Positions 1 to 64,000 of a DNA stretch of 64,000 nucleotides are shown one piece after another. The stretch is taken from positions 32,001 through 96,000 of the forward strand of contig JBNKHE010000010.1 of NCBI GenBank assembly GCA_050290185.1, written 5' to 3'. Numbering within the stretch: position 1 is the stretch's first letter; every line of letters begins with the position of its first letter. The stretch is from Pontiella sp. GTDB taxonomy: Bacteria > Verrucomicrobiota > Kiritimatiellia > Kiritimatiellales > Pontiellaceae. Under the pieces are notes generated by a model. It was given only the letters and a program-made list of their open reading frames with translations, had not been told where the DNA came from and made no database searches. The translations under genes and the position numbers were made by a program.

Positions 1-601
1 GGGTGCCTTCCAGTGAATTGTTTAAATAGAGGCTCAGCGTATTCCCATCACTAACCGCCTTCACCGTGTACCATGTGTCAGCTGCGTTAACGGTTGTACC
101 GTCTAGTATCCAGCGGTTACCGGCCGTATCTGCAAAGTTGATGCGCATGATGTTGCCAGCGGTCTTCTGCAGGTACAGTGCGGCCGCATTCACGTCACCG
201 CCTAAATTATAACCGTCTTTACCGACGACTGTTTTGTACGCGCCGATGTCGGATGAAGCAAAGACAACGTCGGCTTCGATTGACCATTGGGCCAAAGCAC
301 CAACGTTACTGCCTCCGAGCTGCAGGTCGCCGGTGGTATGGAGGCCGTCCCAGCTTGAGACCTTATCGGCTGACAGGGTTGTGTTTCCGAATATGTTCTG
401 GGCTACGGAATAATCAGCACCGTAACTATAGAGATTATTGCCATTACCCGAACCGTCATCGAAATAACCACCACTCAGCGCTTGTCCATCCGTGGCGGCG
501 CTGCCATTGATGCTTTCAAAATCCCAGCTTGCGATCACCGCAGCATGGGAACTTACCGCAGCGAAGGCCGTTACCAGCCCCATTGCTATTAGTTTCTTCA
601 T
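1..601 (-). CDS. Secreted LamG/ConA-like beta-sandwich protein, partial (C-terminus runs off the window)
   Basis: Absent from the ORF track because it has no stop in the window. My translation from ATG at 601 (RBS AAGGAG) gives MKKLIAMGLVTAFAAVSSHA-AVIASWDFE...WSIEADVVF...KTVVGKDG...LYLQKT...TWYTVKAVSDGNTLSLYLN: a signal peptide plus a LamG-like pattern. Confidence 0.75.
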   Translation of the reverse strand, partial: MKKLIAMGLVTAFAAVSSHAAVIASWDFESINGSAATDGQALSGGYFDDGSGNGNNLYSYGADYSVAQNIFGNTTLSADKVSSWDGLHTTGDLQLGGSNVGALAQWSIEADVVFASSDIGAYKTVVGKDGYNLGGDVNAAALYLQKTAGNIMRINFADTAGNRWILDGTTVNAADTWYTVKAVSDGNTLSLYLNNSLEGT

Positions 602-623
602 TTTCTTTCTCCTTATTTTTTCG

Positions 624-650
624 CCCGCCGCCGGACCATCCGGCGGCGGG
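624..650. other. Perfect 12-bp GC-rich intergenic hairpin (processing, stability or termination element)
   Basis: CCCGCCGCCGGA-CCA-TCCGGCGGCGGG lies between the two minus-strand genes, just upstream of the RBS. There is no U-tract 3' of it on the coding strand. Confidence 0.6.
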
Positions 651-669
651 AAAAATTATTTGGGTTGGA

Positions 670-2385
670 TTATTCGCCGTAGACGCGGAAGAATTCCGCC
701 GGGTCTCCGCTGACCGGGATGATGGTGCTCTTGCCCGCCCCGCCGCTCAGACCAGTTGCGCCGGCAACCGGATTCCAAGTGGGCGAAGTCAGGCTTGTTT
801 TGCTCTCGATCCGGTAGGTACCGACGGTGTCGGAATCCCAGTTGATCGTCACGTTTCCGCCGGAAACCGCAACCGAGTTGATGGTCGGGGCGAATCCGGG
901 ACCGCCGGAATGTTCAACCACCTGTATGGCTGCGAATCCCCCGTTGGCACTAACCATTTTGATGTCGATCTGTCCGGCGACGCTGGGTGTCAGGCCGGTG
1001 AAGACGACATAGTTGCCGTTGGAGTTACTGCCATCGACGATATGCGAATAGTCTTCGTCGGAATACTGGATGTTGGCTCGCACCGGTGTCATGGTGAGGT
1101 TCGTCACGGAGCCCGTTCCTTCGGTAATGGTGAAGGTGGCGGGATCCTCAGTCCATCTCCACGTGGAGTAGACATAGAGGTCGTAGGTGGCATTGGGCTT
1201 AAGTCCGGACAGTTCCACGTTTCCGCCGTTTGTGAATGCCACCGAGCCATACCATCCCTGGAAGAGGCTCAGGTATGCCGCATCCGTATTTCTGGCAAAG
1301 TCGTGCTCCGCGCCATACCAGCTCAGGCCGATTGCATTGTTGGTGTTTCCGTCCGCATCGTACATCTCATAGGGCGTAGCGGGCGTGGAAGCCGTGACGC
1401 CAGGGGCGAGGAAATTGTTCCACACATTGGAGCCGGAAGTTCCCGCCGCGAGAACCAGTCCGTCGGCAACTTCTCTTGCGTTGCCTGTGCTCCCTGCGAA
1501 ATTGATGTTGTACAACACCCCTGCGGCCTGCGGAGGAATGGCAGCGACCTGGAAGGTCCAGGTGTTGGTCATTGATTCCGTCGAACCGACAGCTACTACT
1601 TGCCCCGTGTGAACGCCGATACTGAGTTCGGTTGCCGCGTAACTAACGGTATTCGTAGTTCCGGAAGGCGTACTGTTCGTTGCGACGGCCATGCCATCCA
1701 GAGACAACGTTGCCGAAACCAATGCGTCGTTTACGTCAACGATGGTGGCCTCGACGGTCTGGTTTGTTTCGGTCGACTTTTCCGTAGGGGAAACCGAGAT
1801 CGCGAACGGATCGAGACGGATCGAAAGCTCATCGAAGTTCACATGGTTATCTACACTCACAACGCGAACACCGAGTGTCTGACCAACAGACCCGGGAGTC
1901 GCAACAATGCGGTCGGTATATTCGGTCCAGTCAGAGGTGAGCGTGGGAGTCGTGAACGAGCCGATCACATTGGTAGAAGGGTCCGTGCCATAGAACAGAG
2001 TGACGGTCATGCTTGGTGTCTGAGTTGTATTCCATCTTTTTGCAAAAGCACTAATGGTATACTCATCCCCTGCCTGAATCACATAGGAACTGAGGTTATA
2101 AGCCCCATTTCCAGCGGCCATAAAGGCAGCATATTCTTGATAAGGTCCCCACCAGGCTCCTTCGTATTCAGTCCCTGCATCGGTAATTGTGCCGTAATCC
2201 TGCCAGCCAGGAACGTCATAAGCAGAGCCATTCAAGCCATCAAAGCCTTTGAATGCGGGACCACTCGCGGAAGTAGACGCATCAAAATCAAGGTTTGTAA
2301 ACGTCGACGAGATGTCTGTTGCCTGCGCGCTTGATATCGCAAAAAGCGCGCCCGCCAATAATGTTGCATAAGTACTTCGCTTCAT
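670..2385 (-). CDS. Secreted multi-beta-sandwich protein (about 571 aa; CBM-like and Ig-like modules, short C-terminal Ig-like domain)
   Basis: Likely start MKRSTYATLLAGALFAISSAQA at 2385 with RBS AAGGAG; the ORF-track extension to 2901 overlaps the GH43 gene. Thr/Ser/Gly-rich beta domains, ending ...GDPAEFFRVYGE. Confidence 0.75.
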   Translation of the reverse strand: MKRSTYATLLAGALFAISSAQATDISSTFTNLDFDASTSASGPAFKGFDGLNGSAYDVPGWQDYGTITDAGTEYEGAWWGPYQEYAAFMAAGNGAYNLSSYVIQAGDEYTISAFAKRWNTTQTPSMTVTLFYGTDPSTNVIGSFTTPTLTSDWTEYTDRIVATPGSVGQTLGVRVVSVDNHVNFDELSIRLDPFAISVSPTEKSTETNQTVEATIVDVNDALVSATLSLDGMAVATNSTPSGTTNTVSYAATELSIGVHTGQVVAVGSTESMTNTWTFQVAAIPPQAAGVLYNINFAGSTGNAREVADGLVLAAGTSGSNVWNNFLAPGVTASTPATPYEMYDADGNTNNAIGLSWYGAEHDFARNTDAAYLSLFQGWYGSVAFTNGGNVELSGLKPNATYDLYVYSTWRWTEDPATFTITEGTGSVTNLTMTPVRANIQYSDEDYSHIVDGSNSNGNYVVFTGLTPSVAGQIDIKMVSANGGFAAIQVVEHSGGPGFAPTINSVAVSGGNVTINWDSDTVGTYRIESKTSLTSPTWNPVAGATGLSGGAGKSTIIPVSGDPAEFFRVYGE

Positions 2386-2510
2386 ATTCCACTCCTTTTT
2401 CCTTTTCCACTCATCGCTCAACCTTCCAGGGACCATCCGTTGGAAGCCATCTCTATCTAAATCCATTGTCGCTTTTAGATTTCCTCTTGGAGGTTTTCCA
2501 TCTCTTTTCG

Positions 2511-2525
2511 AGTTACCTAGTTTAC
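2511..2525 (-). promoter_or_regulatory. Conserved 15-bp motif GTAAACTAGGTAACT, copy 1
   Basis: The plus strand reads AGTTACCTAGTTTAC, the exact reverse complement of the copy at 6131. It lies upstream of the gene starting at 2385. Confidence 0.65.
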
Positions 2526-2569
2526 GCGTATGAACGTCCGGTTCTGTTTTCACGGTCTTGCTGCGTGTA

Positions 2570-3718
2570 TCAACCCCCGGGCTCGATCGTCTGCAGTGTT
2601 GTGGTTTGGGCGGCTTGAACCGCATTGCCAAAGACGTCCAGATCCCACTCGTTGTGCCAAACGACCTTGATCGTTTCGCATCCATCGGGATGGTGGTCGA
2701 ATTCGATGGGCAACCAGAGATAGCGGCCGTTGATGGCGTTTTCGGGGGTCCAGCGGTCGGCCATGAAGATAAAGGCGTCGGGATTTCCCGCAACGGGCAG
2801 AACAAAGGTTCCCTGTCCGCAGAAGGTGCGGTAGTCGTCGTGTCCCGTGCAGGGGTTGTCGCGCTCCATCCAGGGGCCGAAGATTGACGTGGCAACGGCA
2901 TAGCGGGCGGCGTTGGGCTTCCATCCGGTGCAGCCGGAGGCGATGAAGTGGTATTTTCCCTGGTGCTTGAAGAGGGTCGGCGCCTCCATCCAGCGGCCCA
3001 CGAAGGCGCGGGCGAATTTTCCGGTATGGTCGAGATAGTCGTCCGTCAGCTCGGCGATGTGGGTCGTGCTGTTAAACTCGGAGGAGTAGATGTGGTAGGC
3101 GGTTCCATCGTCGTCGACGAACAGGGTCATGTCGCGCGACATCTGTCCTTCGAGGTAACCACGTCCAAGCAGGTTAAGTGAATCGGGGTGGTCGGGCAGG
3201 GCTGCTCCGCCGTAATAGGTTTCCATGACTTCCGGTCGCACCGGTTCCTTGTGGAAATCCTGCACGTTGATCGGCCAGACGCCTTGGTTGGGTCGGAAGC
3301 TGCGGACATAGGTGTAGGGACCGGTCGGGGTGTCGGAGACGGCGATGCCGCACAGGGCTGCCCGGTATCCATAATCCTTCAGTTCGTGATGGAACCACAT
3401 CACGAACTTGCCGGTATTGGCATTATGGATCACTTTGGGGCGTTCGATAATGCATCCAGCGGTCAATGGGTGATCCGGATCGTCGTTGACGACGGGAAGG
3501 GCGATGCCTTCGTCGGTCCAGTTGTAGAGATCGGTGGAGCTGTAGACATGGACTCCGACATGGGCCACGTTGCCGGCTTCGCCAGCGATCTTGTGCTCGC
3601 CGAACCAGTAGTAGGTTCCGTCGTGAAAGAGTACTCCACCTCCGTGGGCATTGATGTGCTCGTTATTGTTGTCCAGCCAAAGATGATCGGGTTTAAAGTT
3701 GTAGTATGGATGTGCCAT
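2570..3718 (-). CDS. GH43 glycoside hydrolase, subfamily 24-like (exo-beta-1,3-galactanase type), no signal peptide
   Basis: HINAHGGGVLFHDGTYYWFGE, IIERPKVIHN, SRDMTLFVDDDG, MEAPTLFK, SGCTGWKPN, IFMADRW motifs. Confidence 0.85.
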   Translation of the reverse strand: MAHPYYNFKPDHLWLDNNNEHINAHGGGVLFHDGTYYWFGEHKIAGEAGNVAHVGVHVYSSTDLYNWTDEGIALPVVNDDPDHPLTAGCIIERPKVIHNANTGKFVMWFHHELKDYGYRAALCGIAVSDTPTGPYTYVRSFRPNQGVWPINVQDFHKEPVRPEVMETYYGGAALPDHPDSLNLLGRGYLEGQMSRDMTLFVDDDGTAYHIYSSEFNSTTHIAELTDDYLDHTGKFARAFVGRWMEAPTLFKHQGKYHFIASGCTGWKPNAARYAVATSIFGPWMERDNPCTGHDDYRTFCGQGTFVLPVAGNPDAFIFMADRWTPENAINGRYLWLPIEFDHHPDGCETIKVVWHNEWDLDVFGNAVQAAQTTTLQTIEPGG

Positions 3719-3793
3719 TGTGTCGTTTCCTATCGTTTGAGGTGGCGTGGGATATCTCTATTACAAAAGGTGTGTTATTCATAGCGAACCGGC

Positions 3794-3808
3794 GGTTACC
3801 AATTTTAC
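3794..3808 (-). promoter_or_regulatory. Motif variant GTAAAATTGGTAACC, copy 2
   Basis: Plus strand GGTTACCAATTTTAC, upstream of the GH43_24-like gene. Confidence 0.5.
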
Positions 3809-3863
3809 ACCACGTCATGAAACAGGGTGGCGGTTGATCGCCAAGATGGATTGCAATCGTGTG

Positions 3864-3878
3864 GTAAACTTGTTAACT
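3864..3878 (+). promoter_or_regulatory. Motif variant GTAAACTTGTTAACT, copy 3
   Basis: Matches copy 1 at 13 of 15 positions; lies upstream of the regulator gene. Confidence 0.55.
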
Positions 3879-3944
3879 TGGTCTTTGGTTCGGGAGCAAA
3901 CGTTCATGAATAACCGTGCTCCCAGGCAGGGAAAGGAAGAAAAG

Positions 3945-6104
3945 ATGCCACCACATAGGGTTAAGCTGCGTGATATAGCCGAAGCACTTGGGGTGTCGCT
4001 GGCTACGGTTTCGTTGGCCTTGCGCGACCATACACGGATTTCCGATGCGATGCGTGAGCGCGTGCGCAAAAAGGCGGAGGAGATGGGCTATGTGCCGGAC
4101 CCGCGCATGGCAGCGTTGGCGAGCTACCGCAAGGATAGCAAGGCAAAGCCGAATCCGGTGACCTTGGCCTGGCTGAATCCATCGGCTAATCCCGAGAGTT
4201 TATATCGGTTTAAGGAATTTGCGCTGTACCGGGAGGGTGCATCCGAAGCTGCAAGCCGGCTTGGATTCCACTTGGAGGAGTTTGTGCTCACAGGGGGAGT
4301 GACTCCCCGTTCATTTGTGGATGACTTGAAGGCGCGATGCATCGAGGGCATTCTCGTGACCCCCCATCCTGATTCCGTGTTCGACTTGTCGGAGATCCCG
4401 GCATCGGATTTTACCATTGTTCGGCTCGGGCTTGCGTTGGATAAGCCTATGTACCATTCCATTACGGCGAACCATGAGGGCAACGGGGAGCTGGCGTTTA
4501 GGAAAGTGCGCGAAAAGGGGTACGAGCGCATCGGGTTTGTTACCGAGCAGCAAATACGGCTGCCGTTTGGTGCAGGGGTGTATTGGGAACAGAAGGAATG
4601 TCCGAAATCGCAGAAGGTACCGCTGCTTCTGTACCCTTCGGCGGATGAATCGGAGCAACTGGCGTTGTTATCCGGCTGGATTGACAAAGAGCAGCCTGAC
4701 GCCATCATAACGGATCTTCCACAGATCGTGGCGATGCTTGCCCAATTGGGAATCCGTGTTCCAGAGGATATCGCATTGGCCACCACCAGTATTCACGACA
4801 CCCCGATCAATGCAGGCATTGAGCAGCATTCCCAGGAAGTCGGGCGCTTGGCATTGTTGACCTTGGTATCGCTGTTGAATGAAGCGGATCGAGGGAGAGA
4901 CAGTATCCAAAAGCAGACCGTGGTGCAGGGCGAGTGGGTGGATGGAAGCATGTTGCCGTCGCGTATTCCGGAGAAGCAGGGTGCGGTGGAGAAGTCTTCA
5001 CCGGTGAGGGCGCAACCGAAGGCGGTGAAACGAAGGGATGTGCCAGCGAAAAGGGTGACGATGCGCGACATTGCCAGGGAAGTGGGGGTGACGCATGTCA
5101 CGGTTTCGCTGGCCTTGCGCAACCACCCGCGGATTTCGGAATCGATGCGCACCCGCATCCGCAGCAAGGCGGAGTCCATGGGGTATGTTTCCGATCCGAT
5201 GCTTGCGGCGATGCAGAATGTTTGCCGGGCCGAGAGTGAAAAGAACATCCAGTCGGAGCTGGCATGGTTCAACGTGTGGAAAGATCCGGAGAAACTGTAT
5301 TCCTACCACGAATTCGAACAGTACTGGAAGGGTGCGCAGGAAAGTGTCCGGCGGTATGGGTTCCATCTGGAGGAATATGTCGTCAAGGACTATTCCCCTC
5401 AACGGCTTGACCGGATTTTGAAAACCCGGAACATCCGGGGCATTCTCGTCCCACCCATACCACAGCCGTCCATCATCGATCTGAAGTCCTTCCCCTGGTG
5501 CGACTACACAACGGTCCGGTACGGTACGAACAACGATGTGCCTACGCCTTTTTCCATCGCGAGCGACCAGGAGGCCAATGGGGAAATTGCGCTCAACCAA
5601 GCGTGGCAACTCGGATATCGCCGGATCGGATTTGTCGGCGATCATGCCGTGCAGCGCACCTTTGGCGCTGGTTTCTACTGGGCATTGCGTATGCTGCCCC
5701 GGGATAGCCAACTGCCGCTGTTCTTCCTTCCGCTGGCCGATCCGGCACAGTACCGGAAGAAGCTGGCCGCCTGGATCGATAAGGAACGGCCTGACGCGAT
5801 TATCACCGACAATAGCGAACTTCCGCAACTACTCAGCGATCTGGGGATCCGCGTTCCCGACGACATTGCCTTGGCGACCACCAGCATTCACGACACCCCC
5901 ATAGATGCGGGAATCGACCAGCATTGCAGCGAGATTGGCCGTATGGGGGTGGTCTCTCTGATGTCGCATCTCAACAGTGGTCGATCGGGCGGATGCCCGA
6001 TCGAAAACCAGATCCGGGTAGAGGGAGAGTGGACCAACGGCGGCATGATGCCATCCCGGTTGTCGTCCGAGCCTGTCGTGCCGGAAATCCAAGGGACATC
6101 ATAG
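3945..6104 (+). CDS. LacI-family regulator containing two full LacI units (HTH plus ligand-binding domain, twice)
   Basis: HTH1 VKLRDIAEALGVSLATVSLALRDH, HTH2 VTMRDIAREVGVTHVTVSLALRNH. Both units end in the near-identical GIRVP(E/D)DIALATTSIHDTPI. Start chosen at ATG 3945; 3906 is an alternative. Confidence 0.9.
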   Translation: MPPHRVKLRDIAEALGVSLATVSLALRDHTRISDAMRERVRKKAEEMGYVPDPRMAALASYRKDSKAKPNPVTLAWLNPSANPESLYRFKEFALYREGASEAASRLGFHLEEFVLTGGVTPRSFVDDLKARCIEGILVTPHPDSVFDLSEIPASDFTIVRLGLALDKPMYHSITANHEGNGELAFRKVREKGYERIGFVTEQQIRLPFGAGVYWEQKECPKSQKVPLLLYPSADESEQLALLSGWIDKEQPDAIITDLPQIVAMLAQLGIRVPEDIALATTSIHDTPINAGIEQHSQEVGRLALLTLVSLLNEADRGRDSIQKQTVVQGEWVDGSMLPSRIPEKQGAVEKSSPVRAQPKAVKRRDVPAKRVTMRDIAREVGVTHVTVSLALRNHPRISESMRTRIRSKAESMGYVSDPMLAAMQNVCRAESEKNIQSELAWFNVWKDPEKLYSYHEFEQYWKGAQESVRRYGFHLEEYVVKDYSPQRLDRILKTRNIRGILVPPIPQPSIIDLKSFPWCDYTTVRYGTNNDVPTPFSIASDQEANGEIALNQAWQLGYRRIGFVGDHAVQRTFGAGFYWALRMLPRDSQLPLFFLPLADPAQYRKKLAAWIDKERPDAIITDNSELPQLLSDLGIRVPDDIALATTSIHDTPIDAGIDQHCSEIGRMGVVSLMSHLNSGRSGGCPIENQIRVEGEWTNGGMMPSRLSSEPVVPEIQGTS

Positions 6105-6130
6105 GACTCTTCAAGGAACGGAAACATTCT

Positions 6131-6145
6131 GTAAACTAGGTAACT
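6131..6145 (+). promoter_or_regulatory. Motif GTAAACTAGGTAACT, copy 4, upstream of the CAZyme cluster
   Basis: Exact match to copy 1. Confidence 0.65.
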
Positions 6146-6350
6146 TTCATTATGTTCGCGTCGGCAAGCCTATTTGATATACATCTGTTTTCTCATAGGT
6201 TTTCTTCCTCCATAATGGAGGGGCTGGCCCGGTTATCGTTGGATAGCCGGGTTCGTTTTCCTATTGAAGGAAATCCGGGATGCCCGGCAAGTGACACTAT
6301 AGGGGCTCGTTTTTTGGTGATTCGAAAACGGATAAGGTGGGGTAGATTAA

Positions 6351-8888
6351 ATGAATGATGCAAAGCGCTTCAAAATCAAGGCAGGGCTTTTCGCAGGTAT
6401 CGGTCTTTCGATGGTGTTTGCGGCGACTTCAGCATGTACTGCGGATAAGGCGAATGGTCTGAATAGGCCATCGGGCGTAGCCCAGTATCTTCCGCATCCG
6501 GAACGCATCCGTTACGACGGACACTGTTTCACGATCGAAGGGCAGGACGTGTTTATCCGCAGCGCGGAATTCCAATATTTCCGCACACCGCGTGCGTTGT
6601 GGCGCGACCGTTTCCAGAAAATCAAGGACGCCGGCTTCAACACCGTCGATACCTATGTGCCATGGAACTGGCACGAGCAGCAGATGCCCGACAGTCTCGA
6701 TGACTATTCCAAGGTGGACCTGTCCGAAATCGAAGCCTGGCTGGACATGGCGCAAAACGAGTTTGGCTTCTACACCATTGTCCGCCCTGGACCATTCATC
6801 TGCGCCGAGTGGGCCGGCGGCGGTTATCCGCGCTGGCTGGCGAAGTTCTGTCCCTTCACCGGCAAGGATTTCTGGTTGCGCAGCGGCGATTCGGAGCATA
6901 TTGCCTGGAGTGTCCATTGGTACAACGCCGTTTGCAAGCTGTTTGCCAGGGAACAGCTCACCCGCAAGCCGGTAGGCGACAAGGGCATCATCATGGTGCA
7001 GATCGAAAACGAATTCGACCATTACAAGGGCCCCGATAAACCCGACCTGATGCGCGCCCTGTACAATGCCGTGAAGGATTCGGGCGTCGACGTTCCGATC
7101 TTTACCTGCATGACTCGCGAGTGCCGCGCAAGCAATGATCCGGTGCTGTCGCAGGTGTTCGATTCCGACAACTACTATGTGGGTCTTTCCGATGCCCCGA
7201 CCTGTGCGCATCGCATGATGACGCTGAAAGCAACCCAGCCGGACGTGCCGGGTTTCGTCACCGAACTGCAGGGCGGCTGGTTTTCGCTGGTCGGCGGTTC
7301 ACTCGCCGAAGAGCACTATTCCGACGAACGTCACTACAACGCCATCAGTTTAATGTCGTTGCTCGGCGGCGCAGCTGGACTGAACTCCTACGTGTTTGTC
7401 GGCGGAACGCATTTCGGCGGCTGGCAGGCCCGTGGACAGACGACGACCTACGACTACAACGCCGCCATCCGCGAGAGCGGTGCGCGCAGTCCAAAATACG
7501 TTGCAGCCGCCGGCGTCAACGAGTTCATCCGCGACAACGAGGCGCAACTGTTACGCGCCAACGGCGGGCCGTGCGAACTGCAGGGTGCGTCGACCAATCT
7601 GTTCGGCGGCGTGCGCGTCGGACCGGACGGAACGATGTTCGTTTTCCTCAACAATACCGATCCTGAAAATCCCGTTTCCGGTGAAGTCACGGTCGTGCCG
7701 GGAAAAATCGTAATGTCGGGCGAACCGGTCTACAACATCGACCAGGAAGGACACCGCGAACTGATCAAAACGGATGACGCGTCGGCGCATTCCATCGATG
7801 TTCCGCCCTTCGAGGTGGAGTACGAACTCGGCGCGCTCGGCACAAAGGTGCTCGTCATTCCTCCGGAGAAAACACCGGCGGAAGGCGTCTGGTATCCCAA
7901 GCCGCAAGAACCCATCGCGCGTCCGGCCGTGTTGCCCGCGCCAGTGCGCATCGCCGCGGCGCTCAAGCGCAACGACCCGCTCGACGGGCAATGGATGCCG
8001 TTGGACGGAAAATCGCTGCCGGAACTCGGCGTGAATGATCAACGATACGTGCTCTACCGCGCCCGGTTTTCACTGGCATCCGGCCAGGCGGAGAAGCTGA
8101 ACAAACTGTTGATCAACATGTATACCCGCGACCTGGTTTTCGCGCAGGTCAACGGCAAGATCGCCAAGCGGCTTCATCCGAGCGATGAATATGCCGCCGC
8201 GGCCACGCGTAACAAGGCGACCTCGTTCGACCGCATCCGGCCCGACGACTTCGACAACCGTTTCGATACCGAAGGCCTGCTGCATACCGGCGATAACGAA
8301 ATCGTACTGCTCTACGAAAACATCGGGTTCGAGCACGGCTACATCCCGATGGAAGAGCTGAGCGGTATCCGGATGGCGGGCCTTTCGGAAAACGAAACGG
8401 CCATTGAACAACCGCTCGACTTGCAGGTTGCGCTGCATACCGGTGGCGTCGCCGCCGGCTGGACGCAGGCAGGTTTTGATGCAAAGGATTGGGCGAACGT
8501 CGCGCTCGACATCAAGGATTTCATTCCGCGCAAGGGCAACAATATCCAGCCCAAGGGGAATCACGATGCCCTGATGACGTGGTACCGACTGGAGTTTGAA
8601 TTGCCGGCTACTCCCGAAGGCAAATGGATTCCCTGGCGGTTGCTGATCAATGCTTCCGGAACCGGTTACATGTGGCTCAACGGCCATGACATCGGCCGCC
8701 ATTGGGGGGTCGGTCCGCAGCGGGAATTCTACCTGCCCGAATGCTGGCTAAATTTCGGAAAAGGGAATAAAAACGTGCTCGTGATGGGCCTGAGCCAAGC
8801 CATGAACGGCGCGGTACTCCACGCCGCCGAGGTTTCACCCTATCCCGATGCCGCTGAACTCTTGCCATACAAGGATGAGGAAAAATGA
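6351..8888 (+). CDS. GH35 beta-galactosidase, secreted, with C-terminal beta-sandwich domains
   Basis: YFRTPRALW...GFNTVDTYVPWNWHE, RPGPFICAEW, QIENEF, TELQGGWF, TTYDYNAAIRE, GYMWLNGHDIGRHW..GPQ. Confidence 0.9.
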   Translation: MNDAKRFKIKAGLFAGIGLSMVFAATSACTADKANGLNRPSGVAQYLPHPERIRYDGHCFTIEGQDVFIRSAEFQYFRTPRALWRDRFQKIKDAGFNTVDTYVPWNWHEQQMPDSLDDYSKVDLSEIEAWLDMAQNEFGFYTIVRPGPFICAEWAGGGYPRWLAKFCPFTGKDFWLRSGDSEHIAWSVHWYNAVCKLFAREQLTRKPVGDKGIIMVQIENEFDHYKGPDKPDLMRALYNAVKDSGVDVPIFTCMTRECRASNDPVLSQVFDSDNYYVGLSDAPTCAHRMMTLKATQPDVPGFVTELQGGWFSLVGGSLAEEHYSDERHYNAISLMSLLGGAAGLNSYVFVGGTHFGGWQARGQTTTYDYNAAIRESGARSPKYVAAAGVNEFIRDNEAQLLRANGGPCELQGASTNLFGGVRVGPDGTMFVFLNNTDPENPVSGEVTVVPGKIVMSGEPVYNIDQEGHRELIKTDDASAHSIDVPPFEVEYELGALGTKVLVIPPEKTPAEGVWYPKPQEPIARPAVLPAPVRIAAALKRNDPLDGQWMPLDGKSLPELGVNDQRYVLYRARFSLASGQAEKLNKLLINMYTRDLVFAQVNGKIAKRLHPSDEYAAAATRNKATSFDRIRPDDFDNRFDTEGLLHTGDNEIVLLYENIGFEHGYIPMEELSGIRMAGLSENETAIEQPLDLQVALHTGGVAAGWTQAGFDAKDWANVALDIKDFIPRKGNNIQPKGNHDALMTWYRLEFELPATPEGKWIPWRLLINASGTGYMWLNGHDIGRHWGVGPQREFYLPECWLNFGKGNKNVLVMGLSQAMNGAVLHAAEVSPYPDAAELLPYKDEEK

Positions 8889-10726
8889 TGAAACATGCTG
8901 CCAGACTCAAATATCTGTTCCTTCTGATGCCGTGCTTGCTCGGGTGCACTCTGCATGCGGCGGATCGGCTGCCTACGACCGTGGCCTCCCCGGACGGGAA
9001 GCTGGAGGTGACCTTGACCGCCGCTCCCGACGGAACCCTGTCATATTCCTTCAAGGCGGAGGGAAAGGAATGGGTCAAGCCCTCTCCGACGGGATTGGCC
9101 GGCGGTGCTTTTAAAAAGCTGGCCCGTCGTTCGGTGGACTCCGTTTGGAAGCCGCTCTGGGGCAAGCGTACGCAGGTTCCGGAGATGTTCAACGAGATCG
9201 CGGTGGACATGAAATCCTACAAGTTCTTTGTCCGGGTCTACAACGACGGCATGGCGTTCCGCACGGAAGGGGAGAGTGGCGGTCCGGAAATGACCCGCTT
9301 CAATTTCTCCGGGGACTATACGGCTTGGTACACCAACCTTGAACGCCACAACATCGGTCCCGAAAAACTCTCCGAGGGCAGGGGGAAACGGTTGCCCGTC
9401 ATGACGATCCAGGCGGACGGCCGGGTATTCATGGCCGTGCACGAGGCGGATCTTCCGGATGGCGCCGAGCCGATGCTGCTCGAAGTCGTGCAGGGCGAAA
9501 ATGCCGTCAAGGTGTGCACCCGCCAGAGTTCGGCCTGGCGCGTGATCATGTTCGGGCATACGCCCGGCGCATTGGTCGATTCCGATCTGCTCGAGCTGCT
9601 CAATCCGCCGCCCGAAAAAGGGATGGACTTTTCGTGGGTCAAGCCCGGCATCGTGCTGTGGGACTGGCGGATCAACGGGGCCAAGGTGGACGGCTTCGAC
9701 TACCACATGGATTATCCCTCCTGGATCCGGATGGTCGATTTTGCGGCGGAGGAAGGCTTTCCGTACCTGATGCTCGACGCCGACTGGTACGGCAAGGAAT
9801 TTGCCCGCGAGTCCAACCCGACCACGGGGGGCTACGCAGGGGATGCCCGGAAGCTGATCAAGTATGCCAAATCGAAAAACGTTGGTATCTGGCTCTACAT
9901 GAACGATGTTGCCGGCAAGAACTACCCGATCGAAGAGACGTTGGCAACCTACCACAAGTGGGGAGCAGCCGGTGTCAAATACGGGTTTATGAGAGGGAAC
10001 GAAACCGAGAAGAACGCCTGGACGCAGAAGATCACGCGTCTGTGCGCCGAGAATGAGCTTTTATGCGACTTCCACGACGGACCCGTCCACCCCTTCGGCC
10101 AGTACCGGACCTGGCCCAATGCCCTGACCCGCGAGTTCTGCCAGGCGCAGCTCGACGGCCACAAGGTGTTCCAACCCAAGACCTTCGTCACGAGCGTCTT
10201 CGTCAACATGCTCGCCGGCCCGATCGACATGAACAACGGTCTCGCAGACCTCACCCAGAAAGGCCGCGTGGACCATGGCGTGCCCGTGCCCTCCACGCTC
10301 ACCGCCGAGATCGCCCGTACGCTGATTGTTTTTTCGGGGGCGACCGTTATTCCGGATATCCCGGAATACTACCGGAAGCATCCTGAACTGCTGGCATTTC
10401 TCGCAGCCGAAAAAATGCCGTGGCGCGAGAGCAAGACGCTCGACGGCGTCATTGGCGAATACATCGTCATGGCGCGACAGGCCGCCGACGGCGCCTGGCT
10501 GGTCGGAGCCGCTACCAACGAGGATGCGCGGGAGCTGGATGTATCGCTCGGGTTCCTGCCCGAAGGCCGGTACGCAGCCATGGTCATTCAGGACGGTCCG
10601 GAATCCGACTACCGCACCCACGCCGAAGACTATCGGGTGGAGAAGCAGGAAGTCTCTTCCTCTACCACGCTGCATTTGAAACTGGCCCCCGGCGGCGGTG
10701 CGTGCGTTTTGATCAAGAAACGATAA
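8885..10726 (+). CDS. GH97 glycoside hydrolase (alpha-galactosidase/alpha-glucosidase family)
   Basis: VASPDGKL N-terminus, RVYNDGMAFR, SWVKPG, GAAGVKYGF, RTWPNALTRE, LAGPIDM, C-terminal LAPGGGA. Confidence 0.9.
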   Translation: MMKHAARLKYLFLLMPCLLGCTLHAADRLPTTVASPDGKLEVTLTAAPDGTLSYSFKAEGKEWVKPSPTGLAGGAFKKLARRSVDSVWKPLWGKRTQVPEMFNEIAVDMKSYKFFVRVYNDGMAFRTEGESGGPEMTRFNFSGDYTAWYTNLERHNIGPEKLSEGRGKRLPVMTIQADGRVFMAVHEADLPDGAEPMLLEVVQGENAVKVCTRQSSAWRVIMFGHTPGALVDSDLLELLNPPPEKGMDFSWVKPGIVLWDWRINGAKVDGFDYHMDYPSWIRMVDFAAEEGFPYLMLDADWYGKEFARESNPTTGGYAGDARKLIKYAKSKNVGIWLYMNDVAGKNYPIEETLATYHKWGAAGVKYGFMRGNETEKNAWTQKITRLCAENELLCDFHDGPVHPFGQYRTWPNALTREFCQAQLDGHKVFQPKTFVTSVFVNMLAGPIDMNNGLADLTQKGRVDHGVPVPSTLTAEIARTLIVFSGATVIPDIPEYYRKHPELLAFLAAEKMPWRESKTLDGVIGEYIVMARQAADGAWLVGAATNEDARELDVSLGFLPEGRYAAMVIQDGPESDYRTHAEDYRVEKQEVSSSTTLHLKLAPGGGACVLIKKR

Positions 10727-10777
10727 GCGAAACAATCCAATGACGCGTGTGAAAACAATCCGCATGAGGGCGGTTGA

Positions 10778-13700
10778 ATGAGTAGACGTTTCGGCATTTT
10801 TTGCTTGGTTGCCGGGACGGCCCTCCTTTCGTTCGCCGCGCCGGCGGAGTCCGCTTCGACGATCCTGACGGACAACGTGGTCGAACTGCGCGAGACGGTT
10901 TCGCCGCAGGGTTTCGTGCATCCGGGTATCAGTTGCAACGCGGAGACGCTCACTGTCATGCGCGAGAAGGTGATTGCGGGCGTGTCGCCGTGGGTCGACT
11001 ACTTCGAGGGAATGCGCCGTACCCGTTATGCCGACCCGAATCGCAGGCCTGCGCGTGTCGAGCAAATCCTCAATGATGGTGGCATCAATGGTCTGGCTCA
11101 TGATGCCCAGCTCGCATGGGTGCAAACCATTCTCTACATCGTCACCGGCAACGAGGAATACCGGAAACTCCCGGTGGAAATCATCAACTGGTATGGCTCG
11201 CGGACGGAGGTTGATTTCTTCCCCGAATACTTCACCGACAGTCATATCAAGATCGGGAAATACGTCTACACCCTGTGCAGCGCCGCGGACATCCTGCGGG
11301 CCACTTCGCCGAAGGATGAACGGCTCGCCGTGACGCCGGCGATGATCGACGCGCTTCAGAAAAACTGCATCCATTCGATCCGGAAGAACTGCATCGAGCG
11401 CAACGACTACTTCATGAACCAGCATACCTATGCGATCATGGGCTTTCTCGCATCCACGATCCTTGGTGATGAGGTGGAGGACTATAGGAAAGCTGTGGAG
11501 TGGACGACCGTCAACTCGACCACTCCAAACCGGGGACGGAGCGGAGATATCAAGAATCAGATCCGCCTGGTCACGCGCAATGACAAAACCGGCGAAGCCG
11601 TCGCACCGAATCTTCAACTGATGGAAATGGGCCGCGACATGCCCCACGCGGAGGGCAACATCAATAATTTGATGATGATGTCGAAAACGATCGATTTTCA
11701 GAAAACGAAAGTGGATCCGGTGGCCGGCACGGTCACCGACAAAGCGGATGGGATTGCGTGCATTCATTTTCTGAACGACCGCCTGCCCAAAGGGGCGGCG
11801 TTGTATGCGAAGTTTAATCTGGGGTACGGACTGCCCTGGGTGCCGAGCTATTCCGAGACCGATCCCGATCATCCTGACTATGGGGGGCGCTATGACTATA
11901 TCAGTCCCCGGGGACGCGGCGCGTACGGCAAGGCTTTGCATTACTATTATCTTAAAGGGGTCGGGATCGATATGGAGTCGGGGCCGTGTCGCTTCGTCAA
12001 AGTGGCGTTTGATGCCACGGCGGCCGGCCATGAGCGGGCACGCTCCGGTGTCTATTTGGACAGTATCCATAATTATGGTTTCGATTTCTGGATCGGGCTC
12101 CCCGCGGCCGCATCCGACGCTGCGCCTGACCCAAAGAAAGCGAAGCGTGCGCTGTCGACCGTGCTTCCGCCGTTGGAAGTGACCTATGAAGGCAAGCCGG
12201 TGGAGGGTCAGCAATTCGAGTATCAATTCGTTGATTTGTCGGCTCACGCCCAGCCTGGAGACATTTATCCCGGTTCGCCGGACGACATCCCCTTGCAGGT
12301 TCGACATGATGCCGATGATACCGGTTATGTCCGCATGACGATCAAAAAGGAACCGCGTACCATGGTGCTCTCCAGCCGGTTCCCGCGGGGTTCCGCGTTG
12401 CGGGTGCGCAGCGACGCCTTCGTGAAGGTGGGTTTCTACCACGACGAGAAATCTGCCATGCGCGGCGGAGACAACCGGGATCTCTACATTCCAGATACGA
12501 AGGGCGAGTGGATCGATGTGATCCCCGACGTTGACGGAAACGGCCTGCTCTACATCCAGGTTACGCCTCTGACGGGGCCGGGGATCATCGATTTCGATCG
12601 CATTGATACCGAAACGGAGCAGATATCGCAGGTCAAATTTGATGCTCCCGGAGCATCGGAGCCGATTACGACATACGTTGGCGCACCCGTTGTGAAAAGC
12701 TACAAGGCCACCCCTAACAAGCACCTGCATGGCGGGGCTGGTTGGATGGCAGGCCGGTCCGGACCGGCCCTGTGCCTGAGCGGCAACCGGCAGTTTGCCA
12801 GTCTGAAAGAGGGTGTGGTCAGCGATTTGAACTCCTTCAGCATCAGCGCATGGGTGAAACTCGATAGGGTCGCACGCTGGGCGCGTATTTTCGATTTCGG
12901 AGACGGCCACGACAATTACATGTGTTTAGCAGCATCAGATGGGCGAGGGCCGAAATTCGTCATTCGAACCCAGGACGAGGGAGAACGGTCTGTGTCCGGA
13001 ACGAAGTCGCTTGAAGCGGGCGTCTGGGAGCATGTGGTGGTGACTCTTTCCGGAAACACCGGGACGCTGTATGTGAATGGCGAAGAAACGGGCCGGAATT
13101 CGAATATCACGCTGCGGCCATCCGACTTGGGTAAAACCAGCCAAAACTATATCGGCAAATCACAATGGCCGGATCCGTTCCTGGCCGGGATGGTGGAGGA
13201 TTTCACGATCTTCAACAAGGCGCTGAGCGCAGATGAGGTCAAAGACATTTACGCCGGCAAAGCGCGCATTAAGGCGACGAAACGGCGGGTGCATTACAGG
13301 TTTGACCCTGCCACGCTTCGAAGCGTGGGCAGCAAGGACGAGGTCCGGCACGCGGTCGTGAATCGGCCTGCAGGGGCCATCTTCGATCAAGAGACCGGCA
13401 GGTTTGGATGGAAACCCACCGCAGAGCAGGTGGGCGATCATGCGTTCTACATCATCGCCCGGGCTGACGATGTTGTTCAGACTCTTCCTGTGCAGATCCA
13501 TGTCGCTCGTGACGAGCAGGCGGCGCTGGACTATGTGGCTCGCGCCTATGATTCGACGCAGCAGTATGTTTCGGCTACCGAACAGGCGTTCAAGGCGGCG
13601 CTGGAATCCCGTGACACGCCCGCGCTGCGGCGGGCCGTGGATGGATTGAAGCTTTTGAATCCGCGCCTGCCCGATGGCACATTGGATTACCGTGTGGCGA

Positions 13701-14764
13701 AGTGTACGCGGCCACAACTGATCAAGATCGATAAGATGGCTGATGACGACCCGTTTACCTGGGGCGGGATCTGGGGATTTGATAAGAACATCACCATGGA
13801 TTTCGGGAATCACTTCAAGGTGAAATCCGAAGCGTTCCGCCTCCTGACCCGCGATGGTTTTCCTGCCCGCATGGCGGAAACCGTAGTCTATGGATCGAAT
13901 GACCGCCGGCACTGGACGTTGTTGACCGAAACCAAGACCGTAAAATCCCCTGATTTCCAGAGTTTGACGGTCAAGGAGGAGGAGCGGAACAAGGCGTATC
14001 GGTATCTCCGCCTGTTCATGCCGGCCAAGCCGCTTCCCATTTTCGAGGTCGCGGAGTTTCGCATTATCGGCGAACGCATCGAGGATTACAGCCCGGACTA
14101 CTCTGTCGCGTATATCAAGGGATATGACGACGGCACCTTCCGCCCGGATCGGAACATGACGAAGGCCGAGGCGATCTGCGCGCTGGCCAATCTGGTGGAC
14201 TTCTACACGGACCGGGGCGTGTACACGTGTGATTTTACCGATGTGCCCACGAATGCGCCGTACTACGATGATGTGGCCTATATGTCGAGCAAGGGCATCG
14301 GGGATACCTGGGAACAGCCGGTGAAGTATGTCACCGGCGACGCGGAAAACCGCTTCCATCCAGAGGAACCGATTACACGTGGAGAGCTGGCAGGCATTAT
14401 GTCCCGGATGCAATGGTTGAAGGGGGCTGATGGCCCTGAATTGAATGACGTTGGCGACGACACCCCGCATGCCGCCGAGATCCGGCGCGTCGCGCGGGAA
14501 GGATGGCTGACGGCCGATGAAAACGGTGCCTTCCATCCCGATGCTCCGGTGACCCGTGCGGAGTTCGTCGTGGCCGCCAACTGCATGACCGGGCGGAACA
14601 CCTCTCAACCACCGGGCGAGGGCATGCCGACATTCTCCGATGTGAACGCCGCACACCCCGCCTATGTCGATATCATGAAGGCCACTACCACGTATCCGGT
14701 GCAGGCGGGCCCAGTGGAATCTTCTTTCGTAAAGGACTCAAACAAAATCAAAGGACACCAATGA
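10778..14764 (+). CDS. Large secreted modular protein: N-terminal alginate-lyase-like helical domain, LamG, Ig-like, F5/8-like and C-terminal SLH repeats
   Basis: FVHPGI...FMNQH...EMGRDMPHA resembles an alpha/alpha toroid lyase. FSISAWV...WARIFDFG...WEHVVVT is LamG-like. IKGYDDGTFRPDRNMTKAE, FHPEEPITRGE and FHPDAPVTRAE are SLH-like. Confidence 0.7.
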   Translation: MSRRFGIFCLVAGTALLSFAAPAESASTILTDNVVELRETVSPQGFVHPGISCNAETLTVMREKVIAGVSPWVDYFEGMRRTRYADPNRRPARVEQILNDGGINGLAHDAQLAWVQTILYIVTGNEEYRKLPVEIINWYGSRTEVDFFPEYFTDSHIKIGKYVYTLCSAADILRATSPKDERLAVTPAMIDALQKNCIHSIRKNCIERNDYFMNQHTYAIMGFLASTILGDEVEDYRKAVEWTTVNSTTPNRGRSGDIKNQIRLVTRNDKTGEAVAPNLQLMEMGRDMPHAEGNINNLMMMSKTIDFQKTKVDPVAGTVTDKADGIACIHFLNDRLPKGAALYAKFNLGYGLPWVPSYSETDPDHPDYGGRYDYISPRGRGAYGKALHYYYLKGVGIDMESGPCRFVKVAFDATAAGHERARSGVYLDSIHNYGFDFWIGLPAAASDAAPDPKKAKRALSTVLPPLEVTYEGKPVEGQQFEYQFVDLSAHAQPGDIYPGSPDDIPLQVRHDADDTGYVRMTIKKEPRTMVLSSRFPRGSALRVRSDAFVKVGFYHDEKSAMRGGDNRDLYIPDTKGEWIDVIPDVDGNGLLYIQVTPLTGPGIIDFDRIDTETEQISQVKFDAPGASEPITTYVGAPVVKSYKATPNKHLHGGAGWMAGRSGPALCLSGNRQFASLKEGVVSDLNSFSISAWVKLDRVARWARIFDFGDGHDNYMCLAASDGRGPKFVIRTQDEGERSVSGTKSLEAGVWEHVVVTLSGNTGTLYVNGEETGRNSNITLRPSDLGKTSQNYIGKSQWPDPFLAGMVEDFTIFNKALSADEVKDIYAGKARIKATKRRVHYRFDPATLRSVGSKDEVRHAVVNRPAGAIFDQETGRFGWKPTAEQVGDHAFYIIARADDVVQTLPVQIHVARDEQAALDYVARAYDSTQQYVSATEQAFKAALESRDTPALRRAVDGLKLLNPRLPDGTLDYRVAKCTRPQLIKIDKMADDDPFTWGGIWGFDKNITMDFGNHFKVKSEAFRLLTRDGFPARMAETVVYGSNDRRHWTLLTETKTVKSPDFQSLTVKEEERNKAYRYLRLFMPAKPLPIFEVAEFRIIGERIEDYSPDYSVAYIKGYDDGTFRPDRNMTKAEAICALANLVDFYTDRGVYTCDFTDVPTNAPYYDDVAYMSSKGIGDTWEQPVKYVTGDAENRFHPEEPITRGELAGIMSRMQWLKGADGPELNDVGDDTPHAAEIRRVAREGWLTADENGAFHPDAPVTRAEFVVAANCMTGRNTSQPPGEGMPTFSDVNAAHPAYVDIMKATTTYPVQAGPVESSFVKDSNKIKGHQ

Positions 14765-15762
14765 AAAAGCTTAGAATCCCCATGAACCTGGCCGCAATCC
14801 TCGTCGCGGCCTTCTGCTTATCGCTTCTGGTTCCGACGGCGGCCTCCGCCGCGACCCTCGGCGGCTACCTGTTCGTCACCTTCCATGGGCAGGAAACCCC
14901 CATGGACGAACAGATCTACTTTGCGCTCAGCAAGGACGGCCGCAACTGGAAAGCCCTAAACGACACCGAGCCCGTCCTCGTGAGCCAGCTCGGCGAAAAG
15001 GGCGTGCGCGACCCCTATATCCTGCGTTCGCACGACAACAAAAAGTTCTTCATTGTCGCGACCGACCTCTCCTGGGCCATTAACCGCAGCGTAAGCCGCG
15101 CCATCCGCGCCGGCAGCAAATCCCTTGTGATCTGGGAGTCCCCCGACCTGGTCCACTGGTCCGAACCGCGCCTCGTCAAGGTTGCCCCCGACGACGCGGG
15201 CTGCTCGTGGGCGCCCGAAGCCGTCTACGACGTGGAAAAGGGCGACTATCTTGTCTTCTGGGCCTCCACGACCGGGAGCGACAACTTCGCGAAACACCGC
15301 ATCTGGGCTGCCCGCACCAAGGACTTCAAGACCTTCGGCGAACCCTTCATCTACATCGAAAAGTCCAACACCGTCATCGACACGACCATCATCCACGACG
15401 GTCGCAATTACTACCGCTTCACCAAGGACGAAAGAATCAAGGCTGTCAGCATGGAAACCAGCCCGAAGCTGATGGGACCGTGGAAGGACATACCCGACTT
15501 CTCCCTCAATAACCTCCGCGGCTATGAGGGCCCCACGTGCTACATCGTCAAGCCCGCCCGCAAAGGGAAGCCGGCGACCTGGTGTCTTGCCCTCGACCAT
15601 TATGCCGCCAGGGGAGCGGGCTATGAGCCGTTTGTGACCGACGATCTCGCCTCGGGCCAATTCACCACCGGCGAAGGATTCACCTTCCCGTTCAAATTCC
15701 GCCACGGCTCGGTCATTCCGGTGACGAAAGAAGAATATCGACGCCTGGAAGCCGCCTATTGA
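14761..15762 (+). CDS. GH43 glycoside hydrolase (single five-bladed propeller, secreted)
   Basis: GYLFVTF, GVRDPYILRS, WAPEAVYD, VIDTTI, YEGP, FRHGSV. Confidence 0.85.
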   Translation: MKKLRIPMNLAAILVAAFCLSLLVPTAASAATLGGYLFVTFHGQETPMDEQIYFALSKDGRNWKALNDTEPVLVSQLGEKGVRDPYILRSHDNKKFFIVATDLSWAINRSVSRAIRAGSKSLVIWESPDLVHWSEPRLVKVAPDDAGCSWAPEAVYDVEKGDYLVFWASTTGSDNFAKHRIWAARTKDFKTFGEPFIYIEKSNTVIDTTIIHDGRNYYRFTKDERIKAVSMETSPKLMGPWKDIPDFSLNNLRGYEGPTCYIVKPARKGKPATWCLALDHYAARGAGYEPFVTDDLASGQFTTGEGFTFPFKFRHGSVIPVTKEEYRRLEAAY

Positions 15763-15812
15763 CCCGGCGGAAAGCTAACGATTTAGACTGGATTGAAAAA
15801 GAGGAGCAATGG

Positions 15813-17432
15813 ATGAAAAGCAAGTATAGGTTGGCCGCATCCGCGGCATGGCTCGTTCTGGCAGGCGCAGCAGGGTGCTCGGCCGGCGATATCTCTCCGC
15901 CCGATCCGTGGGGCAATTGGCCGCAGTGGGGCGACCAGGGCAACGGAACCTACCGCAACCCCGTTCTTCCCGGCGACTACGCCGACATCGATTGCATCCG
16001 CGTCGGCTCCGACTACTACGCCATCTCGTCCACCTTCCAGTATTCGCCGGGCATGGTGATCATGCACTCGAAGGATCTGGTCAACTGGACGATCGCCGGC
16101 CACGCGATTAACGATGTGACCGAAATCAGTCCCCGATTCAACTGGGACCGTATGAACGGCTACGCCCGCGGGGTGTGGGCCGGGGCGATCCGTTACCATG
16201 ACGGGAAGTTCTGGGTCTACTTCGGCACGCCGGACGAAGGCTATTTCATGACCACGGCGAAGGATGTGGCAGGGCCGTGGGAGCCGCTCCACCAGATGAC
16301 GAGGGAGAGAGGCTGGGACGATTGCTGTCCGTTCTGGGACGACGATGGCCAGGGCTATTTCGTTGGCACCCATTTCAGCGACAACTGCAAGACCTGGCTC
16401 TACAAGCTCACGCCCGACGGTCGCGACATCATCCCCGAGTCGCGCGTCCTCATCAACGAGGGTGCTCACCGCGAGGCCAACAAGCTCTTCAAGGTCGGCG
16501 ACACCTATTACCATTTCTACAGCGAAGTCGATCGCGGCTACCGCTACATAATGATGCAGCGCGCGAAGAGCATCACCGGCCCCTATACCGAAAAACAACA
16601 GCTTAGCCACATCCAGGCCGAATTCCACGAGCCGAATCAGGGCGGCATCGTGCAGACCGAAAAGGGCGACTGGTATTTCCTGACCCACCACGGCCACGGT
16701 GATTGGGAAGGGCGCCCCGGCAGTCTGCTTCCGGTCAATTGGGTTGACGGATGGCCGGTTCTCGGCAAGGTCGGCGAGGACGGCATCGGAACGATGGTCT
16801 GGGGCGGGGAAAAGCCGATCAAGGGAACGCCCGCCGTCGTACCGCAGTCCAGCGACGACTTCGACGGCCCGGCGCTCGGCCGCCAGTGGGAGTGGAACTT
16901 CCAGCCGCGCATGGACAAGTGGTCGCTCTCCGAGCACCGCGGCTTCCTGCGCCTGCACGCCTTCAAGCCGCTACGCGAGGACCAGCTCAAGACCGCCGGC
17001 AACACGCTTACGCAGCGTTCCATGCGCACCACCAGCAACGTCGCCACCCTCGCGCTGGACATCTCACACATCGCCGACGGCCAGGTCGCAGGCCTCTGCC
17101 ATTACTCGGGCCCCAACTCCACCATTGGCGTGCGTCGCGAGGGGAAAACCATCAAGATTGAGTTTTCAGTGAACGGAACGTTCACCCAAGGTCCGCGCAT
17201 CACCTCCCGCAAGCTCTGGCTCCGTTCCACCTGGGGTCTCGACGGCCTCAGTCGCTACGCCTACAGCACCAACGGAAAAACCTTCACCGAGTTCGGCGAG
17301 CCCTACCAGCTCACCTGGGGTGATTATCGCGGCGACCGGATCGGTATCTTCACCTACAACAACAAGGACGAGGAGGGGTATGTGGACTGCGATTCCTTCA
17401 CCTACCTCTACGACTCGCTGGCAACACGATGA
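15813..17432 (+). CDS. GH43 beta-xylosidase/arabinofuranosidase with C-terminal beta-sandwich, probable lipoprotein
   Basis: ATG at 15813 after GAGGAG; LAGAAGC lipobox-like; NPVLPGDYAD, WAGAIRYHDGKF, QGGIVQT, SDDFD...WEWN. Confidence 0.85.
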   Translation: MKSKYRLAASAAWLVLAGAAGCSAGDISPPDPWGNWPQWGDQGNGTYRNPVLPGDYADIDCIRVGSDYYAISSTFQYSPGMVIMHSKDLVNWTIAGHAINDVTEISPRFNWDRMNGYARGVWAGAIRYHDGKFWVYFGTPDEGYFMTTAKDVAGPWEPLHQMTRERGWDDCCPFWDDDGQGYFVGTHFSDNCKTWLYKLTPDGRDIIPESRVLINEGAHREANKLFKVGDTYYHFYSEVDRGYRYIMMQRAKSITGPYTEKQQLSHIQAEFHEPNQGGIVQTEKGDWYFLTHHGHGDWEGRPGSLLPVNWVDGWPVLGKVGEDGIGTMVWGGEKPIKGTPAVVPQSSDDFDGPALGRQWEWNFQPRMDKWSLSEHRGFLRLHAFKPLREDQLKTAGNTLTQRSMRTTSNVATLALDISHIADGQVAGLCHYSGPNSTIGVRREGKTIKIEFSVNGTFTQGPRITSRKLWLRSTWGLDGLSRYAYSTNGKTFTEFGEPYQLTWGDYRGDRIGIFTYNNKDEEGYVDCDSFTYLYDSLATR

Positions 17433-17470
17433 GGCTCCGAATCAGCCGCAGCTTTGAACAAAGGAAAATC

Positions 17471-19408
17471 ATGAAAACATTTCAGACCGCTATAAAACTA
17501 ATCGCAACATTCGCCATGGTATCGGGTGCGCCGCTGCGGGCCCAGACGGCCGAGCCGGCTCCCGGCGCCAACGGCGTGATCCTCGGCTCGTGGAACTCGC
17601 AGGTCGAGTTCGACGCCATCCAGGTGGTCTGCGGGAAAAAGACCGTGCTGAAAGATGCCTTTTCTCGGGAAAATTCCGGATGGAACCGGGAGGGCGGCGA
17701 GTGGAAGGTCAAAAACGGCGTGCTGCGTCAAAGTTCCTCGGCCGCTCCGGCTCTCATACGCTACCCCTTCACCTGCGACAACCCCGACTACACCGTCCAG
17801 GTGCGCGCACGAAAAACCGGCGGTGCAGAAGGGTTTCTCATTGGCTTCGGCGCGCAGGATGAAGAAAACTACTACTGGCTGAATCTCGGCGGCTGGGGCA
17901 ATGCCCGGCACCAGTTGCAAAAAACCTGGGTAGGGAGCCGTTTGGAAATCGGACCGGCAGTCAATGGAACCATCGAAACCGACCACTGGTACGAGATCCG
18001 TATCGAGGTCCGGGGCGACCTGATCACCTGCTTCCTCGACGACCAGAAGATCATCGAGACCCGCGACGAGAATGGATTCGAAATGCTGTCGTATGATGAT
18101 CTCGGTTTCGGCCGGCCGCTGATTCCCGATTTTGTTGCCGATCCCAGCATCGTGGACATCAATGGCGTCTTCTATTGTTACGGCACGACGGACGGCTGGG
18201 GCCAGCACCTTTCCACCTCCGGAACGCCCGTGGTCTGGACCTCGCGCGACTTCGTCAACTGGAGCTTCGAAGGCTCGATCTACCCCGACAACTTTGATTC
18301 CAAATACTGGGCGCCCAGTGCCCCGTTCGAACACAACGGCCGCTACTACCTGTTCCCGACGCTGGACGGGCAAATCACCGCCACCGTGTCCGACAGCCTG
18401 ACTGGTCCCTTCAAGACCCTCGATGGCAAGGACATCTATCCCGGCTCGGGCTGGAAGCCGTATCCTATCCATCAAATGTCTTCCATTGACGCGGAAATCT
18501 TCCGCGACGATGACGGTCAAATTTATATGTTCTATTCCCGACGCCGCGTGGTGAAGCTCAAGCCCGACCTGTCCGGCCCCGACGGTCCGGTCATCACGAT
18601 TAACACGGGCGAAGGCAACTATTCCGAAGGCCCCTGTATTTTCAAACGCAAAGGGATCTACTACTACCTCTACACCCTCGGCGGGGGAGAGAGCTATACC
18701 TACGCCTACCTGATGAGCCGCGAGTCGCCGATCGGCCCCTGGACCATACCAGAGAACAAAATCATCTCGCAAACCGATCCTTCGGTCGGCATCTATGGTC
18801 CGGGCCACGGCTGCTTCCTAAACCCGGACGGCACCGACGACTGGTATTTCATCCACCTCGAATTCGGCCGCAGCAGTACCTACCGCCAGACCTTCGCCCA
18901 GAAGATGGAGTTTAACCCGGATGGTACGATCAAATCGATTAAGCTGACCAATCAGGGGATTGGCGCGCTGCGCGAAGGTCCTGCGCGCGGGCCTAATCTA
19001 GCGCTTGAAAGCTCCGCCACGGCCTCCTCCATCCGTCCAGATTCGAAGATCCGTTTCACGCCTCCGGCGCCCGGCCGCACCGAGACCTTCTCTCCCGAGC
19101 TCGCGCTTGACGACTCCAACGGCACCCGCTGGATGGCCGAGCCCGGCGATGCAAACCCCTGGTTCCAGGTGGATCTCGGCGAGCCGCGCAGCATTTCGAG
19201 CACGGAGGCCTATTTCGTGAAGCCGGCTGCCGGCCATGCCTACAAGCTCGAATGGTCACTCGACGGCAAATCCTGGAAACCGTATGGCGGTCACGACGAT
19301 GTGATCCTTCGTTCGCCGCATCGGGATGAAAAGAAGGTCCGTGCACGCTATCTGAAGCTGACCATCCTGAAAGGCGAACCGGGCCTCTGGGAGTTCCGGG
19401 TATATTGA
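17471..19408 (+). CDS. Modular GH43: N-terminal DUF1080/LamG-like beta-sandwich, GH43, F5/8 (CBM32-like) domain
   Basis: ATG at 17471 after AAGGA; FVADPSI, YWAP, SIDAEIF, YSEGP, GPGHG; C-terminal PWFQVDLG...ARYLKL. Confidence 0.85.
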   Translation: MKTFQTAIKLIATFAMVSGAPLRAQTAEPAPGANGVILGSWNSQVEFDAIQVVCGKKTVLKDAFSRENSGWNREGGEWKVKNGVLRQSSSAAPALIRYPFTCDNPDYTVQVRARKTGGAEGFLIGFGAQDEENYYWLNLGGWGNARHQLQKTWVGSRLEIGPAVNGTIETDHWYEIRIEVRGDLITCFLDDQKIIETRDENGFEMLSYDDLGFGRPLIPDFVADPSIVDINGVFYCYGTTDGWGQHLSTSGTPVVWTSRDFVNWSFEGSIYPDNFDSKYWAPSAPFEHNGRYYLFPTLDGQITATVSDSLTGPFKTLDGKDIYPGSGWKPYPIHQMSSIDAEIFRDDDGQIYMFYSRRRVVKLKPDLSGPDGPVITINTGEGNYSEGPCIFKRKGIYYYLYTLGGGESYTYAYLMSRESPIGPWTIPENKIISQTDPSVGIYGPGHGCFLNPDGTDDWYFIHLEFGRSSTYRQTFAQKMEFNPDGTIKSIKLTNQGIGALREGPARGPNLALESSATASSIRPDSKIRFTPPAPGRTETFSPELALDDSNGTRWMAEPGDANPWFQVDLGEPRSISSTEAYFVKPAAGHAYKLEWSLDGKSWKPYGGHDDVILRSPHRDEKKVRARYLKLTILKGEPGLWEFRVY

Positions 19409-19497
19409 CGAAGAGCAATCTGGAGCCAAGTCTTCAGGCTATTGCAACGTGACGAAAATCCGATTTTACAGAAGATGATAAAAAGAGGTTCGAATTC

Positions 19498-20505
19498 ATG
19501 AAGAAAAACCATGTTTGGTTGTTGGGTAGGCATTGTCTGGTGGCGGTATTCTTTTTCACACTGACATTCAGTGGCTATGGAAAGAATGGTGCCGACATTG
19601 CCGGAACCGCATATCTCTTTTCATCTTTCCGGGGGAACGGCGAGGATGGATTGCATCTGGCCTACAGTCATGACGGCCTGAAATGGACGGCGCTCAAGGG
19701 CGATACTTCGTTTCTGAAACCGCAGGTCGGGGGAAGGCTCATGCGCGATCCGTGCGTCGTTCGGGGACCGGATGGTACCTTCCATATGGTCTGGACGGAC
19801 AGTTGGACCGGCACGACGATCGGCTATGCCTCGACCCGGGATTTCATCCATTGGTCGGAGCAGAAGTCGATTCCGGTCATGGCGCAGGAGCCGACGTCAA
19901 AGAACTGCTGGGCGCCCGAAATCGTTTATGACCGCAAGCGCGATCGGTTCATGATCTTCTGGGCCACAACGATTCCTGAAAAATTCACCGAAACCTGGTT
20001 CGATGGAAAGAACGACAACAACCACCGTATCTACGCCACCACCACGAAGGACTTTGAATCGTTTACGCCCACAAAACTGTTTTTCGAGCCCGGCTTCAAC
20101 GTCATTGATTCCACGCTGCTTGTTCTGAAGGGCAAGGTATTTATGTTTTTCAAGGACGAGACCCGCTACCAGGATGCGAAGAAAAACCTTCGTCTTGCGG
20201 TGGCGAACGATATTGCGGGCCCCTACAAGGTGGCGTCCAAACCTGTCACGTCACCGGGCGAGTGGGTCGAAGGGCCGACTGCGATCCGGATCGGCGACTA
20301 TGTCTATGTCTATTATGATTCGTACAAGAACAAGCATTATGGTGCGCTCCGCTCGCGCGACATGCGGAACTGGGAGGATGTGACCGGGCAACTGATCATG
20401 CCCAAGGGCATCCGGCACGGGACGGCATTTGCAGTTTCCAACGATATTTTGGATGCATTGCTGGCGGGGGATACCTCCGATGTAAACGGCCACGTAGATG
20501 ACTAG
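19498..20505 (+). CDS. GH43-family glycoside hydrolase
   Basis: DGLHLAYS, MRDP, WAPEI, VIDST, VEGPT, IRHGT. Confidence 0.85.
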   Translation: MKKNHVWLLGRHCLVAVFFFTLTFSGYGKNGADIAGTAYLFSSFRGNGEDGLHLAYSHDGLKWTALKGDTSFLKPQVGGRLMRDPCVVRGPDGTFHMVWTDSWTGTTIGYASTRDFIHWSEQKSIPVMAQEPTSKNCWAPEIVYDRKRDRFMIFWATTIPEKFTETWFDGKNDNNHRIYATTTKDFESFTPTKLFFEPGFNVIDSTLLVLKGKVFMFFKDETRYQDAKKNLRLAVANDIAGPYKVASKPVTSPGEWVEGPTAIRIGDYVYVYYDSYKNKHYGALRSRDMRNWEDVTGQLIMPKGIRHGTAFAVSNDILDALLAGDTSDVNGHVDD

Positions 20506-20602
20506 GAGTCAGGCGCATTCAGGTGAATCGGAAAGGGCCGGGTCTCTGCGGCTAACCATCCGAAGGGGAACTGTGAATATGTATAAAGGAGGGGCAATAC
20601 CG

Positions 20603-21559
20603 ATGAAAGCAGCCCGGTTTATTTTGTTGTGCGGATTTATCGGATCCGCCGTTGCGGCCCACGCGACCAACCCGATCTTTACCGATATGTTCACCGCAGA
20701 CCCGGCCGCGACGGTCGTCGGGAATACGGTTTATGTCTACGTGGGGCATGATGACGCGAGTCCCGGGCAAATGTTCAATATGCCGGAGTGGCTTTGCTAC
20801 TCGACGAGGGATATGAAGACGTGGACCGCGCACGGCCCTATCATGCGGCCCGAAGACTTCAAGTTTGCCCGCGCAGGAGTGGCATGGGCCGGGCAAATGG
20901 TGGAAAAGAACGGGAAATACTACTTCTACGCCACGCTCCGTCGTAACAATAACAACGAACACTGCATTGGTGTGGCCGTAAGCGACAAGCCGACCGGCCC
21001 GTTCAAGGATGCCCGTGGAACACCCCTCATCACCGACGGCATGACCACCGATTCTCGTCGCCCAAATGCCGACATCGATCCGACGGTCTTCATCGATGAC
21101 GACGGCACTCCGTGGATCATGTGGGGCAACGGCGACTTCTATTTGGCGAAACTGAAGCGCAATATGATCGAGCTGGACGGCCCCGTCCAAAAGATGCCGC
21201 ACGAGAACGTTGCGGAAGGCCCGTGGCTCTTCAAGCGCAACGGCATATACTATAATGTCTACGCTGCCGACGTACCGGGCACGAAGCCGGAGCAGATCGC
21301 CTATTCAACGGCCCCTGCGGTCACCGGCCCCTGGACGTATCGCGGGCTGGTCACCGGTCCCGCGAAGCGTGGTTTTACGATTCATCCAGCCGTCATTGAG
21401 TTTAAAGGCCAGTGGTACTTTTTCTACCATGATGGTTCAACGTCCTTGAACGGCACACCAGGCGCCGATGGACGCCGGTCTGTCTGCCTCGAATATCTTG
21501 AATTCAACAAGGACGACTCCATCAAGCCTATTGTTCAGACCCGTGAAGGCGTTAAGTAG
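20603..21559 (+). CDS. GH43 xylosidase/arabinosidase (subfamily 29-like)
   Basis: Likely start MKAARFILL at 20603; NPIFTDMFTADPA, IDPTVFIDDDG, EGPWL, HPAVIEFKGQWYFFYH. Confidence 0.85.
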   Translation: MKAARFILLCGFIGSAVAAHATNPIFTDMFTADPAATVVGNTVYVYVGHDDASPGQMFNMPEWLCYSTRDMKTWTAHGPIMRPEDFKFARAGVAWAGQMVEKNGKYYFYATLRRNNNNEHCIGVAVSDKPTGPFKDARGTPLITDGMTTDSRRPNADIDPTVFIDDDGTPWIMWGNGDFYLAKLKRNMIELDGPVQKMPHENVAEGPWLFKRNGIYYNVYAADVPGTKPEQIAYSTAPAVTGPWTYRGLVTGPAKRGFTIHPAVIEFKGQWYFFYHDGSTSLNGTPGADGRRSVCLEYLEFNKDDSIKPIVQTREGVK

Positions 21560-21594
21560 TCTCCCGGAACGGTATGAAAAACAAGGAATTTTAA

Positions 21595-21876
21595 ATGAAT
21601 GGATTAACAAAAGCAGGTCTGCTGATCACCATGTTCTGCGGGTTGATCGCAACGGCGGATTCGGAGACCGTAACGATCGATCTGAACAAAAGCAAAGAGA
21701 TCAGCCCGCTCCTGATGGACGTTTTCTTCGAAGACCTGAATTATGCCGGCGATGGCGGGCACGACGAAGTGATCCTTCGCACGCCGCATCGGGATGAAAA
21801 AACGGTCCGTGCACGCTATCTGAAGTTGACGGTTTTGACAGGCGAGCCGGGGCTCTGGGAATTCCGGGGTTACTAA
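21595..21876 (+). pseudogene. Chimeric remnant: GH51 N-terminus fused to an F5/8-domain tail
   Basis: Signal peptide plus ISPLLMDVFFEDLNYAGDGG (compare the GH51 genes at 28095 and 39477), joined to HDEVILRTPHRDEKTVRARYLKL...GLWEFRGY (compare the end of 17471..19408). Confidence 0.8.
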
Positions 21877-21935
21877 TGGAGGATCCCTGCGGAAGCCATT
21901 CAATGCAGGGGCATAATTTTAGAAGGAGAAGTTTG

Positions 21936-24044
21936 ATGTATACGACGACCCGAAGCGGGAAGGGAGTTCTGGTTGCTGCGGCTTTGCTGGCGTGGTTCGC
22001 TCCCGTGTGCCCGACCCAGGCTCAGCACCGGGATGTGAAACGTCCGGACGAATGGAAAAACCTGGCGTTGGGTGCACGCTTCATGGACCGCATTGCGCCG
22101 ATGCCCTACATTGGAAAACCCGTGGATGACACGTGGGGGAATCCGGAAGTGCGGCCGCGCGACATTCTCAACGGTATCGAGGATCCGGCATGGTCCTACT
22201 GGGGCGGAAACATCCTGCTTGGCCCCGACGGGCTCTACCACCAGTTTGTGTGCCGGTGGGCCGAAGACAATCCGCAAGGGCATTGGGCGTGGCGGGGATC
22301 GGAGCTGGTCCATGCGGTTTCGGAGAATAGACTGGGGCCGTTCAAGGCCGGACCGGTTATCGGCCCGGGACACAACCCGGAAGCCTATGTCGCCAAGGAC
22401 GGTCGCTATGTCTGCTATGTGATCGGCGCCTACTACATCGCCGACCGTCTGGAAGGGCCGTGGGAAAGACGGGAATTTGAATTTGACGCACGGGATCGCC
22501 GCATTGTGGAAGGACTGTCGAACCTCAGCTTCACCCAGCGCGAGGATGGATCTTACCTGATGGCCTGCCGCGGCGGCGGGATCTGGTGCAGCAAGGATGG
22601 CCTAGGCCCCTGGGAACAGGTTACTCAGGGCAGCAACTATCCCAAGGTGCGGGGGCGTTTCGAAGATCCCGTGATCTGGCGCGGCCCGGTGCAGTACCAC
22701 ATGATCGTGAACGACTGGATGGGCCGCATCGCCTACCATCTGCGCTCCAAAAACGGCGTGCAATGGAAGGTCGATTCCGGCGAGGCCTACATGCCGGGCG
22801 TGTCTGTCTATGAAGATGGAAAGAAGGAGTTGTGGTACAAATACGAGCGACCCAAGGTATTCTTGGACGAGTACCGGCGTGCCGTTCAGATCAACTTCGC
22901 GGTCATCGACTCGCCGAAGGGCGATGACAAACCAAGCGACAACCACAACTCAAAGAACATCGGCATTCCGCTCGTCAAGCCCCGGCTGCTTACGTTGCTG
23001 ACGCCCGAAATCACGTCCGTGACCAAGGAGATCCGTGTGCGCGTCGCCGCCGAAAAGGATTTCAACCCCCGAACCGATATGGACTTGGAATCGCTGCGGT
23101 TCGGTGCGCCTGAGGAAGTGGATTACGGGCGGGGCTGCCGTCTGTTGAAAACGGAGCCGGCCGGCGACGGCCTGGTCCTGGTCTTTGTGACGGAAGGGAA
23201 TGGCTTCGATGCGGACAATTTTTCCGGCAAGTTGCTGGGACGCACCGCCAAGGGCGGTCTCCTGTTCGGCTATTCCCGGTTGCCGTGGGTTGAATATGAA
23301 CTGCCCATCCTATCCACCCGCAAGGCCGCGATCACCCGGAAGGACAACAAGCACCTGAAGGCTGCGGTGGAGGTGAGCAATTTTGGTCCGGTGGCCTCCG
23401 ATGCCGCCCGGCTGGATATCGATGTGCTGGATTCGGAGGATCAGCTGGTCTTTAAGGCGAGCGCACCCTGTCCCGCCTTGCAGCCGTATGAAAAAACAAC
23501 GGTTACGATCGCCCTGGATGCAGCCAAACTCAAGCTTTTGGAAAGCTACACCCTGCGCAGTTCGGTCGCCTACCGGCACGAAGAGCCGCTGGTCTATGAG
23601 GAGCAACGCGTACTGCTCGACAAGCCGTCCGTGCGGGGCGACGCAACCTTCGAGCTGGCCAGCGGGCAGCATCCCGGCGACAAGGAAGGGGTGGACAAGC
23701 TGACGGACGGCGATGTCGGCACGAAACTCTGCGTCGAGACGGACGGCGATCCCGTTGAATTGACGATCAAGCTTGAAAAGCCGGCCGCGGCGACGTGCGT
23801 TTCTCTGGAGACGGCCCGCGATACCCCCAACCGCGATCCGCGCCAGTGGTCGGTCGAAGGAAGCCGGGATGGACATGCCTGGCGGAAATTGGGGGACTTT
23901 ACGTTCGAGAAGCCGATCAACAAGCGATGCTGGCGAGTGTCCGTCAAATTCAGGAACACGGTGCGATACCGGTATTATCGGCTGGTGTTCCAAGATACCC
24001 AGGGCGATTCACTGTTCCAGCTGGCCGAGCTGGACCTGCATTGA
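21936..24044 (+). CDS. Secreted five-bladed propeller glycoside hydrolase (GH43/clan F-J-like) with C-terminal Ig-like and F5/8-like domains
   Basis: ATG at 21936 after AAGGAG; YWGG, GHNP, FEDPVIW, YERPKV; C-terminal RDPRQWSVEGS...YRYYRL...QLAEL. Confidence 0.7.
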   Translation: MYTTTRSGKGVLVAAALLAWFAPVCPTQAQHRDVKRPDEWKNLALGARFMDRIAPMPYIGKPVDDTWGNPEVRPRDILNGIEDPAWSYWGGNILLGPDGLYHQFVCRWAEDNPQGHWAWRGSELVHAVSENRLGPFKAGPVIGPGHNPEAYVAKDGRYVCYVIGAYYIADRLEGPWERREFEFDARDRRIVEGLSNLSFTQREDGSYLMACRGGGIWCSKDGLGPWEQVTQGSNYPKVRGRFEDPVIWRGPVQYHMIVNDWMGRIAYHLRSKNGVQWKVDSGEAYMPGVSVYEDGKKELWYKYERPKVFLDEYRRAVQINFAVIDSPKGDDKPSDNHNSKNIGIPLVKPRLLTLLTPEITSVTKEIRVRVAAEKDFNPRTDMDLESLRFGAPEEVDYGRGCRLLKTEPAGDGLVLVFVTEGNGFDADNFSGKLLGRTAKGGLLFGYSRLPWVEYELPILSTRKAAITRKDNKHLKAAVEVSNFGPVASDAARLDIDVLDSEDQLVFKASAPCPALQPYEKTTVTIALDAAKLKLLESYTLRSSVAYRHEEPLVYEEQRVLLDKPSVRGDATFELASGQHPGDKEGVDKLTDGDVGTKLCVETDGDPVELTIKLEKPAAATCVSLETARDTPNRDPRQWSVEGSRDGHAWRKLGDFTFEKPINKRCWRVSVKFRNTVRYRYYRLVFQDTQGDSLFQLAELDLH

Positions 24045-24172
24045 GCCCTTTACGGAGAGATAGAGCGCGTGAATGCGCTTCCGCCCTGAACGGGCAATGA
24101 ATGGCAGTAGGTTGTATGGGGCAGGTTGCATAGCGGATGCAATCAACCAAAAAAATGGAGACGAATACCGAT

Positions 24173-25375
24173 ATGGAAAAGAAAACGAAAAAACGGTTTT
24201 TCCTTAATCACAGGAAATCAAGCGCACTGGTGGTCAGCATCGCGATCCATGCCGTGTTTATTGCAGTGGCGCTGGTCTGCGTGGCGGTATCGGTGGTTCA
24301 ACGGAATGAAGTGGAGTTTGTGCCCGAGCCGGTAAACCGCCCGAAGTTGAGGCTTCGTACGCTACAGGTTCCGGCCAACATGAAGAAGCCCCAGCGGGCG
24401 CCAAAGCTTCGACAAAATCTTGTCGCCAAACCCAGGACGCCGACCATGGATATCAAGATGCCGGAGATTGTCGGCGTCAAGGGCGGTCTGGGCGGCGGTT
24501 CCGGCACCGGTGGTGGCAGTCTGGGTTTTGGATTCGAAATGCCGAGTCTGTGGGGCGGCGACCAGCCGGGCAATGGAAACGAGTTTGTCGGGACGTTCTT
24601 CGATCTCAAGCAGTTCAAGGATGGTAGTCCGTCGGAGATTGGAGCCTTGCTGCAGGAAGAAAAAAGGGGGGACGCGACCGGTATCTGTAACGAAATAATC
24701 GGCCGTTTCATCCGGACCGGCTTCAATCCGAAGCGGTTCAGTGACTATTTCAAGGCTCCCAAGTTGAAATATGCAACGGCCTTTTCGATGCCCTATATGC
24801 CGGCCGACGAGGCGCCTAAGGCCTACGATGTCGCGCAGCAGGTTCAACCCGGCTACTGGGTTTGCCAGTATAAGGGACGGATAGCAGCGCCGGAAGACGG
24901 TAAATACCGTTTCTGGGGGTTGGGGGACGACGTGCTGGCCGTCAGGATCGGAACCCAGCTCGTCATCGATGCCTGCTGGGCTGCCCACGAAGGCGGGATG
25001 AGCGATTGGCACAGTCGCGATCCGGACAACCGCAAGTTTTCGAGCGACACGGGTTATAGGGGGGCGGACGCCGCGTACATGAACGCCGACTCCAGGCTGG
25101 TGATCGGCGACTGGTTCGATCTCAAGAAAGGCAAGCCCGTCGATATCGACATCCTGATCGGCGAAATACCCGGGGGATGGTTTTCCTGCCGCCTGCTCAT
25201 TGAACAGAGGGGCAAGGAGTACCCCATGGTGGAATCGGACGCGGGGCTGCGTCCGGTGCTGCCTATCTTCAAGACGGCTCCGATCGACGAAAAGCTTTTG
25301 TCCCAGATGAAAATCAATCCCGACATCGCAACGGCCGAAGGCCCCGTCTTCGGGGTACTGACGAATACCAGATAG
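24173..25375 (+). CDS. Membrane-anchored protein with Pro/Lys-rich stalk, Gly linker and PA14-like domain
   Basis: TM SALVVSIAIHAVFIAVALVCVAVSVV, a basic Pro-rich segment, GGLGGGSGTGGG, then YKGRIAAPEDGKYRFWGLGDD (PA14-like). Start uncertain (24137, 24155 or 24173). Confidence 0.65.
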   Translation: MEKKTKKRFFLNHRKSSALVVSIAIHAVFIAVALVCVAVSVVQRNEVEFVPEPVNRPKLRLRTLQVPANMKKPQRAPKLRQNLVAKPRTPTMDIKMPEIVGVKGGLGGGSGTGGGSLGFGFEMPSLWGGDQPGNGNEFVGTFFDLKQFKDGSPSEIGALLQEEKRGDATGICNEIIGRFIRTGFNPKRFSDYFKAPKLKYATAFSMPYMPADEAPKAYDVAQQVQPGYWVCQYKGRIAAPEDGKYRFWGLGDDVLAVRIGTQLVIDACWAAHEGGMSDWHSRDPDNRKFSSDTGYRGADAAYMNADSRLVIGDWFDLKKGKPVDIDILIGEIPGGWFSCRLLIEQRGKEYPMVESDAGLRPVLPIFKTAPIDEKLLSQMKINPDIATAEGPVFGVLTNTR

Positions 25376-25479
25376 TTCCAGAATGTCAGGGAAGTCGAAT
25401 ACTGCGGGAGTGGAATTGCCGTACATTTATAATAAACACGCCAGTCTCGGATGCTGTTCCGGCTGAGAAAAAGGAAAAC

Positions 25480-28077
25480 ATGATTAAAAGATATATGCTC
25501 TCCCTGATTGCGATCGCAACCGCTATGGGAACCTATGCGGCCGGTCCGGCCGGTTACCTGTTCGTCACCTTTGGCGGCCAGCCCAACGAACTTAACGAAC
25601 AGATCTATTTTTCGACCAGCCGCGACGGACGCGAGTGGACTCTGCTGAATAACGGGGATCCCGTGCTCGTTTCCGACATTGGCACGAAAGGCGTGCGCGA
25701 TCCCTATCTGCTGCGTTCCCACGACGGCAGAAAATTCTATATCATTGCCACCGACCTCTCGACGCACTATCTCCATAACTGGGGCCGCGCTGTGCGCGAA
25801 GGCAGCCATTCCCTAGTGATCTGGGAGTCGAGCGATCTGGTAAACTGGTCCGAGCCGCGCCTGGTTGACGTCGCTCCCGATGACGCCGGCTGCACCTGGG
25901 CACCCGAGGCAATCTACGACGAGGAAAACGGCGACTACCTCGTCTTCTGGGCCTCCACCACCGCGCGCGACGGCTTCCGGAAACAACGCATCTGGGCCGC
26001 CCGCACCAAGGACTTCAAGACCTTTGGCGAACCTTTCATCTACATCGAGAAACCCAACGCAGTCATCGATACCACCATCGTCCGCGACGGCAAGGCCTAC
26101 TACCGCTTTACCAAGGACGAGCGGCATAAGTCCATCTTCATGGAAACGGCCCCGCGCCTCTCCGGTCCCTGGACCGACGTCCCCGGCTACAACCTCGGCA
26201 AGCTTACCGGCTACGAAGGGCCGGAGATCTATCAACTTGAAGCCGCGCGTCCCGGCAAGCCTTCCGTCTGGGGCCTCATTTTCGACAACTACGGAGACCG
26301 GGGCTATGTCCCCTGGATCACAACCAATCTAGCCGAGGGTAAATTCCAGCCTGCCGAGGGCTTCAGCTTCCCCTTCAAGTTCCGGCACGGCTTCGTTCTT
26401 CCCCTGACGGCCAAGGAATACAAGACCATCATGGCCCGCTGGCCCGGCAACCCCGTCGTGAGCCTCTCTCCCTACGGACAGCCGGAACGTACCGTCCGCC
26501 ATGGCCGCTTCCATCTGCGGCTCGACGAAAACGTCAGCCCCGCCGAGGACGGTCGCTGGCTTCTCGCCTCCGGCCTCGACGGCGGCAGCGACACCGTCTC
26601 CTTCCGCTCGGCCAACTTTCCCGACCACTACATCAACCCGGCCGCCGAAGGCATCAATGTCCTGCCCAACGACGGTACGCGCGACTTCGCCGAGCAGACC
26701 AGTTTTGTCCGCGTGCCTGGTCTGGCTTCCAAGGAAGGGGTTTCGTTTCGCCTCAAAGCCGAACCCGACCATTATCTCAAGGCCGGGCCTTCCGGCGTGA
26801 CCATCGGTCCGGTCTCCACCAGCGCCGACCGCGAGTCCGCCACCTTCAAGCTGTCCACCGGCGAAAAACAGCAGGCGGGGCAGGGCGATCAACCGCCGGC
26901 CCTCGTACCGACCGCTGAGGAAGCCCGGCCGATCAACGTCGAGGCCTCTTCCGACGCCGTCGTTGTGCCGGTCCAGGGCAATACCGACCTGCGCGCCTTC
27001 GACCCGCTCTTCGCGCCCATACCCAATTGCGAGGTCGCGCCCATAGGCCCGCAAAACTTCTCAGCCGGGCCCGTGTCCTACACACTCACGCCCGCCGACG
27101 GCAGCCCTGTCAAAAAAATCAACGTTTCCGTCGTAGCGCGCAACAATCCGGTCATCCCCGGCTACTTCGCCGATCCTGACATTATCTATTCGCAGAAGAA
27201 CAAACGCTTCTATCTCTATCCCACCACCGACGGCGTCACCGACTGGAACGGTTCGGTCTTCCACACCTTCTCCTCCGGAAACCTGGTGGACTGGAAGGAT
27301 GAAGGCGTGATCCTTGATCTCGGCCCCGACGTTTCCTGGGCCAACCGCCGCGCCTGGGCTCCCTGCATCATCGAAAAGAAGGTCAGAAACGAGTACCGCT
27401 ATTTTTATTACTTTTGCGGCGAACAAAAAATCGGTGTGGCCGTCGCCTCCGACCCCGCCGGTCCCTTCAAGGACAGCGGTCGACCCATGATCGATAAGCT
27501 CCCGGCTGGCGTTCGCTGGGGCCAGCAAATCGATCCCGCCGTCTTCCGGGATCCGAAGTCCGGCAAGTATTACCTGTACTGGGGCAACAATTACCTCGCC
27601 GTTGCCGAGCTTTCTGACGATATGCTCTCGATCAAGGAGGACACGATCAAAATCATGACTCCCGACAAAACCTTCCGCGAGGGCATCACCGTCTTCTTTC
27701 GCAAAGGCCGTTACTACTTCCTCTGGTCGGAAGACGACACCCGCAGCCCCAACTACCGCGTGCGCTATGCGGTTTCCAAGTCGCCGACGGGCCCGTTGAC
27801 GATTCCCGAAAACAATATCGTGATCGAAAAGAAGCCCGAGGACGGCATCCACGCCACCGGCCATAACTCGACGATCCAGATTCCCGGCCGTGACGAATGG
27901 TATATCGTCTATCACCGCTTCAACTATCCTAAGGGCATCGATATGGGCCGCGAAGCCGGCTACCATCGCGAGGTCTGCATCGACAAAATGGAGTTTGATG
28001 CAGACGGCCACATTATTCAGGTAACGCCCACCCACAAGGGCATTGAGCCGGTCGAACTGAGGGGTTCGTCGCATTAA
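25480..28077 (+). CDS. Bimodular GH43 - AbfB/CBM42 - GH43 enzyme
   Basis: First GH43 is a paralog of 14761. SFRSANFPDHYI...SFVRVPGLA is AbfB-like. Second GH43 has NPVIPGYFADP, WAP, IDP, FREG, TGHNS. Confidence 0.85.
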   Translation: MIKRYMLSLIAIATAMGTYAAGPAGYLFVTFGGQPNELNEQIYFSTSRDGREWTLLNNGDPVLVSDIGTKGVRDPYLLRSHDGRKFYIIATDLSTHYLHNWGRAVREGSHSLVIWESSDLVNWSEPRLVDVAPDDAGCTWAPEAIYDEENGDYLVFWASTTARDGFRKQRIWAARTKDFKTFGEPFIYIEKPNAVIDTTIVRDGKAYYRFTKDERHKSIFMETAPRLSGPWTDVPGYNLGKLTGYEGPEIYQLEAARPGKPSVWGLIFDNYGDRGYVPWITTNLAEGKFQPAEGFSFPFKFRHGFVLPLTAKEYKTIMARWPGNPVVSLSPYGQPERTVRHGRFHLRLDENVSPAEDGRWLLASGLDGGSDTVSFRSANFPDHYINPAAEGINVLPNDGTRDFAEQTSFVRVPGLASKEGVSFRLKAEPDHYLKAGPSGVTIGPVSTSADRESATFKLSTGEKQQAGQGDQPPALVPTAEEARPINVEASSDAVVVPVQGNTDLRAFDPLFAPIPNCEVAPIGPQNFSAGPVSYTLTPADGSPVKKINVSVVARNNPVIPGYFADPDIIYSQKNKRFYLYPTTDGVTDWNGSVFHTFSSGNLVDWKDEGVILDLGPDVSWANRRAWAPCIIEKKVRNEYRYFYYFCGEQKIGVAVASDPAGPFKDSGRPMIDKLPAGVRWGQQIDPAVFRDPKSGKYYLYWGNNYLAVAELSDDMLSIKEDTIKIMTPDKTFREGITVFFRKGRYYFLWSEDDTRSPNYRVRYAVSKSPTGPLTIPENNIVIEKKPEDGIHATGHNSTIQIPGRDEWYIVYHRFNYPKGIDMGREAGYHREVCIDKMEFDADGHIIQVTPTHKGIEPVELRGSSH

Positions 28078-28094
28078 AAAAAGAGGAATGAACA

Positions 28095-31000
28095 ATGAAG
28101 ATAAAAATTAATTCGTGGGCCGTCGTTGCCGCATCGGGTTTTTTGGCCATGGGGGCTGGCGCCGCCGGCAAGACGACGATCGAGATTGATCTGCAAAAGG
28201 GCAAGGCCATCAGCCCCGATCTCGTCGGCATCTTTTACGAGGATCTCAGCCATGCCGCCGACGGCGGACTCTATGCCGAGCTCGTCCAGAACCGCGACTT
28301 TGAATACTCCGCTGCCGATAAACCCGAATGGAACGCGCTGACTACCTGGGAACTCGTCGAACGCGACGGGGGCCGGGGCTCGCTCGACGCGGAATCGGCC
28401 TCGCCGCTCAATGCCAACACGCCGAACTACGCCGTGCTCGCCATCGATTCGTCCTCTGGCCAGGTCGGTCTCAGGAACGAAGGTTTCGACGGCATTCCCG
28501 TCAAGGCCGGCGAACACTACGACTTTTCGGTCTTCGCCCGGCGTATTTCCGGAAACCTCGGCCCGATCACGGTTCGCATCGAAAGCAAGGCGGGCGACCT
28601 CCTCGGCGAAGCCGTCCTGCCTAAGCCGAATGGATCGTGGAAGAAGTACACCGCGAGCATCGACGTCAAGACCACTGATGACGACGCCCGCCTTATCGTC
28701 TTGAGTTCCGGGCGTGGAAAACTTGCCCTCGACTTCATTTCCCTCTTCCCGGGAAAAACCTTCCACAACCGGCCCAACGGCCTCCGCGCCGATCTCGCCC
28801 AGGTCATTGCCGACCTCAAGCCGAAGTTCATGCGCTTCCCCGGCGGCTGCCTTGTTCACGGCGACGGCATCGACAACATCTATCATTGGAAAGACACGAT
28901 CGGTCCCGTCGAGCAGCGCAAAGGCCAGCCCAACATCTGGCGCTATCACCAGACCGTCGGCCTCGGCTACTTCGAGTATTTCCAGTTCTGCGAGGACATC
29001 GGTGCCAAGCCCGTCCCCGTCGTTGCCGCAGGCGTGTGCTGCCAGAACTCCAACTTTCTCGTCACCCGTAAATACGGCGTCGGCCAGGAAGGCATCCCGA
29101 TGGATGAGATGCCCGCCTACGTGCAGGACGTGCTCGACCTCATCGAATACGCCAACGGCCCCGTCGACTCCGAATGGGGTTCCAAGCGTGCCGCGGCAGG
29201 CCACCCCGAGCCCTTCGGCCTGGAATACCTCGGCGTCGGCAACGAAGACCACATCACCCCGGTCTTCAAAGAACGCTTTGAGATGATCTACAACGCCGTG
29301 AAGGCGAAGCATCCCGAAATCACCGTCATTGGCACCGTCGGCCCCAATACCGATGGCTGGGACTATGATGAGGGCTGGAAAATCGCCAACGAACTCAACC
29401 TGCCCATGGTCGACGAGCACGGCTACAAGTCGCCGCAGTGGCTCTGGGAAAACATCGAGCGCTACGACGCCTACGACCGCAGTAAGTCCAAGGTCTACCT
29501 CGGCGAATGGGCCGCCTTCGACGCTGGCCGCCGCAGCACCCTGCGCGCCGCGATTGCCGAGGCCGCCTATCTCACCGGGCTCGAACGCAACGCCGACATC
29601 GTGCACTTCGCCTCCTACGCTCCGATGCTCGCCAAACGCGACAATACCCACTGGAGTCCCGATCTCATCTACTTCAGCAACACCGAGGTGTTCCCGACCA
29701 TCAGCTACCATGTGCAGCAGTTGTTCAGTGTGAACAACGGCGACACCTATTGCTCGACAACCGTCACGCCGCCGACTGATGCCAACGGCCGGCGTACACT
29801 TGTTCTGGGTACTTGGAACACCCAGGCCGAGTTCGACGACATCCGCCTTACCCGTGGATCGAAAACCCTGCTCACCGAAAGCTTCAGCTCCGGCACCTCG
29901 GATTGGAAGGCCGCCTCCGGCGAGTGGCAACGCAGGGGAGGGCGCTACACCCAGGGGTCGTCGCACCAACCCGCGGTCAGCCGCCTCGAAGTTCCGCTCG
30001 ACGGTTCCGTCTACACGCTCACTCTCAAGGCCCGCAAAACCGGCGGCGCCGAAGGCCTACTCGTCGGCGTCGGCACAACCCCCGACAACTATTACTGGTG
30101 GAACCTCGGAGGCTGGGGCAACTCCCGGCACGGCGTCGAACGGAGCGTCTCCGGTGCCCGCAGTCTCGTCGGAGGAAACGTCCCCGGTCACATCGAGTCC
30201 AACCGCTGGTATGACATTAAGATCGAGTCCGATGGACAGCGCGTCCGCTTCTATCTCGACGGCGAGCTGATTCACGACATCCCCGGGACGCTGGAGTCCA
30301 CGCCCAAGACCTTTGTCGCCTCCTGCGTGAAGGATTCGGTCAGCGGCGACATCATCGTCAAGCTCGTTAACGGCGCCAACACCTACACGCCCGTCCGCGT
30401 TAAGCTTGCCGGCGTGAAAGGACTACCCGCCACCGCCGAGGCCACCGTCCTCGCCGGCGCCAATCCAGAGATGGCCAACGATTATGACAACCCCGACAGC
30501 GTGCTTCCCCATACCGTGTCGCTACCCATCGCGACGGCCTTCAATTACGAAGCCCCGCCCAACTCGCTCACCGTCATCCGCATCGCCCCCGGCAAGGGCC
30601 CGGACGTTTCGGTCCGCGCGGAAAATGACCCGCTGCAGTGGATGAATCCCATCGTGCTGAACCGCGCCGATCCGCACGTCTATCTGCACACCGACGGCTA
30701 CTACTACATGACCGCGTCGCATCCGCAATACGACCGTGTCGAGCTGCGCCGCGCCCGCACCCTCGGCGGCCTTTCCACCGCCGAGCCCAAGGTCATCTGG
30801 CGCAAGAATGAAAGCGGCCCCATGAGCAAGCACTTCTGGGCTCCGGAAATCCATTTCCTCGATGGAAAGTGGTATGCCTACTTCACCGCCGCCCGCATGG
30901 AATCGCAGTGGGACCTGCGCCTGTACGTCCTCGAAAACGACTCCGCCAACCCGCTGGAAGGCGAGTGGACCCTGAAGCCCCGCATCGTCCTGCCCACCGA

Positions 31001-31580
31001 TGTCCCATCGCTCGACGCAACTGTCTTTGAGAACCGCGGTGTGCGCTACCTCGTGTGGTCGCAGCGCCCGCCCGGAGCACCTGGCAGCGAGACCTTCATC
31101 GCGAAGATGGATACCCCCTGGTCGGTCATCGGCGACCAGATCTGCCTGAGCAGGGCGACGCTGCCGTGGGAGCTTCGCCAGCACCATGTCCAGGAAGGCC
31201 AGGCCGTGCTCATCCGCAACGGCCGCGTTTTCATGACCTATTCGACCAATTCCACCGACTACAAATACTGCATGGGCCTGCTCACCGCCGATGCCGACGC
31301 CGACCTGCTCGATCCGAAGTCTTGGACGAAGTCGCCCGAACCGGTCCTCGAAACCGATCAGGATGCCGGACAATGGGGCCCCGGCCACAACTGCTTCACC
31401 ACCACGCCGGATGGCAAGACCGACATTCTCGTGTACCATGCCCGCAACTACAAATACGACGGCAACGATCCGCTGAACACCGGCGACCGCGCCACCCGCG
31501 CCCAGATCGTCCGCTGGCGGTCCGATGGTACCCCCGACTTCGGTACGCCCGTTCCCAATGGGCTCTACGCCGCCCGTTGA
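28095..31580 (+). CDS. GH51 alpha-L-arabinofuranosidase with an inserted beta-sandwich, fused to a C-terminal GH43 (subfamily 26-like)
   Basis: GIFYEDLSHAADGGLYAELVQNR, RFPGGC, GVGNE, DEHGY, YLGEW, SYAP; then NRADP, WAPEIH, SLDAT, QEG, GPGHNCF. Confidence 0.9.
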   Translation: MKIKINSWAVVAASGFLAMGAGAAGKTTIEIDLQKGKAISPDLVGIFYEDLSHAADGGLYAELVQNRDFEYSAADKPEWNALTTWELVERDGGRGSLDAESASPLNANTPNYAVLAIDSSSGQVGLRNEGFDGIPVKAGEHYDFSVFARRISGNLGPITVRIESKAGDLLGEAVLPKPNGSWKKYTASIDVKTTDDDARLIVLSSGRGKLALDFISLFPGKTFHNRPNGLRADLAQVIADLKPKFMRFPGGCLVHGDGIDNIYHWKDTIGPVEQRKGQPNIWRYHQTVGLGYFEYFQFCEDIGAKPVPVVAAGVCCQNSNFLVTRKYGVGQEGIPMDEMPAYVQDVLDLIEYANGPVDSEWGSKRAAAGHPEPFGLEYLGVGNEDHITPVFKERFEMIYNAVKAKHPEITVIGTVGPNTDGWDYDEGWKIANELNLPMVDEHGYKSPQWLWENIERYDAYDRSKSKVYLGEWAAFDAGRRSTLRAAIAEAAYLTGLERNADIVHFASYAPMLAKRDNTHWSPDLIYFSNTEVFPTISYHVQQLFSVNNGDTYCSTTVTPPTDANGRRTLVLGTWNTQAEFDDIRLTRGSKTLLTESFSSGTSDWKAASGEWQRRGGRYTQGSSHQPAVSRLEVPLDGSVYTLTLKARKTGGAEGLLVGVGTTPDNYYWWNLGGWGNSRHGVERSVSGARSLVGGNVPGHIESNRWYDIKIESDGQRVRFYLDGELIHDIPGTLESTPKTFVASCVKDSVSGDIIVKLVNGANTYTPVRVKLAGVKGLPATAEATVLAGANPEMANDYDNPDSVLPHTVSLPIATAFNYEAPPNSLTVIRIAPGKGPDVSVRAENDPLQWMNPIVLNRADPHVYLHTDGYYYMTASHPQYDRVELRRARTLGGLSTAEPKVIWRKNESGPMSKHFWAPEIHFLDGKWYAYFTAARMESQWDLRLYVLENDSANPLEGEWTLKPRIVLPTDVPSLDATVFENRGVRYLVWSQRPPGAPGSETFIAKMDTPWSVIGDQICLSRATLPWELRQHHVQEGQAVLIRNGRVFMTYSTNSTDYKYCMGLLTADADADLLDPKSWTKSPEPVLETDQDAGQWGPGHNCFTTTPDGKTDILVYHARNYKYDGNDPLNTGDRATRAQIVRWRSDGTPDFGTPVPNGLYAAR

Positions 31581-31618
31581 TCCCTATATGCCCTTAAAGC
31601 CTGACTGGAACATAGCCC

Positions 31619-33067
31619 ATGCAACTAAAAAAAATCTTCCAAGCCTTCTTGATTCTCTCGGCCCTCTTGACCGGTTCGGTCTTCGCCGCTCCGTCTGCGT
31701 CCGAGCCGACGAGCGCGTATCTTTTTGTCCACTTCATCGGTGAGTCCGAAAAGGGTGAACAGATCTACTTTTCCGTGAGCGAGGACGGTTTTCACTGGAA
31801 AGACCTGAACGACTCCACGCCCGTCCTCTTCTCCACGCTCGGCGAAAAGGGCGTGCGCGATCCCTCGATCATCCGTTCGCACGACGGGAAAAAGTTCTAC
31901 ATCCTCGCCACCGATCTCCGTATCGCGAATGGCAAGGGCTGGGACGACGCCCGCTTCGGCAAAAAAACGTCGCTCGTCATCTGGGAATCCACCGACCTGG
32001 TCAACTGGTCCGAGCCCTGGCTTGCTGATGTCGCCGGCGCGATCCCTGAGAGCGGTTGCGCCTGGGCGCCCGAAGCCATCTATGACAACACCACCGGCGA
32101 CTACTTTGTCTACTGGACCACGATCTCGCCGCGCGACGGCCTGATGGCGGCGCGCATCTTCGGTGCGCACACGAAGGACTTTCGCTCCTTCACGCCGCCC
32201 GAGCTCTACATCGAGCGCCCGGGCAAAGCGCTTGGCCGGGGCGACATTATCGATACGCAGATCATTGAAGTGAAGGGGATGAAATATCGATTTTACCGCG
32301 TTTCTCGCGACGGTCAGATCACGCTCGAAGGCGGCGATACCCTCACGGGTGCTGACTGGGAGCGCATCGGCGATATCTCCTTCCTCGGCTATACCGCACG
32401 GCAGGTTGAAGGTCCGATTCTCTGCCAGTTCAACCAGGAACAGAAATGGGGTCTCTTCGTGGATCAATACGGCTCCGATGGCGGCTACCTCCCGCTCTTC
32501 TCCACCAACCTGGACGATCCCCGAGGTTTTCATGTGCCTCCGCGCGACGCTTATGACTTCGGTATCAGCAAAAAGCGACATGGAAGCATCTTGAAGATCA
32601 CGCGGAGCGAACTCGACGTACTTCGGGCCAAGTGGCCCAGCCATCCCGTCGTGAGCATCTCCCTCCTCGGTCAGCCGGAACAAAGCCTCCGTCACAGCCG
32701 CTTCAGGCTTCAACTCGATGAGGACGTTACCCCGGTCAACGACGGACGCTGGATTCTCGTCTCTGGACTCGATGGCGGCCGCGACACCATCTCCTTCCGC
32801 TCGGTCGACTTTCCGGACCGCTACCTCCACGCCGCAGCGAATGGAGTCGATGTCCTGCCCAGCGACGGCACGCCCGGTTTCGCCGCGCAGGTTAGCTTTG
32901 TCCGCGTGCCCGGCCTCGCCTCCGCCCAAGGCGTTTCTCTCCGCCTCGCTGCTTCGCCCAAGCTCTACCTCAAGGCCGGCTCCAGCGTAACCGTCGGGCC
33001 CGTCTCCTCCAGAACCGACCGTCAATCCGCGACCTTCGACCTCCGAGGCGTAGCCGGACAGGAATGA
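31619..33067 (+). CDS. GH43 with C-terminal AbfB/CBM42 domain
   Basis: GVRDPSIIRS, WAPEAIYD, IIDT, VEGP, KRHGS; C-terminal domain closely matches the AbfB-like module of 25480. Confidence 0.85.
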   Translation: MQLKKIFQAFLILSALLTGSVFAAPSASEPTSAYLFVHFIGESEKGEQIYFSVSEDGFHWKDLNDSTPVLFSTLGEKGVRDPSIIRSHDGKKFYILATDLRIANGKGWDDARFGKKTSLVIWESTDLVNWSEPWLADVAGAIPESGCAWAPEAIYDNTTGDYFVYWTTISPRDGLMAARIFGAHTKDFRSFTPPELYIERPGKALGRGDIIDTQIIEVKGMKYRFYRVSRDGQITLEGGDTLTGADWERIGDISFLGYTARQVEGPILCQFNQEQKWGLFVDQYGSDGGYLPLFSTNLDDPRGFHVPPRDAYDFGISKKRHGSILKITRSELDVLRAKWPSHPVVSISLLGQPEQSLRHSRFRLQLDEDVTPVNDGRWILVSGLDGGRDTISFRSVDFPDRYLHAAANGVDVLPSDGTPGFAAQVSFVRVPGLASAQGVSLRLAASPKLYLKAGSSVTVGPVSSRTDRQSATFDLRGVAGQE

Positions 33068-33104
33068 TTGGGTTGCGATGAAACAAAACAGCATGGAAAT
33101 AACA

Positions 33105-34109
33105 ATGAAAAATAGATCAGGAACCCAGATCTTATTGGCGGTGTTGGGCGGCTTTGCAGTCGCCTGCGCATCGCTCCCCTTTGCTGTCCATGCAGCCAAC
33201 CCGATCATCACCGATGTGTTTACCGCCGATCCGGCGCCGCTCGTCGTAGGGGATACGGTTTATCTGTATGCCGGCCAGGACGAGGCACCTGACGACCGGC
33301 ACCCGCACTATGTCTTGAATCGCTGGGTCTGTTTTTCCACAAAGGACATGAAGAACTGGAAATTTGAAGGCTCGCCGCTTAAGCCGACCGACTTTGCCTG
33401 GTCGTCAGGCGAAGCCTGGGCCTCCCAGGTCATTGAACGTAACGGCAAGTTCTATTTCTATGCCGCCCTCCAGCACGCCGCTCTTCGCAGCAAGGCCATC
33501 GGCGTCGCCGTTTCCGACTCGCCCACCGGCCCCTTTGTCGATGCCCGCGGCTCCGCTCTCATCGAAAACGACATGACCACGGCCACCCGGATTCGCTACG
33601 ACGATATTGATCCGACGGTCTGGATTGAGGACAATGGCCAGGCCTGGCTCTTCTGGGGCAACCAAAAGTGCTACTACGCCAAGCTCAAGGCCAACATGAC
33701 CGAGCTCGACGGCGAGATTCACGTCATCCCCGACGCGCAGGTGCCGAACTACACCGAGGCGCCGTGGATCCACAAGCATGGCAAGCTGTACTACCTCAGC
33801 TACGCGACTGGCTTCCCCGAGACAATTTCCTACTCTACCGCCACCAGCCTGACCGGTCCGTGGACGCCGCGCGGCCTCCTCTCCGAGGGCGCCTTCAACA
33901 GCAACACCATTCACCAAGGCATCATCACCTTCAAGGGTGTGGACTATTTCTTCTATCACACCGGTGGCATGCAGCATAACTCCAAGCTCGGTCCCGGCAG
34001 TAGCCACCGCCGCGCCACCTGTATCGATTACCTCCATTATAACTCCGACGGCACCCTTCGCCGCGTGATTCACACCTCTGAGGGCGTCGACGGTTCGGGG
34101 CGCAAATAA
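33105..34109 (+). CDS. GH43 xylosidase/arabinosidase (subfamily 29-like), paralog of 20603
   Basis: NPIITDVFTADPA, WASQV, IDPTVW, YTEAPW. Start may be 33078. Confidence 0.85.
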   Translation: MKNRSGTQILLAVLGGFAVACASLPFAVHAANPIITDVFTADPAPLVVGDTVYLYAGQDEAPDDRHPHYVLNRWVCFSTKDMKNWKFEGSPLKPTDFAWSSGEAWASQVIERNGKFYFYAALQHAALRSKAIGVAVSDSPTGPFVDARGSALIENDMTTATRIRYDDIDPTVWIEDNGQAWLFWGNQKCYYAKLKANMTELDGEIHVIPDAQVPNYTEAPWIHKHGKLYYLSYATGFPETISYSTATSLTGPWTPRGLLSEGAFNSNTIHQGIITFKGVDYFFYHTGGMQHNSKLGPGSSHRRATCIDYLHYNSDGTLRRVIHTSEGVDGSGRK

Positions 34110-34126
34110 TCTGAAAAAGGAAAGTC

Positions 34127-35251
34127 ATGAAGCTTGGAACATCCATTAAAACCATCATTTCAGCCCGCGTGCTGCGTGCAGTTGTTCTCACAACGGTATT
34201 GATCTCCGGCGCCATCGTTCAGGCAAAGTCTCCGATGAAACCGTCTGGACAGCCCGGCTCAAAACCGATGCGCGTACCGACCGAAAAGGACTTTTCGGCC
34301 TATCTCTTCGTGTTTCATCAGGATGCCGACCACAGCCTGCATATGGCGCTCAGTTCCGATGGGTACACTTTTACCGATGTGAACGATGGCCAGGCGGTGA
34401 TGAGCGGACGCGACCTTGCCGAGCAGAAGGGCATTCGCGATCCATACATTGCACGCGGACCCGACGGCGCGTTCTATCTCGGGATGACGGATCTGCATAT
34501 CTTTGCCCAACGTGAGGGGCTGCGCGATACCGAGTGGCAGCGTCCTGGCGAGCTGTATGACTGGGGCAACAATCAGGCTCTGGTCTTCATGAAGTCCTAC
34601 GATTTGGTCCACTGGACGCACACGATCTATCACGTTGGTGAGGAGTTCGAGGCGTTCAGCGATATCGGTTGCCTCTGGGCGCCGCAGATGATTCTAGATG
34701 AGACGAAGGGTAAGATGATGGTGTCGTTCACCACGCGCTTCGGAAAAGGGCGGAACAAGCTCTATTATGCCTATGCCGACGATGCCTTTACCTGTTTCGA
34801 AACCGAGCCAGAAGAGCTTTTTCAATATCCGCGCGATAAAAATATCATCGACAGCGACATCACGAAGGTCGGCGATCAGTATCATCTCTTCTATGTTGCG
34901 CACGACAACCCCGGCGGCATCCGGCATGCCGTCTCGGACCGGGTCAACGGCGGCTATGTTTTTGACGAAACAAAGGTCGATCCGGAACGGGTCGCCTGCG
35001 AGGCGCCCAGTGTGTGGAAGCGCATCGGGACCGACACCTACGTGCTGATGTACGACGTCTTCGGTATGCGTCCCCATAACTTCGGGTTCAGCGAAACCAC
35101 CGATTTTAAAACCTTCAAACCCATCGGGCACTTCAACGAAGGGGTCATGAAGACAACCAATTTCAGCTCGCCGAAACATGGGGCCATTATTCCCCTGACC
35201 AAGAAAGAGGCCGATCGGCTGGCGACGTATTGGGGGCTCAAGGACTACTGA
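34127..35251 (+). CDS. GH43-family glycoside hydrolase
   Basis: AYLFVF, GIRDPYI, LWAPQ, IIDSDI, CEAP, PKHGAI. Confidence 0.85.
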   Translation: MKLGTSIKTIISARVLRAVVLTTVLISGAIVQAKSPMKPSGQPGSKPMRVPTEKDFSAYLFVFHQDADHSLHMALSSDGYTFTDVNDGQAVMSGRDLAEQKGIRDPYIARGPDGAFYLGMTDLHIFAQREGLRDTEWQRPGELYDWGNNQALVFMKSYDLVHWTHTIYHVGEEFEAFSDIGCLWAPQMILDETKGKMMVSFTTRFGKGRNKLYYAYADDAFTCFETEPEELFQYPRDKNIIDSDITKVGDQYHLFYVAHDNPGGIRHAVSDRVNGGYVFDETKVDPERVACEAPSVWKRIGTDTYVLMYDVFGMRPHNFGFSETTDFKTFKPIGHFNEGVMKTTNFSSPKHGAIIPLTKKEADRLATYWGLKDY

Positions 35252-35270
35252 TACAAAGCAAAGGATACAT

Positions 35271-35377
35271 GTGATAAAACGAACCATAACGGCATCGCTC
35301 TGCATGCTGAATGCAACCGCGACGGCACCCTCCGCCACGTGATTCACACCTCCGAGAGTGTGGACGGACTGGAGTGA
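35271..35377 (+). pseudogene. Deletion scar: start of a signal peptide joined out of frame to a GH43 C-terminal tail
   Basis: AAGGA plus GTG at 35271 reads MIKRTITASLCML. 35315..35377 reads NRDGTLRHVIHTSESVDGLE*, against NSDGTLRRVIHTSEGVDGSGRK* at 34041..34109. Confidence 0.65.
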
Positions 35378-35414
35378 TTGGGATTAAATGAAGAAAGAGA
35401 ACAAGGAGAGAGCA

Positions 35415-37106
35415 ATGAATAATCTATCAGGAACACGGATTCTATTAGCGGTGTTGGGCGGCTTCGCAGCCGCTTGTCCAGTAGTGAATGCAGGTAGCAT
35501 TCCAATTACGGAGAAGCCCAATGTGATTGTGGACACCAAGGAGGAGCCGGTCATGAACGGAAAGTTTAAGCCGACCTGGAAATCGCTGCAGCAATACGAG
35601 GCTCCCGAATGGTTCCGCGACGCCAAGTTCGGCATCTGGGCCCACTGGGGGCCGCAGTGCGAGCCGTTGGCTGGCGACTGGTATGCCCGCCATATGTATA
35701 TCCAGGGCCGCCCCCAATACGGGGTCCAGCTTGAGAAATACGGCCACCCGTCGGAGTTTGGCTTCAAGGACGTGATCCACGCCTGGAAAGCCGACAAGTG
35801 GGATCCGGAACGCTTGGTGAAACTCTACAAGCGCGTCGGCGCCCACTATTTCTTCGCGATGGCGAACCACCACGACAATCTCGACATGTGGGACTCGAAA
35901 TACCAGCCGTGGAACTCGGTCGCGGTTGGGCCGAAGAAGGATATCATCGCCGGCTGGGCCAAGGCCGCCCGCGAAAACAAGTTGCCTTTCGGCGTTAGCG
36001 TACATGCGGCCCACGCCTGGTCCTGGTATGAAGTTTCTCAAGGCGCGGACAGGGATGGCGACAAGGCCGGCGTGCCCTACGACGGCAAGCTGACGAAGGC
36101 CGATGGCAAGGGCACATGGTGGGAGGGCCTCGATCCGCAGGATCTCTATGAGCAGCGCCACGAGCCGAGCCCCGGCTTTGAAAACATGGGAGCCATTCAC
36201 GGTCGCTGGAACTGGGGCGGCGGCGTCACCCAGCCCGACCAGGCCTACTGCGAAAAGTTCTACAACCGCACCGTGGATCTGATCAACAAATACCAGCCCG
36301 ACCTCATCTATTTCGACGATACCGCGCTACCGCTTTGGCCGGTGAGCGATGCGGGCCTGAAGATTGCCGCCCAATTTTATAATTCGAACCTGAAGAGAAC
36401 CCACGGTCGAAGCGAAGGCGTCATGTTTGGAAAAATCCTCACCGAGGATCAGAAAAAGGCCCTGGTGTGGGACGTCGAACGCGGCGTTCCGCCGGGTATT
36501 GTGTATCCGGCATGGCAAACCTGCACCTGCATCGGCGGTTGGCACTACAACAACTGGGAGTACGATCACAATCTCTACAAGAGCGCCCGAACGGTCGTCC
36601 ACATGCTTGCCGACATCGTGAGCAAGAACGGCAACCTGCTTCTCAACATTCCCGTGCGCGGCGACGGCTCGATCGACGAAAAGGAGGAAGCGATTCTAGA
36701 AGGCATTGCCGAATGGATGGATGTAAACAACGAAGCCATTTTTGCCACTCGCCCGTGGGAAACCTTCGGAGAAGGTCCGGCCAGCGAAGGTGCGGAACTC
36801 TCCGCGCAAGGCTTCAACGAAGGCAAGGGCAAGCCCTTCACGACCGAGGACATCCGCTACACCGTCAGCAAGGATGGCAAGACCCTCTATGCCATCGTCA
36901 TGGGTTGGCCAGAACAACCGGTATCCCTCAAGTCGCTCGGTACCGATGCCAAGCTGCTCAAACGTCGGGTGAAGAAGATCGAGCTGCTGGGCTCCCGATC
37001 GATCATCCGTTGGAAGCAGGGGGACGACGCATTGGTCATTGAAACCACGTCGTCCGCCCCCGACAGCGAAGCCAAGGCCGCCGCAGTCTTTAAAATCAGC
37101 TTGTAG
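35415..37106 (+). CDS. GH29 alpha-L-fucosidase
   Basis: PEWFRDAKFGIWAHWG, NHHD, YQPDLIYFD, WQTCT, DIVSKNGNLLLNI. ATG at 35415 after AAGGAG. Confidence 0.92.
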   Translation: MNNLSGTRILLAVLGGFAAACPVVNAGSIPITEKPNVIVDTKEEPVMNGKFKPTWKSLQQYEAPEWFRDAKFGIWAHWGPQCEPLAGDWYARHMYIQGRPQYGVQLEKYGHPSEFGFKDVIHAWKADKWDPERLVKLYKRVGAHYFFAMANHHDNLDMWDSKYQPWNSVAVGPKKDIIAGWAKAARENKLPFGVSVHAAHAWSWYEVSQGADRDGDKAGVPYDGKLTKADGKGTWWEGLDPQDLYEQRHEPSPGFENMGAIHGRWNWGGGVTQPDQAYCEKFYNRTVDLINKYQPDLIYFDDTALPLWPVSDAGLKIAAQFYNSNLKRTHGRSEGVMFGKILTEDQKKALVWDVERGVPPGIVYPAWQTCTCIGGWHYNNWEYDHNLYKSARTVVHMLADIVSKNGNLLLNIPVRGDGSIDEKEEAILEGIAEWMDVNNEAIFATRPWETFGEGPASEGAELSAQGFNEGKGKPFTTEDIRYTVSKDGKTLYAIVMGWPEQPVSLKSLGTDAKLLKRRVKKIELLGSRSIIRWKQGDDALVIETTSSAPDSEAKAAAVFKISL

Positions 37107-37188
37107 CCATAGAAACGCTACATTGGACCACGCCTGGTGCTTAGGTTCCTCGCGATAAATAACAGAGACGTTCATGGAGATTCATAAT

Positions 37189-39459
37189 ATGAAGCCGATT
37201 GCCTTATCACATTTAACCCTATTGTCGGTCTTGGGTTTGTCGGTTGGATGTGTTGCCGAAACCCATCCCGCCAGTTCGGTGCTCTGGTACGAACAGCCCG
37301 CGCGAAGCTGGATGACCGAGGCGTTGCCGTTGGGCAACGCCTCGCTGGGCGGCATGTTCTTTGGCCTCTCCGATACCGAGCGGGTCCAGTTCAATCAGGA
37401 CACGCTCTGGACGGGCAATGAACATGATACCGGAAGCTACCAGGCGTTCGGCGATGTCTTCATTCAGCTTGGACACGAGAACCCGATGAACTATCGCCGC
37501 GAACTGGACATCGACAATGCGATGCTCAAGGTGTCCTATCGCGCCCAAGGCGTCGACTATGAACGCCTGGCTTTCGCCAGCCATCCGGCGGACGTGATCA
37601 TTTATCATTTCAAGGCCAACAAGCCCGGCGCGTATAGCGGACGTATCTGGCTGAGCGATATGCACGGTGCCGAGATTACGGCCGACGGCGACCGGCTCAT
37701 CGCTGCCGGTCAGCTGGATAGGGACGGCTTGCACTACGAATCGCAGCTGCGCGTACTCCATTCCGGCGGGCGCGTTCGGGTCGAGAGGTCGGATGTATCG
37801 GGCAATCCGCTCGCCGGTGTTCCCGATGCCGGCGACCGCACGCTTCCCCGGACTTCGTTGGTGTTCGAAAAATGCGATTCCATCACGCTGGTGCTGGCCG
37901 CCGGTACCGATTATCTGGCGGACCACGAAAAGAATTGGCGTGGTGAAAAACCGCATGCCGCGGTGACCAAGCGGGTTGACGCCGTCACAGCGGATGCGCT
38001 GATGGATCTCTATAAGGCCCACGTGGCCGACTACCAGTCGCTCTACCACCGCTTCCAGGTCGACCTGGGCAAGACCGCGGAAAGCGTGGCGGACAAACCC
38101 ACCGACGAACGCCTTCTCGCCTATACGAAGGACAAGACCAACGATCCCGACCTCGAGGAGTTGTTAGTCAACTATGGACGCTACCTGATGATCAGCAGCT
38201 CGCGTCCCGGTAGCATGCCCGCCAACCTGCAGGGGCTTTGGAACGACAAGAACAATCCGCCGTGGCGCTGCGACTACCACTCCAACATCAACATCGAGAT
38301 GAACTATTGGCCCAGCGAACCGACCAACCTCGGCGAATGCCAGAAACCGTTCCTCGACTATATCCGCAGCCAGATTCCGATCTATCGCGAACGCACCCGC
38401 GAAGAGTGGAAGGACACGAAGACCGGTTGGACGGTACGCACCGAGAACGGCGTATTCGGCGGCGGGAGCTACAAGTGGAACCCGCCCGGAAGCGCCTGGT
38501 ACGCACAGCATTTCTGGGAACACTATGCTTATGGGCAGGACAAGGACTACCTGCGCAATGAGGCCTATCCCGTCTTGAAGGAGCTCTGCGGATTCTGGGA
38601 AGGCATGCTCGTCGAACGCCCGGACGGCACGCTTGTTACGCCGGTCGGCTGGTCGCCCGAACACGGGCCGGACGAAGAGGCCATCACCTACGATCTGGAA
38701 ATTGTCTACGACCTGTTCTCCAACTACATCGATGCCGCCGATGCGCTCGGTACCGACAAGAAATACCGCGACAAGGTCGCGCAGATGCGCGATCGTTTGC
38801 TCAAACCGAAGATCGGCAAATGGGAACAGCTGCAGGAATGGGAAACCGACCGGGACGATCCGAAGGACGACCACCGCCACGTTTCCCATCTGTTCGGTCT
38901 CTACCCCGGCCGGCAGATCACCGCCACCGGAACCCCCGATCTGTTCAAGGCCGCAAGGATATCGCTCGAAGCCCGCGGCGATGGCGGTACCGGCTGGAGC
39001 CGCGCATGGAAGATCAACTTCTGGGCCCGCTTCCAGGACGGCGACCACGCCTACCTCATGCTGCGCAACCTGATGACCTATGTGAACTCCGTTGGTACCG
39101 ACATGGTCAACGGCGGCGGTCTCTACCCGAACCTGTTCGATGCCCATCCACCGTTCCAGATCGACGGCAACTTCGGCGCAACCGCCGGCGTGGCCGAGAT
39201 GCTTGTGCAATCGCAAACCGGCGAAATCGTCTTGCTGCCCGCGCTGCCCAACGCCTGGCCGACCGGTTCCGTGAAAGGATTGCGCGCTCGCGGCGGCTAT
39301 GAGATCGACATGATTTGGATGCAAGGAAAGCTGATGTCCGCTACCATTAAAAACATCAAGGGTTCCGGTGCCAGAATCCGCTACGGGGACAAGACCGTCA
39401 ATTTGAATGTTCCAGTTGGACAGCAGGTCGTTCTGGATGGCGAATTAAAGAAAAAGTAA
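37189..39459 (+). CDS. GH95 alpha-L-fucosidase/alpha-L-galactosidase
   Basis: LWYEQPA..W..EALPLGN, YGRYLMISSSRPG, PANLQGLWN, NINIEMNYW, SPEHG, HRHVSHL, HPPFQIDGNFG. Confidence 0.92.
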   Translation: MKPIALSHLTLLSVLGLSVGCVAETHPASSVLWYEQPARSWMTEALPLGNASLGGMFFGLSDTERVQFNQDTLWTGNEHDTGSYQAFGDVFIQLGHENPMNYRRELDIDNAMLKVSYRAQGVDYERLAFASHPADVIIYHFKANKPGAYSGRIWLSDMHGAEITADGDRLIAAGQLDRDGLHYESQLRVLHSGGRVRVERSDVSGNPLAGVPDAGDRTLPRTSLVFEKCDSITLVLAAGTDYLADHEKNWRGEKPHAAVTKRVDAVTADALMDLYKAHVADYQSLYHRFQVDLGKTAESVADKPTDERLLAYTKDKTNDPDLEELLVNYGRYLMISSSRPGSMPANLQGLWNDKNNPPWRCDYHSNINIEMNYWPSEPTNLGECQKPFLDYIRSQIPIYRERTREEWKDTKTGWTVRTENGVFGGGSYKWNPPGSAWYAQHFWEHYAYGQDKDYLRNEAYPVLKELCGFWEGMLVERPDGTLVTPVGWSPEHGPDEEAITYDLEIVYDLFSNYIDAADALGTDKKYRDKVAQMRDRLLKPKIGKWEQLQEWETDRDDPKDDHRHVSHLFGLYPGRQITATGTPDLFKAARISLEARGDGGTGWSRAWKINFWARFQDGDHAYLMLRNLMTYVNSVGTDMVNGGGLYPNLFDAHPPFQIDGNFGATAGVAEMLVQSQTGEIVLLPALPNAWPTGSVKGLRARGGYEIDMIWMQGKLMSATIKNIKGSGARIRYGDKTVNLNVPVGQQVVLDGELKKK

Positions 39460-39476
39460 ACGAAAGCAGGTTCGTT

Positions 39477-41528
39477 ATGATGATAGACAAGACAATGATG
39501 GGATGGCCGTTATCGGCAAAGTTCGCAATGGTTGCCATTGCATCCATGACAATGCTGTGCCCGGCAAAGGCTGAGACTTCGCCTTCCACCGTGGCCTCGT
39601 CCGACTCGGTACTGTCTATTCACATGGACGAGCCGGGTGCGGCGGTCAGCCCGACGTTCTACGGTATCTTTTTTGAAGACATTAACCGGGCGGGGGATGG
39701 CGGGCTCTACGCCGAGATGGTGCAGAACCGATCGTTCGAGGATAACGAACATCTGATTGCCTGGACGCCGCTCATGGATTCAAAGGCGAAGGCGACGGTT
39801 GAACTGAACCAATCCTCGCCGCTTAATGCGAACAATCCGACGAGTCTGAAAATCCACATCGATAAAACCGGCGGGGATCGCGTGGCCGTTTACAATCAGG
39901 GCTTCAAGGGCATCATCTCGCCCAAAAAAGCACCGGAAACCTCGGAAGCATGGGTGGAAAAATTCGCGGCGGCCCAGCGGAAACCGGACAACGGCCTCGT
40001 GGTCGAGTCCGGGAAGGAATACCGCTTCAGCATGTATGTACGGACGCAGGGGTATTCCGGCCCCATCGGGGTATCGCTCGAAACGCAAACCGGCGAAGTG
40101 CTGGCCCGGCAGGCGGTCAAGCCGGTCGGCAGGGATTGGAAGAAAATTGAACTGACGCTGGTGCCGGAAAAATCCGACGCGGATGCTAGGCTGGTGCTTT
40201 CCATGAACAAAAGGGGCTCCGTCTGGTTCGACATGGTTTCGCTGTTTCCGGTCGACACGTGGAGGGATAGCGGCCTTCGACCCGATCTGGCGCAGATGAT
40301 GGTCAACATGAAGCCGGGGCTGTTCCGGTTTCCCGGCGGTTCGTATTCGGAAGGGGCCGTGCTGGCCCATGCATGGCGATGGAAGGAGACTATTGGCGAT
40401 GTCGCGGAACGTCCCGGAAACTGGAATATCTGGGGCTACCGTTCCACCGGCGGACTGGGCTTCCATGAGTACCTTCAACTGGCCGAAGACCTCGGTTCGG
40501 AACCGCTGTATGTCGCCCATGTCGGCATGGCGGAAAGGGATTTTGTGTCGATGGAAGAGTTGGAGCCGTGGATCCAGGATGTGCTCGATGCCATCGAATA
40601 CGCCAACGGACCGGTCTCCTCTAAATGGGGCGCGCTGCGCGCGAAGAACGGGCATCCGGAGCCATTCAACCTGAAGTATGTCGAAATCGGCAACGAGAAC
40701 GGCATGGGCTATTCGTGGGGCGGCGGTACGCGCGCCGACTACCTGCCGCGCTACAAGGCATTCTACGAACGCATCAAGGCGGCCTATCCGGATATCGTTA
40801 CGATTGCCAATATCCACACCGAGCCGGATGTGCCGGCAGAGATTGTGGACGAACATTACTACGAAACCGCCGAATGGTTCTTCAACGCGGCCACGAAATA
40901 CGACGACTACGACCGCTCCAAGCCGAAACTCTATCTGGGCGAATACGCCGTCAAGAAGGGGGCCGGCCGCGGCAACATGGGGGCGGCGCTCGGCGAAGCG
41001 GCCTTCCTGACCGGCCTGGAACGCAATGTCGACGTGGTACTGATGACGTCCTACGCGCCGCTGTTCACCAACCCGTATTGGCAGAAATGGCAACCCGATG
41101 CCATCGTATTCGATACCACACGCTGCTACGGCACCCCGAGTTACCATGTCCAGAAAATGTTCGCGAACAACCGTCCTGACGTGGTGCTGCCGGTAGACCT
41201 ACCGGAAATCAAGGGCGATGCTCCCATGTTGTTTGCCTGCGCCGGCTTGGTGAAAGATTCCGGGGATCTGATTTTGAAGGTTGTCAACCGCGGTGATCAG
41301 CCGGAACGGTTGGATATCAATCTATCCGGCCTTGCAGGGCAATACGCGAAAGGTGTCTGCACCGAGCTGTCGGCCACATCGATGGGAGACGAAAACTCCT
41401 TCGATCATCCGGACAGGATTGCGCCGAAGGTGGATGAGTTGCCGTCGTTCAGCGGGCGGTGCAAGCATGTGTTCCCTCCATATTCCGTGACGGTATTGCG
41501 CTGGTCGAAAGCGCTGGATGCTCAATGA
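39477..41528 (+). CDS. GH51 alpha-L-arabinofuranosidase
   Basis: GIFFEDINRAGDGGLYAEMVQNRSFE, RFPGG, EIGNEN, DEHYY, YLGEYA, SYAPL. Confidence 0.9.
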   Translation: MMIDKTMMGWPLSAKFAMVAIASMTMLCPAKAETSPSTVASSDSVLSIHMDEPGAAVSPTFYGIFFEDINRAGDGGLYAEMVQNRSFEDNEHLIAWTPLMDSKAKATVELNQSSPLNANNPTSLKIHIDKTGGDRVAVYNQGFKGIISPKKAPETSEAWVEKFAAAQRKPDNGLVVESGKEYRFSMYVRTQGYSGPIGVSLETQTGEVLARQAVKPVGRDWKKIELTLVPEKSDADARLVLSMNKRGSVWFDMVSLFPVDTWRDSGLRPDLAQMMVNMKPGLFRFPGGSYSEGAVLAHAWRWKETIGDVAERPGNWNIWGYRSTGGLGFHEYLQLAEDLGSEPLYVAHVGMAERDFVSMEELEPWIQDVLDAIEYANGPVSSKWGALRAKNGHPEPFNLKYVEIGNENGMGYSWGGGTRADYLPRYKAFYERIKAAYPDIVTIANIHTEPDVPAEIVDEHYYETAEWFFNAATKYDDYDRSKPKLYLGEYAVKKGAGRGNMGAALGEAAFLTGLERNVDVVLMTSYAPLFTNPYWQKWQPDAIVFDTTRCYGTPSYHVQKMFANNRPDVVLPVDLPEIKGDAPMLFACAGLVKDSGDLILKVVNRGDQPERLDINLSGLAGQYAKGVCTELSATSMGDENSFDHPDRIAPKVDELPSFSGRCKHVFPPYSVTVLRWSKALDAQ

Positions 41529-41792
41529 GAATGGGGAAATTGCAGAAATCGAGTTCGTGCAAGATTCGGAACCATCTGTATGTAAGAACAAAATCAGTCT
41601 AACGGAACCACCGTTCTGAGTGAACGGGCAGGGCAATTTTAATGGCTTTAGCATAGACATGCTTGCGCACCTCCTCCGCCGAGGCCTTGAGTGGCGGTTG
41701 TGTCCTAAATCTGTCCAAGAGGGCTTCGGTTTCCCCTGGTTTCCTCTGGTTGACAGGAAAAGGAAAAATGGGTGGAAACTCACGAAAGGTGT

Positions 41793-41824
41793 AAAAATAT
41801 AGGCCGGAACGTGTGTTCCGGCCT
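41793..41824 (-). terminator. Intrinsic terminator-like hairpin after the second tRNA-end copy
   Basis: 10-bp stem AGGCCGGAAC/GTTCCGGCCT followed on the minus strand by ATATTTTT. Confidence 0.6.
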
Positions 41825-41831
41825 TCAAAGT

Positions 41832-42039
41832 TGGTAGCGGGGCTCAGATGGCTACGCCCCTAACTAAAGGGGACTGTCGCTTGCCTCCAGTCTCACTGCG
41901 CATGGCGTTTCGCCACCCTTCGGGTCTTTTGCTTGGGAAAAATCTGCTTCCGCTCGCGAGCTCGCTTCAGGGCTTTGGCCTATGGCCTTGGTCCTGTGGG
42001 CGCTCTCGACTTTGCGAGATGCGTTTGCTGTGAACCGAG
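41832..42039 (-). repeat. tRNA-Met T-arm/acceptor copy interrupted in the T-loop by a 181-nt structured insert
   Basis: Minus strand reads CCTCGGTTCA-[181 nt]-ATCTGAGCCCCGCTACCA; compare CCTCTGTTCAAATCCGAGCCCCGCTACCA in the att fragment. Confidence 0.65.
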
Positions 42040-42050
42040 GTTCAAACTAC

Positions 42051-42083
42051 AAAAAAAACCGACTGCCTTTCGGCAATCGGTTT
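42051..42083 (-). terminator. Intrinsic terminator downstream of the tRNA 3' fragment
   Basis: Minus strand AAACCGATTGCC-GAAA-GGCAGTCGG followed by an 8-T run. Confidence 0.85.
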
Positions 42084-42087
42084 AAAT

Positions 42088-42138
42088 TGGTAGCGGGGCT
42101 CGGATTTGAACAGAGGACCTTCAGGTTATGAGCCTGAC
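42088..42138 (-). repeat. 3' half of a tRNA-Met(CAT) gene (initiator-like); att site, not an intact tRNA
   Basis: Minus strand GTCAGGCTCATAACCTGAAGGTCCTCTGTTCAAATCCGAGCCCCGCTACCA supplies the anticodon arm, T-arm (one stem mismatch) and CCA. There is no D-arm or 5' acceptor strand beyond 42138. Confidence 0.85.
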
Positions 42139-42261
42139 AAAAATTAGCAAAAACGCGTTATAATAAGGCTAAAATAGAAATATAATTGAGTTATCGTTGA
42201 CTTATACTCCCGGAAAGCGCTCTTATTCTGCCCATCAAGGCCAGTGATGGACAATGAGCGA

Positions 42262-43605
42262 ATGGGGGCCACGGTGGCAAAGAAAAAGTCAAAACGACGA
42301 GCCAAGGGGACGGGGGCGGTGGTCAAGCTGTCCAGTGGCACGTATGCCTTCCAATACTCGGACGCCAGCGGCAGGCGCAAAACGCAATCCCTCAAGACCA
42401 AGAATAAAGCCGAGGCCGAAGAACGGGCGGTGGAGCTGGCCCGGATGCTTACGGCTGGCGATACGGCGGAGGCGGTCTTCCAGATTGCCCGCCAGCGCGA
42501 TCTGGTCCATACCAAATGCCTCCCGTTCGGCGAAGTCTGGCCGGAGTTCCTGAAAACCAATCCAACAGCCGGAGCCGGGACCCTTGACCTGTATGAGCGG
42601 GCTTTGAATAAATTCATTGAATGGATGCTTAAAAACCGCCCGGCCATTGCCGACTTTTCCGAGGTCGATGTCCAGACTGCCCGCGCCTACATGGAGGATT
42701 TCTGGTCAACCGGGATTTCCGCGTCCACCTACAATGACCGACGCAATGCCCTCGGCCACATCACCAAGAGGCTGGCCAACCGCTACCACATTGATGTCAA
42801 TCCGTGGGAGCGGACCGAACGGAAGAAAGGGGTGCAGCAAAAACGCCTGCCGTTGAGCCGGGAACAGGTAACGGCCTTGATGAAGAAAATGGACGAGGAG
42901 AAGCTTACCTATCCCGATGAAATGCGGTGTCTGATCCTACTGGGGCTTTATGCCGGAATGCGTTTGGGGGATGCGGTGTTGCTCGAAAAGCAGTGTGTAA
43001 ACATGAAGGCTGGCCGCATTGACTACACCCCCAGCAAGACGGCGAGTACCTCCGGCGTACAGGCACAGGTGCCAATCCTGCCGCCGTTGGCGGAAGCAAT
43101 CAGCGTGTTGCCGAAGCATGAAGGGGACCGCCTCCTGCCGAAGATAGCCGCGCATTACAAGCGAAACCCGGAATACATAAAAGACGCCCTTATCGAACTG
43201 ATCCACAAGGTTACAGGCGATGCCAAGCAGACCACGAAGGCGCAATTCAAACGCTCACGGTCGCTTTATGGCTTCCATAGTTTGCGCCACACATTCGCGT
43301 CCGAGGTCGCTCGATGTGGGGTGTCAGCAACTCACCTGTCGATGTTAACGGGCGACACCATTGCGACGCTGCAAAAGTTCTATGTGAAGATCGGACTGAA
43401 TGAGCCGCATGTGCAGGGCTTTGAAAGTATCGCAAGGCTGCTTGAATCCAAACCTGTCAACGGGGACCGGGAGCGCGAAGAACTGCGGAAGTTGGCCGAC
43501 GACCTGCCCATCGAAAAGGTCCGCGAATTGATCAAGTTGGCGCGGGCCAAGGATGTTAAAGGGGTCGCGACCACCAAGGAATTACAGGAGCAAGGAGCAA
43601 AATGA
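42262..43605 (+). CDS. Tyrosine recombinase/integrase
   Basis: N-terminal arm-binding-like region (AKGTGAVVK...RKTQSLKT), LYAGMRLGD, FHSLRHTFA, KFY. Start uncertain (42244-42274). Confidence 0.9.
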   Translation: MGATVAKKKSKRRAKGTGAVVKLSSGTYAFQYSDASGRRKTQSLKTKNKAEAEERAVELARMLTAGDTAEAVFQIARQRDLVHTKCLPFGEVWPEFLKTNPTAGAGTLDLYERALNKFIEWMLKNRPAIADFSEVDVQTARAYMEDFWSTGISASTYNDRRNALGHITKRLANRYHIDVNPWERTERKKGVQQKRLPLSREQVTALMKKMDEEKLTYPDEMRCLILLGLYAGMRLGDAVLLEKQCVNMKAGRIDYTPSKTASTSGVQAQVPILPPLAEAISVLPKHEGDRLLPKIAAHYKRNPEYIKDALIELIHKVTGDAKQTTKAQFKRSRSLYGFHSLRHTFASEVARCGVSATHLSMLTGDTIATLQKFYVKIGLNEPHVQGFESIARLLESKPVNGDREREELRKLADDLPIEKVRELIKLARAKDVKGVATTKELQEQGAK

Positions 43606-44465
43606 ATAGAATTATCCCGGAAAAACTCCGAGATTTGTCTCAGCTGGGACCATTACTAAGTAATGAGGATACTTCCAGCCAATACATCATTGACCCTGTG
43701 ACACTCGCGAAAGGAATTTGTTATTTCGTTACCCGGTTGCGTATTGTGTCACGCTATGAAGATCTTAGGGAGATGGGGTATAGGAATGGAAATTACTTTC
43801 ACTACATAATTGAATCCTATGAGGAGGTGTTGGCCTGCCTCATGATCCGGTGTGAAAAGGCAGAACGTGAAGAGATAGCCGACCGACTATGTGTTGTCGC
43901 CGGAACCGCTATCGAACTTGATCAAGCGATTTTGAAGTATGGGAAACGCGAGATTTCACATATCGCTATGACTTCAATCGCGAGAGAGAGTGCTGCTGCA
44001 TTTGCGAGTCACAAACAATTCTTTGCAGCGGTCAGGGATTACTGGGAAAGCGAGGCTGCGACTAGGGCGAATCAATACGGGATTCAGCACCATGCCGATT
44101 ACGCCACTGATCGTTCGCCTAAAACTCCACAAGAGCGGGTTCATTTATTGGTTGAAAGCGTCATCGGTAAGGAAGAAAGGCTGATGGCCCTCAATCAGGC
44201 GTTACTCGCCATGCATGAGGTCGCTGATAAACGGGATCATCAAATGGACAACGAGGTCGTGTGTTCGATCTTGGGGATCTCGGAGAACAAAAGAAAAGCT
44301 ACTGAGGAGCGGCTTCGGAAGAGGTTAGGTACGTGGCGGGGTCGTGACACGAACGAGGACGATCAAAAAGCACGAGCTGACATTTTTCGCCGGGGTATTG
44401 GTTTGGAATTACGCAGGACGGTCCGCGAAATTGATCCAAAAATCTTCTGTCATTATAAGCTCTGA
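43602..44465 (+). CDS. Hypothetical helical protein, possible C-terminal HTH
   Basis: 287-aa ORF coupled to the integrase (ATGA overlap, RBS AGGAG); NEVVCSILGISENKRKATEERLRKRL. Confidence 0.6.
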   Translation: MNRIIPEKLRDLSQLGPLLSNEDTSSQYIIDPVTLAKGICYFVTRLRIVSRYEDLREMGYRNGNYFHYIIESYEEVLACLMIRCEKAEREEIADRLCVVAGTAIELDQAILKYGKREISHIAMTSIARESAAAFASHKQFFAAVRDYWESEAATRANQYGIQHHADYATDRSPKTPQERVHLLVESVIGKEERLMALNQALLAMHEVADKRDHQMDNEVVCSILGISENKRKATEERLRKRLGTWRGRDTNEDDQKARADIFRRGIGLELRRTVREIDPKIFCHYKL

Positions 44466-44469
44466 GACC

Positions 44470-44596
44470 TTCCACGCACCGTGGAAGGGCTGATTTACAC
44501 CGTGGAAATATATGGCGCGAAAACTCCATTTAAATCAATGTTTTCAGGCATTGGGCACTACCGGCCTTCATAGCCTCCTTTCCACGCACCGTGGAA
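44470..44596. promoter_or_regulatory. Two perfect copies of the palindrome TTCCACG-CAC-CGTGGAA plus a half copy
   Basis: Full copies at 44470..44486 and 44580..44596; partial CACCGTGGAA at about 44498..44507. Confidence 0.7.
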
Positions 44597-44699
44597 TAAA
44601 AACAATATTCGGATTTTTCTGATTCTAATCCGATCACCAGCCGGATTGGTGTTGCAAATTGACCTGCGACGGTCCGGCTGGGTGAAAGGAAGGATCAGA

Positions 44700-45047
44700 A
44701 TGGAATCAGTAATATCCAAAGCAACAGTTGAACTGGTTGCTAACCTTACCGGCCCTTTGGTTGGAACGGGCGCATTGCATCGAACAGAACAACAATCCGT
44801 TGTTCAACTTCTCCGGCAGCATACCGCCGGGAAACAGCCGGATCAGCAAGCCGATGCTTGGTCGACGCTGGACGAGGCTTCGCGGGAGACCAAACTCAGC
44901 AAGAAGACTCTGCGCCGTATGATCGATTCGGGGGAATTGGAGGGGAAATATTTGCGCAAGGGATCACCGAAAACTTTGCGGATCAAGTCTTCCTCCCTTG
45001 CGGCCTTGAAAGCCCAGGAAGGAGATCCGAGTCATGAAGCAAAATAA
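44700..45047 (+). CDS. Excisionase-like HTH DNA-binding protein
   Basis: WSTLDEASRETKLSKKTLRRMIDSGELEG...LRI; ATG at 44700 after AAGGAAGGA. Confidence 0.75.
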   Translation: MESVISKATVELVANLTGPLVGTGALHRTEQQSVVQLLRQHTAGKQPDQQADAWSTLDEASRETKLSKKTLRRMIDSGELEGKYLRKGSPKTLRIKSSSLAALKAQEGDPSHEAK

Positions 45048-45480
45048 TGATATTCAAAACGATGCAGGGAATGTTGACGTACAGATCCAGTCGCAGCTAA
45101 ATGTCGGGGGTGTGCATGCACCAAAGAATAGCAATGATGATCCTGGCCGTAAAATATGTAGGTCGTGCGGAAAGTTCGAGGTGGGAAAAAGCTCGCGCTT
45201 CCTGAACTGTTTAAGTCTTCATGGTTTATGCGATCTGTGTATAGGCGAAGTCACAAGTCTGAAAGTAGGCATGTATGAAGCGTCAGACCGTTTTGTTAGC
45301 TTATGGAAAAACACGGAACTGCAAGTTACTGCCGAAGAGATATTGTCGGTCTTCGACGGTATGGCTGCACTTTCCGGGCCGGCATTAGGCGATGTTTTTC
45401 GCGGGCTTAGGCAACTTCTGTCTGCGATCGGTAAGGAGGCACAAGAAAGGGGGGGGTGGGCTGATGACTACCCGTTCTGA
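45034..45480 (+). CDS. Hypothetical protein with two CxxC pairs
   Basis: CRSC...CDLC; RBS AAGGAG; overlaps the upstream gene. Confidence 0.55.
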   Translation: MKQNNDIQNDAGNVDVQIQSQLNVGGVHAPKNSNDDPGRKICRSCGKFEVGKSSRFLNCLSLHGLCDLCIGEVTSLKVGMYEASDRFVSLWKNTELQVTAEEILSVFDGMAALSGPALGDVFRGLRQLLSAIGKEAQERGGWADDYPF

Positions 45481-45742
45481 TCGCGTTTCGATAAACGGAC
45501 TTATAGGGCATTCCAGTTTTGTCGAAATATCTCTCTGCGAGGAGTGCGCAGTAGCAAAGGACCAATGGTGCAAAACTTGTGATGACTCCCCTCTGGAGCT
45601 ATGTAGTTTGTGCCAGGGCAAGGTTAATGCCATACCCCAAGGATCGTACATATTGGTCGACCAGAATGCGCCAAGACTGTTGTACGACGAGGGCGATGAA
45701 TCGGAGTATGATTGGAAAGCAGCGGGGCCTGACGATGATTAG
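45464..45742 (+). CDS. Small Cys-rich hypothetical protein (three CxxC)
   Basis: CEEC, CKTC, CSLC and an acidic tail; overlaps its neighbours in operon fashion. Confidence 0.5.
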   Translation: MTTRSDRVSINGLIGHSSFVEISLCEECAVAKDQWCKTCDDSPLELCSLCQGKVNAIPQGSYILVDQNAPRLLYDEGDESEYDWKAAGPDDD

Positions 45743-45876
45743 CCTCGATTTCCATGTCGATCCATACACTGATGCGTCGTGTTCAACTATTAACATGGGC
45801 CGAAAGGCCCATTTCTTTTTCTATTCAATCCATGGTTGTTGGGATTGGGCGGATTTTGATTCTGGGGGCGATTGCG

Positions 45877-47040
45877 ATGGCAAAGTCTGCGTATGACTAC
45901 GTGGAGGCCAGCAAGCTAGAGGACTATATTCGTAAGCATTACCGGAACCAGTTGAGCAATGGCGCATTGAGCTTCTATTTAACTGCGCTGCCTTATCTGG
46001 AGCGGAAGGGCCTCGGCCTGTGTGCACCCATCACGGCGACCTATCAGGATCTGGTTAAGGCGGGATTTCGGAGTAAATCCAACATAAAGACGGTCCTTAA
46101 CGCTTTGAATGGCGTGCTCTGCGAGGTTGTTATCGGGCTCCCGATTGCCGGGGAAAGCGGCAAGGAGGCCACGCGGATAAGGCGATACACACTGAAGGAG
46201 CTGAAGAACGGGGAAACCGCTCGTCGCCTTATCGACTATCGCCCAGCCGATGCGAGGATGTTGGCTGGACTTCTGGCGAGTCGATCATTCGTCTATGGCG
46301 ATGATGCTGCCTGTAGCCCCGCTTTCAATGTCTTGCTAACCGGTCGGGTCCAGTCATCGAGGCCGAATGTTCAGGGTGATCCAGAATCGGTGCGTATACG
46401 AAACCTCTGCGCTGGTCTGGAACCGGGACAGGTGTTGATTTCTGCCGACTACAAGGCAGCAGAGCCGACGCTGATTCAGCATGCCATGGACTTCCGGTTC
46501 GATGTGGCTGATCCGTACCAAAAAGCCGCTGACCTGCTTGGAATTGATCGAGACAGTGCAAAGCAGCAGGTCAATAGGTTGGCCTATAGTTCCGACAGTG
46601 TGGCGACGCTGTGGCGGTAGGAATGCCCGCAGGCGGAAGAACACTTCCTTCCATATGCGGAAGCCCTCACCGAGTATAAGGAAAAGCTTTTCGTGACAGG
46701 GAAACCTCGCACCGGGATGCGCCGGTTTGTCAGCACGTTGGCAGGTCGGAAGATCGACGCGCAGCGGGGCGATGCTCCACACCGGGGCAGGATTCTATCG
46801 TGGCAAATCCAGGGTACGGTGGCCGACATCCTCAACGCCGTATGCCTGAAGATCGTGGGTCTGGAAGCGGAAACAAGGTGGCGTCTGCTGTTACCGGTGC
46901 ACGACGCGGTGTATGTTGCGGGTATTCCCGAAGATGCCGATAAGATCCGGAAACTCATGGAGGCAGAAGCAAAGGCTCTGCGGCTGCCACTTAAGGTTAC
47001 GGTCGATACCTACCGGAAGGGGGACCATGTTCGCAAATAA
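45877..47040 (+). pseudogene. Minimal family-A DNA polymerase-like gene (387 codons) interrupted by one in-frame TAG at 46618..46620
   Basis: ORFs 45754..46620 and 46693..47040 are in the same frame. Motifs: TGRVQSSRPNVQ, ADYKAAEP (A), RDSAKQQVNRLAY (B), QIQGTVADI, LLPVHDAV (C). Confidence 0.8.
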
Positions 47041-47582
47041 GAACAGGCCAAACCGCCCTCTACTGTTCTTAGATACGAACCCTTATACCAGTCATAGGGA
47101 ATATTTCACCGTGTCTCCGTCTCCCTTCTCCCCGAATGCTATACGGGAGGCCCAGAAAGAGTCGGCCTGCGCCTTTTTCAGGTTGAGAGTAGGTTGGGTG
47201 CGTTTCGGGAGCCTCAGCGAGTATACGCCCTTGATATGCGCTTTTACGATCTTCGGTGCTATTCAGCTTAGTAAGTGCTAACCTTTTGGCTTAACGTGAC
47301 ATAAATACATTATGAGTGGGTTACTATGCTGCCCGGATATACAAGCGGGTGTTTTGGCTTCCTACCTTTTCATTAGGCCAAGAGTCGGTCGTGGAGTAGG
47401 TGCTAAGGGACTTTTAATCGATTTTTGGACGATTTCATTCACCTACGTTTTTTACGGATTATGGCGGTTCGTTAGTAAAAAATACTATCCATCCAGTTCA
47501 TATCTTGCCAAGGGTTCTGCTTGCTGAAAGACCTCTTCGGAACTACTTTTGACGCGAATATATCATCGAATGGATTTAAGGT

Positions 47583-50500
47583 ATGGGGATACGCGGAGAT
47601 AAGGGGCAGAGTAGCAACTTCCGTTTTTTGGAAGAACACGATGCTGTCTTTCTCCAATTGGTCACCACTGCCGAACAGGTTTTCTCCTCCGACCCCAATA
47701 CTACACTGATTAAACTCAGGCAACTGGGTGAGGCATTGGCCCAGAATATAGCTGCCCGTTGCGGTATCTCTTTTGATGAGCAGACCAGCCAGTCGGACCT
47801 TCTTTACAAACTGAACCGTGAAATCTCACTTGATCCGGAGATTCGCGAGCTGTTCCATACGCTCCGGATCGAAGGCAACAGGGCAACCCACCAATTCCAA
47901 ACCCGCCATGGGGAGGCCATGAATGGCCTCAAGATTGCCCGGACGCTGGCCATTTGGTTCCATCAATCCTTCGGTGCCAACGGAACGCATTTTAAGCCCG
48001 GTCCATTTTGTCCGCCGCAGGATCCTAGTATGCCTCTACGGGAACTGCGGGAACAGATCGAGCAACTCAAAGCCAAGCTCCATGACGCCAATCAGGAAAT
48101 CGAGTCCAGCCACGAACTGGCAGAGCTCGTTGCTCGCGAAAAGGCTGAGTACGAGACTCTTGCCGAAAAAATGGATGAGGATGCCCGTACCTACGAGGCA
48201 ATCGCTCTCGAGAACGAAGCAAAGTTGGCAACCATGCAAGCCGACTATGAGCAGAAACTCGTCGACATGCAGAAACAGTTGGATGCCCAGGCTGCCAAGA
48301 GAGTTTCCGAGAAAACCCATAAAGCGGCCAAGCATGTCGATTTGAACGAAGAGCTGACCCGCATCATCATTGACCAGCAGTTGATTGCTGCTGGATGGGA
48401 AGCCGACACGCAGGAGCTCACCTATGCCAAAGGTGCTCGCCCTGAGCCTCGGAAGAACAAGGCCATTGCCGAATGGCCCACCGTTGGACGCCAGTCTGCC
48501 GACTATGTACTGTTCGCGGGGATGACTCCGATCGCGGTCGTTGAGGCGAAACGGGAAAATACCGATGTGGCCGGAAAGATTCCTCAGGCTGAACGCTATT
48601 CCAGCGGATTCCCGCTTGCGGCCGATCATTACGCCGCATGGCGGCTTGCCGGTGAGCAGCAGGCATGGAGCGATGGGGAAGGCGGTACCTACAAAATTCC
48701 CTTTGTCTATTCATGCAATGGCCGCCCCTTTATCAAACAACTGTCGGAAAAATCAGGTACCTGGTTCAGGGATGTCCGCGCGCCTTCCAATCTGAAAAAA
48801 GTACTCAGCGATTTCCACTCACCGGAAGGTCTGCTGGATCAGCTTTCCCGCGACAAAGCGGCGGCCGAAGCCAAGCTAAGGCAGGAAGGCTTTGAATACC
48901 TCAAACTGCGCGACTATCAGGAAAAGGCGATCAACGCGGTTGAAAGCGCGTTGGAGAAGGATCAACGCGAATGCCTGTTGGCCATGGCCACCGGCACCGG
49001 CAAAACCCGCACCATCATCGGACTGATGTATCGCTTTCTTAAAGCCGAACGTTTTAAGCGGATCCTGTTCCTAGTGGATCGCAGCGCGTTGGGAGAGCAG
49101 GCGCAGGACGTGTTCGATGAAGCCCCGCTGGAACAAAACTCCCCGCTCTCCAAAATCTACAACATCGCCCAGCTTGGCGACATGGCCGCAGAAGCCGAAA
49201 CGCGCATTCAGGTCGCCACCGTGCAGGCTATGGTCAAACGGATCTTCATGTCGGACAACCCTCCCTCCATCGATACCTATGACTGCGTCATTGTCGACGA
49301 GGCCCACCGTGGCTATACCCTCGATCAGGAAATGACCGACAACGAAATCCAATTTCGGGATCAGGCGCAATATCTATCCAGCTATCGCCGGGTGCTTGAC
49401 TGGTTCGATGCGGTCAAAATCGGAATGACCGCGACTCCTGCCAGGCACACCTCCGAGATATTCGGCAAGCCGGTCTATACCTACACCTATCGCGAAGCCG
49501 TTGCTGACGACTGGCTCATCGACCACGAACCGCCCATCCGCTACCGCACCAGACTGGCGGAAGAGGGCATCCGGTTTGAAAAAGGCGAAAAGGTCGAGGT
49601 GGTGAACGTCAGATCCGGCGAGGTGGACGAAGCGGAACTGGAAGACGATCTCGACTTTGAAGTCGAAGCGTTCAATCGGCGTGTCATTACCAAGGATTTC
49701 AACCGGGTGATCTGCGAAGCGCTGGCGGAGGAGCTGGATCCCTTCAGCGATGAAAAGGTCATGATCTTCTGTGTAACCGACCTGCATGCCGATATGGTCA
49801 AAACAGAGCTGGATAGGCAATTTGCAGCACTCTACGGCGATGACTACAACCAGAACGCGGTGCGCAAGATTACCGGAAAGAGCGATCAGGTTGACAAACT
49901 GATCCGGCACTACAAGAACGAGCGCAATCCTGTCATCGCCATTACCGTCGATCTCCTCACCACCGGAATCGATGTGCCCAGCATCTGCCATCTCGTATTC
50001 CTGCGCCGTGTCCGTTCCCGCATTCTCTATGAACAGATGGTCGGGCGCGCCACCCGCCGGTGCGACAAAATCGGAAAAACCGAATTTAAGATTTACGACC
50101 CGGTAGATCTCTATGCCGCGCTCGACGAAGTCTCCACCATGAAGCCCCTGGTGAAGAACCCGAACATTCCATTGGAACAGTTGGTCGATGAACTGCTTCA
50201 GCCCGAACATCACGCCTTGGCCGATAATCGCGAAAGGAGCCATGCCGACGAAGTGCTCGACGCCATCAATCAGAAGGTGATGCGGATTCTACGAAAGGCC
50301 CGCAAAAAGGCGGAACGCGACGGACGGGTGCGCGATAAACTCGACGAGTTGGAGGATCTATGGGGCGTTGAACCCTCAACACTGCACAGGCACTTCCATG
50401 AAATCGGACCGGAAAAGGCGGCGGAGTTTCTGACAACCCATTCCGGGTTTATCCAACAGATGGAAGATGTGAAAGTGTTGGTCGGCTCGGATAACAATCC

Positions 50501-51065
50501 CGTTATTTCCTACCACGAAGACGAACTGATTGGCCGCGAACAAAACTATGGCGTGCATCAGCGCCCTGGCGACTATCTTCAGGAGTTCGCGGAATTTGTG
50601 AAAGGCCACGTCAACGACAACGCCGCACTCTCCGCCGTTGTCAACCGCCCGAAGGATCTCACGCGCGAGCAACTCAAAGAGGTGAAACTCTATCTCGACC
50701 AGAACGGCTTCTCCGAAGCCAACCTGAAAAGCGCATGGCGCGGCCAGACCAACCAGGAAATCGCCGCCAGCATCATTGGCTATATTCGTCAGGCCGCCCT
50801 CGGCGAAGCGCTCATTCCCTTCGACCGGCGGGTTGAGATGGCCATGGGGAAGATATACAAAATGCGGAGCTGGACCACCATCCAGCGCAAATGGCTCGAC
50901 CGCCTCGCCAAGCAGCTGTGCCATGAAGTGGTGATCGACCAGCAGGCCGTGAATGAAATCTTTGCTAACGACGGCGGGGCAAACCGGCTGAACACCATCC
51001 TGCATAAACAGCTTGAATCCGTTCTCGAAACCCTCGCCGAATCGCTTTGGAATGAGGCCGTATAG
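47583..51065 (+). CDS. hsdR: Type I restriction endonuclease subunit R, EcoKI-like
   Basis: ADYVLF...VVEAKR nuclease motif, MATGTGKT, IVDEAHRG, MTATP, LLTTGID, QMVGRATR. Confidence 0.95.
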   Translation: MGIRGDKGQSSNFRFLEEHDAVFLQLVTTAEQVFSSDPNTTLIKLRQLGEALAQNIAARCGISFDEQTSQSDLLYKLNREISLDPEIRELFHTLRIEGNRATHQFQTRHGEAMNGLKIARTLAIWFHQSFGANGTHFKPGPFCPPQDPSMPLRELREQIEQLKAKLHDANQEIESSHELAELVAREKAEYETLAEKMDEDARTYEAIALENEAKLATMQADYEQKLVDMQKQLDAQAAKRVSEKTHKAAKHVDLNEELTRIIIDQQLIAAGWEADTQELTYAKGARPEPRKNKAIAEWPTVGRQSADYVLFAGMTPIAVVEAKRENTDVAGKIPQAERYSSGFPLAADHYAAWRLAGEQQAWSDGEGGTYKIPFVYSCNGRPFIKQLSEKSGTWFRDVRAPSNLKKVLSDFHSPEGLLDQLSRDKAAAEAKLRQEGFEYLKLRDYQEKAINAVESALEKDQRECLLAMATGTGKTRTIIGLMYRFLKAERFKRILFLVDRSALGEQAQDVFDEAPLEQNSPLSKIYNIAQLGDMAAEAETRIQVATVQAMVKRIFMSDNPPSIDTYDCVIVDEAHRGYTLDQEMTDNEIQFRDQAQYLSSYRRVLDWFDAVKIGMTATPARHTSEIFGKPVYTYTYREAVADDWLIDHEPPIRYRTRLAEEGIRFEKGEKVEVVNVRSGEVDEAELEDDLDFEVEAFNRRVITKDFNRVICEALAEELDPFSDEKVMIFCVTDLHADMVKTELDRQFAALYGDDYNQNAVRKITGKSDQVDKLIRHYKNERNPVIAITVDLLTTGIDVPSICHLVFLRRVRSRILYEQMVGRATRRCDKIGKTEFKIYDPVDLYAALDEVSTMKPLVKNPNIPLEQLVDELLQPEHHALADNRERSHADEVLDAINQKVMRILRKARKKAERDGRVRDKLDELEDLWGVEPSTLHRHFHEIGPEKAAEFLTTHSGFIQQMEDVKVLVGSDNNPVISYHEDELIGREQNYGVHQRPGDYLQEFAEFVKGHVNDNAALSAVVNRPKDLTREQLKEVKLYLDQNGFSEANLKSAWRGQTNQEIAASIIGYIRQAALGEALIPFDRRVEMAMGKIYKMRSWTTIQRKWLDRLAKQLCHEVVIDQQAVNEIFANDGGANRLNTILHKQLESVLETLAESLWNEAV

Positions 51066-51144
51066 TTTATTATAGTGAGCTCAATCCATATGTTGGTGGA
51101 GATCTTTCGCTGTATGCGGCGAGCCTATGAATAGGAGATGTTAA

Positions 51145-52263
51145 ATGACTGCAGTAAAGTACCATATAGGGAAGTTTCCGCCTCAAGTACTGAATCTGGA
51201 ACGACTTCTCCCCCTTATTGGTCCGGCCAGTTCCGCTGTAGCCCGTTATGACGGCGTGCTTTCCGCCATCCCCAATGCTTCGGTTCTATTGAGCCCTTTA
51301 ACCACGCAGGAAGCCGTACTTTCATCCAAAATCGAAGGCACGCAGGCGACCATGGGTGAGGTACTCGAATTTGAGGCCGAAGGTGGCCGAAAAAAAGTCC
51401 CGGAAGAGAAGCGCGAGGACATTCATGAAGTGCTGAATTACCGTAAGGCCATGCGTCACGCGGAAAAGCGATTGCAGGAACTGCCGCTTTGCCAGCGGGT
51501 CCTCAAGGAGGTCCATCGGATCCTGTTGGACGGAGTGAGAGGCCAGGGTAAGTCGCCGGGAGAATACCGGAGGATTCCAAACTGGATCGGCCCCTACGGC
51601 TGCTCCATGGAGGACGCACGCTTTATCCCGATCCCCGCTGGTGAACTGGATGAGGCGATGGGGAAATGGGACATATACATTAATGCGTCTGCTCCGGACC
51701 GCTTGCTCCAGCTCGCAATTCTTCATGCGGAATTCGAGTCGCTGCACCCTTTTCTAGACGGTAATGGTCGTCTTGGCCGAATGTGTATTCCGCTCTTCAT
51801 GCATCAGGTCGGATTGATTCAGCGTCCGATGTTCTACATCAGTGCCTATTTTGAAGCCAACAGGGATGAATATTATGATCGGTTGCTGGCCATATCCCAA
51901 GCAGACGATTGGACCGGATGGTGCATGTTTTTCCTTCAGGCGGTCCGTATTCAGGCAGAACAAAACCTTAAAAAAGCCAATGCGGTACTGGATCTCTACA
52001 ACCGGATGAAGCTGAAAATCGCGGATATTTCACATTCCCAGTTTTCGATTCATGCGCTGGAGTGGATTTTTGAACAGCCCATTTTCAACAGCACCGATTT
52101 CATTAAGGCCTCGGGGATCCCCAAGCCCACCGCCACCCGGATTTTGCGTGTTTTGAGGGAAGAGAGCATTCTTCAGGTCTGGCAGGAGTCCCGCGGTAGC
52201 AAACCGGCGGTATACGGATATGCTGATTTGCTGAACGTGGCGGAGGGGTATCAGGCGTTCTAA
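51145..52263 (+). CDS. Fic-family protein with C-terminal HTH
   Basis: HPFLDGNGRLGR canonical Fic motif; SSKIEG inhibitory-helix-like motif. Confidence 0.92.
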   Translation: MTAVKYHIGKFPPQVLNLERLLPLIGPASSAVARYDGVLSAIPNASVLLSPLTTQEAVLSSKIEGTQATMGEVLEFEAEGGRKKVPEEKREDIHEVLNYRKAMRHAEKRLQELPLCQRVLKEVHRILLDGVRGQGKSPGEYRRIPNWIGPYGCSMEDARFIPIPAGELDEAMGKWDIYINASAPDRLLQLAILHAEFESLHPFLDGNGRLGRMCIPLFMHQVGLIQRPMFYISAYFEANRDEYYDRLLAISQADDWTGWCMFFLQAVRIQAEQNLKKANAVLDLYNRMKLKIADISHSQFSIHALEWIFEQPIFNSTDFIKASGIPKPTATRILRVLREESILQVWQESRGSKPAVYGYADLLNVAEGYQAF

Positions 52264-52333
52264 TGGGTACAAGATATAGTGTCAGGCATCGTCTGAACTA
52301 CATAAAAACCGCTTCTTATGGTGGTTTTAACGG

Positions 52334-52428
52334 TTGTGGCTCACGGATGATTCACAAACTAATTTGTGGATCAAAAAAGCTAAAAAATGATTCGCAATCG
52401 AATTTGTGGCTCACGGATGATTCACAAA
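52334..52428. repeat. 25-bp direct repeat with internal dyad
   Basis: TTGTGGCTCACGGATGATTCACAAA at 52334..52358 and 52404..52428, with a degenerate third unit between them. Confidence 0.75.
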
Positions 52429-52642
52429 TTACCCGTCCGTTTGCTTGCATACACTCCTGCAATCAAAACTGGAATAATCATAAATATCTTGTATTCAGTA
52501 TGTTATGCGCTAAGTTGCTTGCATCTGAGTGTAGTTTATTCGGCAAGTGCACAAAGCGGGATTTCCTTCCCTCTGAGGTTACCTCTTCGCTGCTGTCGCT
52601 TCGTGTCTCTGTGCCCTCTATGGTGAAAATTTCTGTTTCCCC

Positions 52643-52703
52643 AAACTTCAAACCTCAAACTTCAACCCGTTTTCTTAAAACCTAACACCTAAAACTTAAA
52701 ACC
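52643..52703 (+). repeat. Degenerate 7-nt tandem repeats just upstream of hsdM
   Basis: AAACTTC AAACCTC AAACTTC, then TAAAACC TAACACC TAAAACT TAAAACC. Confidence 0.6.
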
Positions 52704-52713
52704 GGATTTTCCT

Positions 52714-54357
52714 ATGACCAAAAACGACATTGTCCAAAAGCTCTGGAACCTGTGCGACATCCTGCGCGATGACGGCATCAACTATTCCCACTATGTCACC
52801 GAGCTAGTCCTGCTGCTCTTCATGAAAATGGAGAACGAACAGGTGCTCAACCTCAACAACTTTGACCATCGTCTACCCGAAGGGTGCCGTTGGGCCGATC
52901 TCAAGAAAAAGAGTGGCCTTAACCTGCTCAACGACTATAAGCGCATTCTGCTGACGCTCTCCACCGGCAAGGATGCCGACGGCAACACCGTCGTCACCGA
53001 TCCGCTGATCCTTGCCATCTACAACGATGCCCAGACCAGCCTGCGCGAACCGCGCCACCTCGAACAGCTCATCAAGAGCCTGGATCAGATCGACTGGTTT
53101 TCCGCCCAGCAGGATGGGCTCGGCGATCTCTACGAAGGGTTGCTGGAAAAGAATGCCAACGAAACCAAGTCCGGTGCCGGACAATATTTCACACCCCGCC
53201 CGCTGATCGATTCCATCATCCGCTGCATCAAACCGCAGGCGGGCGAAACCATCCAGGACCCCGCCGCCGGAACGGCGGGCTTCCTGATTGCCGCCGACCG
53301 CTTCATCAAGGACCAGACCGACGACCTTTACGATTTGCCGCCGAAGGAACAGAAACGCCAGCGCAAGGAGTGCTACATCGGCATCGAGCTGGTGCCCGAC
53401 ACGCGCCGTCTGGCGCTCATGAACTGTCTGCTTCACGGCATGGAAGGCGATGACGAGGGCGTAGTGCATCTGGGTAATGCGTTGGGGCAGGCGGGGGAGG
53501 GACTGAAGCCGAGCACCATTATTCTCAGCAATCCTCCCTTTGGAACCGCCAAAGGCGGCGGACGGCCCACGCGCGCCTTTACCCACGCCACCTCCAATAA
53601 GCAGCTTAACTTTCTGCAGCATATCTACAATGGTCTCAAGCCCGGCGGACGCGCCGCCGTCGTCCTGCCCGACAACGTATTGTTTGAAGCGGGCGTCGGC
53701 ACCGACGTGCGCCGCGACCTGATGGATAAATGCAACCTGCACACCATCCTGCGCCTGCCCACCGGCATCTTCTATGCCCAGGGTGTTAAAACCAACGTCC
53801 TCTTCTTTACCAAAGGCACGAAAAAGAATCCCGATCAGGACGAGGGCTGCACCAACAACGTCTGGGTCTACGACCTGCGCACCAACATGCCCAGCTTCGG
53901 CAAACGCACGCCGTTTGGCGACGCCCATCTCGAACCCTTTGAAAATGTCTATGGCAAAAACGCCGACGGCACCTCCAAGCGCACCGAAGGCGATTGGTCA
54001 TTCACTTCGGATGTTAAACACAATGACACGAAGGACTCGAAGCTTAGTGATCTTAGTGTCTTGAGCGAAGCGGGTGTTGATTTGGATTCGTCCCGCTGGC
54101 GCTGTTTTTCCAGGGATTGGATCCGCGATACCAAGGGCGACTCCCTCGATATTTCCTGGATCAAGGATAGCGACAGCGTAGACGCCGCCAGTCTGCCCGA
54201 TCCCGACACCCTCGCCGCCGAAGCCATGGGCGAACTAACCGAAGCCCTGCGCGAACTCGACGGACTCATGGCAGCCCTCGGCTGCGCCAATGAAGCCGAC
54301 GCCCAGAAAACCATGTTGGCCGAAGTGCTTGGATTGTCTGACGAGGGCGTGGAATGA
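52714..54357 (+). CDS. hsdM: Type I RM N6-adenine methyltransferase subunit M
   Basis: GAGQYFTPR, DPAAGTAGFL, SNPPF, LRLPTGIFYAQGVKTN. Confidence 0.95.
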   Translation: MTKNDIVQKLWNLCDILRDDGINYSHYVTELVLLLFMKMENEQVLNLNNFDHRLPEGCRWADLKKKSGLNLLNDYKRILLTLSTGKDADGNTVVTDPLILAIYNDAQTSLREPRHLEQLIKSLDQIDWFSAQQDGLGDLYEGLLEKNANETKSGAGQYFTPRPLIDSIIRCIKPQAGETIQDPAAGTAGFLIAADRFIKDQTDDLYDLPPKEQKRQRKECYIGIELVPDTRRLALMNCLLHGMEGDDEGVVHLGNALGQAGEGLKPSTIILSNPPFGTAKGGGRPTRAFTHATSNKQLNFLQHIYNGLKPGGRAAVVLPDNVLFEAGVGTDVRRDLMDKCNLHTILRLPTGIFYAQGVKTNVLFFTKGTKKNPDQDEGCTNNVWVYDLRTNMPSFGKRTPFGDAHLEPFENVYGKNADGTSKRTEGDWSFTSDVKHNDTKDSKLSDLSVLSEAGVDLDSSRWRCFSRDWIRDTKGDSLDISWIKDSDSVDAASLPDPDTLAAEAMGELTEALRELDGLMAALGCANEADAQKTMLAEVLGLSDEGVE

Positions 54358-55754
54358 GTGAAATCTGTATTCCAGATGAATGGATTTTTTGTGCAGTCGG
54401 CGAGCTGGGTGAGATTGTAACAGGGAAAACCCCAAGTACAAAAGACAAGGCAAACTTTGGGGGCGAAATACCGTTTCTAAAGCCAGGCGATCTGGATGCA
54501 GGAGGTAACATAGCCTCTACTCAGGATACTTTGAGTGAAAAGGGTTTAGCGTTGGTGCCGTCATTGCCCAAACATTCGATAGCAGTAACATGTATTGGAA
54601 ATTTAGGGAAAGTAGGCATTACGACAAGAGAATCAGCCTCCAATCAGCAGATTAATTCTATTCTTCCTAGTCCGCATGTTAGCCACAAATTCTTGTATCA
54701 CTATATGACTTCAATGAAGTGGTGGCTAGAGCAAGAAGCCTCAGCAACCACCGTTGCTATAATCAATAAAGGAAAGTTCTCAAAAGCACCTGTAAAATTA
54801 CCTCCCCTCGCAGAGCAGAAAGAGATTGCGGCGCGGCTGGATGATTTACTGGCGCAGGTGGCCTCCATCAAAACCCGCCTCGACGGCCTCCCCGCCATCC
54901 TAAAACGCTTCCGCCAATCCACCCTCGCCGCCGCCGTCTCCGGAAAACTCACTGAGGAGTGGAGGGGAACTCCGGCAATAGAAACAAATCAATCTCCTGT
55001 AACTATTGGGCAGGAAAATAATCAAACTCCCAAAGGTTGGGACTGGAAGAAGCTTTTGGATTTGGCGGACCTTGAATCTGGACATACGCCTAGAAAGTCA
55101 GTCTCTGAATACTGGGAGGGTGGTGACGTATATTGGATCTGTCTTCAGGATATTCGTGCTGCTCATGGTACGACGATTGTCGACACGAAGCATAAACCGA
55201 CCATGCTGGGGATTGAAAACTCAAGTGCCCGCTTATTGCCTAAAGGAACGGTCTGTTTCTCTCGCGATATTTCCGTTGGTTTTACGACGATTATGGGTCA
55301 CGAGATGTCAACTACGCAACATTTTGCGAACTGGATTTGTGGAGAAGAGCTTTTCAATGAGTATCTTATGCTCGCACTTATGGCAGCCAAAGATCATCTG
55401 ACGATTTCTGGGCAGGGGACGACTGTTAAGACCATATACATGCCTGCATTAAAAGAGTTCAGGTTGCTCACCCCTCCGGAAAAAGAACAAACTGAAATCG
55501 TCCGACGGGTGGAAGAACTGTTTGCGTTTGCGGATCAGGTAGAACAGCGGGTGAAGGATGCGCAGGCGCACGTCAACCATCTGACGCAATCCATCCTCGC
55601 CAAAGCCTTCCGCGGCGAACTCACCGCCGACTGGCGCGCCGCCCATACCGACCTCATCACCGGCGAAAACTCCGCTGCAGCCCTCCTAGAACGCATCAAA
55701 TCCGAACGCGCCAAGCTGAACCCGAAAAAACGAACGCTAAAATCTAAATATTAG
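54354..55754 (+). CDS. hsdS: Type I RM specificity subunit S
   Basis: Two AT-richer TRDs separated by conserved helices: LPPLAEQKEIA...AVSGKLT and PPEKEQTEIV...SILAKAFRGELT. Confidence 0.93.
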   Translation: MSEICIPDEWIFCAVGELGEIVTGKTPSTKDKANFGGEIPFLKPGDLDAGGNIASTQDTLSEKGLALVPSLPKHSIAVTCIGNLGKVGITTRESASNQQINSILPSPHVSHKFLYHYMTSMKWWLEQEASATTVAIINKGKFSKAPVKLPPLAEQKEIAARLDDLLAQVASIKTRLDGLPAILKRFRQSTLAAAVSGKLTEEWRGTPAIETNQSPVTIGQENNQTPKGWDWKKLLDLADLESGHTPRKSVSEYWEGGDVYWICLQDIRAAHGTTIVDTKHKPTMLGIENSSARLLPKGTVCFSRDISVGFTTIMGHEMSTTQHFANWICGEELFNEYLMLALMAAKDHLTISGQGTTVKTIYMPALKEFRLLTPPEKEQTEIVRRVEELFAFADQVEQRVKDAQAHVNHLTQSILAKAFRGELTADWRAAHTDLITGENSAAALLERIKSERAKLNPKKRTLKSKY

Positions 55755-55778
55755 GCTGAGTAGAAAGGAATTATCGTT

Positions 55779-56516
55779 ATGACTGATGGAGATGTGCAGG
55801 TAAGGCTTAACCAAGTCTCAAAGCAGCGTTGGTCTGTTGATCTGGTAAAGGAAGTATACGGGGTGGATCTGAGCGAGAAATCGTCCCTAGTAGTACAGTT
55901 TAAACTGTGGGCTGGCAGGTATGACAAGGACTTGACGGTAATCGGTGACGATGTTGATCGTTGGATGTTTCAATTGTTTCTGCAAGATCGGGAGTGGGTT
56001 CCCTCTACGATTGCCGCACCTCAGTTAGGTCTTAAAAAGGACGATTTCGAGAACGTCTTGGGCAAGATGAAAGAGAAGTCCTTCATCTCGGAGGTCGAAC
56101 ATGGTGGTTTGTTCCCTAGTGTTTATTCTAAAAACTTCATAAATGATTTGCCCGAACGACTGCCCTCATTCCCTCGTCAAATTTGGGCTTCGCGATCCAG
56201 TCATGTACGGGCCTTCCATACGGCTCTCGAAAAGGATCTTGGTTTTGAGGTTTCACTGCTGCTTTGTTCTGCCTCTATCCGTTTTGGAGACCCAGATCCT
56301 GAAGTTTCTATCGAGCAAGACATTATCACCAACGAACCTATTGGGCTTAAGTATCAGGACTGGATGAATTTTGGGCAGCCAATAGCATTAAAGCCTGATG
56401 CATGCTCAATCTTTACGTTGGCACAGCATGCTGAGGTTTTGGCTCATTACAGAATGAGTAAAGGGAAAGATGAGCTGTTGGAAAGAGCTAGCGAAGTGAT
56501 CGGACAAGGGAAGTAA
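55779..56516 (+). CDS. Hypothetical protein (245 aa)
   Basis: ORF with RBS AAAGGA directly after hsdS; no family recognised. Confidence 0.65.
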   Translation: MTDGDVQVRLNQVSKQRWSVDLVKEVYGVDLSEKSSLVVQFKLWAGRYDKDLTVIGDDVDRWMFQLFLQDREWVPSTIAAPQLGLKKDDFENVLGKMKEKSFISEVEHGGLFPSVYSKNFINDLPERLPSFPRQIWASRSSHVRAFHTALEKDLGFEVSLLLCSASIRFGDPDPEVSIEQDIITNEPIGLKYQDWMNFGQPIALKPDACSIFTLAQHAEVLAHYRMSKGKDELLERASEVIGQGK

Positions 56517-57262
56517 TGATGTTCATTTCTTCGGGGGCGAACAATTTAATAAGCAGCATGAATATCGGGAACCGACCCGATGGAACGCACTATGTTCCTC
56601 TTGTATGTGGGAAGAAAATCAAGGAAGGCATGCGCATTGGTGATGAAGCGCTGCGCGAGTGGTTTTTAAGGTGTGTATCGTCAGGCTCATATTCTGATTT
56701 TTGTATTGAAGATAACATAGCAGTGCTTGGCATCAAAAAGTGGGATAAATCAGGGCTAAAATATCTCAACTTACAAGCCCTTGTAACCCTTCGAGGAACG
56801 ATAGCCGATATGTGCCGTTCAGGAGAAAATAACAACGAATGGAATGATAAATGTCACTATTATCGGTTGGAATATGATCCATCAAAACCGGGCCCTATCT
56901 TCAAAGAACCTCTTCCGCATGTACACGTCTACCCAGGTGGTGCCCCTCGATTCCAATTCTCTGGTTGTGATCCTAAGACGCTGTTCGTAGATTTTATTGA
57001 GTTTTTGTATCTCAACTATGCTCACTCCAAGTGGGTAGGCTGGGCTCGTAGAATTTGGAAGCAAGGGACGGATTTTTCGCCATGCGAAGATTCGTTTGAT
57101 GCAGTTGTTGCTGCATATGATGGCGGGCGTAGTAGTGAGTTGATGGGGCGGTACAAAGGTTCAGTAATTGATCTGAAAATGGTGCTGAAAAAAGAAAAGC
57201 ACAGGCTTTCGGCTGGGCATGCCATGCTTTCGGATACAGCAGATACCCTTTCGTATAGGTGA
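56516..57262 (+). CDS. Hypothetical protein (248 aa) with a YYRLEYD...PLPHVH motif
   Basis: TAATG overlap with the upstream ORF; the motif loosely resembles DUF2290-type proteins. Confidence 0.65.
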   Translation: MMFISSGANNLISSMNIGNRPDGTHYVPLVCGKKIKEGMRIGDEALREWFLRCVSSGSYSDFCIEDNIAVLGIKKWDKSGLKYLNLQALVTLRGTIADMCRSGENNNEWNDKCHYYRLEYDPSKPGPIFKEPLPHVHVYPGGAPRFQFSGCDPKTLFVDFIEFLYLNYAHSKWVGWARRIWKQGTDFSPCEDSFDAVVAAYDGGRSSELMGRYKGSVIDLKMVLKKEKHRLSAGHAMLSDTADTLSYR

Positions 57263-57327
57263 TGTCGATAGCAGCAACGCACTCAAAAGTGCTAATGGAT
57301 GACGAAGCGGCCAAAAGGAAATGGCTT

Positions 57328-57519
57328 ATGTTTCTAGGGATAGAAAAAGATAAGGGATTGTTTTACGAGGGCGGTGATCTGTTCACGGGGATGCGCGCCG
57401 TATTACCACCGCCACATCTTTTCGATATGCAGATACTCGGTGCCGCATTATTGGAGCGCATCAAAACCGCCTGATCCAACCTGAAACCGAAAAAGAAGCC
57501 CCGGAAGGGAAAGGGATAA
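57328..57519 (+). pseudogene. Junction remnant: 5' end of the 58698 gene joined to an hsdS 3' tail
   Basis: 57329..57434 repeats 58699..58804. 57442..57519 reads AALLERIKTA*SNLKPKKKPRKGKG*, against HsdS AALLERIKSERAKLNPKKR. Confidence 0.8.
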
Positions 57520-57520
57520 C

Positions 57521-58687
57521 ATGGGCCAGCAGAGTGAAATGATGATTGAGGCCATGGATCAATGGTGGGGAGCTTCAGGAAAATTTGTCTGCGAAAATTG
57601 CTTAACCGCGTCATCGCTTCAGAAAGCCATTCGAGAAAATATTGTGCCGGACCACAACTGTTCTTTCTGTGAAAATGACCGTGCGGCATCACTCGATTAT
57701 CTGATGGAACATCACATCATGCCTGCAATCTGGAATGAATATACGGAGGCGGTCAATGAGCTCAATTGGGTTGACGGGGAGTGGCTTGGAGAGTATCAGG
57801 ACACGTATGATTTGATCGAAGATGTCATCGGCGGATATGACGGAACGGATTTTGGGGATTTGACCGAAACCATTCGTGATTCAATCCGTGATACCCATTG
57901 GTGTCGTCAAAACTATTATGGCGTTCAACCTGAAGAAACACGTTTGTTTCGATGGCGCGGGTTTGCTCACATTGTTAAGCACACGACCCGCTATTTCTTT
58001 GGGGATACCATTATTGAAAAAGAACCATCCGAGCAGGATGAAACCGATATTCTTGGATTTTTGAATGATCTAAAAGAGATTATTGAACGTGAACTACTCT
58101 GGAATATGCGCCCGAAGACGGTCATTTTTCGGGCTCGGGTTGATAAAACGAAGCATACCTCTATTCAGGAGCTTGGAGCGCCACCCTATCATAAAGCTTG
58201 TTATTCAAACCGTATGACTCCCGCAGGGATTTCAATGCTCTATGGGGCCTTAGATGCGCAAACTGCCAAGGCAGAGGTCGGTGAGCTTAAGTCCGATAAA
58301 ATAATGACTCTAGCATCTATACGCCTCATTCCTGAAATTCAAGTAGTGGACTTTACTCGATTACCCCCACCGCCGGACTTCTTCGATTTGGACAAGAGTT
58401 CTCGCCGCTATCTCTGTCAGTTTTTATGGAGTTTTGTTAAAGAGCTTGCCGCTCCAATTGAAAAGGATGGTCGAGAACATATTCAGTACGTCCCGACACA
58501 GGTGCTTACCGAGTATCTAAAAACCACGTTATTAGTTAATGGCATGATTTTCCCAAGCTCACGGTATGCGGGTGGAAAATGTGTTGTTCTGTGGAGTAAA
58601 GATTTTGTACCGAATAGGAGTGGTAATTCTTCAGGATTAGAATTGGTAGATGCTGAGTATTATGGCTTGGACTTGATTAAAGTCTGA
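57521..58687 (+). CDS. RES-domain protein with N-terminal Cys-containing (HEPN/RES-NTD-like) region
   Basis: FVCENC...CSFC; IFRAR, NRMTPAGISMLYGA...AE, YVPTQVLTEY, FPSSR. Confidence 0.85.
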   Translation: MGQQSEMMIEAMDQWWGASGKFVCENCLTASSLQKAIRENIVPDHNCSFCENDRAASLDYLMEHHIMPAIWNEYTEAVNELNWVDGEWLGEYQDTYDLIEDVIGGYDGTDFGDLTETIRDSIRDTHWCRQNYYGVQPEETRLFRWRGFAHIVKHTTRYFFGDTIIEKEPSEQDETDILGFLNDLKEIIERELLWNMRPKTVIFRARVDKTKHTSIQELGAPPYHKACYSNRMTPAGISMLYGALDAQTAKAEVGELKSDKIMTLASIRLIPEIQVVDFTRLPPPPDFFDLDKSSRRYLCQFLWSFVKELAAPIEKDGREHIQYVPTQVLTEYLKTTLLVNGMIFPSSRYAGGKCVVLWSKDFVPNRSGNSSGLELVDAEYYGLDLIKV

Positions 58688-58697
58688 TGGAGGTTCA

Positions 58698-59600
58698 GTG
58701 TTTCTAGGAATCGAAAAGGATAAGGGATTGTTTTACGAGGGCGGTGATCTGTTCACGGGGATGCGCGCCGTATTGCCTCCGCCACATCTTTTCGATATGC
58801 AGATTGGCGATACCCCTGCCACTGCGCTGAAGAATCTGATCGAAGCCGAAAAGGCCGAATCAAAGAAGTTTCTTTTCCGAGAGGATGGTTTCGATCCGGT
58901 TTCAATGGTCCGCCGTGGCAGAATATATCAGCCGTATGTTGAGCAGCCTAATGAATGTCGTGTAGCTCCGATTGATACGCTTGATCGCGTCCAGAGCAAC
59001 CCCTTTTATCCAGAAGGACCGGTGCTTATCAAGCGACTACACACCTATCAGCCGTATGCACTGAGTCTCAATGCTCCGGAGAATAAATATGCCATCATCG
59101 GGACGCAGACCGCCTATTCCCTCTGGCGCATTGTTTCCATAGACCAGATGTATCTGAACGATGAGCTGTTAACGTTGCGTCCCCTCCATTCGATGGGTGC
59201 TCTGCCTGATCTTGAATTGAGCAATGTTCCCGAGCCGTGGAAAACCAAGGTATCGGATACGGTTGGCAAAGTCATCGATGCCATGCACCACGCGAATGCC
59301 GACTCCATCATCGAGCTATGCCGCCACGCCGCGGCGGCGGCCCTCTTTGCCCATTTCCATGAAGACATTAAAAAGTTGAGCGGAACCGATCTTGGCAACC
59401 TCGCCGATGATGCCGGCAAAGATGGCAAACGGATTGTCGCGAGCTGCGGAAAAATCATTGCCGACCTTCATTCCCGAATAAAACCCAATATGCAGGTTGA
59501 GCTTGATCTCCGGCCCATTTCCGACCGCGACGCCGAACTCGCCATCTACAGTCTCTCCTGCATTCTCAGCGATTTGAATTTTACAAACGAAGGGCAATAG
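58698..59600 (+). CDS. Hypothetical protein (300 aa), helical C-terminus possibly HEPN/Abi-like
   Basis: GTG start after GGAGG; SIIELCRHAA...LHSRIKPN. Confidence 0.65.
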   Translation: MFLGIEKDKGLFYEGGDLFTGMRAVLPPPHLFDMQIGDTPATALKNLIEAEKAESKKFLFREDGFDPVSMVRRGRIYQPYVEQPNECRVAPIDTLDRVQSNPFYPEGPVLIKRLHTYQPYALSLNAPENKYAIIGTQTAYSLWRIVSIDQMYLNDELLTLRPLHSMGALPDLELSNVPEPWKTKVSDTVGKVIDAMHHANADSIIELCRHAAAAALFAHFHEDIKKLSGTDLGNLADDAGKDGKRIVASCGKIIADLHSRIKPNMQVELDLRPISDRDAELAIYSLSCILSDLNFTNEGQ

Positions 59601-59609
59601 AGAGTCGGT

Positions 59610-59837
59610 ATGGATTATGCACCGCAAATTTTGGAGATGCTGGCCCAGGGGAATGGCCTCAAGGCATTGCAGATTTCCATGGAACTTGGCATAGACCGGA
59701 AGCTGGTAAAGTCCATTCTCTACGGACGGCTGAAGGGACAGGTCCGGCAGGATAAAAGCTATCGCTGGCATTTTGCTTCTGCGACACACTCTGAGACACA
59801 AACGTCCTTCTGGAGTAATTATTCCTCAAACGTATAG
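59610..59837 (+). CDS. Short winged-HTH-like ORF, possibly a truncated gene
   Basis: ILEMLAQGNGLKALQISMELGIDRKLVKSILY...YRW. Confidence 0.5.
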   Translation: MDYAPQILEMLAQGNGLKALQISMELGIDRKLVKSILYGRLKGQVRQDKSYRWHFASATHSETQTSFWSNYSSNV

Positions 59838-60010
59838 TAAATGTTTCCAAAACGTTTTGGTATTTTGATGTTCATTTACCATATCTCCTTGGTTGGAGAG
59901 TGTTGCAAGTTTCACATAGGGAGTTAGATGTGATAATCGACGGGGGGTGGCACGCATTTTGCCTATGCGATGACTACGTTGGTTAATATTTAAAATACGC
60001 GGAGACTAAC

Positions 60011-60910
60011 ATGATGCATAAAATCAACAGGAAGCGTTGGGCGGTTAGTGGATTTGTAATATTGGCGCTCGTTTCAATCTTTATCGGGGGATGTTTCCGG
60101 CACGATGATAACGTATCTATGGCACAAATTAGCACACTTGATAAAGTGCGTAAGACCGGTGAGTTGCATGTAGGATATTTTCTATTCGAACCAACAATTA
60201 TGCAGGACAAAAATGGGAAGCTTAATGGTGTTTTCATTGATTTGATTGAATCCATAGGCAAAGCGCTTGATGCAAAAGTTATCTATCACAATGTGGATTT
60301 AGCAAATTTCGTTGCAGGACTTCAGTCGCAACAATATGACGTCTCCATTGGTGCTACATTTGCAACCCCCCAGCGAGCGACAGCTGTTGCATTTACCAGC
60401 CCCATCTTTTATTGCGGATATACTGGTGTTGTGAAACCTGAAGAGGTTGGCAAATATAATACATGGCAGGATATGGATAAGAAAGGCACTAGGGTTGCTG
60501 TGAAGCAAGGAAGTGCTATTGATGATTTTGTGCGCGAGAATTTTAGAAACGCAACTATTGTACGTCTGCAAGGTGCTGACTTAACACTCCCCTTGGCAGC
60601 GGTATCATCTGGTCAGGCTGATGTGGGACTAATGAATCAACTAACAGTTTTCACTTATCTGAGAGCCCACCCTGAGTTGAAAGAAGTGTTAGCGAAGAGG
60701 CCAATCGTGCCAACTAACTTTTCATGGGCTGTTCGACAGGGCGATCAACGTTGGTTGAATTATCTCAATACATGTATTCAATATTACATAAACACTGGCG
60801 ACATATATAAATGGGAAAGCAAATACGGAATTCCTCTCATGCACAAGAATGAGGAGCTGGTGTTTCCAAAGATGTCATATCCTCAGTATTGGGTTCCCGA
60901 AAAGCAATAA
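60011..60910 (+). CDS. Polar amino-acid ABC transporter substrate-binding lipoprotein (SBP family 3)
   Basis: FIGGC lipobox-like, TLDKVRKTGELHVG, GVFIDL, TPQRA..VAFT.P. Confidence 0.88.
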   Translation: MMHKINRKRWAVSGFVILALVSIFIGGCFRHDDNVSMAQISTLDKVRKTGELHVGYFLFEPTIMQDKNGKLNGVFIDLIESIGKALDAKVIYHNVDLANFVAGLQSQQYDVSIGATFATPQRATAVAFTSPIFYCGYTGVVKPEEVGKYNTWQDMDKKGTRVAVKQGSAIDDFVRENFRNATIVRLQGADLTLPLAAVSSGQADVGLMNQLTVFTYLRAHPELKEVLAKRPIVPTNFSWAVRQGDQRWLNYLNTCIQYYINTGDIYKWESKYGIPLMHKNEELVFPKMSYPQYWVPEKQ

Positions 60911-60963
60911 TCTAGGAGCAAGGAACTGTAAGTTCATGCCAACATTATATTGGATAAGCTATC

Positions 60964-61647
60964 ATGTACGAATGGGATTTTAGATGGGTCTGGACTTACC
61001 GGGAACAACTTCTCTCTGCCCTGGGAATGACAGTTCTGCTTAATTGTTGGATCCTATTATTGGGAACACTTGCCGGTATCTTTTTGGGGCTTATTGCGAG
61101 ACACAGACATCCTTACATCCGCGGTTTGGCTCGTATTTATATCGATGTTTTTCGCACCTTGCCTGTGTTAGTATTATTAGTGTGGTTCTTCTTTTGCATT
61201 CCAATTCTACTTGGGGGTATTCGCATTTCGGGATTCACATCAGCAGTTATTGTCCTTTCTCTCAATCTGTCCGCATTCATAGCAGAAATTGTTCGTGCGG
61301 GTGTGGATGCTATTCCGGCCAGTTATATAAATGACGCTAAAGCATCTGGATTAAGTAGCTGGCATACTAATCGTTTCATAGTTCTTCCAATCGCTCTTCG
61401 GATTATGATTCCTCCACTTGTTGGTCAGTTTATCAACACAATCAAACTATCTGTGCTGGCTTCCGTTATTGCTGTTCCAGAACTTCTTCATCGAACAACG
61501 GAGATTATTAGCCAAGTCTATCGCCCCCTTGAGTTTTACACTGCTCTAGCTGTTATCTTTCTTGTTCTTCTTCTTCCTGGAACTCTCTGGTCTCGGCGAT
61601 TAGAAAAGAAAGCCGAGCGCTTTGTTTTGAAAGGGGATTTGTCATGA
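60964..61647 (+). CDS. Polar amino-acid ABC transporter permease
   Basis: YIDVFRTLPVLV, SAFIAEIVRAG, AKASGLS, IKLSVLASVI. Confidence 0.9.
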   Translation: MYEWDFRWVWTYREQLLSALGMTVLLNCWILLLGTLAGIFLGLIARHRHPYIRGLARIYIDVFRTLPVLVLLVWFFFCIPILLGGIRISGFTSAVIVLSLNLSAFIAEIVRAGVDAIPASYINDAKASGLSSWHTNRFIVLPIALRIMIPPLVGQFINTIKLSVLASVIAVPELLHRTTEIISQVYRPLEFYTALAVIFLVLLLPGTLWSRRLEKKAERFVLKGDLS

Positions 61648-62447
61648 ACTCACCTTTGGACACGTTTGAAAGCTCCGGAATTTCTGGGGAATCGGATGTT
61701 CTGATGGTGTCGAATCTTACAAGGGGATATGGAAAAGGTCGGGGGATCTTCAATACATCGTTCAGCCTGCAACCGAAACGAATACTCAGCTTTATTGGCG
61801 CAAATGCATCTGGGAAGTCGACGCTCATGCGATGTGCCACTCTCTTTGATTTAATGGATCAAGGGACGATAGTAATTAATGGCGAAATCATCGTTGATGT
61901 TGGTGAAGATATATGCACGCTTCCTTCAAAGAATGATTTAATTAAGCTACACGGCGGAATAGTTGGAGCAGTTTTTCAAGACTCACAGCCTTGGCCGCAT
62001 CTTACGGTCGAAGATAATGTAGTACTGCCTCTTGTGAAAAGTCTGGGCTTTTCAAATGTTGAAGCTAGACAACATGCAGCGACCGTACTCCATGAGTTTG
62101 GATTAGAAGATCGTTTGAGCTCATTTCCTTGGGAGCTCTCTGGGGGCCTCCGGCAGCGGGTTGTGTTAGCTAGAGCATTAGCCCTTAATCCCCAATTCAT
62201 TGCAATTGATGAGGGGACGAGTGCATTAGACCCTGATTGGACAGAGCGGGTTCGTCTCATATTGCGAAAATACGCTGAAGCCGGTGCAGCTGTCTTGTTG
62301 ATTAGTCATCAGATGGGTTTTGTTAAAAGGCTGTCTGACGACGTGTGCTTTCTCCATCATGGCCGTATCCATGAGCAGGGTGATCCAAGCAGGATCTTTG
62401 AAAATCCTCAAACTCAAGAGCTAAAGGAGTTCCTTGAAAATGCCTGA
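61644..62447 (+). CDS. Polar amino-acid ABC transporter ATPase
   Basis: GANASGKST, LSGGLRQR, IAIDEGTSALDP, ISH. Confidence 0.9.
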   Translation: MNSPLDTFESSGISGESDVLMVSNLTRGYGKGRGIFNTSFSLQPKRILSFIGANASGKSTLMRCATLFDLMDQGTIVINGEIIVDVGEDICTLPSKNDLIKLHGGIVGAVFQDSQPWPHLTVEDNVVLPLVKSLGFSNVEARQHAATVLHEFGLEDRLSSFPWELSGGLRQRVVLARALALNPQFIAIDEGTSALDPDWTERVRLILRKYAEAGAAVLLISHQMGFVKRLSDDVCFLHHGRIHEQGDPSRIFENPQTQELKEFLENA

Positions 62448-64000
62448 GCCGCTTGACAAGAAACAATCTATTAGCTGTGCTCTACAAGAGCAGCTTGAGG
62501 AACTCAGAAGAAGAGTTCTGGGATACACTTTTGGCGGTCCACCATCCCAGTGGTGCGATGGAGACAGTGAACTACCTGGCATACTTCTACCCCCGAATCC
62601 ATTGGAGCCGCACACGGCGAGACGTATTCTATTTCGGGGGTGCGAGAAATACCAGAGCTGTGACCTGATTCCCGATGAAGTACGTTGGAAAACATGGGAG
62701 GTCATGACAGATGACGAAAGAGATTCCCTTCGTTCTGTTGGTTGCTACCGTGCTTCACGTGCTGATGTTTGGGATGTCAATGCTTTGCCGAGCCGCCAGA
62801 ATACCAACTATAAAGGCGAATGGATAGGGAATCCATTTGGGTTGCGAACTACAGAGGTCGTCCATGCCGCAAACAATCCAAAAGATCAAATCGATATTAG
62901 TAGACTACATCGTGATTATACTCCGTGCCCAGTTGGGGGTTGTATAACGCCTGAGATGCAGCGTACTTTCGAGTGGAAGTATACCGATGGCTCTGACCAT
63001 GTAGGTCTTTGCCACACCGAGGCTTGCCCTTTCCATTACAGGCACACTGGCGATACATTGATTCATGCTGAAGCCAATCCCCTGCGTTTTGCACAATGTC
63101 ATGTAACAAAACCACATTTCAGGCAACTTCTAGAGGACAATGGCATAGTCGTCGTCGCCCCAGTTCATCGATCGCCAGAGGGCCGAGATGCCCCGGGTGA
63201 ATCCTATTGGTATCCATTCTATGCCGGATATGCTTTCTTACAAGTCCCTTCCCGAGCACCGATAAAGAAGGGATTCCTGGACTGCTCTCTTACAGTTCGT
63301 TGGCTACTTACTCGCCTTGAGCGAGAGAATCTGTCTCGTGCATTCCGGCGACTTCCTATCCGGGCAGTCTTCGAGGCAGCTGAGAAAGGCATGCACACGA
63401 CATCTTGGGAGAAGCGCTTGGGGATAATCTCTGTTTCAGAGGGACAGGCTTCCTTCTTCCTTTTGCAGTGGATATTATGCAGGCGCATGCTGGCAATGCT
63501 CTCCAAAGCAGATGTCACGGAGACGCTATCCCTCACATCTAAACTGGAGTGGGTATACGCGGGACAAGGGGAGGCTTTCCATGAACGTCTATCTGAGATT
63601 GAGTCCCTAGGATTTGAGCTTCAAAGTCAATTCGGATTGTCCACAGCAAATGATGGAAGTTTTGTTCGCGTGGCGGACTTCCGGGATGATTTAGCGTTGC
63701 TTGGTCTAATTGATGAGAATGATAGGCCAACACGAAGATTTGAATGCTCTCTTCTCTGGCTCAAAGCGCGAATTGCGTGGGCTGATAAGCGTTGTCATGA
63801 CAGTAAGGAGGATACTCTCGATGATGTCGTGGCTTCAAGGCTTGGATCATTGCTCAATGATGCGCGCTATTTATGTGAAGAAGCTCTAAAGGACAAGGAA
63901 CATCTGTCTTGGGCTCTCCCAAGGTTCGTTTGGCTCTTGATCTCCATAGCATCAGGACAGCATCTAAAGGCTCCTCGTATGCCGGGAGCTGACTGGCATT
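62440..64000 (+). CDS. Large unknown protein, partial (at least 520 aa, open to the window end)
   Basis: Absent from the ORF track. My translation from ATG at 62440 (overlapping the ATPase stop, with AAGGAG upstream) is stop-free: MPEPLDKKQSISCALQEQLEELRRRVLGY...APRMPGADWH. Confidence 0.7.
   Translation, partial: MPEPLDKKQSISCALQEQLEELRRRVLGYTFGGPPSQWCDGDSELPGILLPPNPLEPHTARRILFRGCEKYQSCDLIPDEVRWKTWEVMTDDERDSLRSVGCYRASRADVWDVNALPSRQNTNYKGEWIGNPFGLRTTEVVHAANNPKDQIDISRLHRDYTPCPVGGCITPEMQRTFEWKYTDGSDHVGLCHTEACPFHYRHTGDTLIHAEANPLRFAQCHVTKPHFRQLLEDNGIVVVAPVHRSPEGRDAPGESYWYPFYAGYAFLQVPSRAPIKKGFLDCSLTVRWLLTRLERENLSRAFRRLPIRAVFEAAEKGMHTTSWEKRLGIISVSEGQASFFLLQWILCRRMLAMLSKADVTETLSLTSKLEWVYAGQGEAFHERLSEIESLGFELQSQFGLSTANDGSFVRVADFRDDLALLGLIDENDRPTRRFECSLLWLKARIAWADKRCHDSKEDTLDDVVASRLGSLLNDARYLCEEALKDKEHLSWALPRFVWLLISIASGQHLKAPRMPGADWH

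Follow-up and report, generated by a model that had tools for sequence, protein, structure and literature searches.

Small proteins related to family A DNA polymerases, hereafter designated mini-PolA, very probably act as the replication initiators of small, satellite-like islands integrated at tRNA genes in Kiritimatiellia and Planctomycetota. According to structure models, their architecture is an N-terminal winged helix followed by the palm and fingers of PolA, with neither thumb nor exonuclease. That mini-PolA would also make its own primer, in the manner of ColE2 Rep rather than of a pipolin polymerase, is an analogy to which we give only slightly better than even confidence. One copy of the gene was found in the window, by which is meant the whole 64,000-nt stretch of Pontiella sp. 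DNA analysed here.

The Pontiella island and its polymerase gene

The left boundary of the island lies at 42084..42138 (reverse strand), where the att core consists of the 51-nt 3' half of a tRNA-Met(CAT) gene (half-tRNA at 42088-42138). A partner att, 98% identical, was identified at 102407-102457 of contig C10 (~70,400 in window coordinates, past its end), and an intact tRNA-Met occurs on another contig (C9, 18080-18156). The two att copies delimit an island of 28,374 bp with a GC content of 0.494, as compared to 0.585 in the left flank. The initial annotation had placed an att-integrated element at 42088..47040; the integration stands, but the element extends over 28.4 kb and not 5 kb. An older att remnant of 22 nt (41828..41849, reverse strand) matches, together with its flank, the region adjoining the intact C9 tRNA and is the outer end of a tandem island array. 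Read depth was level across the element in contigs from three runs, such depth being uninformative on excision. The island runs past the end of the window, with a sigma-54 activator and a class V aminotransferase beyond. A 159-aa ORF at its far end looks TerS-like by eye, with no support from Pfam or PHROGs, and a TerS gene is present in the next island along contig C10.

The genes of the island within the window, all on the forward strand, begin with a tyrosine integrase of 453 aa (42244..43605; PF00589, E 2.3e-10), followed by a 287-aa ORF (43602..44465) that matched no family above chance in Pfam, PHROGs or NCBIfam and is a putative regulator from its position. Two identical 17-nt imperfect palindromes (TTCCACGCACCGTGGAA; 44470-44486 and 44580-44596), the only two copies in the genome, are located 5' of the xis-like gene, which encodes an excisionase/AlpA-like HTH_17 protein (44646..45047; PF12728, E 1.1e-6). 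These palindromes are probably operators; a role as origin was rejected, no comparable 14-nt exact repeat being found upstream of xis in 16 relatives. Two small, unassigned Cys-rich ORFs of 148 and 92 aa (45034..45742) precede a 53-aa ORF (45735..45896) that overlaps the polymerase start by 20 nt. This ORF occupies the position of the relatives' Zn-ribbon gene and falls outside that family, the window genome having no match to the family's alignment; the element has no Zn-ribbon gene. The polymerase gene (45877..47040), which would encode a winged helix joined to a thumbless PolA palm and fingers (Pfam DNA_pol_A, E 2e-12), has 387 codons, of which codon 248 is an in-frame TAG (46618-46620), a stop that the initial annotation merely alludes to. 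Downstream is the cargo, assigned by Pfam: type I restriction-modification genes for HsdR, HsdM and HsdS with a Fic gene (47583..55754), uncharacterised ORFs with a HEPN/RES protein (55779..59600; HEPN/RES at 57521-58687), and an ABC transporter operon with the start of an 891-aa ORF (60011..64000). The att site, integrase, xis-like gene, palindromes and PolA-like gene of the initial annotation were thus all found. So was the absence of primase, replicative helicase, relaxase and capsid genes, which holds by Pfam for the scanned ORFs of the full 28-kb element; its sole helicase domain lies within HsdR.

At the position of the TAG, 55 of 56 homologues have a Trp, and the window genome is the only one of the 16 genomes with a match to have an internal stop. 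TAG is an ordinary stop codon in the host, where it ends 256 of 699 long frames, and no alternative letter was seen at the site in contigs from three runs, all belonging to a single study that may be the source. Recoding of TAG and assembly error were ruled out by the host's use of TAG, the Trp of the homologues and the run contigs; as judged from its sequence, the window copy is an inactive nonsense pseudogene.

The mini-PolA family and its predicted fold

Proteins of ~385 aa related to the window polymerase form 59 clusters at 50% identity (E<=1e-30), full-length PolAs entering the matches only from E~1e-8, and 55 of 62 matches, 35-65% identical to the query, span 96% or more of its length. 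The family was detected in Kiritimatiellia and Planctomycetota, including 16 of the 401 genomes of the class sample, and an integrase gene lies within 7 kb in 21 of the 25 loci with enough flank. The expected recurrence of homologues of about 390 aa beside integrase and xis genes was therefore observed. The family was not found in 72,556 plasmids or, by pattern scan, in IMG/VR, and NCBIfam and PHROGs gave weak generic PolA matches only. An ESM Atlas search with an intact homologue returned best scores of 0.80-0.83, which are leads only, and no longer protein with the same N-terminus was identified among 1334 candidates, which is weak evidence. Members are annotated as hypothetical proteins, and the family appears to be undescribed in the literature searched; the supplements of PolA surveys (PMC10201439, PMC12926913, PMC2579912) could include some of them without comment.

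Among 69 sequences of 344-495 aa, the motif A Asp, the motif B Lys and the motif C Asp are each invariant (69/69), the steric-gate Glu is present in 63, and the motif B Arg and Tyr in 62. The third acidic residue of motif C is missing, with Ser, Ala, Gly or Cys in 67/69, and an unusual residue occurs at motif B+4, with Asn four positions after the Lys in 45/69. Profile comparison matched Taq, Bst and Klenow polymerases (E 1e-17) over profile positions 149-376. The predicted structure of an intact homologue (pLDDT 94.7) resembles apPol (Z 20.0) and Klenow (Z 19.3) with an rmsd of 3.7-3.8, only 262 residues aligning to Klenow over chain 514-928; single-subunit RNA polymerases scored below Klenow (Z 13.1 and 11.5) and family B chains no higher than 7.5. 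In this model, only ~45 residues, forming two helices and a hairpin, lie between the winged helix and the TGR motif. With its motifs, palm and fingers, mini-PolA is predicted to be a member of the family A DNA polymerase superfamily in which the thumb and the 3'-5' exonuclease domain are absent. The N-terminal part of the model matches winged helices of TFE/TFIIE (Z 7-8), DnaB (7.1) and a RepA_N-type initiator (6.8), scores that fall within the range of common folds, and the HMM of the N-terminus matches FadR at E 0.002. The first reading of the window copy, with motifs A, B and C, both catalytic Asp, no exonuclease, little room for a thumb and an HTH-like N-terminal segment, was in this way confirmed, the segment being a winged helix in the model.

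The replication slot, the candidate origin and a sister family

Six att-bounded islands were delimited in relatives, all of them tRNA-integrated and 6.5-9.4 kb in size. No primase, loader or replicative helicase was found in them, and 218 neighbouring ORFs gave no D5 or primase-C match. Junctions of the attP type were detected in two contigs (L014, L047), which may stem from tandem copies or assembly. In 29 islands, the gene behind the Zn-ribbon gene encodes mini-PolA (9), an AEP-type primase (7), a phage O-like initiator (7) or an unassigned product (6), the share of mini-PolA being overstated by a Zn-ribbon model built from mini-PolA loci. None of the seven primase-type proteins has a helicase domain, an IstB/DnaC-like loader follows two of the seven O-like initiators, and the enzymatic occupants other than mini-PolA are, where nameable, all primases. 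Gene order and sequence comparison indicate that the mini-PolA gene is in the replication slot of these islands. Since seven occupants are non-catalytic O-like initiators, equivalence of the slot points to initiation and not to priming. Profile similarity between mini-PolA and the AEP occupants was not detected (probability 0.3%). No downstream partner of mini-PolA recurs, and there is no constant SSB partner; upstream, the Zn-ribbon protein sometimes has a SpoVG-like domain (score 0.78, a lead only). RNase H genes occur in two mini-PolA loci, TerL in two (L040, L049) and TerS in L081, while no packaging gene was detected by Pfam in the six bounded islands.

The candidate origin of the window (47028..47091, forward strand) comprises two 18-nt imperfect palindromes (47028-47045 and 47064-47081) with a 36-nt period, then CCCTTATACCAG at 47080-47091. 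Of 50 loci, 35 have a repeat pair of at least 14/16 at the 3' end of the gene; such a pair occurred in 0.8% of shuffles and in 3 of 20 controls with other slot genes. The 50 loci include near-duplicates, and 15 of them have no motif. The pair with a TATACCA-like tail was counted in 35/50 loci, 1/20 controls and 3/100 shuffles, the tail having been defined on the same loci, and in three of five new loci. In the window itself, the two repeats agree weakly (12/16, a score that 3 of 40 shuffles also attained). The repeat motif occurs in both orientations, which speaks against a terminator and against priming by a transcript of the gene itself. This cis motif beside the gene, together with the displacement by primases and initiators, backs the replication role and the origin binding proposed in the initial annotation.

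A sister family of 49 proteins has the same thumbless PolA module fused to a CHC2-TOPRIM (DnaG-like) primase, the acidic motifs of which are intact (EGxxD in 27/27 and DxDxxG in 26/27 of the long ones). In these fusions, the module more likely extends primers. The Asn four residues after the motif B Lys is found in all 49, and mini-PolA and the TOPRIM-fused proteins are on one side of a 100/96 branch that separates them from 28 full-length PolAs. A search of IMG/VR and, with a single protein as query, of 351 genomes did not find the elements carrying the TOPRIM-fused family.

Proposed mechanism, alternatives and known systems

From these data we infer that the xis and integrase products would excise the island as a circle, and that the winged helix, probably dimeric because its sites are palindromic, would bind the pair of element-specific repeats located where its own gene ends. 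The thumbless PolA domain tethered to it would then synthesize de novo, at the conserved TATACCA(G/C) site next to the repeats, a short primer of DNA and not RNA. This primer would be passed to the polymerases and helicase of the host, in the same way as for ColE2 Rep, which uses an AEP domain. The complete scheme, a single-chain and helicase-free PolA initiator-primase in which an origin-binding winged helix replaces thumb and exonuclease, with an element-specific repeat pair, conserved-site priming and no SSB partner, is tentative, and we consider it a little less than evenly probable.

The existence of the sister family, in which an intact DnaG-like primase is fused to the same module, suggests the main alternative role, that of an origin-tethered primer extender: the winged helix would mark and open the origin in the manner of an O-type initiator, a host or helper primase (DnaG) would prime, and the thumbless PolA would only add the first deoxynucleotides. 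The motif B Asn and the tree branch common to both families, the retained steric-gate Glu and the O-like initiators in the same slot are consistent with it. However, no primase, loader or helicase accompanies mini-PolA in the bounded islands, the other nameable enzymatic occupants of the slot are all primases, the fixed short motif beside the repeats resembles a priming site, and a mere extender would be superfluous alongside host Pol I; this role is considered rather unlikely. A motif C lacking its third acidic residue and the atypical residue at motif B+4 are features of single-subunit RNA polymerases. Together with the RNase H genes of two loci and the nearby defence cargo, they could indicate a non-replicative, site-specific synthase of small RNA or DNA for regulation, defence signalling or gap filling at excision, an improbable function in view of a model nearer to DNA than to RNA polymerases, a steric-gate Glu that is kept, and a gene that belongs to the core operon and is exchangeable for replication initiators, the cargo being variable. 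Even less credible is a replicase that needs no partner, priming and then copying the entire island: the pipolin analogue first envisaged was not borne out by a protein with no thumb or exonuclease, which swaps with primases and initiators and not with replicases, in islands that reach 28 kb, and truncation of the thumb is described as reducing the processivity of Pol I (PMC10061031), even if mini-PolA is the only replication-type gene of the islands, its catalytic residues are invariant, and tRNA integration and restriction-modification cargo are in line with such an element. That the protein is a degraded piece of a phage or cellular PolA, as the nonsense codon might suggest, deserves hardly any credence and is refuted for the family, the window copy being merely a pseudogene: intact homologues of the same length, dozens in number and as distant as 26% identity, have the N-terminal domain in common, the internal stop affects one of 16 matching genomes, and in a search of 50,697 phage records none of the 271 matched covers 80% of the query.

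Returning to mini-PolA as initiator-primase, several known systems offer points of comparison. While piPolB is a full-size, proofreading replicase of family B, mini-PolA is a thumbless family A core (PF00476), unlikely to be processive. PICI-like satellites are arranged as int, regulator, xis/AlpA, small ORFs, replication gene, origin and cargo; integrase, xis/AlpA, replication module and att at a tRNA are all present in the islands, but there is no pri-rep helicase, most bounded islands have no Pfam-detectable packaging gene, and no helper is known. Pipolins, as in part described in PMC5695915, are similarly tRNA-integrated, with one hallmark polymerase gene and restriction-modification cargo. 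As in the accounts of ColE2 Rep, RepE/RepS and PrimHYQ (PMC4538821, PMC5862659), a single protein would combine HTH origin binding with a nucleotidyl-transferase, with no helicase, and AEP-type proteins of the general build of ColE2 Rep/AEP-PriCT-HTH hold the same slot in sister islands. The ColE2-type traits present are the HTH domain, the adjacent candidate origin and the lack of a helicase. In contrast to ColE2-type Rep as described there, the catalytic fold is PolA and not AEP, the domain order is reversed, PriCT is absent, the primer is predicted to be DNA and not RNA, and the element is an integrated island and not a plasmid.

Truncated A-family polymerases that take a primase's place on integrated elements have been described as CcPol-MP and the SCCmec PolA-SSB primases (PMC7581432, PMC10061031). 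The origin at which CcPol-MP primes lies downstream from the operon (PMC7581432) and, like the candidate origin, contains repeats; the SCCmec origin repeat TACCACTTAAT has TACCA in common with the mini-PolA motif, a mere resemblance. In the accounts given by these two sources, the thumb of CcPol is shortened, whereas that of mini-PolA is gone; the PolA-SSB primases retain a thumb and at least part of the 3'-5' exonuclease, of which mini-PolA has neither, require an OB-fold SSB partner, and always adjoin an origin-recognising D5/DUF927 helicase, whereas mini-PolA islands have no constant SSB and no helicase. They are also from Bacillota, and not from Kiritimatiellia and Planctomycetota, and are not fused to a winged helix as mini-PolA is. 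TV-Pol is likewise presented as a minimal PolA-related enzyme without nuclease domains on integrase-bearing mobile elements, with priming predicted from non-homologous displacement of prim-pols (PMC2579912). Its minimal domain, as described, includes the thumb coiled coil, and the enzyme comes with either D5 helicases or an N-terminal domain made entirely of helices (PMC2579912), in contrast to the missing thumb, alpha/beta winged helix and absent helicase of mini-PolA, which is set apart from TV-Pol and CcPol by comparison with their published descriptions.

If the proposed mechanism is true, mini-PolA would add a third fold to the two, AEP and TOPRIM, that serve origin-specific priming, with about the smallest active PolA core (~240 aa), and would form one arm of an undescribed thumbless PolA clade, the other arm being the fusions with DnaG-like primases. 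The inability of DNA polymerases to start chains still awaits an explanation, and a steric block of the initiating triphosphate by the last thumb helix of Pol I has been proposed (PMC10061031); a natural thumbless PolA tethered to a defined 64-bp site would make this idea directly testable. Possible uses include a site-specific DNA primase or replicon tools for Kiritimatiellia and Planctomycetota hosts, and the family would define a replicon type for the integrated islands of these bacteria.

A recurrent family of thumbless PolA proteins

The polymerase frame at window positions 45877-47040 belongs to a real and recurrent system, the mini-PolA family of about 385 aa, in which 55 of 62 matches, 35-65% identical to the query, extended over 96% of its length or more. 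Of the 50%-identity representatives, 59 reach E<=1e-30 in a search that full-length PolAs enter only from E~1e-8. All 69 aligned members, which range from 344 to 495 aa with a median of 386, share the Asp of motif A, the Lys of motif B and the Asp of motif C, and the steric gate is Glu in 63 members and Asp in the other six. The motif B Arg and Tyr are conserved in 62. Four residues after the motif B Lys, 45 members have Asn; directly after the motif C Asp, 67 have Ser, Ala, Gly or Cys. We take these motif A, B, C and steric-gate positions to have the roles of their aligned Klenow counterparts. Members occurred in 16 of 401 genomes sampled from the class, 6 of 401 from the phylum and, starting from a Planctomycetota genome, 2 of 351 from its phylum. 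IMG/VR and PLSDB gave no member, and GenBank phages none at full length.

The copy in the window is a dead pseudogene. An in-frame TAG, which serves as a normal stop in this host, stands at codon 248, a Trp position in 55 of 56 homologues. No letter other than the TAG base appeared in contigs of three runs from one study, possibly the source, and among genomes with members only this one has an internal stop.

The AlphaFold2 model of an intact, 65% identical homologue (pLDDT 94.7) is collinear with Taq, Bst and Klenow from residue ~147 onwards, TGR hairpin to motif C. It scores Z 20.0 against the apicoplast polymerase and 19.3 against Klenow (262 residues aligned, spread over chain 514-928), and lower against single-subunit RNA polymerases (13.1 and 11.5). 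The initial annotation had described a PolA-like protein lacking exonuclease domains, with little space for a thumb; in the model there is room for neither. Its HTH-like N-terminus was also borne out. Modelled by itself (pLDDT 83.1), this domain matches the winged helices of TFIIE/TFE (Z 7-8), DnaB (7.1), a plasmid initiator (6.8) and ORC/Cdc6 (about 6), values within the common-fold range that therefore show fold, not function; an independent profile search retrieved FadR and Crp regulators (E 0.002-0.03).

Integrated islands and a candidate origin

The window corresponds to G000:C10:32001-96000. Its island, which runs on past the end of the window, spans 28,374 bp, with a GC content of 0.494 vs 0.585 on the left flank, between a 51-nt copy of the tRNA-Met(CAT) 3' half (42088-42138, minus strand) and a 98% identical partner (G000:C10:102407-102457); the intact tRNA-Met(CAT) lies on contig C9. 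Close relatives of this genome in the same order carry the labels Kiritimatiellales/Kiritimatiellota. Core genes comprise an integrase, a 287-aa unknown, a xis-like HTH_17, small Cys-rich ORFs and the PF00476 gene; the cargo includes type I RM, Fic, HEPN/RES, an ABC transporter, a sigma-54 activator and an aminotransferase. Among the defence genes, ORFs of 245, 248 and 300 aa (window 55779-57262, 58698-59600) had no match in Pfam or NCBIfam and are candidate unknown defence genes; window 57259-57474 duplicates the start of the 58698 ORF. A second island adjoins the first (G000:C10:102626-108239), with integrase, xis-like HTH_17, a 375-aa gene without assignment and a small terminase gene. Together with C9:1577-18156, which encodes SNF2, OLD-like, KAP NTPase, methylase, ResIII and Mrr proteins, it forms a tandem array at one tRNA-Met(CAT), whose T1:T72 mismatch would mark it as the initiator type. 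Further into the second island (G000:C10:109018-122514) are very large secreted-type ORFs of 1578 and 2255 aa, the latter resembling, by eye, an RHS/YD-repeat protein.

Homologues of similar size do recur beside integrase and xis genes: of the 25 loci having enough flank, 21 contain an integrase no more than 7 kb away, and a serine resolvase is present in one of the remaining four. Integrase, HTH_17/AlpA and small Cys-rich ORFs recur in the neighbourhood, as does a Zn-ribbon gene overlapping the polymerase start. Six islands of 6.5-9.4 kb are att-bounded, at tRNA-Arg (two), -Gln, -Thr, -Glu and -Leu. Locus L014, a circularly permuted 6,173-bp contig whose single att core is flanked on either side by element sequence, and L047, which starts with an element-end/att junction, fit excised circles, with tandem copies or assembly effects as a possible source of these junctions instead. 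L014:1-560, in the non-coding part of this contig, holds a dense array of short repeats, and GTGGCTTAAGGTGG repeats flanking its att on both sides look like integrase arm sites.

A Pfam scan of 218 heuristically called ORFs of at least 70 aa in 27 loci gave no match to primases, replicative helicases, relaxases or capsids, extending to relatives the initial annotation's reading that no such gene is visible in the element. It did find large terminase, RNase H and ParB in two loci each and an AAA protein in one, amid variable defence cargo. The RNase H genes sit within mini-PolA islands, at L009:11898-12299 and L068:6483-7337. In two Planctomycetota-like loci, the gene immediately before the polymerase (L024:2561-4024, L027:3464-4933) joins a ParB N-terminal domain to a PHROG 'DNA topoisomerase'-like one.

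At or just past the stop codon, a 16-nt repeat pair (at least 14/16 identity) occurs in 35 of 50 loci, counted after removal of three duplicates and one short locus with near-duplicates still in; shuffles show such a pair in 0.8% of cases and other-slot controls in 3 of 20. Among the 35 loci, the period of the pair is 34-37 in 21, 42-47 in 13 and 60 in one; both repeats are imperfect palindromes, and their sequence varies from clade to clade. A TATACCA-like tail, a motif defined in-sample, follows in 35 of 50 loci vs 1 of 20 controls and 3 of 100 shuffles, and in 3 of 5 loci outside the earlier set; at least five loci and one new locus have it in the orientation opposite to the gene. In the window, the candidate origin is at 47028-47091, with a weak repeat pair (12/16).

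A replication-initiation slot

The Zn-ribbon gene, sought independently, was present in 34 of 401 class genomes, with 38 matches; of 30 loci retrieved, 29 could be read. The overlapping gene downstream was mini-PolA in nine loci, primase-type in seven, an O-like winged-helix initiator in seven and without assignment in six, proportions that are biased because mini-PolA loci supplied the query; despite this bias, the position is a replication-initiation slot. Primase-type occupants comprise three with a PHROG primase match (E 1e-9 to 6e-12), a 45% identical relative, itself without a match, one prim-pol (E 1e-34) and two BT4734-like proteins. An IstB/DnaC-like ATPase follows two O-like initiators, and a DnaB helicase gene one unassigned gene. 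Five or more kinds of replication gene interchange in this slot of one island family (L071-L100), and L051 holds two tandem islands, one per enzyme type. The occupants matching no family (L081, L086, L087, L091, L095, L098) are candidate new initiators. An ERCC4-domain nuclease gene often lies behind the slot irrespective of initiator type (L005, L011, L018, L049, L075, L080, L083, L092, L095, L098). The Zn-ribbon protein (L004:9493-10017, L014:4157-4372, L022:9529-10017, and relatives) has a conserved CxxC..CxxC..RKGKP, and its gene overlaps the initiator start by 17-44 nt; the extra N-terminal domain of its long forms may, as a lead only, be SpoVG-like.

Priming, extension and the TOPRIM-fused sister family

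An initiator role for mini-PolA is very probable. The best-supported reading, in which it would bind the origin and prime for host polymerases, stands slightly better than even. ColE2 Rep (PMC4538821, PMC5862659) binds its origin and makes a short primer for Pol I, with no helicase needed; by analogy mini-PolA may work the same way, although it is not an AEP. CcPol-MP (PMC7581432, PMC10061031) and TV-Pol (PMC2579912) likewise place a truncated PolA in primase position, but of their defining features, mini-PolA lacks the thumb, and no helicase partner or constant SSB was found beside it.

It is possible, if rather unlikely, that mini-PolA is tethered to the origin and elongates the primer of another enzyme. 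This reading draws on the closest non-members, in which a CHC2 zinc finger and a TOPRIM domain precede the same thumbless module (49 proteins at E<=1e-25). PolA catalytic residues are kept, and the TOPRIM acidic motifs are intact in 27/27 and 26/27 fusions of at least 540 aa. In such a fusion the module can thus act after a genuine primase, so that the extender model stays viable. An unrooted tree of 64 catalytic domains (23 winged-helix, taken as every third alignment row, 13 TOPRIM-fused and 28 full-length) places each group on one side of a starred branch, with long-branch attraction possible. The fusions, retrieved without genomic context (P0185, P0205, P0156, P0200, P0210-P0254), number at least 49, with a DnaG-like TOPRIM intact.

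A synthase acting outside replication is improbable, and a self-sufficient replicase a little more so. That mini-PolA is a decayed PolA fragment is scarcely credible.

Searches of an open-access library, outside which most subscription journals lie, yielded no description of mini-PolA or of the CHC2-TOPRIM-PolA fusions, and neither a thumbless nor a winged-helix group figures in passages from two surveys of PolA (PMC10201439, PMC12926913). The fusion family merits separate study, and mini-PolA is apparently an undescribed form of mobile-element PolA primase/initiator, with a predicted activity and a cis site that can be located.

Follow-up and report, generated by a model that had tools for sequence, protein, structure and literature searches.

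Behind the type I restriction-modification operon of a Pontiella sp. genome, two diverged alleles of one locus meet at a joint; each relative carries different cargo at the corresponding place, and the hsd genes form a patchwork at silent sites. Coordinates refer to the window, the whole stretch of 64,000 nucleotides that we analysed. The account we favour, at a probability somewhat short of even, is that the two alleles were joined by anchored homologous recombination combined with a non-homologous joint.

The locus lies in an island whose left end is likely marked by a copy of the 3' part of tRNA-Met (42084..42138, reverse strand), a likely attachment site. Two other loci match it at 98%: the intact tRNA-Met at G000:C9:18080-18156 and, outside the window, a second copy at C10:102407. 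All genes that follow are on the forward strand. First comes a tyrosine integrase (42244..43605), with XerC/XerD-type NCBIfam matches at E 2e-13, below the cut-off. The type I restriction-modification set is complete and its reading frames are open: the restriction subunit hsdR (47583..51065; PADLOC REase_I, E 1e-275; Pfam ResIII and EcoEI_R_C), the methyltransferase hsdM (52714..54357; PADLOC MTase_I, E 2e-217) and an intact hsdS (54354..55754) with two Methylase_S stretches. Methylation and restriction are its predicted functions. The variable gap between hsdR and hsdM holds a SoFic-type Fic gene (51145..52263; PADLOC SoFic, E 8e-107), with counterparts of 91-92% identity in the same gap of G060 and G032; the gap contains different genes in G006 and is empty in G042, G080 and G015.

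Downstream of hsdS, the gene order is the one given in an earlier note on this DNA. ORF245, of an unnamed family (55779..56516; 245 clusters at 50% identity), and ORF248 (56516..57262), which overlaps the stop of ORF245 by one base, form the first cargo. They precede a 36-codon 5' stub of ORF300 (allele 1, 57328..57434), recognized by repeat comparison and running on in frame into the tail of another, diverged hsdS allele (57435..57519). The second cargo, a gene with HEPN/RES-NTD1 and RES domains (57521..58687; PF18870, E 1e-26; PF08808, E 4e-13), is followed by whole ORF300 (allele 2, 58698..59600), composed of a beta-rich N-terminal domain and a predicted HEPN domain (residues 175-299). Finally, ORF75 (59610..59837) is the 5' stub of a 1115-aa helicase-nuclease gene: an alignment of 63 aa with the whole G065 copy, which carries AAA_11, AAA_12 and MTES_1575, gives 65% identity, and the likeness stops near 59771. 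Further stubs of this gene are found in G009 and G069.

We re-found the two ORF300 heads (57329-57434 and 58699-58804) at 95% identity. The five differences listed earlier (GGG/GGA, ATA/ATC, AAA/AAG, TTA/TTG, CCA/CCT) are all synonymous and change no amino acid; for these codons, such an outcome has a chance P of about 5e-4. The start codon adds a sixth difference, ATG at 57328 and GTG at 58698. The second hsdS tail is diverged as well, with 41/57 positions of 57438-57494 identical to the window's own hsdS tail. No parent for it was found among the tails of five relatives (37-44/57 identical). The ORF300 stub reads in frame across the joint at 57434/57435 into this tail, which has an in-frame TGA at 57472-57474, and the RES gene starts 1 base past the final stop of the tail. 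No further copies of the repeat or tail pieces were found across the 3.58-Mb assembly.

The joint is real. The objection that it might be an assembly chimera was checked against Logan contigs: in three of four runs (X1, a possible source, and X3 and X4, from the same study), contigs covering 57375-58503, 57375-58748 and 57375-58774 span it with 0 differing letters and reach 60 letters to its left. Run X5 gave only two 151-bp pieces of the RES gene and was left out; no RNA runs containing the locus are listed. Together with the synonymous-only differences and the diverged tail, the spanned joint supports the claim that two alleles were joined. The two ORF300 copies share an identical core of 56 bp (57349-57404). 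Since all contigs break at this core, they support the joint and not the order of the left, RES and right blocks. The assembler might thus have misplaced the RES block across the core and mixed two strains, which we consider very improbable: the assembly is in 163 contigs and the runs come from one study, but the RES block ends in the same core at both sides, depth is flat over the three blocks (6.7-9.6 in 3 runs) and the assembly has no second hsd operon of this type. Runs X3 and X4 also contain divergent ORF300 alleles, at a depth of 2-3.

The same core would be expected if a non-homologous joint had looped the RES block (the end of the stub, the hsdS tail, the RES gene and the start of ORF300) out of a donor, and one crossover within the first 36 codons of a resident ORF300 had then inserted it; from there it could excise again. 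The core bounds the block at both sides and all six differences lie outside it. However, an 18-codon identical run among 36 codons has a P of about 0.07 by chance, and the predicted phase swap is absent from the alleles of relatives, leaving this explanation improbable, though less so than misassembly. Among the contigs, which all break at the core and so could not reveal one, no form joined across a missing RES block is listed.

The earlier note saw a swap hotspot between hsdS and a conserved ORF300. The variability is borne out: tabulating the genes between hsdS and ORF300 homologs reveals no constant content, and all five intervals, from four genomes and 0.06-1.6 kb long, differ. The window contributes two, one with ORF245 and ORF248 and one with the RES gene; G006 has a 384-aa orphan, G042 has Gp49, HTH and SecB-like genes with a 3' gene stub, and G080 a 12-codon stub. 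Going by its Gp49, HTH_3 and SecB matches, the G042 cargo may be a toxin-antitoxin-chaperone set; the fragment behind the G006 stub, which has no Pfam match, may be a small alarmone synthase. ORF300, in turn, does not hold as a fixed anchor: it is whole in 2/5 intervals and a 5' or 3' stub in 3/5, and none was seen downstream of the related hsdS ends in G060, G032 and G002. ORF300 matches occur in 5/401 genomes of the class, and the linked hsdS-ORF300 pair in only 4 genomes; an alignment-based scan of genome contigs gave matches where a single-protein scan gave none. The gaps hsdR-hsdM, hsdM-hsdS and post-ORF300 are likewise variable, with gene stubs at many joints, so the hsdS-ORF300 interval is one slot in a mosaic island.

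A dedicated site-specific system using the hsdS tail and the ORF300 head as cassette ends would fit one regularity: in four intervals, the start of the cargo falls at one hsdS position to within a few codons, and its end at the ORF300 start codon. Yet the break points differ (codons 36, 27 and 274), the joints lack an inverted repeat or common motif, no recombinase is found at the slot, and four other genes have left stubs as well. We regard such a system as the least probable of all the explanations weighed here. An integron-like cassette array was also considered and rejected, its break points not being fixed and no repeat standing at the joints.

Hotspots of this kind, variable defence slots behind type I restriction-modification operons, are already known. 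As for the proposal to mine this interval for new defence genes, the loci here are few, and Payne et al. (bioRxiv 10.1101/2024.01.29.577857) have published on mining cargo linked to restriction-modification; with its right anchor rare and often broken, the slot is a poor target. A literature search combining Kiritimatiell* with defence terms returned no paper using that word, and with island terms no match.

Silent sites point to the hsd genes as the likely place of exchange. Against G042 and G080, identical codons at same-residue sites make up 43% in hsdR (shuffled 42% and 40%), 81-82% in the central hsdS region and 67-81% in the distal one; shuffled hsdS gives 51-58%, and at most 1/2000 shuffles reaches the observed value. 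Codons 1-450 of hsdM also exceed their shuffle (53% vs 44%). G006 hsdR is at 52% in codons 1-230 and 93% past codon 260. The excess at the ORF300 5' end is marginal (20/30 vs 93/192, P 0.048). Recent exchange at the conserved regions of hsdS, between otherwise saturated operons, is therefore likely, although part of the excess could reflect constraint at the DNA level instead. The distal conserved region (55483-55729) is likely the left recombination anchor, given its 83-91% identity across five relatives and its silent-site excess.

The block appears to move without one fixed element: the tRNA next to the operon varies among relatives (His in G006, Thr in G042, Gly and Pro in G032, Asn in G002), and the integrase of G060 is only 24% alike to the window's. 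ComEC and DprA matches in the source genome are uninformative on competence, since the same models match 10/14 and 11/14 control genomes.

In anchored recombination, one end would likely have formed by homologous crossover within hsd or ORF300 sequence common to both alleles, and the other likely by a non-homologous joint at 57434/57435; the ORF300 stub and the foreign hsdS tail would be the scars of this event. Cargo, presumably anti-phage genes, may move between operons at different tRNA sites with the end of hsdM and the conserved hsdS regions as its anchors. ORF300 would itself be a passenger, often landing directly behind hsdS, and is predicted to be a HEPN RNase toxin with an alternative HxRxK site.

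The main rival, less probable but to be taken seriously, places two sister islands, each hsdRMS-cargo-ORF300, in tandem at tRNA-Met and then removes the sequence from codon 36 of the first ORF300 to the hsdS tail of the second island in one deletion. It draws on the tandem att copies of the source genome, two on contig C10 with an integrase-like gene after each, and on the intact tRNA-Met on C9, preceded by further likely defence genes. Scars of deletion type occur in G080, G002, G006 and at ORF75; those of G080 and G002 can be explained by plain deletion and, like the att copies, speak against anchored recombination and for tandem islands. Tandem arrays giving hybrids are described for SXT/R391 in the available part of PMC2786100. 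On the other hand, two elements carrying this restriction module must then have shared one site, relatives hold the module at other tRNAs with unrelated or absent integrases, and a scan of 89 genomes of the order revealed no intermediate.

Among the cargo, the RES gene has both Pfam domains above cut-off and no PADLOC match, and 4/88 other genomes of the order have homologs (29-34%). ORF245 has no Pfam or PADLOC name. Its predicted model (pLDDT 97) weakly resembles a MerR/Xis winged helix plus a small His/Cys module (best Z 4.9); a wide PDB structure search reached no Z of 5, which does not imply a new fold. Foldseek found no match at E 0.001 in PDB and viral libraries, the best profile match to PDB sequences has E 0.049, and neither plasmids nor viral contigs gave a match. 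ORF248 has two homologs and no match in Pfam, PADLOC or plasmids. Its first Atlas match is labelled DUF2290 in 15% of members, with low recognition, and its homolog P0046 matches DUF2290 at E 0.033, below the cut-off. In contrast to the helicase + DUF2290 system, the helicase partner is absent here: the partner, ORF245, has 245 aa and no helicase match. That the two genes form a pair is suggested by homologs P0048 and P0045, whose contigs are of equal size (2983) and so probably one and the same. The pair may not be obligate: G110 has two ORF245 homologs, one at a contig end and one with no ORF248 homolog behind it.

The C-terminal domain of ORF300 is predicted to adopt a four-helix HEPN fold. 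Its model (pLDDT 89.6) aligns with HEPN protein 2hsb at Z 11.2 (rmsd 3.8, 116 aligned), where helical bundles reach a Z of up to about 13 by chance; the top 15 rows of the fold search are mostly HEPN proteins. Foldseek gave no match at E 0.001 in PDB and viral libraries, and the N-terminal domain (170 aa) has no ATPase match. Instead of the Rx4-6H catalytic motif of the HEPN superfamily, 146/153 homologs have HxRxK, with a later His in 16. According to the available part of one survey, the motif His is likewise missing from the AF0298 and AbiV HEPNs, which may rely on a differently placed His (PMC3710099). RNase activity and toxicity of ORF300 are predicted properties. ORF300 has no name in Pfam or NCBIfam and no firm one in PADLOC, where its best match is only PDC-M41B (E 0.008); the PDC lists of Payne et al. 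could include the family under a model unmatched by PADLOC 2.0. In its Atlas row (0.87), 13% of members carry Abi_C. That family (PF14355), which UniRef gives as the label for P0004, was tried and dropped, as 0/39 members match at E 0.1.

We gathered 158 ORF300 loci and built a quick version of their tree. In the 121 informative ones, hsd genes are adjacent to ORF300 in 28, near in 8, otherwise placed in 4 and absent in 81. ORF300 abuts hsdS with no slot in the 28 loci and has intervening genes in the 8; in four of these distant slots a gene of 985-1014 aa is presumably HsdR-like, so true distant slots may be 4. ORF300 may back up the restriction enzyme. A bolder and rather doubtful reading makes it an undescribed HEPN guard-toxin family of type I restriction enzymes, translationally coupled to hsdS in many lineages, with HxRxK replacing Rx4-6H as its site and a sensor domain that resembles phage neck proteins in shape, and has the conserved regions of hsdS double as landing pads for passenger swapping. 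If so, ORF300 would fire in response to a phage that blocks the restriction complex or assembles virions, and the hsdS regions that shuffle specificity would also swap passengers between unrelated operons.

How cargo turns over next to restriction genes is a question still debated on comparative evidence. Here the locus keeps both scars of one event and relatives show the exchanged stretches, which makes the route of exchange testable. ORF300, repeatedly coupled to hsdS, ORF245 and ORF248 are candidates that Pfam and NCBIfam leave unnamed and for which PADLOC offers no firm name; tests of the HEPN family and of the ORF245/ORF248 pair would be worthwhile.

The product of homology-facilitated illegitimate recombination combines a homologous anchor with a non-homologous joint. 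Such a process, described in transformable laboratory species in the accessible part of PMC6382021, would yield the mosaic in one step. Its joint would be expected to show 3-10 bp of microhomology; neither parent allele of the joint seen here was found among the relatives. The P2/P4 prophage hotspots, as far as the portions available of Rousset et al. 2022 (PMC9122126) describe them, similarly have a variable interval of 1-5 kb with likely defence genes beside a conserved gene, and a swap of one end by homologous recombination is proposed there. Both of their flanks are conserved phage genes, whereas our right flank is an often-broken passenger, and here two alleles are caught in one locus. 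A two-anchor hotspot of P2/P4 type, both anchors conserved and intact, was rejected on the count of whole ORF300 copies. In excerpts of PMC12707154, the enteric immigration control region and hotspot 37 also show type I restriction genes amid replaced content, and an island that is anchored at a tRNA and has an integrase at one end; they are bounded by core genes and hold whole systems, whereas the anchors here appear to lie inside hsd genes. Payne et al. (bioRxiv 10.1101/2024.01.29.577857), in the part at hand, likewise treat cargo linked to restriction-modification as a source of defence candidates. In their sense of embedding only SoFic qualifies, between hsdR and hsdM; ORF245, ORF248, RES and ORF300 follow hsdS, the last hsd gene. 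Unlike PrrC and RloC in the sections available of PMC3710099, ORF300 has neither an ABC-ATPase nor Rx4-6H, and 81/121 of its loci lack a restriction-modification link, whereas PrrC/RloC are almost always within type I loci, where binding to the restriction-modification complex keeps them silent. RonA of Ronin, by the available account, is a 61-aa membrane peptide (bioRxiv 10.1101/2023.04.06.535777). With PrrC, ORF300 shares a HEPN domain, and with both PrrC and Ronin a predicted toxin tightly linked to hsdS (bioRxiv 10.1101/2023.04.06.535777; PMC3710099).

The integrase-led island has a copy of the 3' part of tRNA-Met (42084-42138), a likely attachment site, at its left end, is headed by an integrase gene (42244-43605) and includes hsdR, the Fic gene SoFic, hsdM and hsdS. 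Directly behind hsdS stand ORF245 and ORF248, followed by a 36-codon 5' stub of ORF300 (57328-57434), a second hsdS tail (57435-57519), a gene encoding HEPN/RES-NTD1 and RES domains, and whole ORF300. Behind an HTH_17 excisionase-like gene, the island also holds a DNA polymerase A-like gene split in two (45754-47040; Pfam DNA_pol_A, E 3e-4 and 7e-7). Short imperfect direct repeats of 28 and 27 nt, 40-70 apart, lie in the SoFic-hsdM gap (52263-52685) and are partly common to relatives G060 and G032. Further along (60011-64000 and L009:2435-9001), the island carries genes for the binding protein, permease and ATPase of a low-GC amino-acid ABC transporter, together with an 891-aa orphan and genes for a sigma-54 activator, a methyltransferase and a class V aminotransferase. 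Elsewhere, a long co-oriented glycoside hydrolase cluster, with many arabinofuranosidase- or arabinanase-like members, follows a LacI-type regulator (6351-41528).

The two ORF300 copies differ at five positions, all synonymous, as the earlier note reported, and in the start codon as well. Given a synonymous fraction of 0.22, five out of five has a probability of about 5e-4; the copies therefore diverged as working genes and are two alleles rather than products of a fresh duplication, which bears out the proposal that two alleles were joined here. The second hsdS tail is indeed diverged: it is identical to the resident tail at 41/57 positions and to those of five relatives at 37-44/57, none of which is its parent. 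The stub reads in frame into this tail, which carries an in-frame TGA. Relatives of ORF300 occur in Pontiella (P0004, 74%) and at a Kiritimatiellales locus (L021), which suggests the order of the host.

The joint (57434/57435) is real: contigs of the sequencing runs X1, a possible source of the assembly, X3 and X4, the latter two from the same study as X1, span it with zero differing letters. Block order is supported by even read depth across the three blocks in these contigs and by the RES block, both ends of which end in the 56-bp core identical between the ORF300 copies; it is not proven, since all contigs break at that core. The locus is a real allele splice at a variable, restriction-modification (RM)-linked slot.

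A search of 89 genomes of the order gave six others with a close hsdM (63-89%). In G006, hsdS is followed by a 384-aa orphan, a 27-codon ORF300 5' stub and another gene fragment; in G042, by Gp49-like, HTH and SecB-like genes side by side (L177:14734-15969), presumably a toxin-antitoxin-chaperone module, then a 3' stub of another gene and whole ORF300 (77%); in G080, by a 12-codon stub fused to the last 27 ORF300 codons, then an HNH gene. At this place G060 carries a 525-aa ATPase, G032 a fragment of 178 codons, and neither shows ORF300 in the stretch read. G015 was excluded, its locus running into a contig end. All that G002 keeps of the restriction operon is an hsdR 5' stub and an hsdS tail, which enclose an intact DUF4357 gene beside tRNA-Asn (L189:7348-8730). 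The suggested swap hotspot holds for content, which differs in all five hsdS-ORF300 intervals (four genomes), but ORF300 is whole in just two of the five. The small ORF75 after ORF300 is itself a stub, of a 1115-aa helicase-nuclease that is complete in G065 but truncated in G009 and G069, and the hsdR-hsdM and hsdM-hsdS gaps also vary among relatives; the island is therefore a scarred mosaic, and the slot behind hsdS is only one of its several slots. Gene stubs also mark a second variable slot, in G065 (L186:1779-7050), where RhuM/Fic and HNH genes precede the helicase, and in G009 (L188:9922-12844), where a 688-aa ATPase is flanked by pieces of genes also seen in the G065 slot.

Among 39 ORF300 family members none has a Pfam or NCBIfam name, and PADLOC gives only a match at E 0.008. 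The structure model is confident (pLDDT 89.6) and resembles HEPN domains over residues 175-299 (Z 11.2, rmsd 3.8, 116 aligned). Its N-terminal domain weakly matches five phage neck or head-closure proteins, at a Z of 6.0-6.8 that may reflect only a common arrangement; its REDxFD and RRGR motifs (58698-59222) are nearly invariant, each in 143/153 whole homologs. HxRxK occurs in 146 of these 153 and the canonical later His in 16. The top fold match, AF0298, likewise lacks the HEPN motif His and may use another, according to PMC3710099.

We fetched 162 ORF300 loci, 158 of them with a match; 37 were too short, leaving 121 informative. The homolog has hsdS directly upstream in 28 (18 with a 4-base stop/start overlap), within 4 kb in 8, elsewhere in 4 and not at all in 81. 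Direct adjacency is found in 22/71 clusters at 70% identity and requires 14-19 gains or losses on a quick tree; by Pfam alone, Methylase_S is the commonest upstream class (21/127 neighbours). On these grounds ORF300 is an RM-leaning passenger. Position and predicted fold hint that it might act as a guard like PrrC. That the family is one of HxRxK HEPN guards is a rather unlikely reading.

Genomic context suggests a defence role for the remaining cargo. ORF245 comes from an unnamed family of 245 clusters, its confident model only weakly resembling a winged helix. ORF248 has two homologs and a weak likeness to DUF2290, which PMC9122126 describes as a component of an anti-T7 system paired with a helicase; the site of ORF248, by contrast, has no helicase. 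The RES gene has a known architecture (159 plasmid records).

Compared with G042 and G080, the silent sites of hsdR have reached saturation (43% identity, against 42% and 40% after shuffling); identity at such sites is 67-82% in the conserved regions of hsdS (51-58% after shuffling) and 73-76% at the end of hsdM (59-61% after shuffling). In G006, hsdR silent-site identity jumps near codon 250, from 52% to 93%. This excess, with related operons adjoining different tRNAs, suggests that homologous exchange through conserved hsd regions moves the block between operons and that a non-homologous second joint leaves gene stubs. We tentatively read the window as one such exchange plus one such joint, at somewhat below even chances. 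Tandem accretion of islands at tRNA-Met followed by deletion fits too, with a lower probability: two att copies in the genome have integrase-like genes next to them, a third lies at the intact tRNA, and plain deletion accounts for the scar in G080. Besides the copy in the window, these lie at G000:C10:102407-102457 and G000:C9:18076-18130, suggesting a tandem island stack that may span both contigs; further likely defence genes precede the intact tRNA-Met on C9. Looping-out of the RES block and its integration by single crossover, for which the support is an identical run (P 0.07), is improbable. ComEC and DprA are encoded but uninformative as to competence.

Our literature search, of limited coverage, found no published account of the locus or of the ORF300 HEPN family. 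Variable defence intervals are described in P2/P4 prophages (PMC9122126), in the enteric ICR (PMC12707154) and for RM-embedded genes (Payne et al., bioRxiv 10.1101/2024.01.29.577857). The variable RM-linked slot is of an already known kind, to which this locus adds an allele splice.
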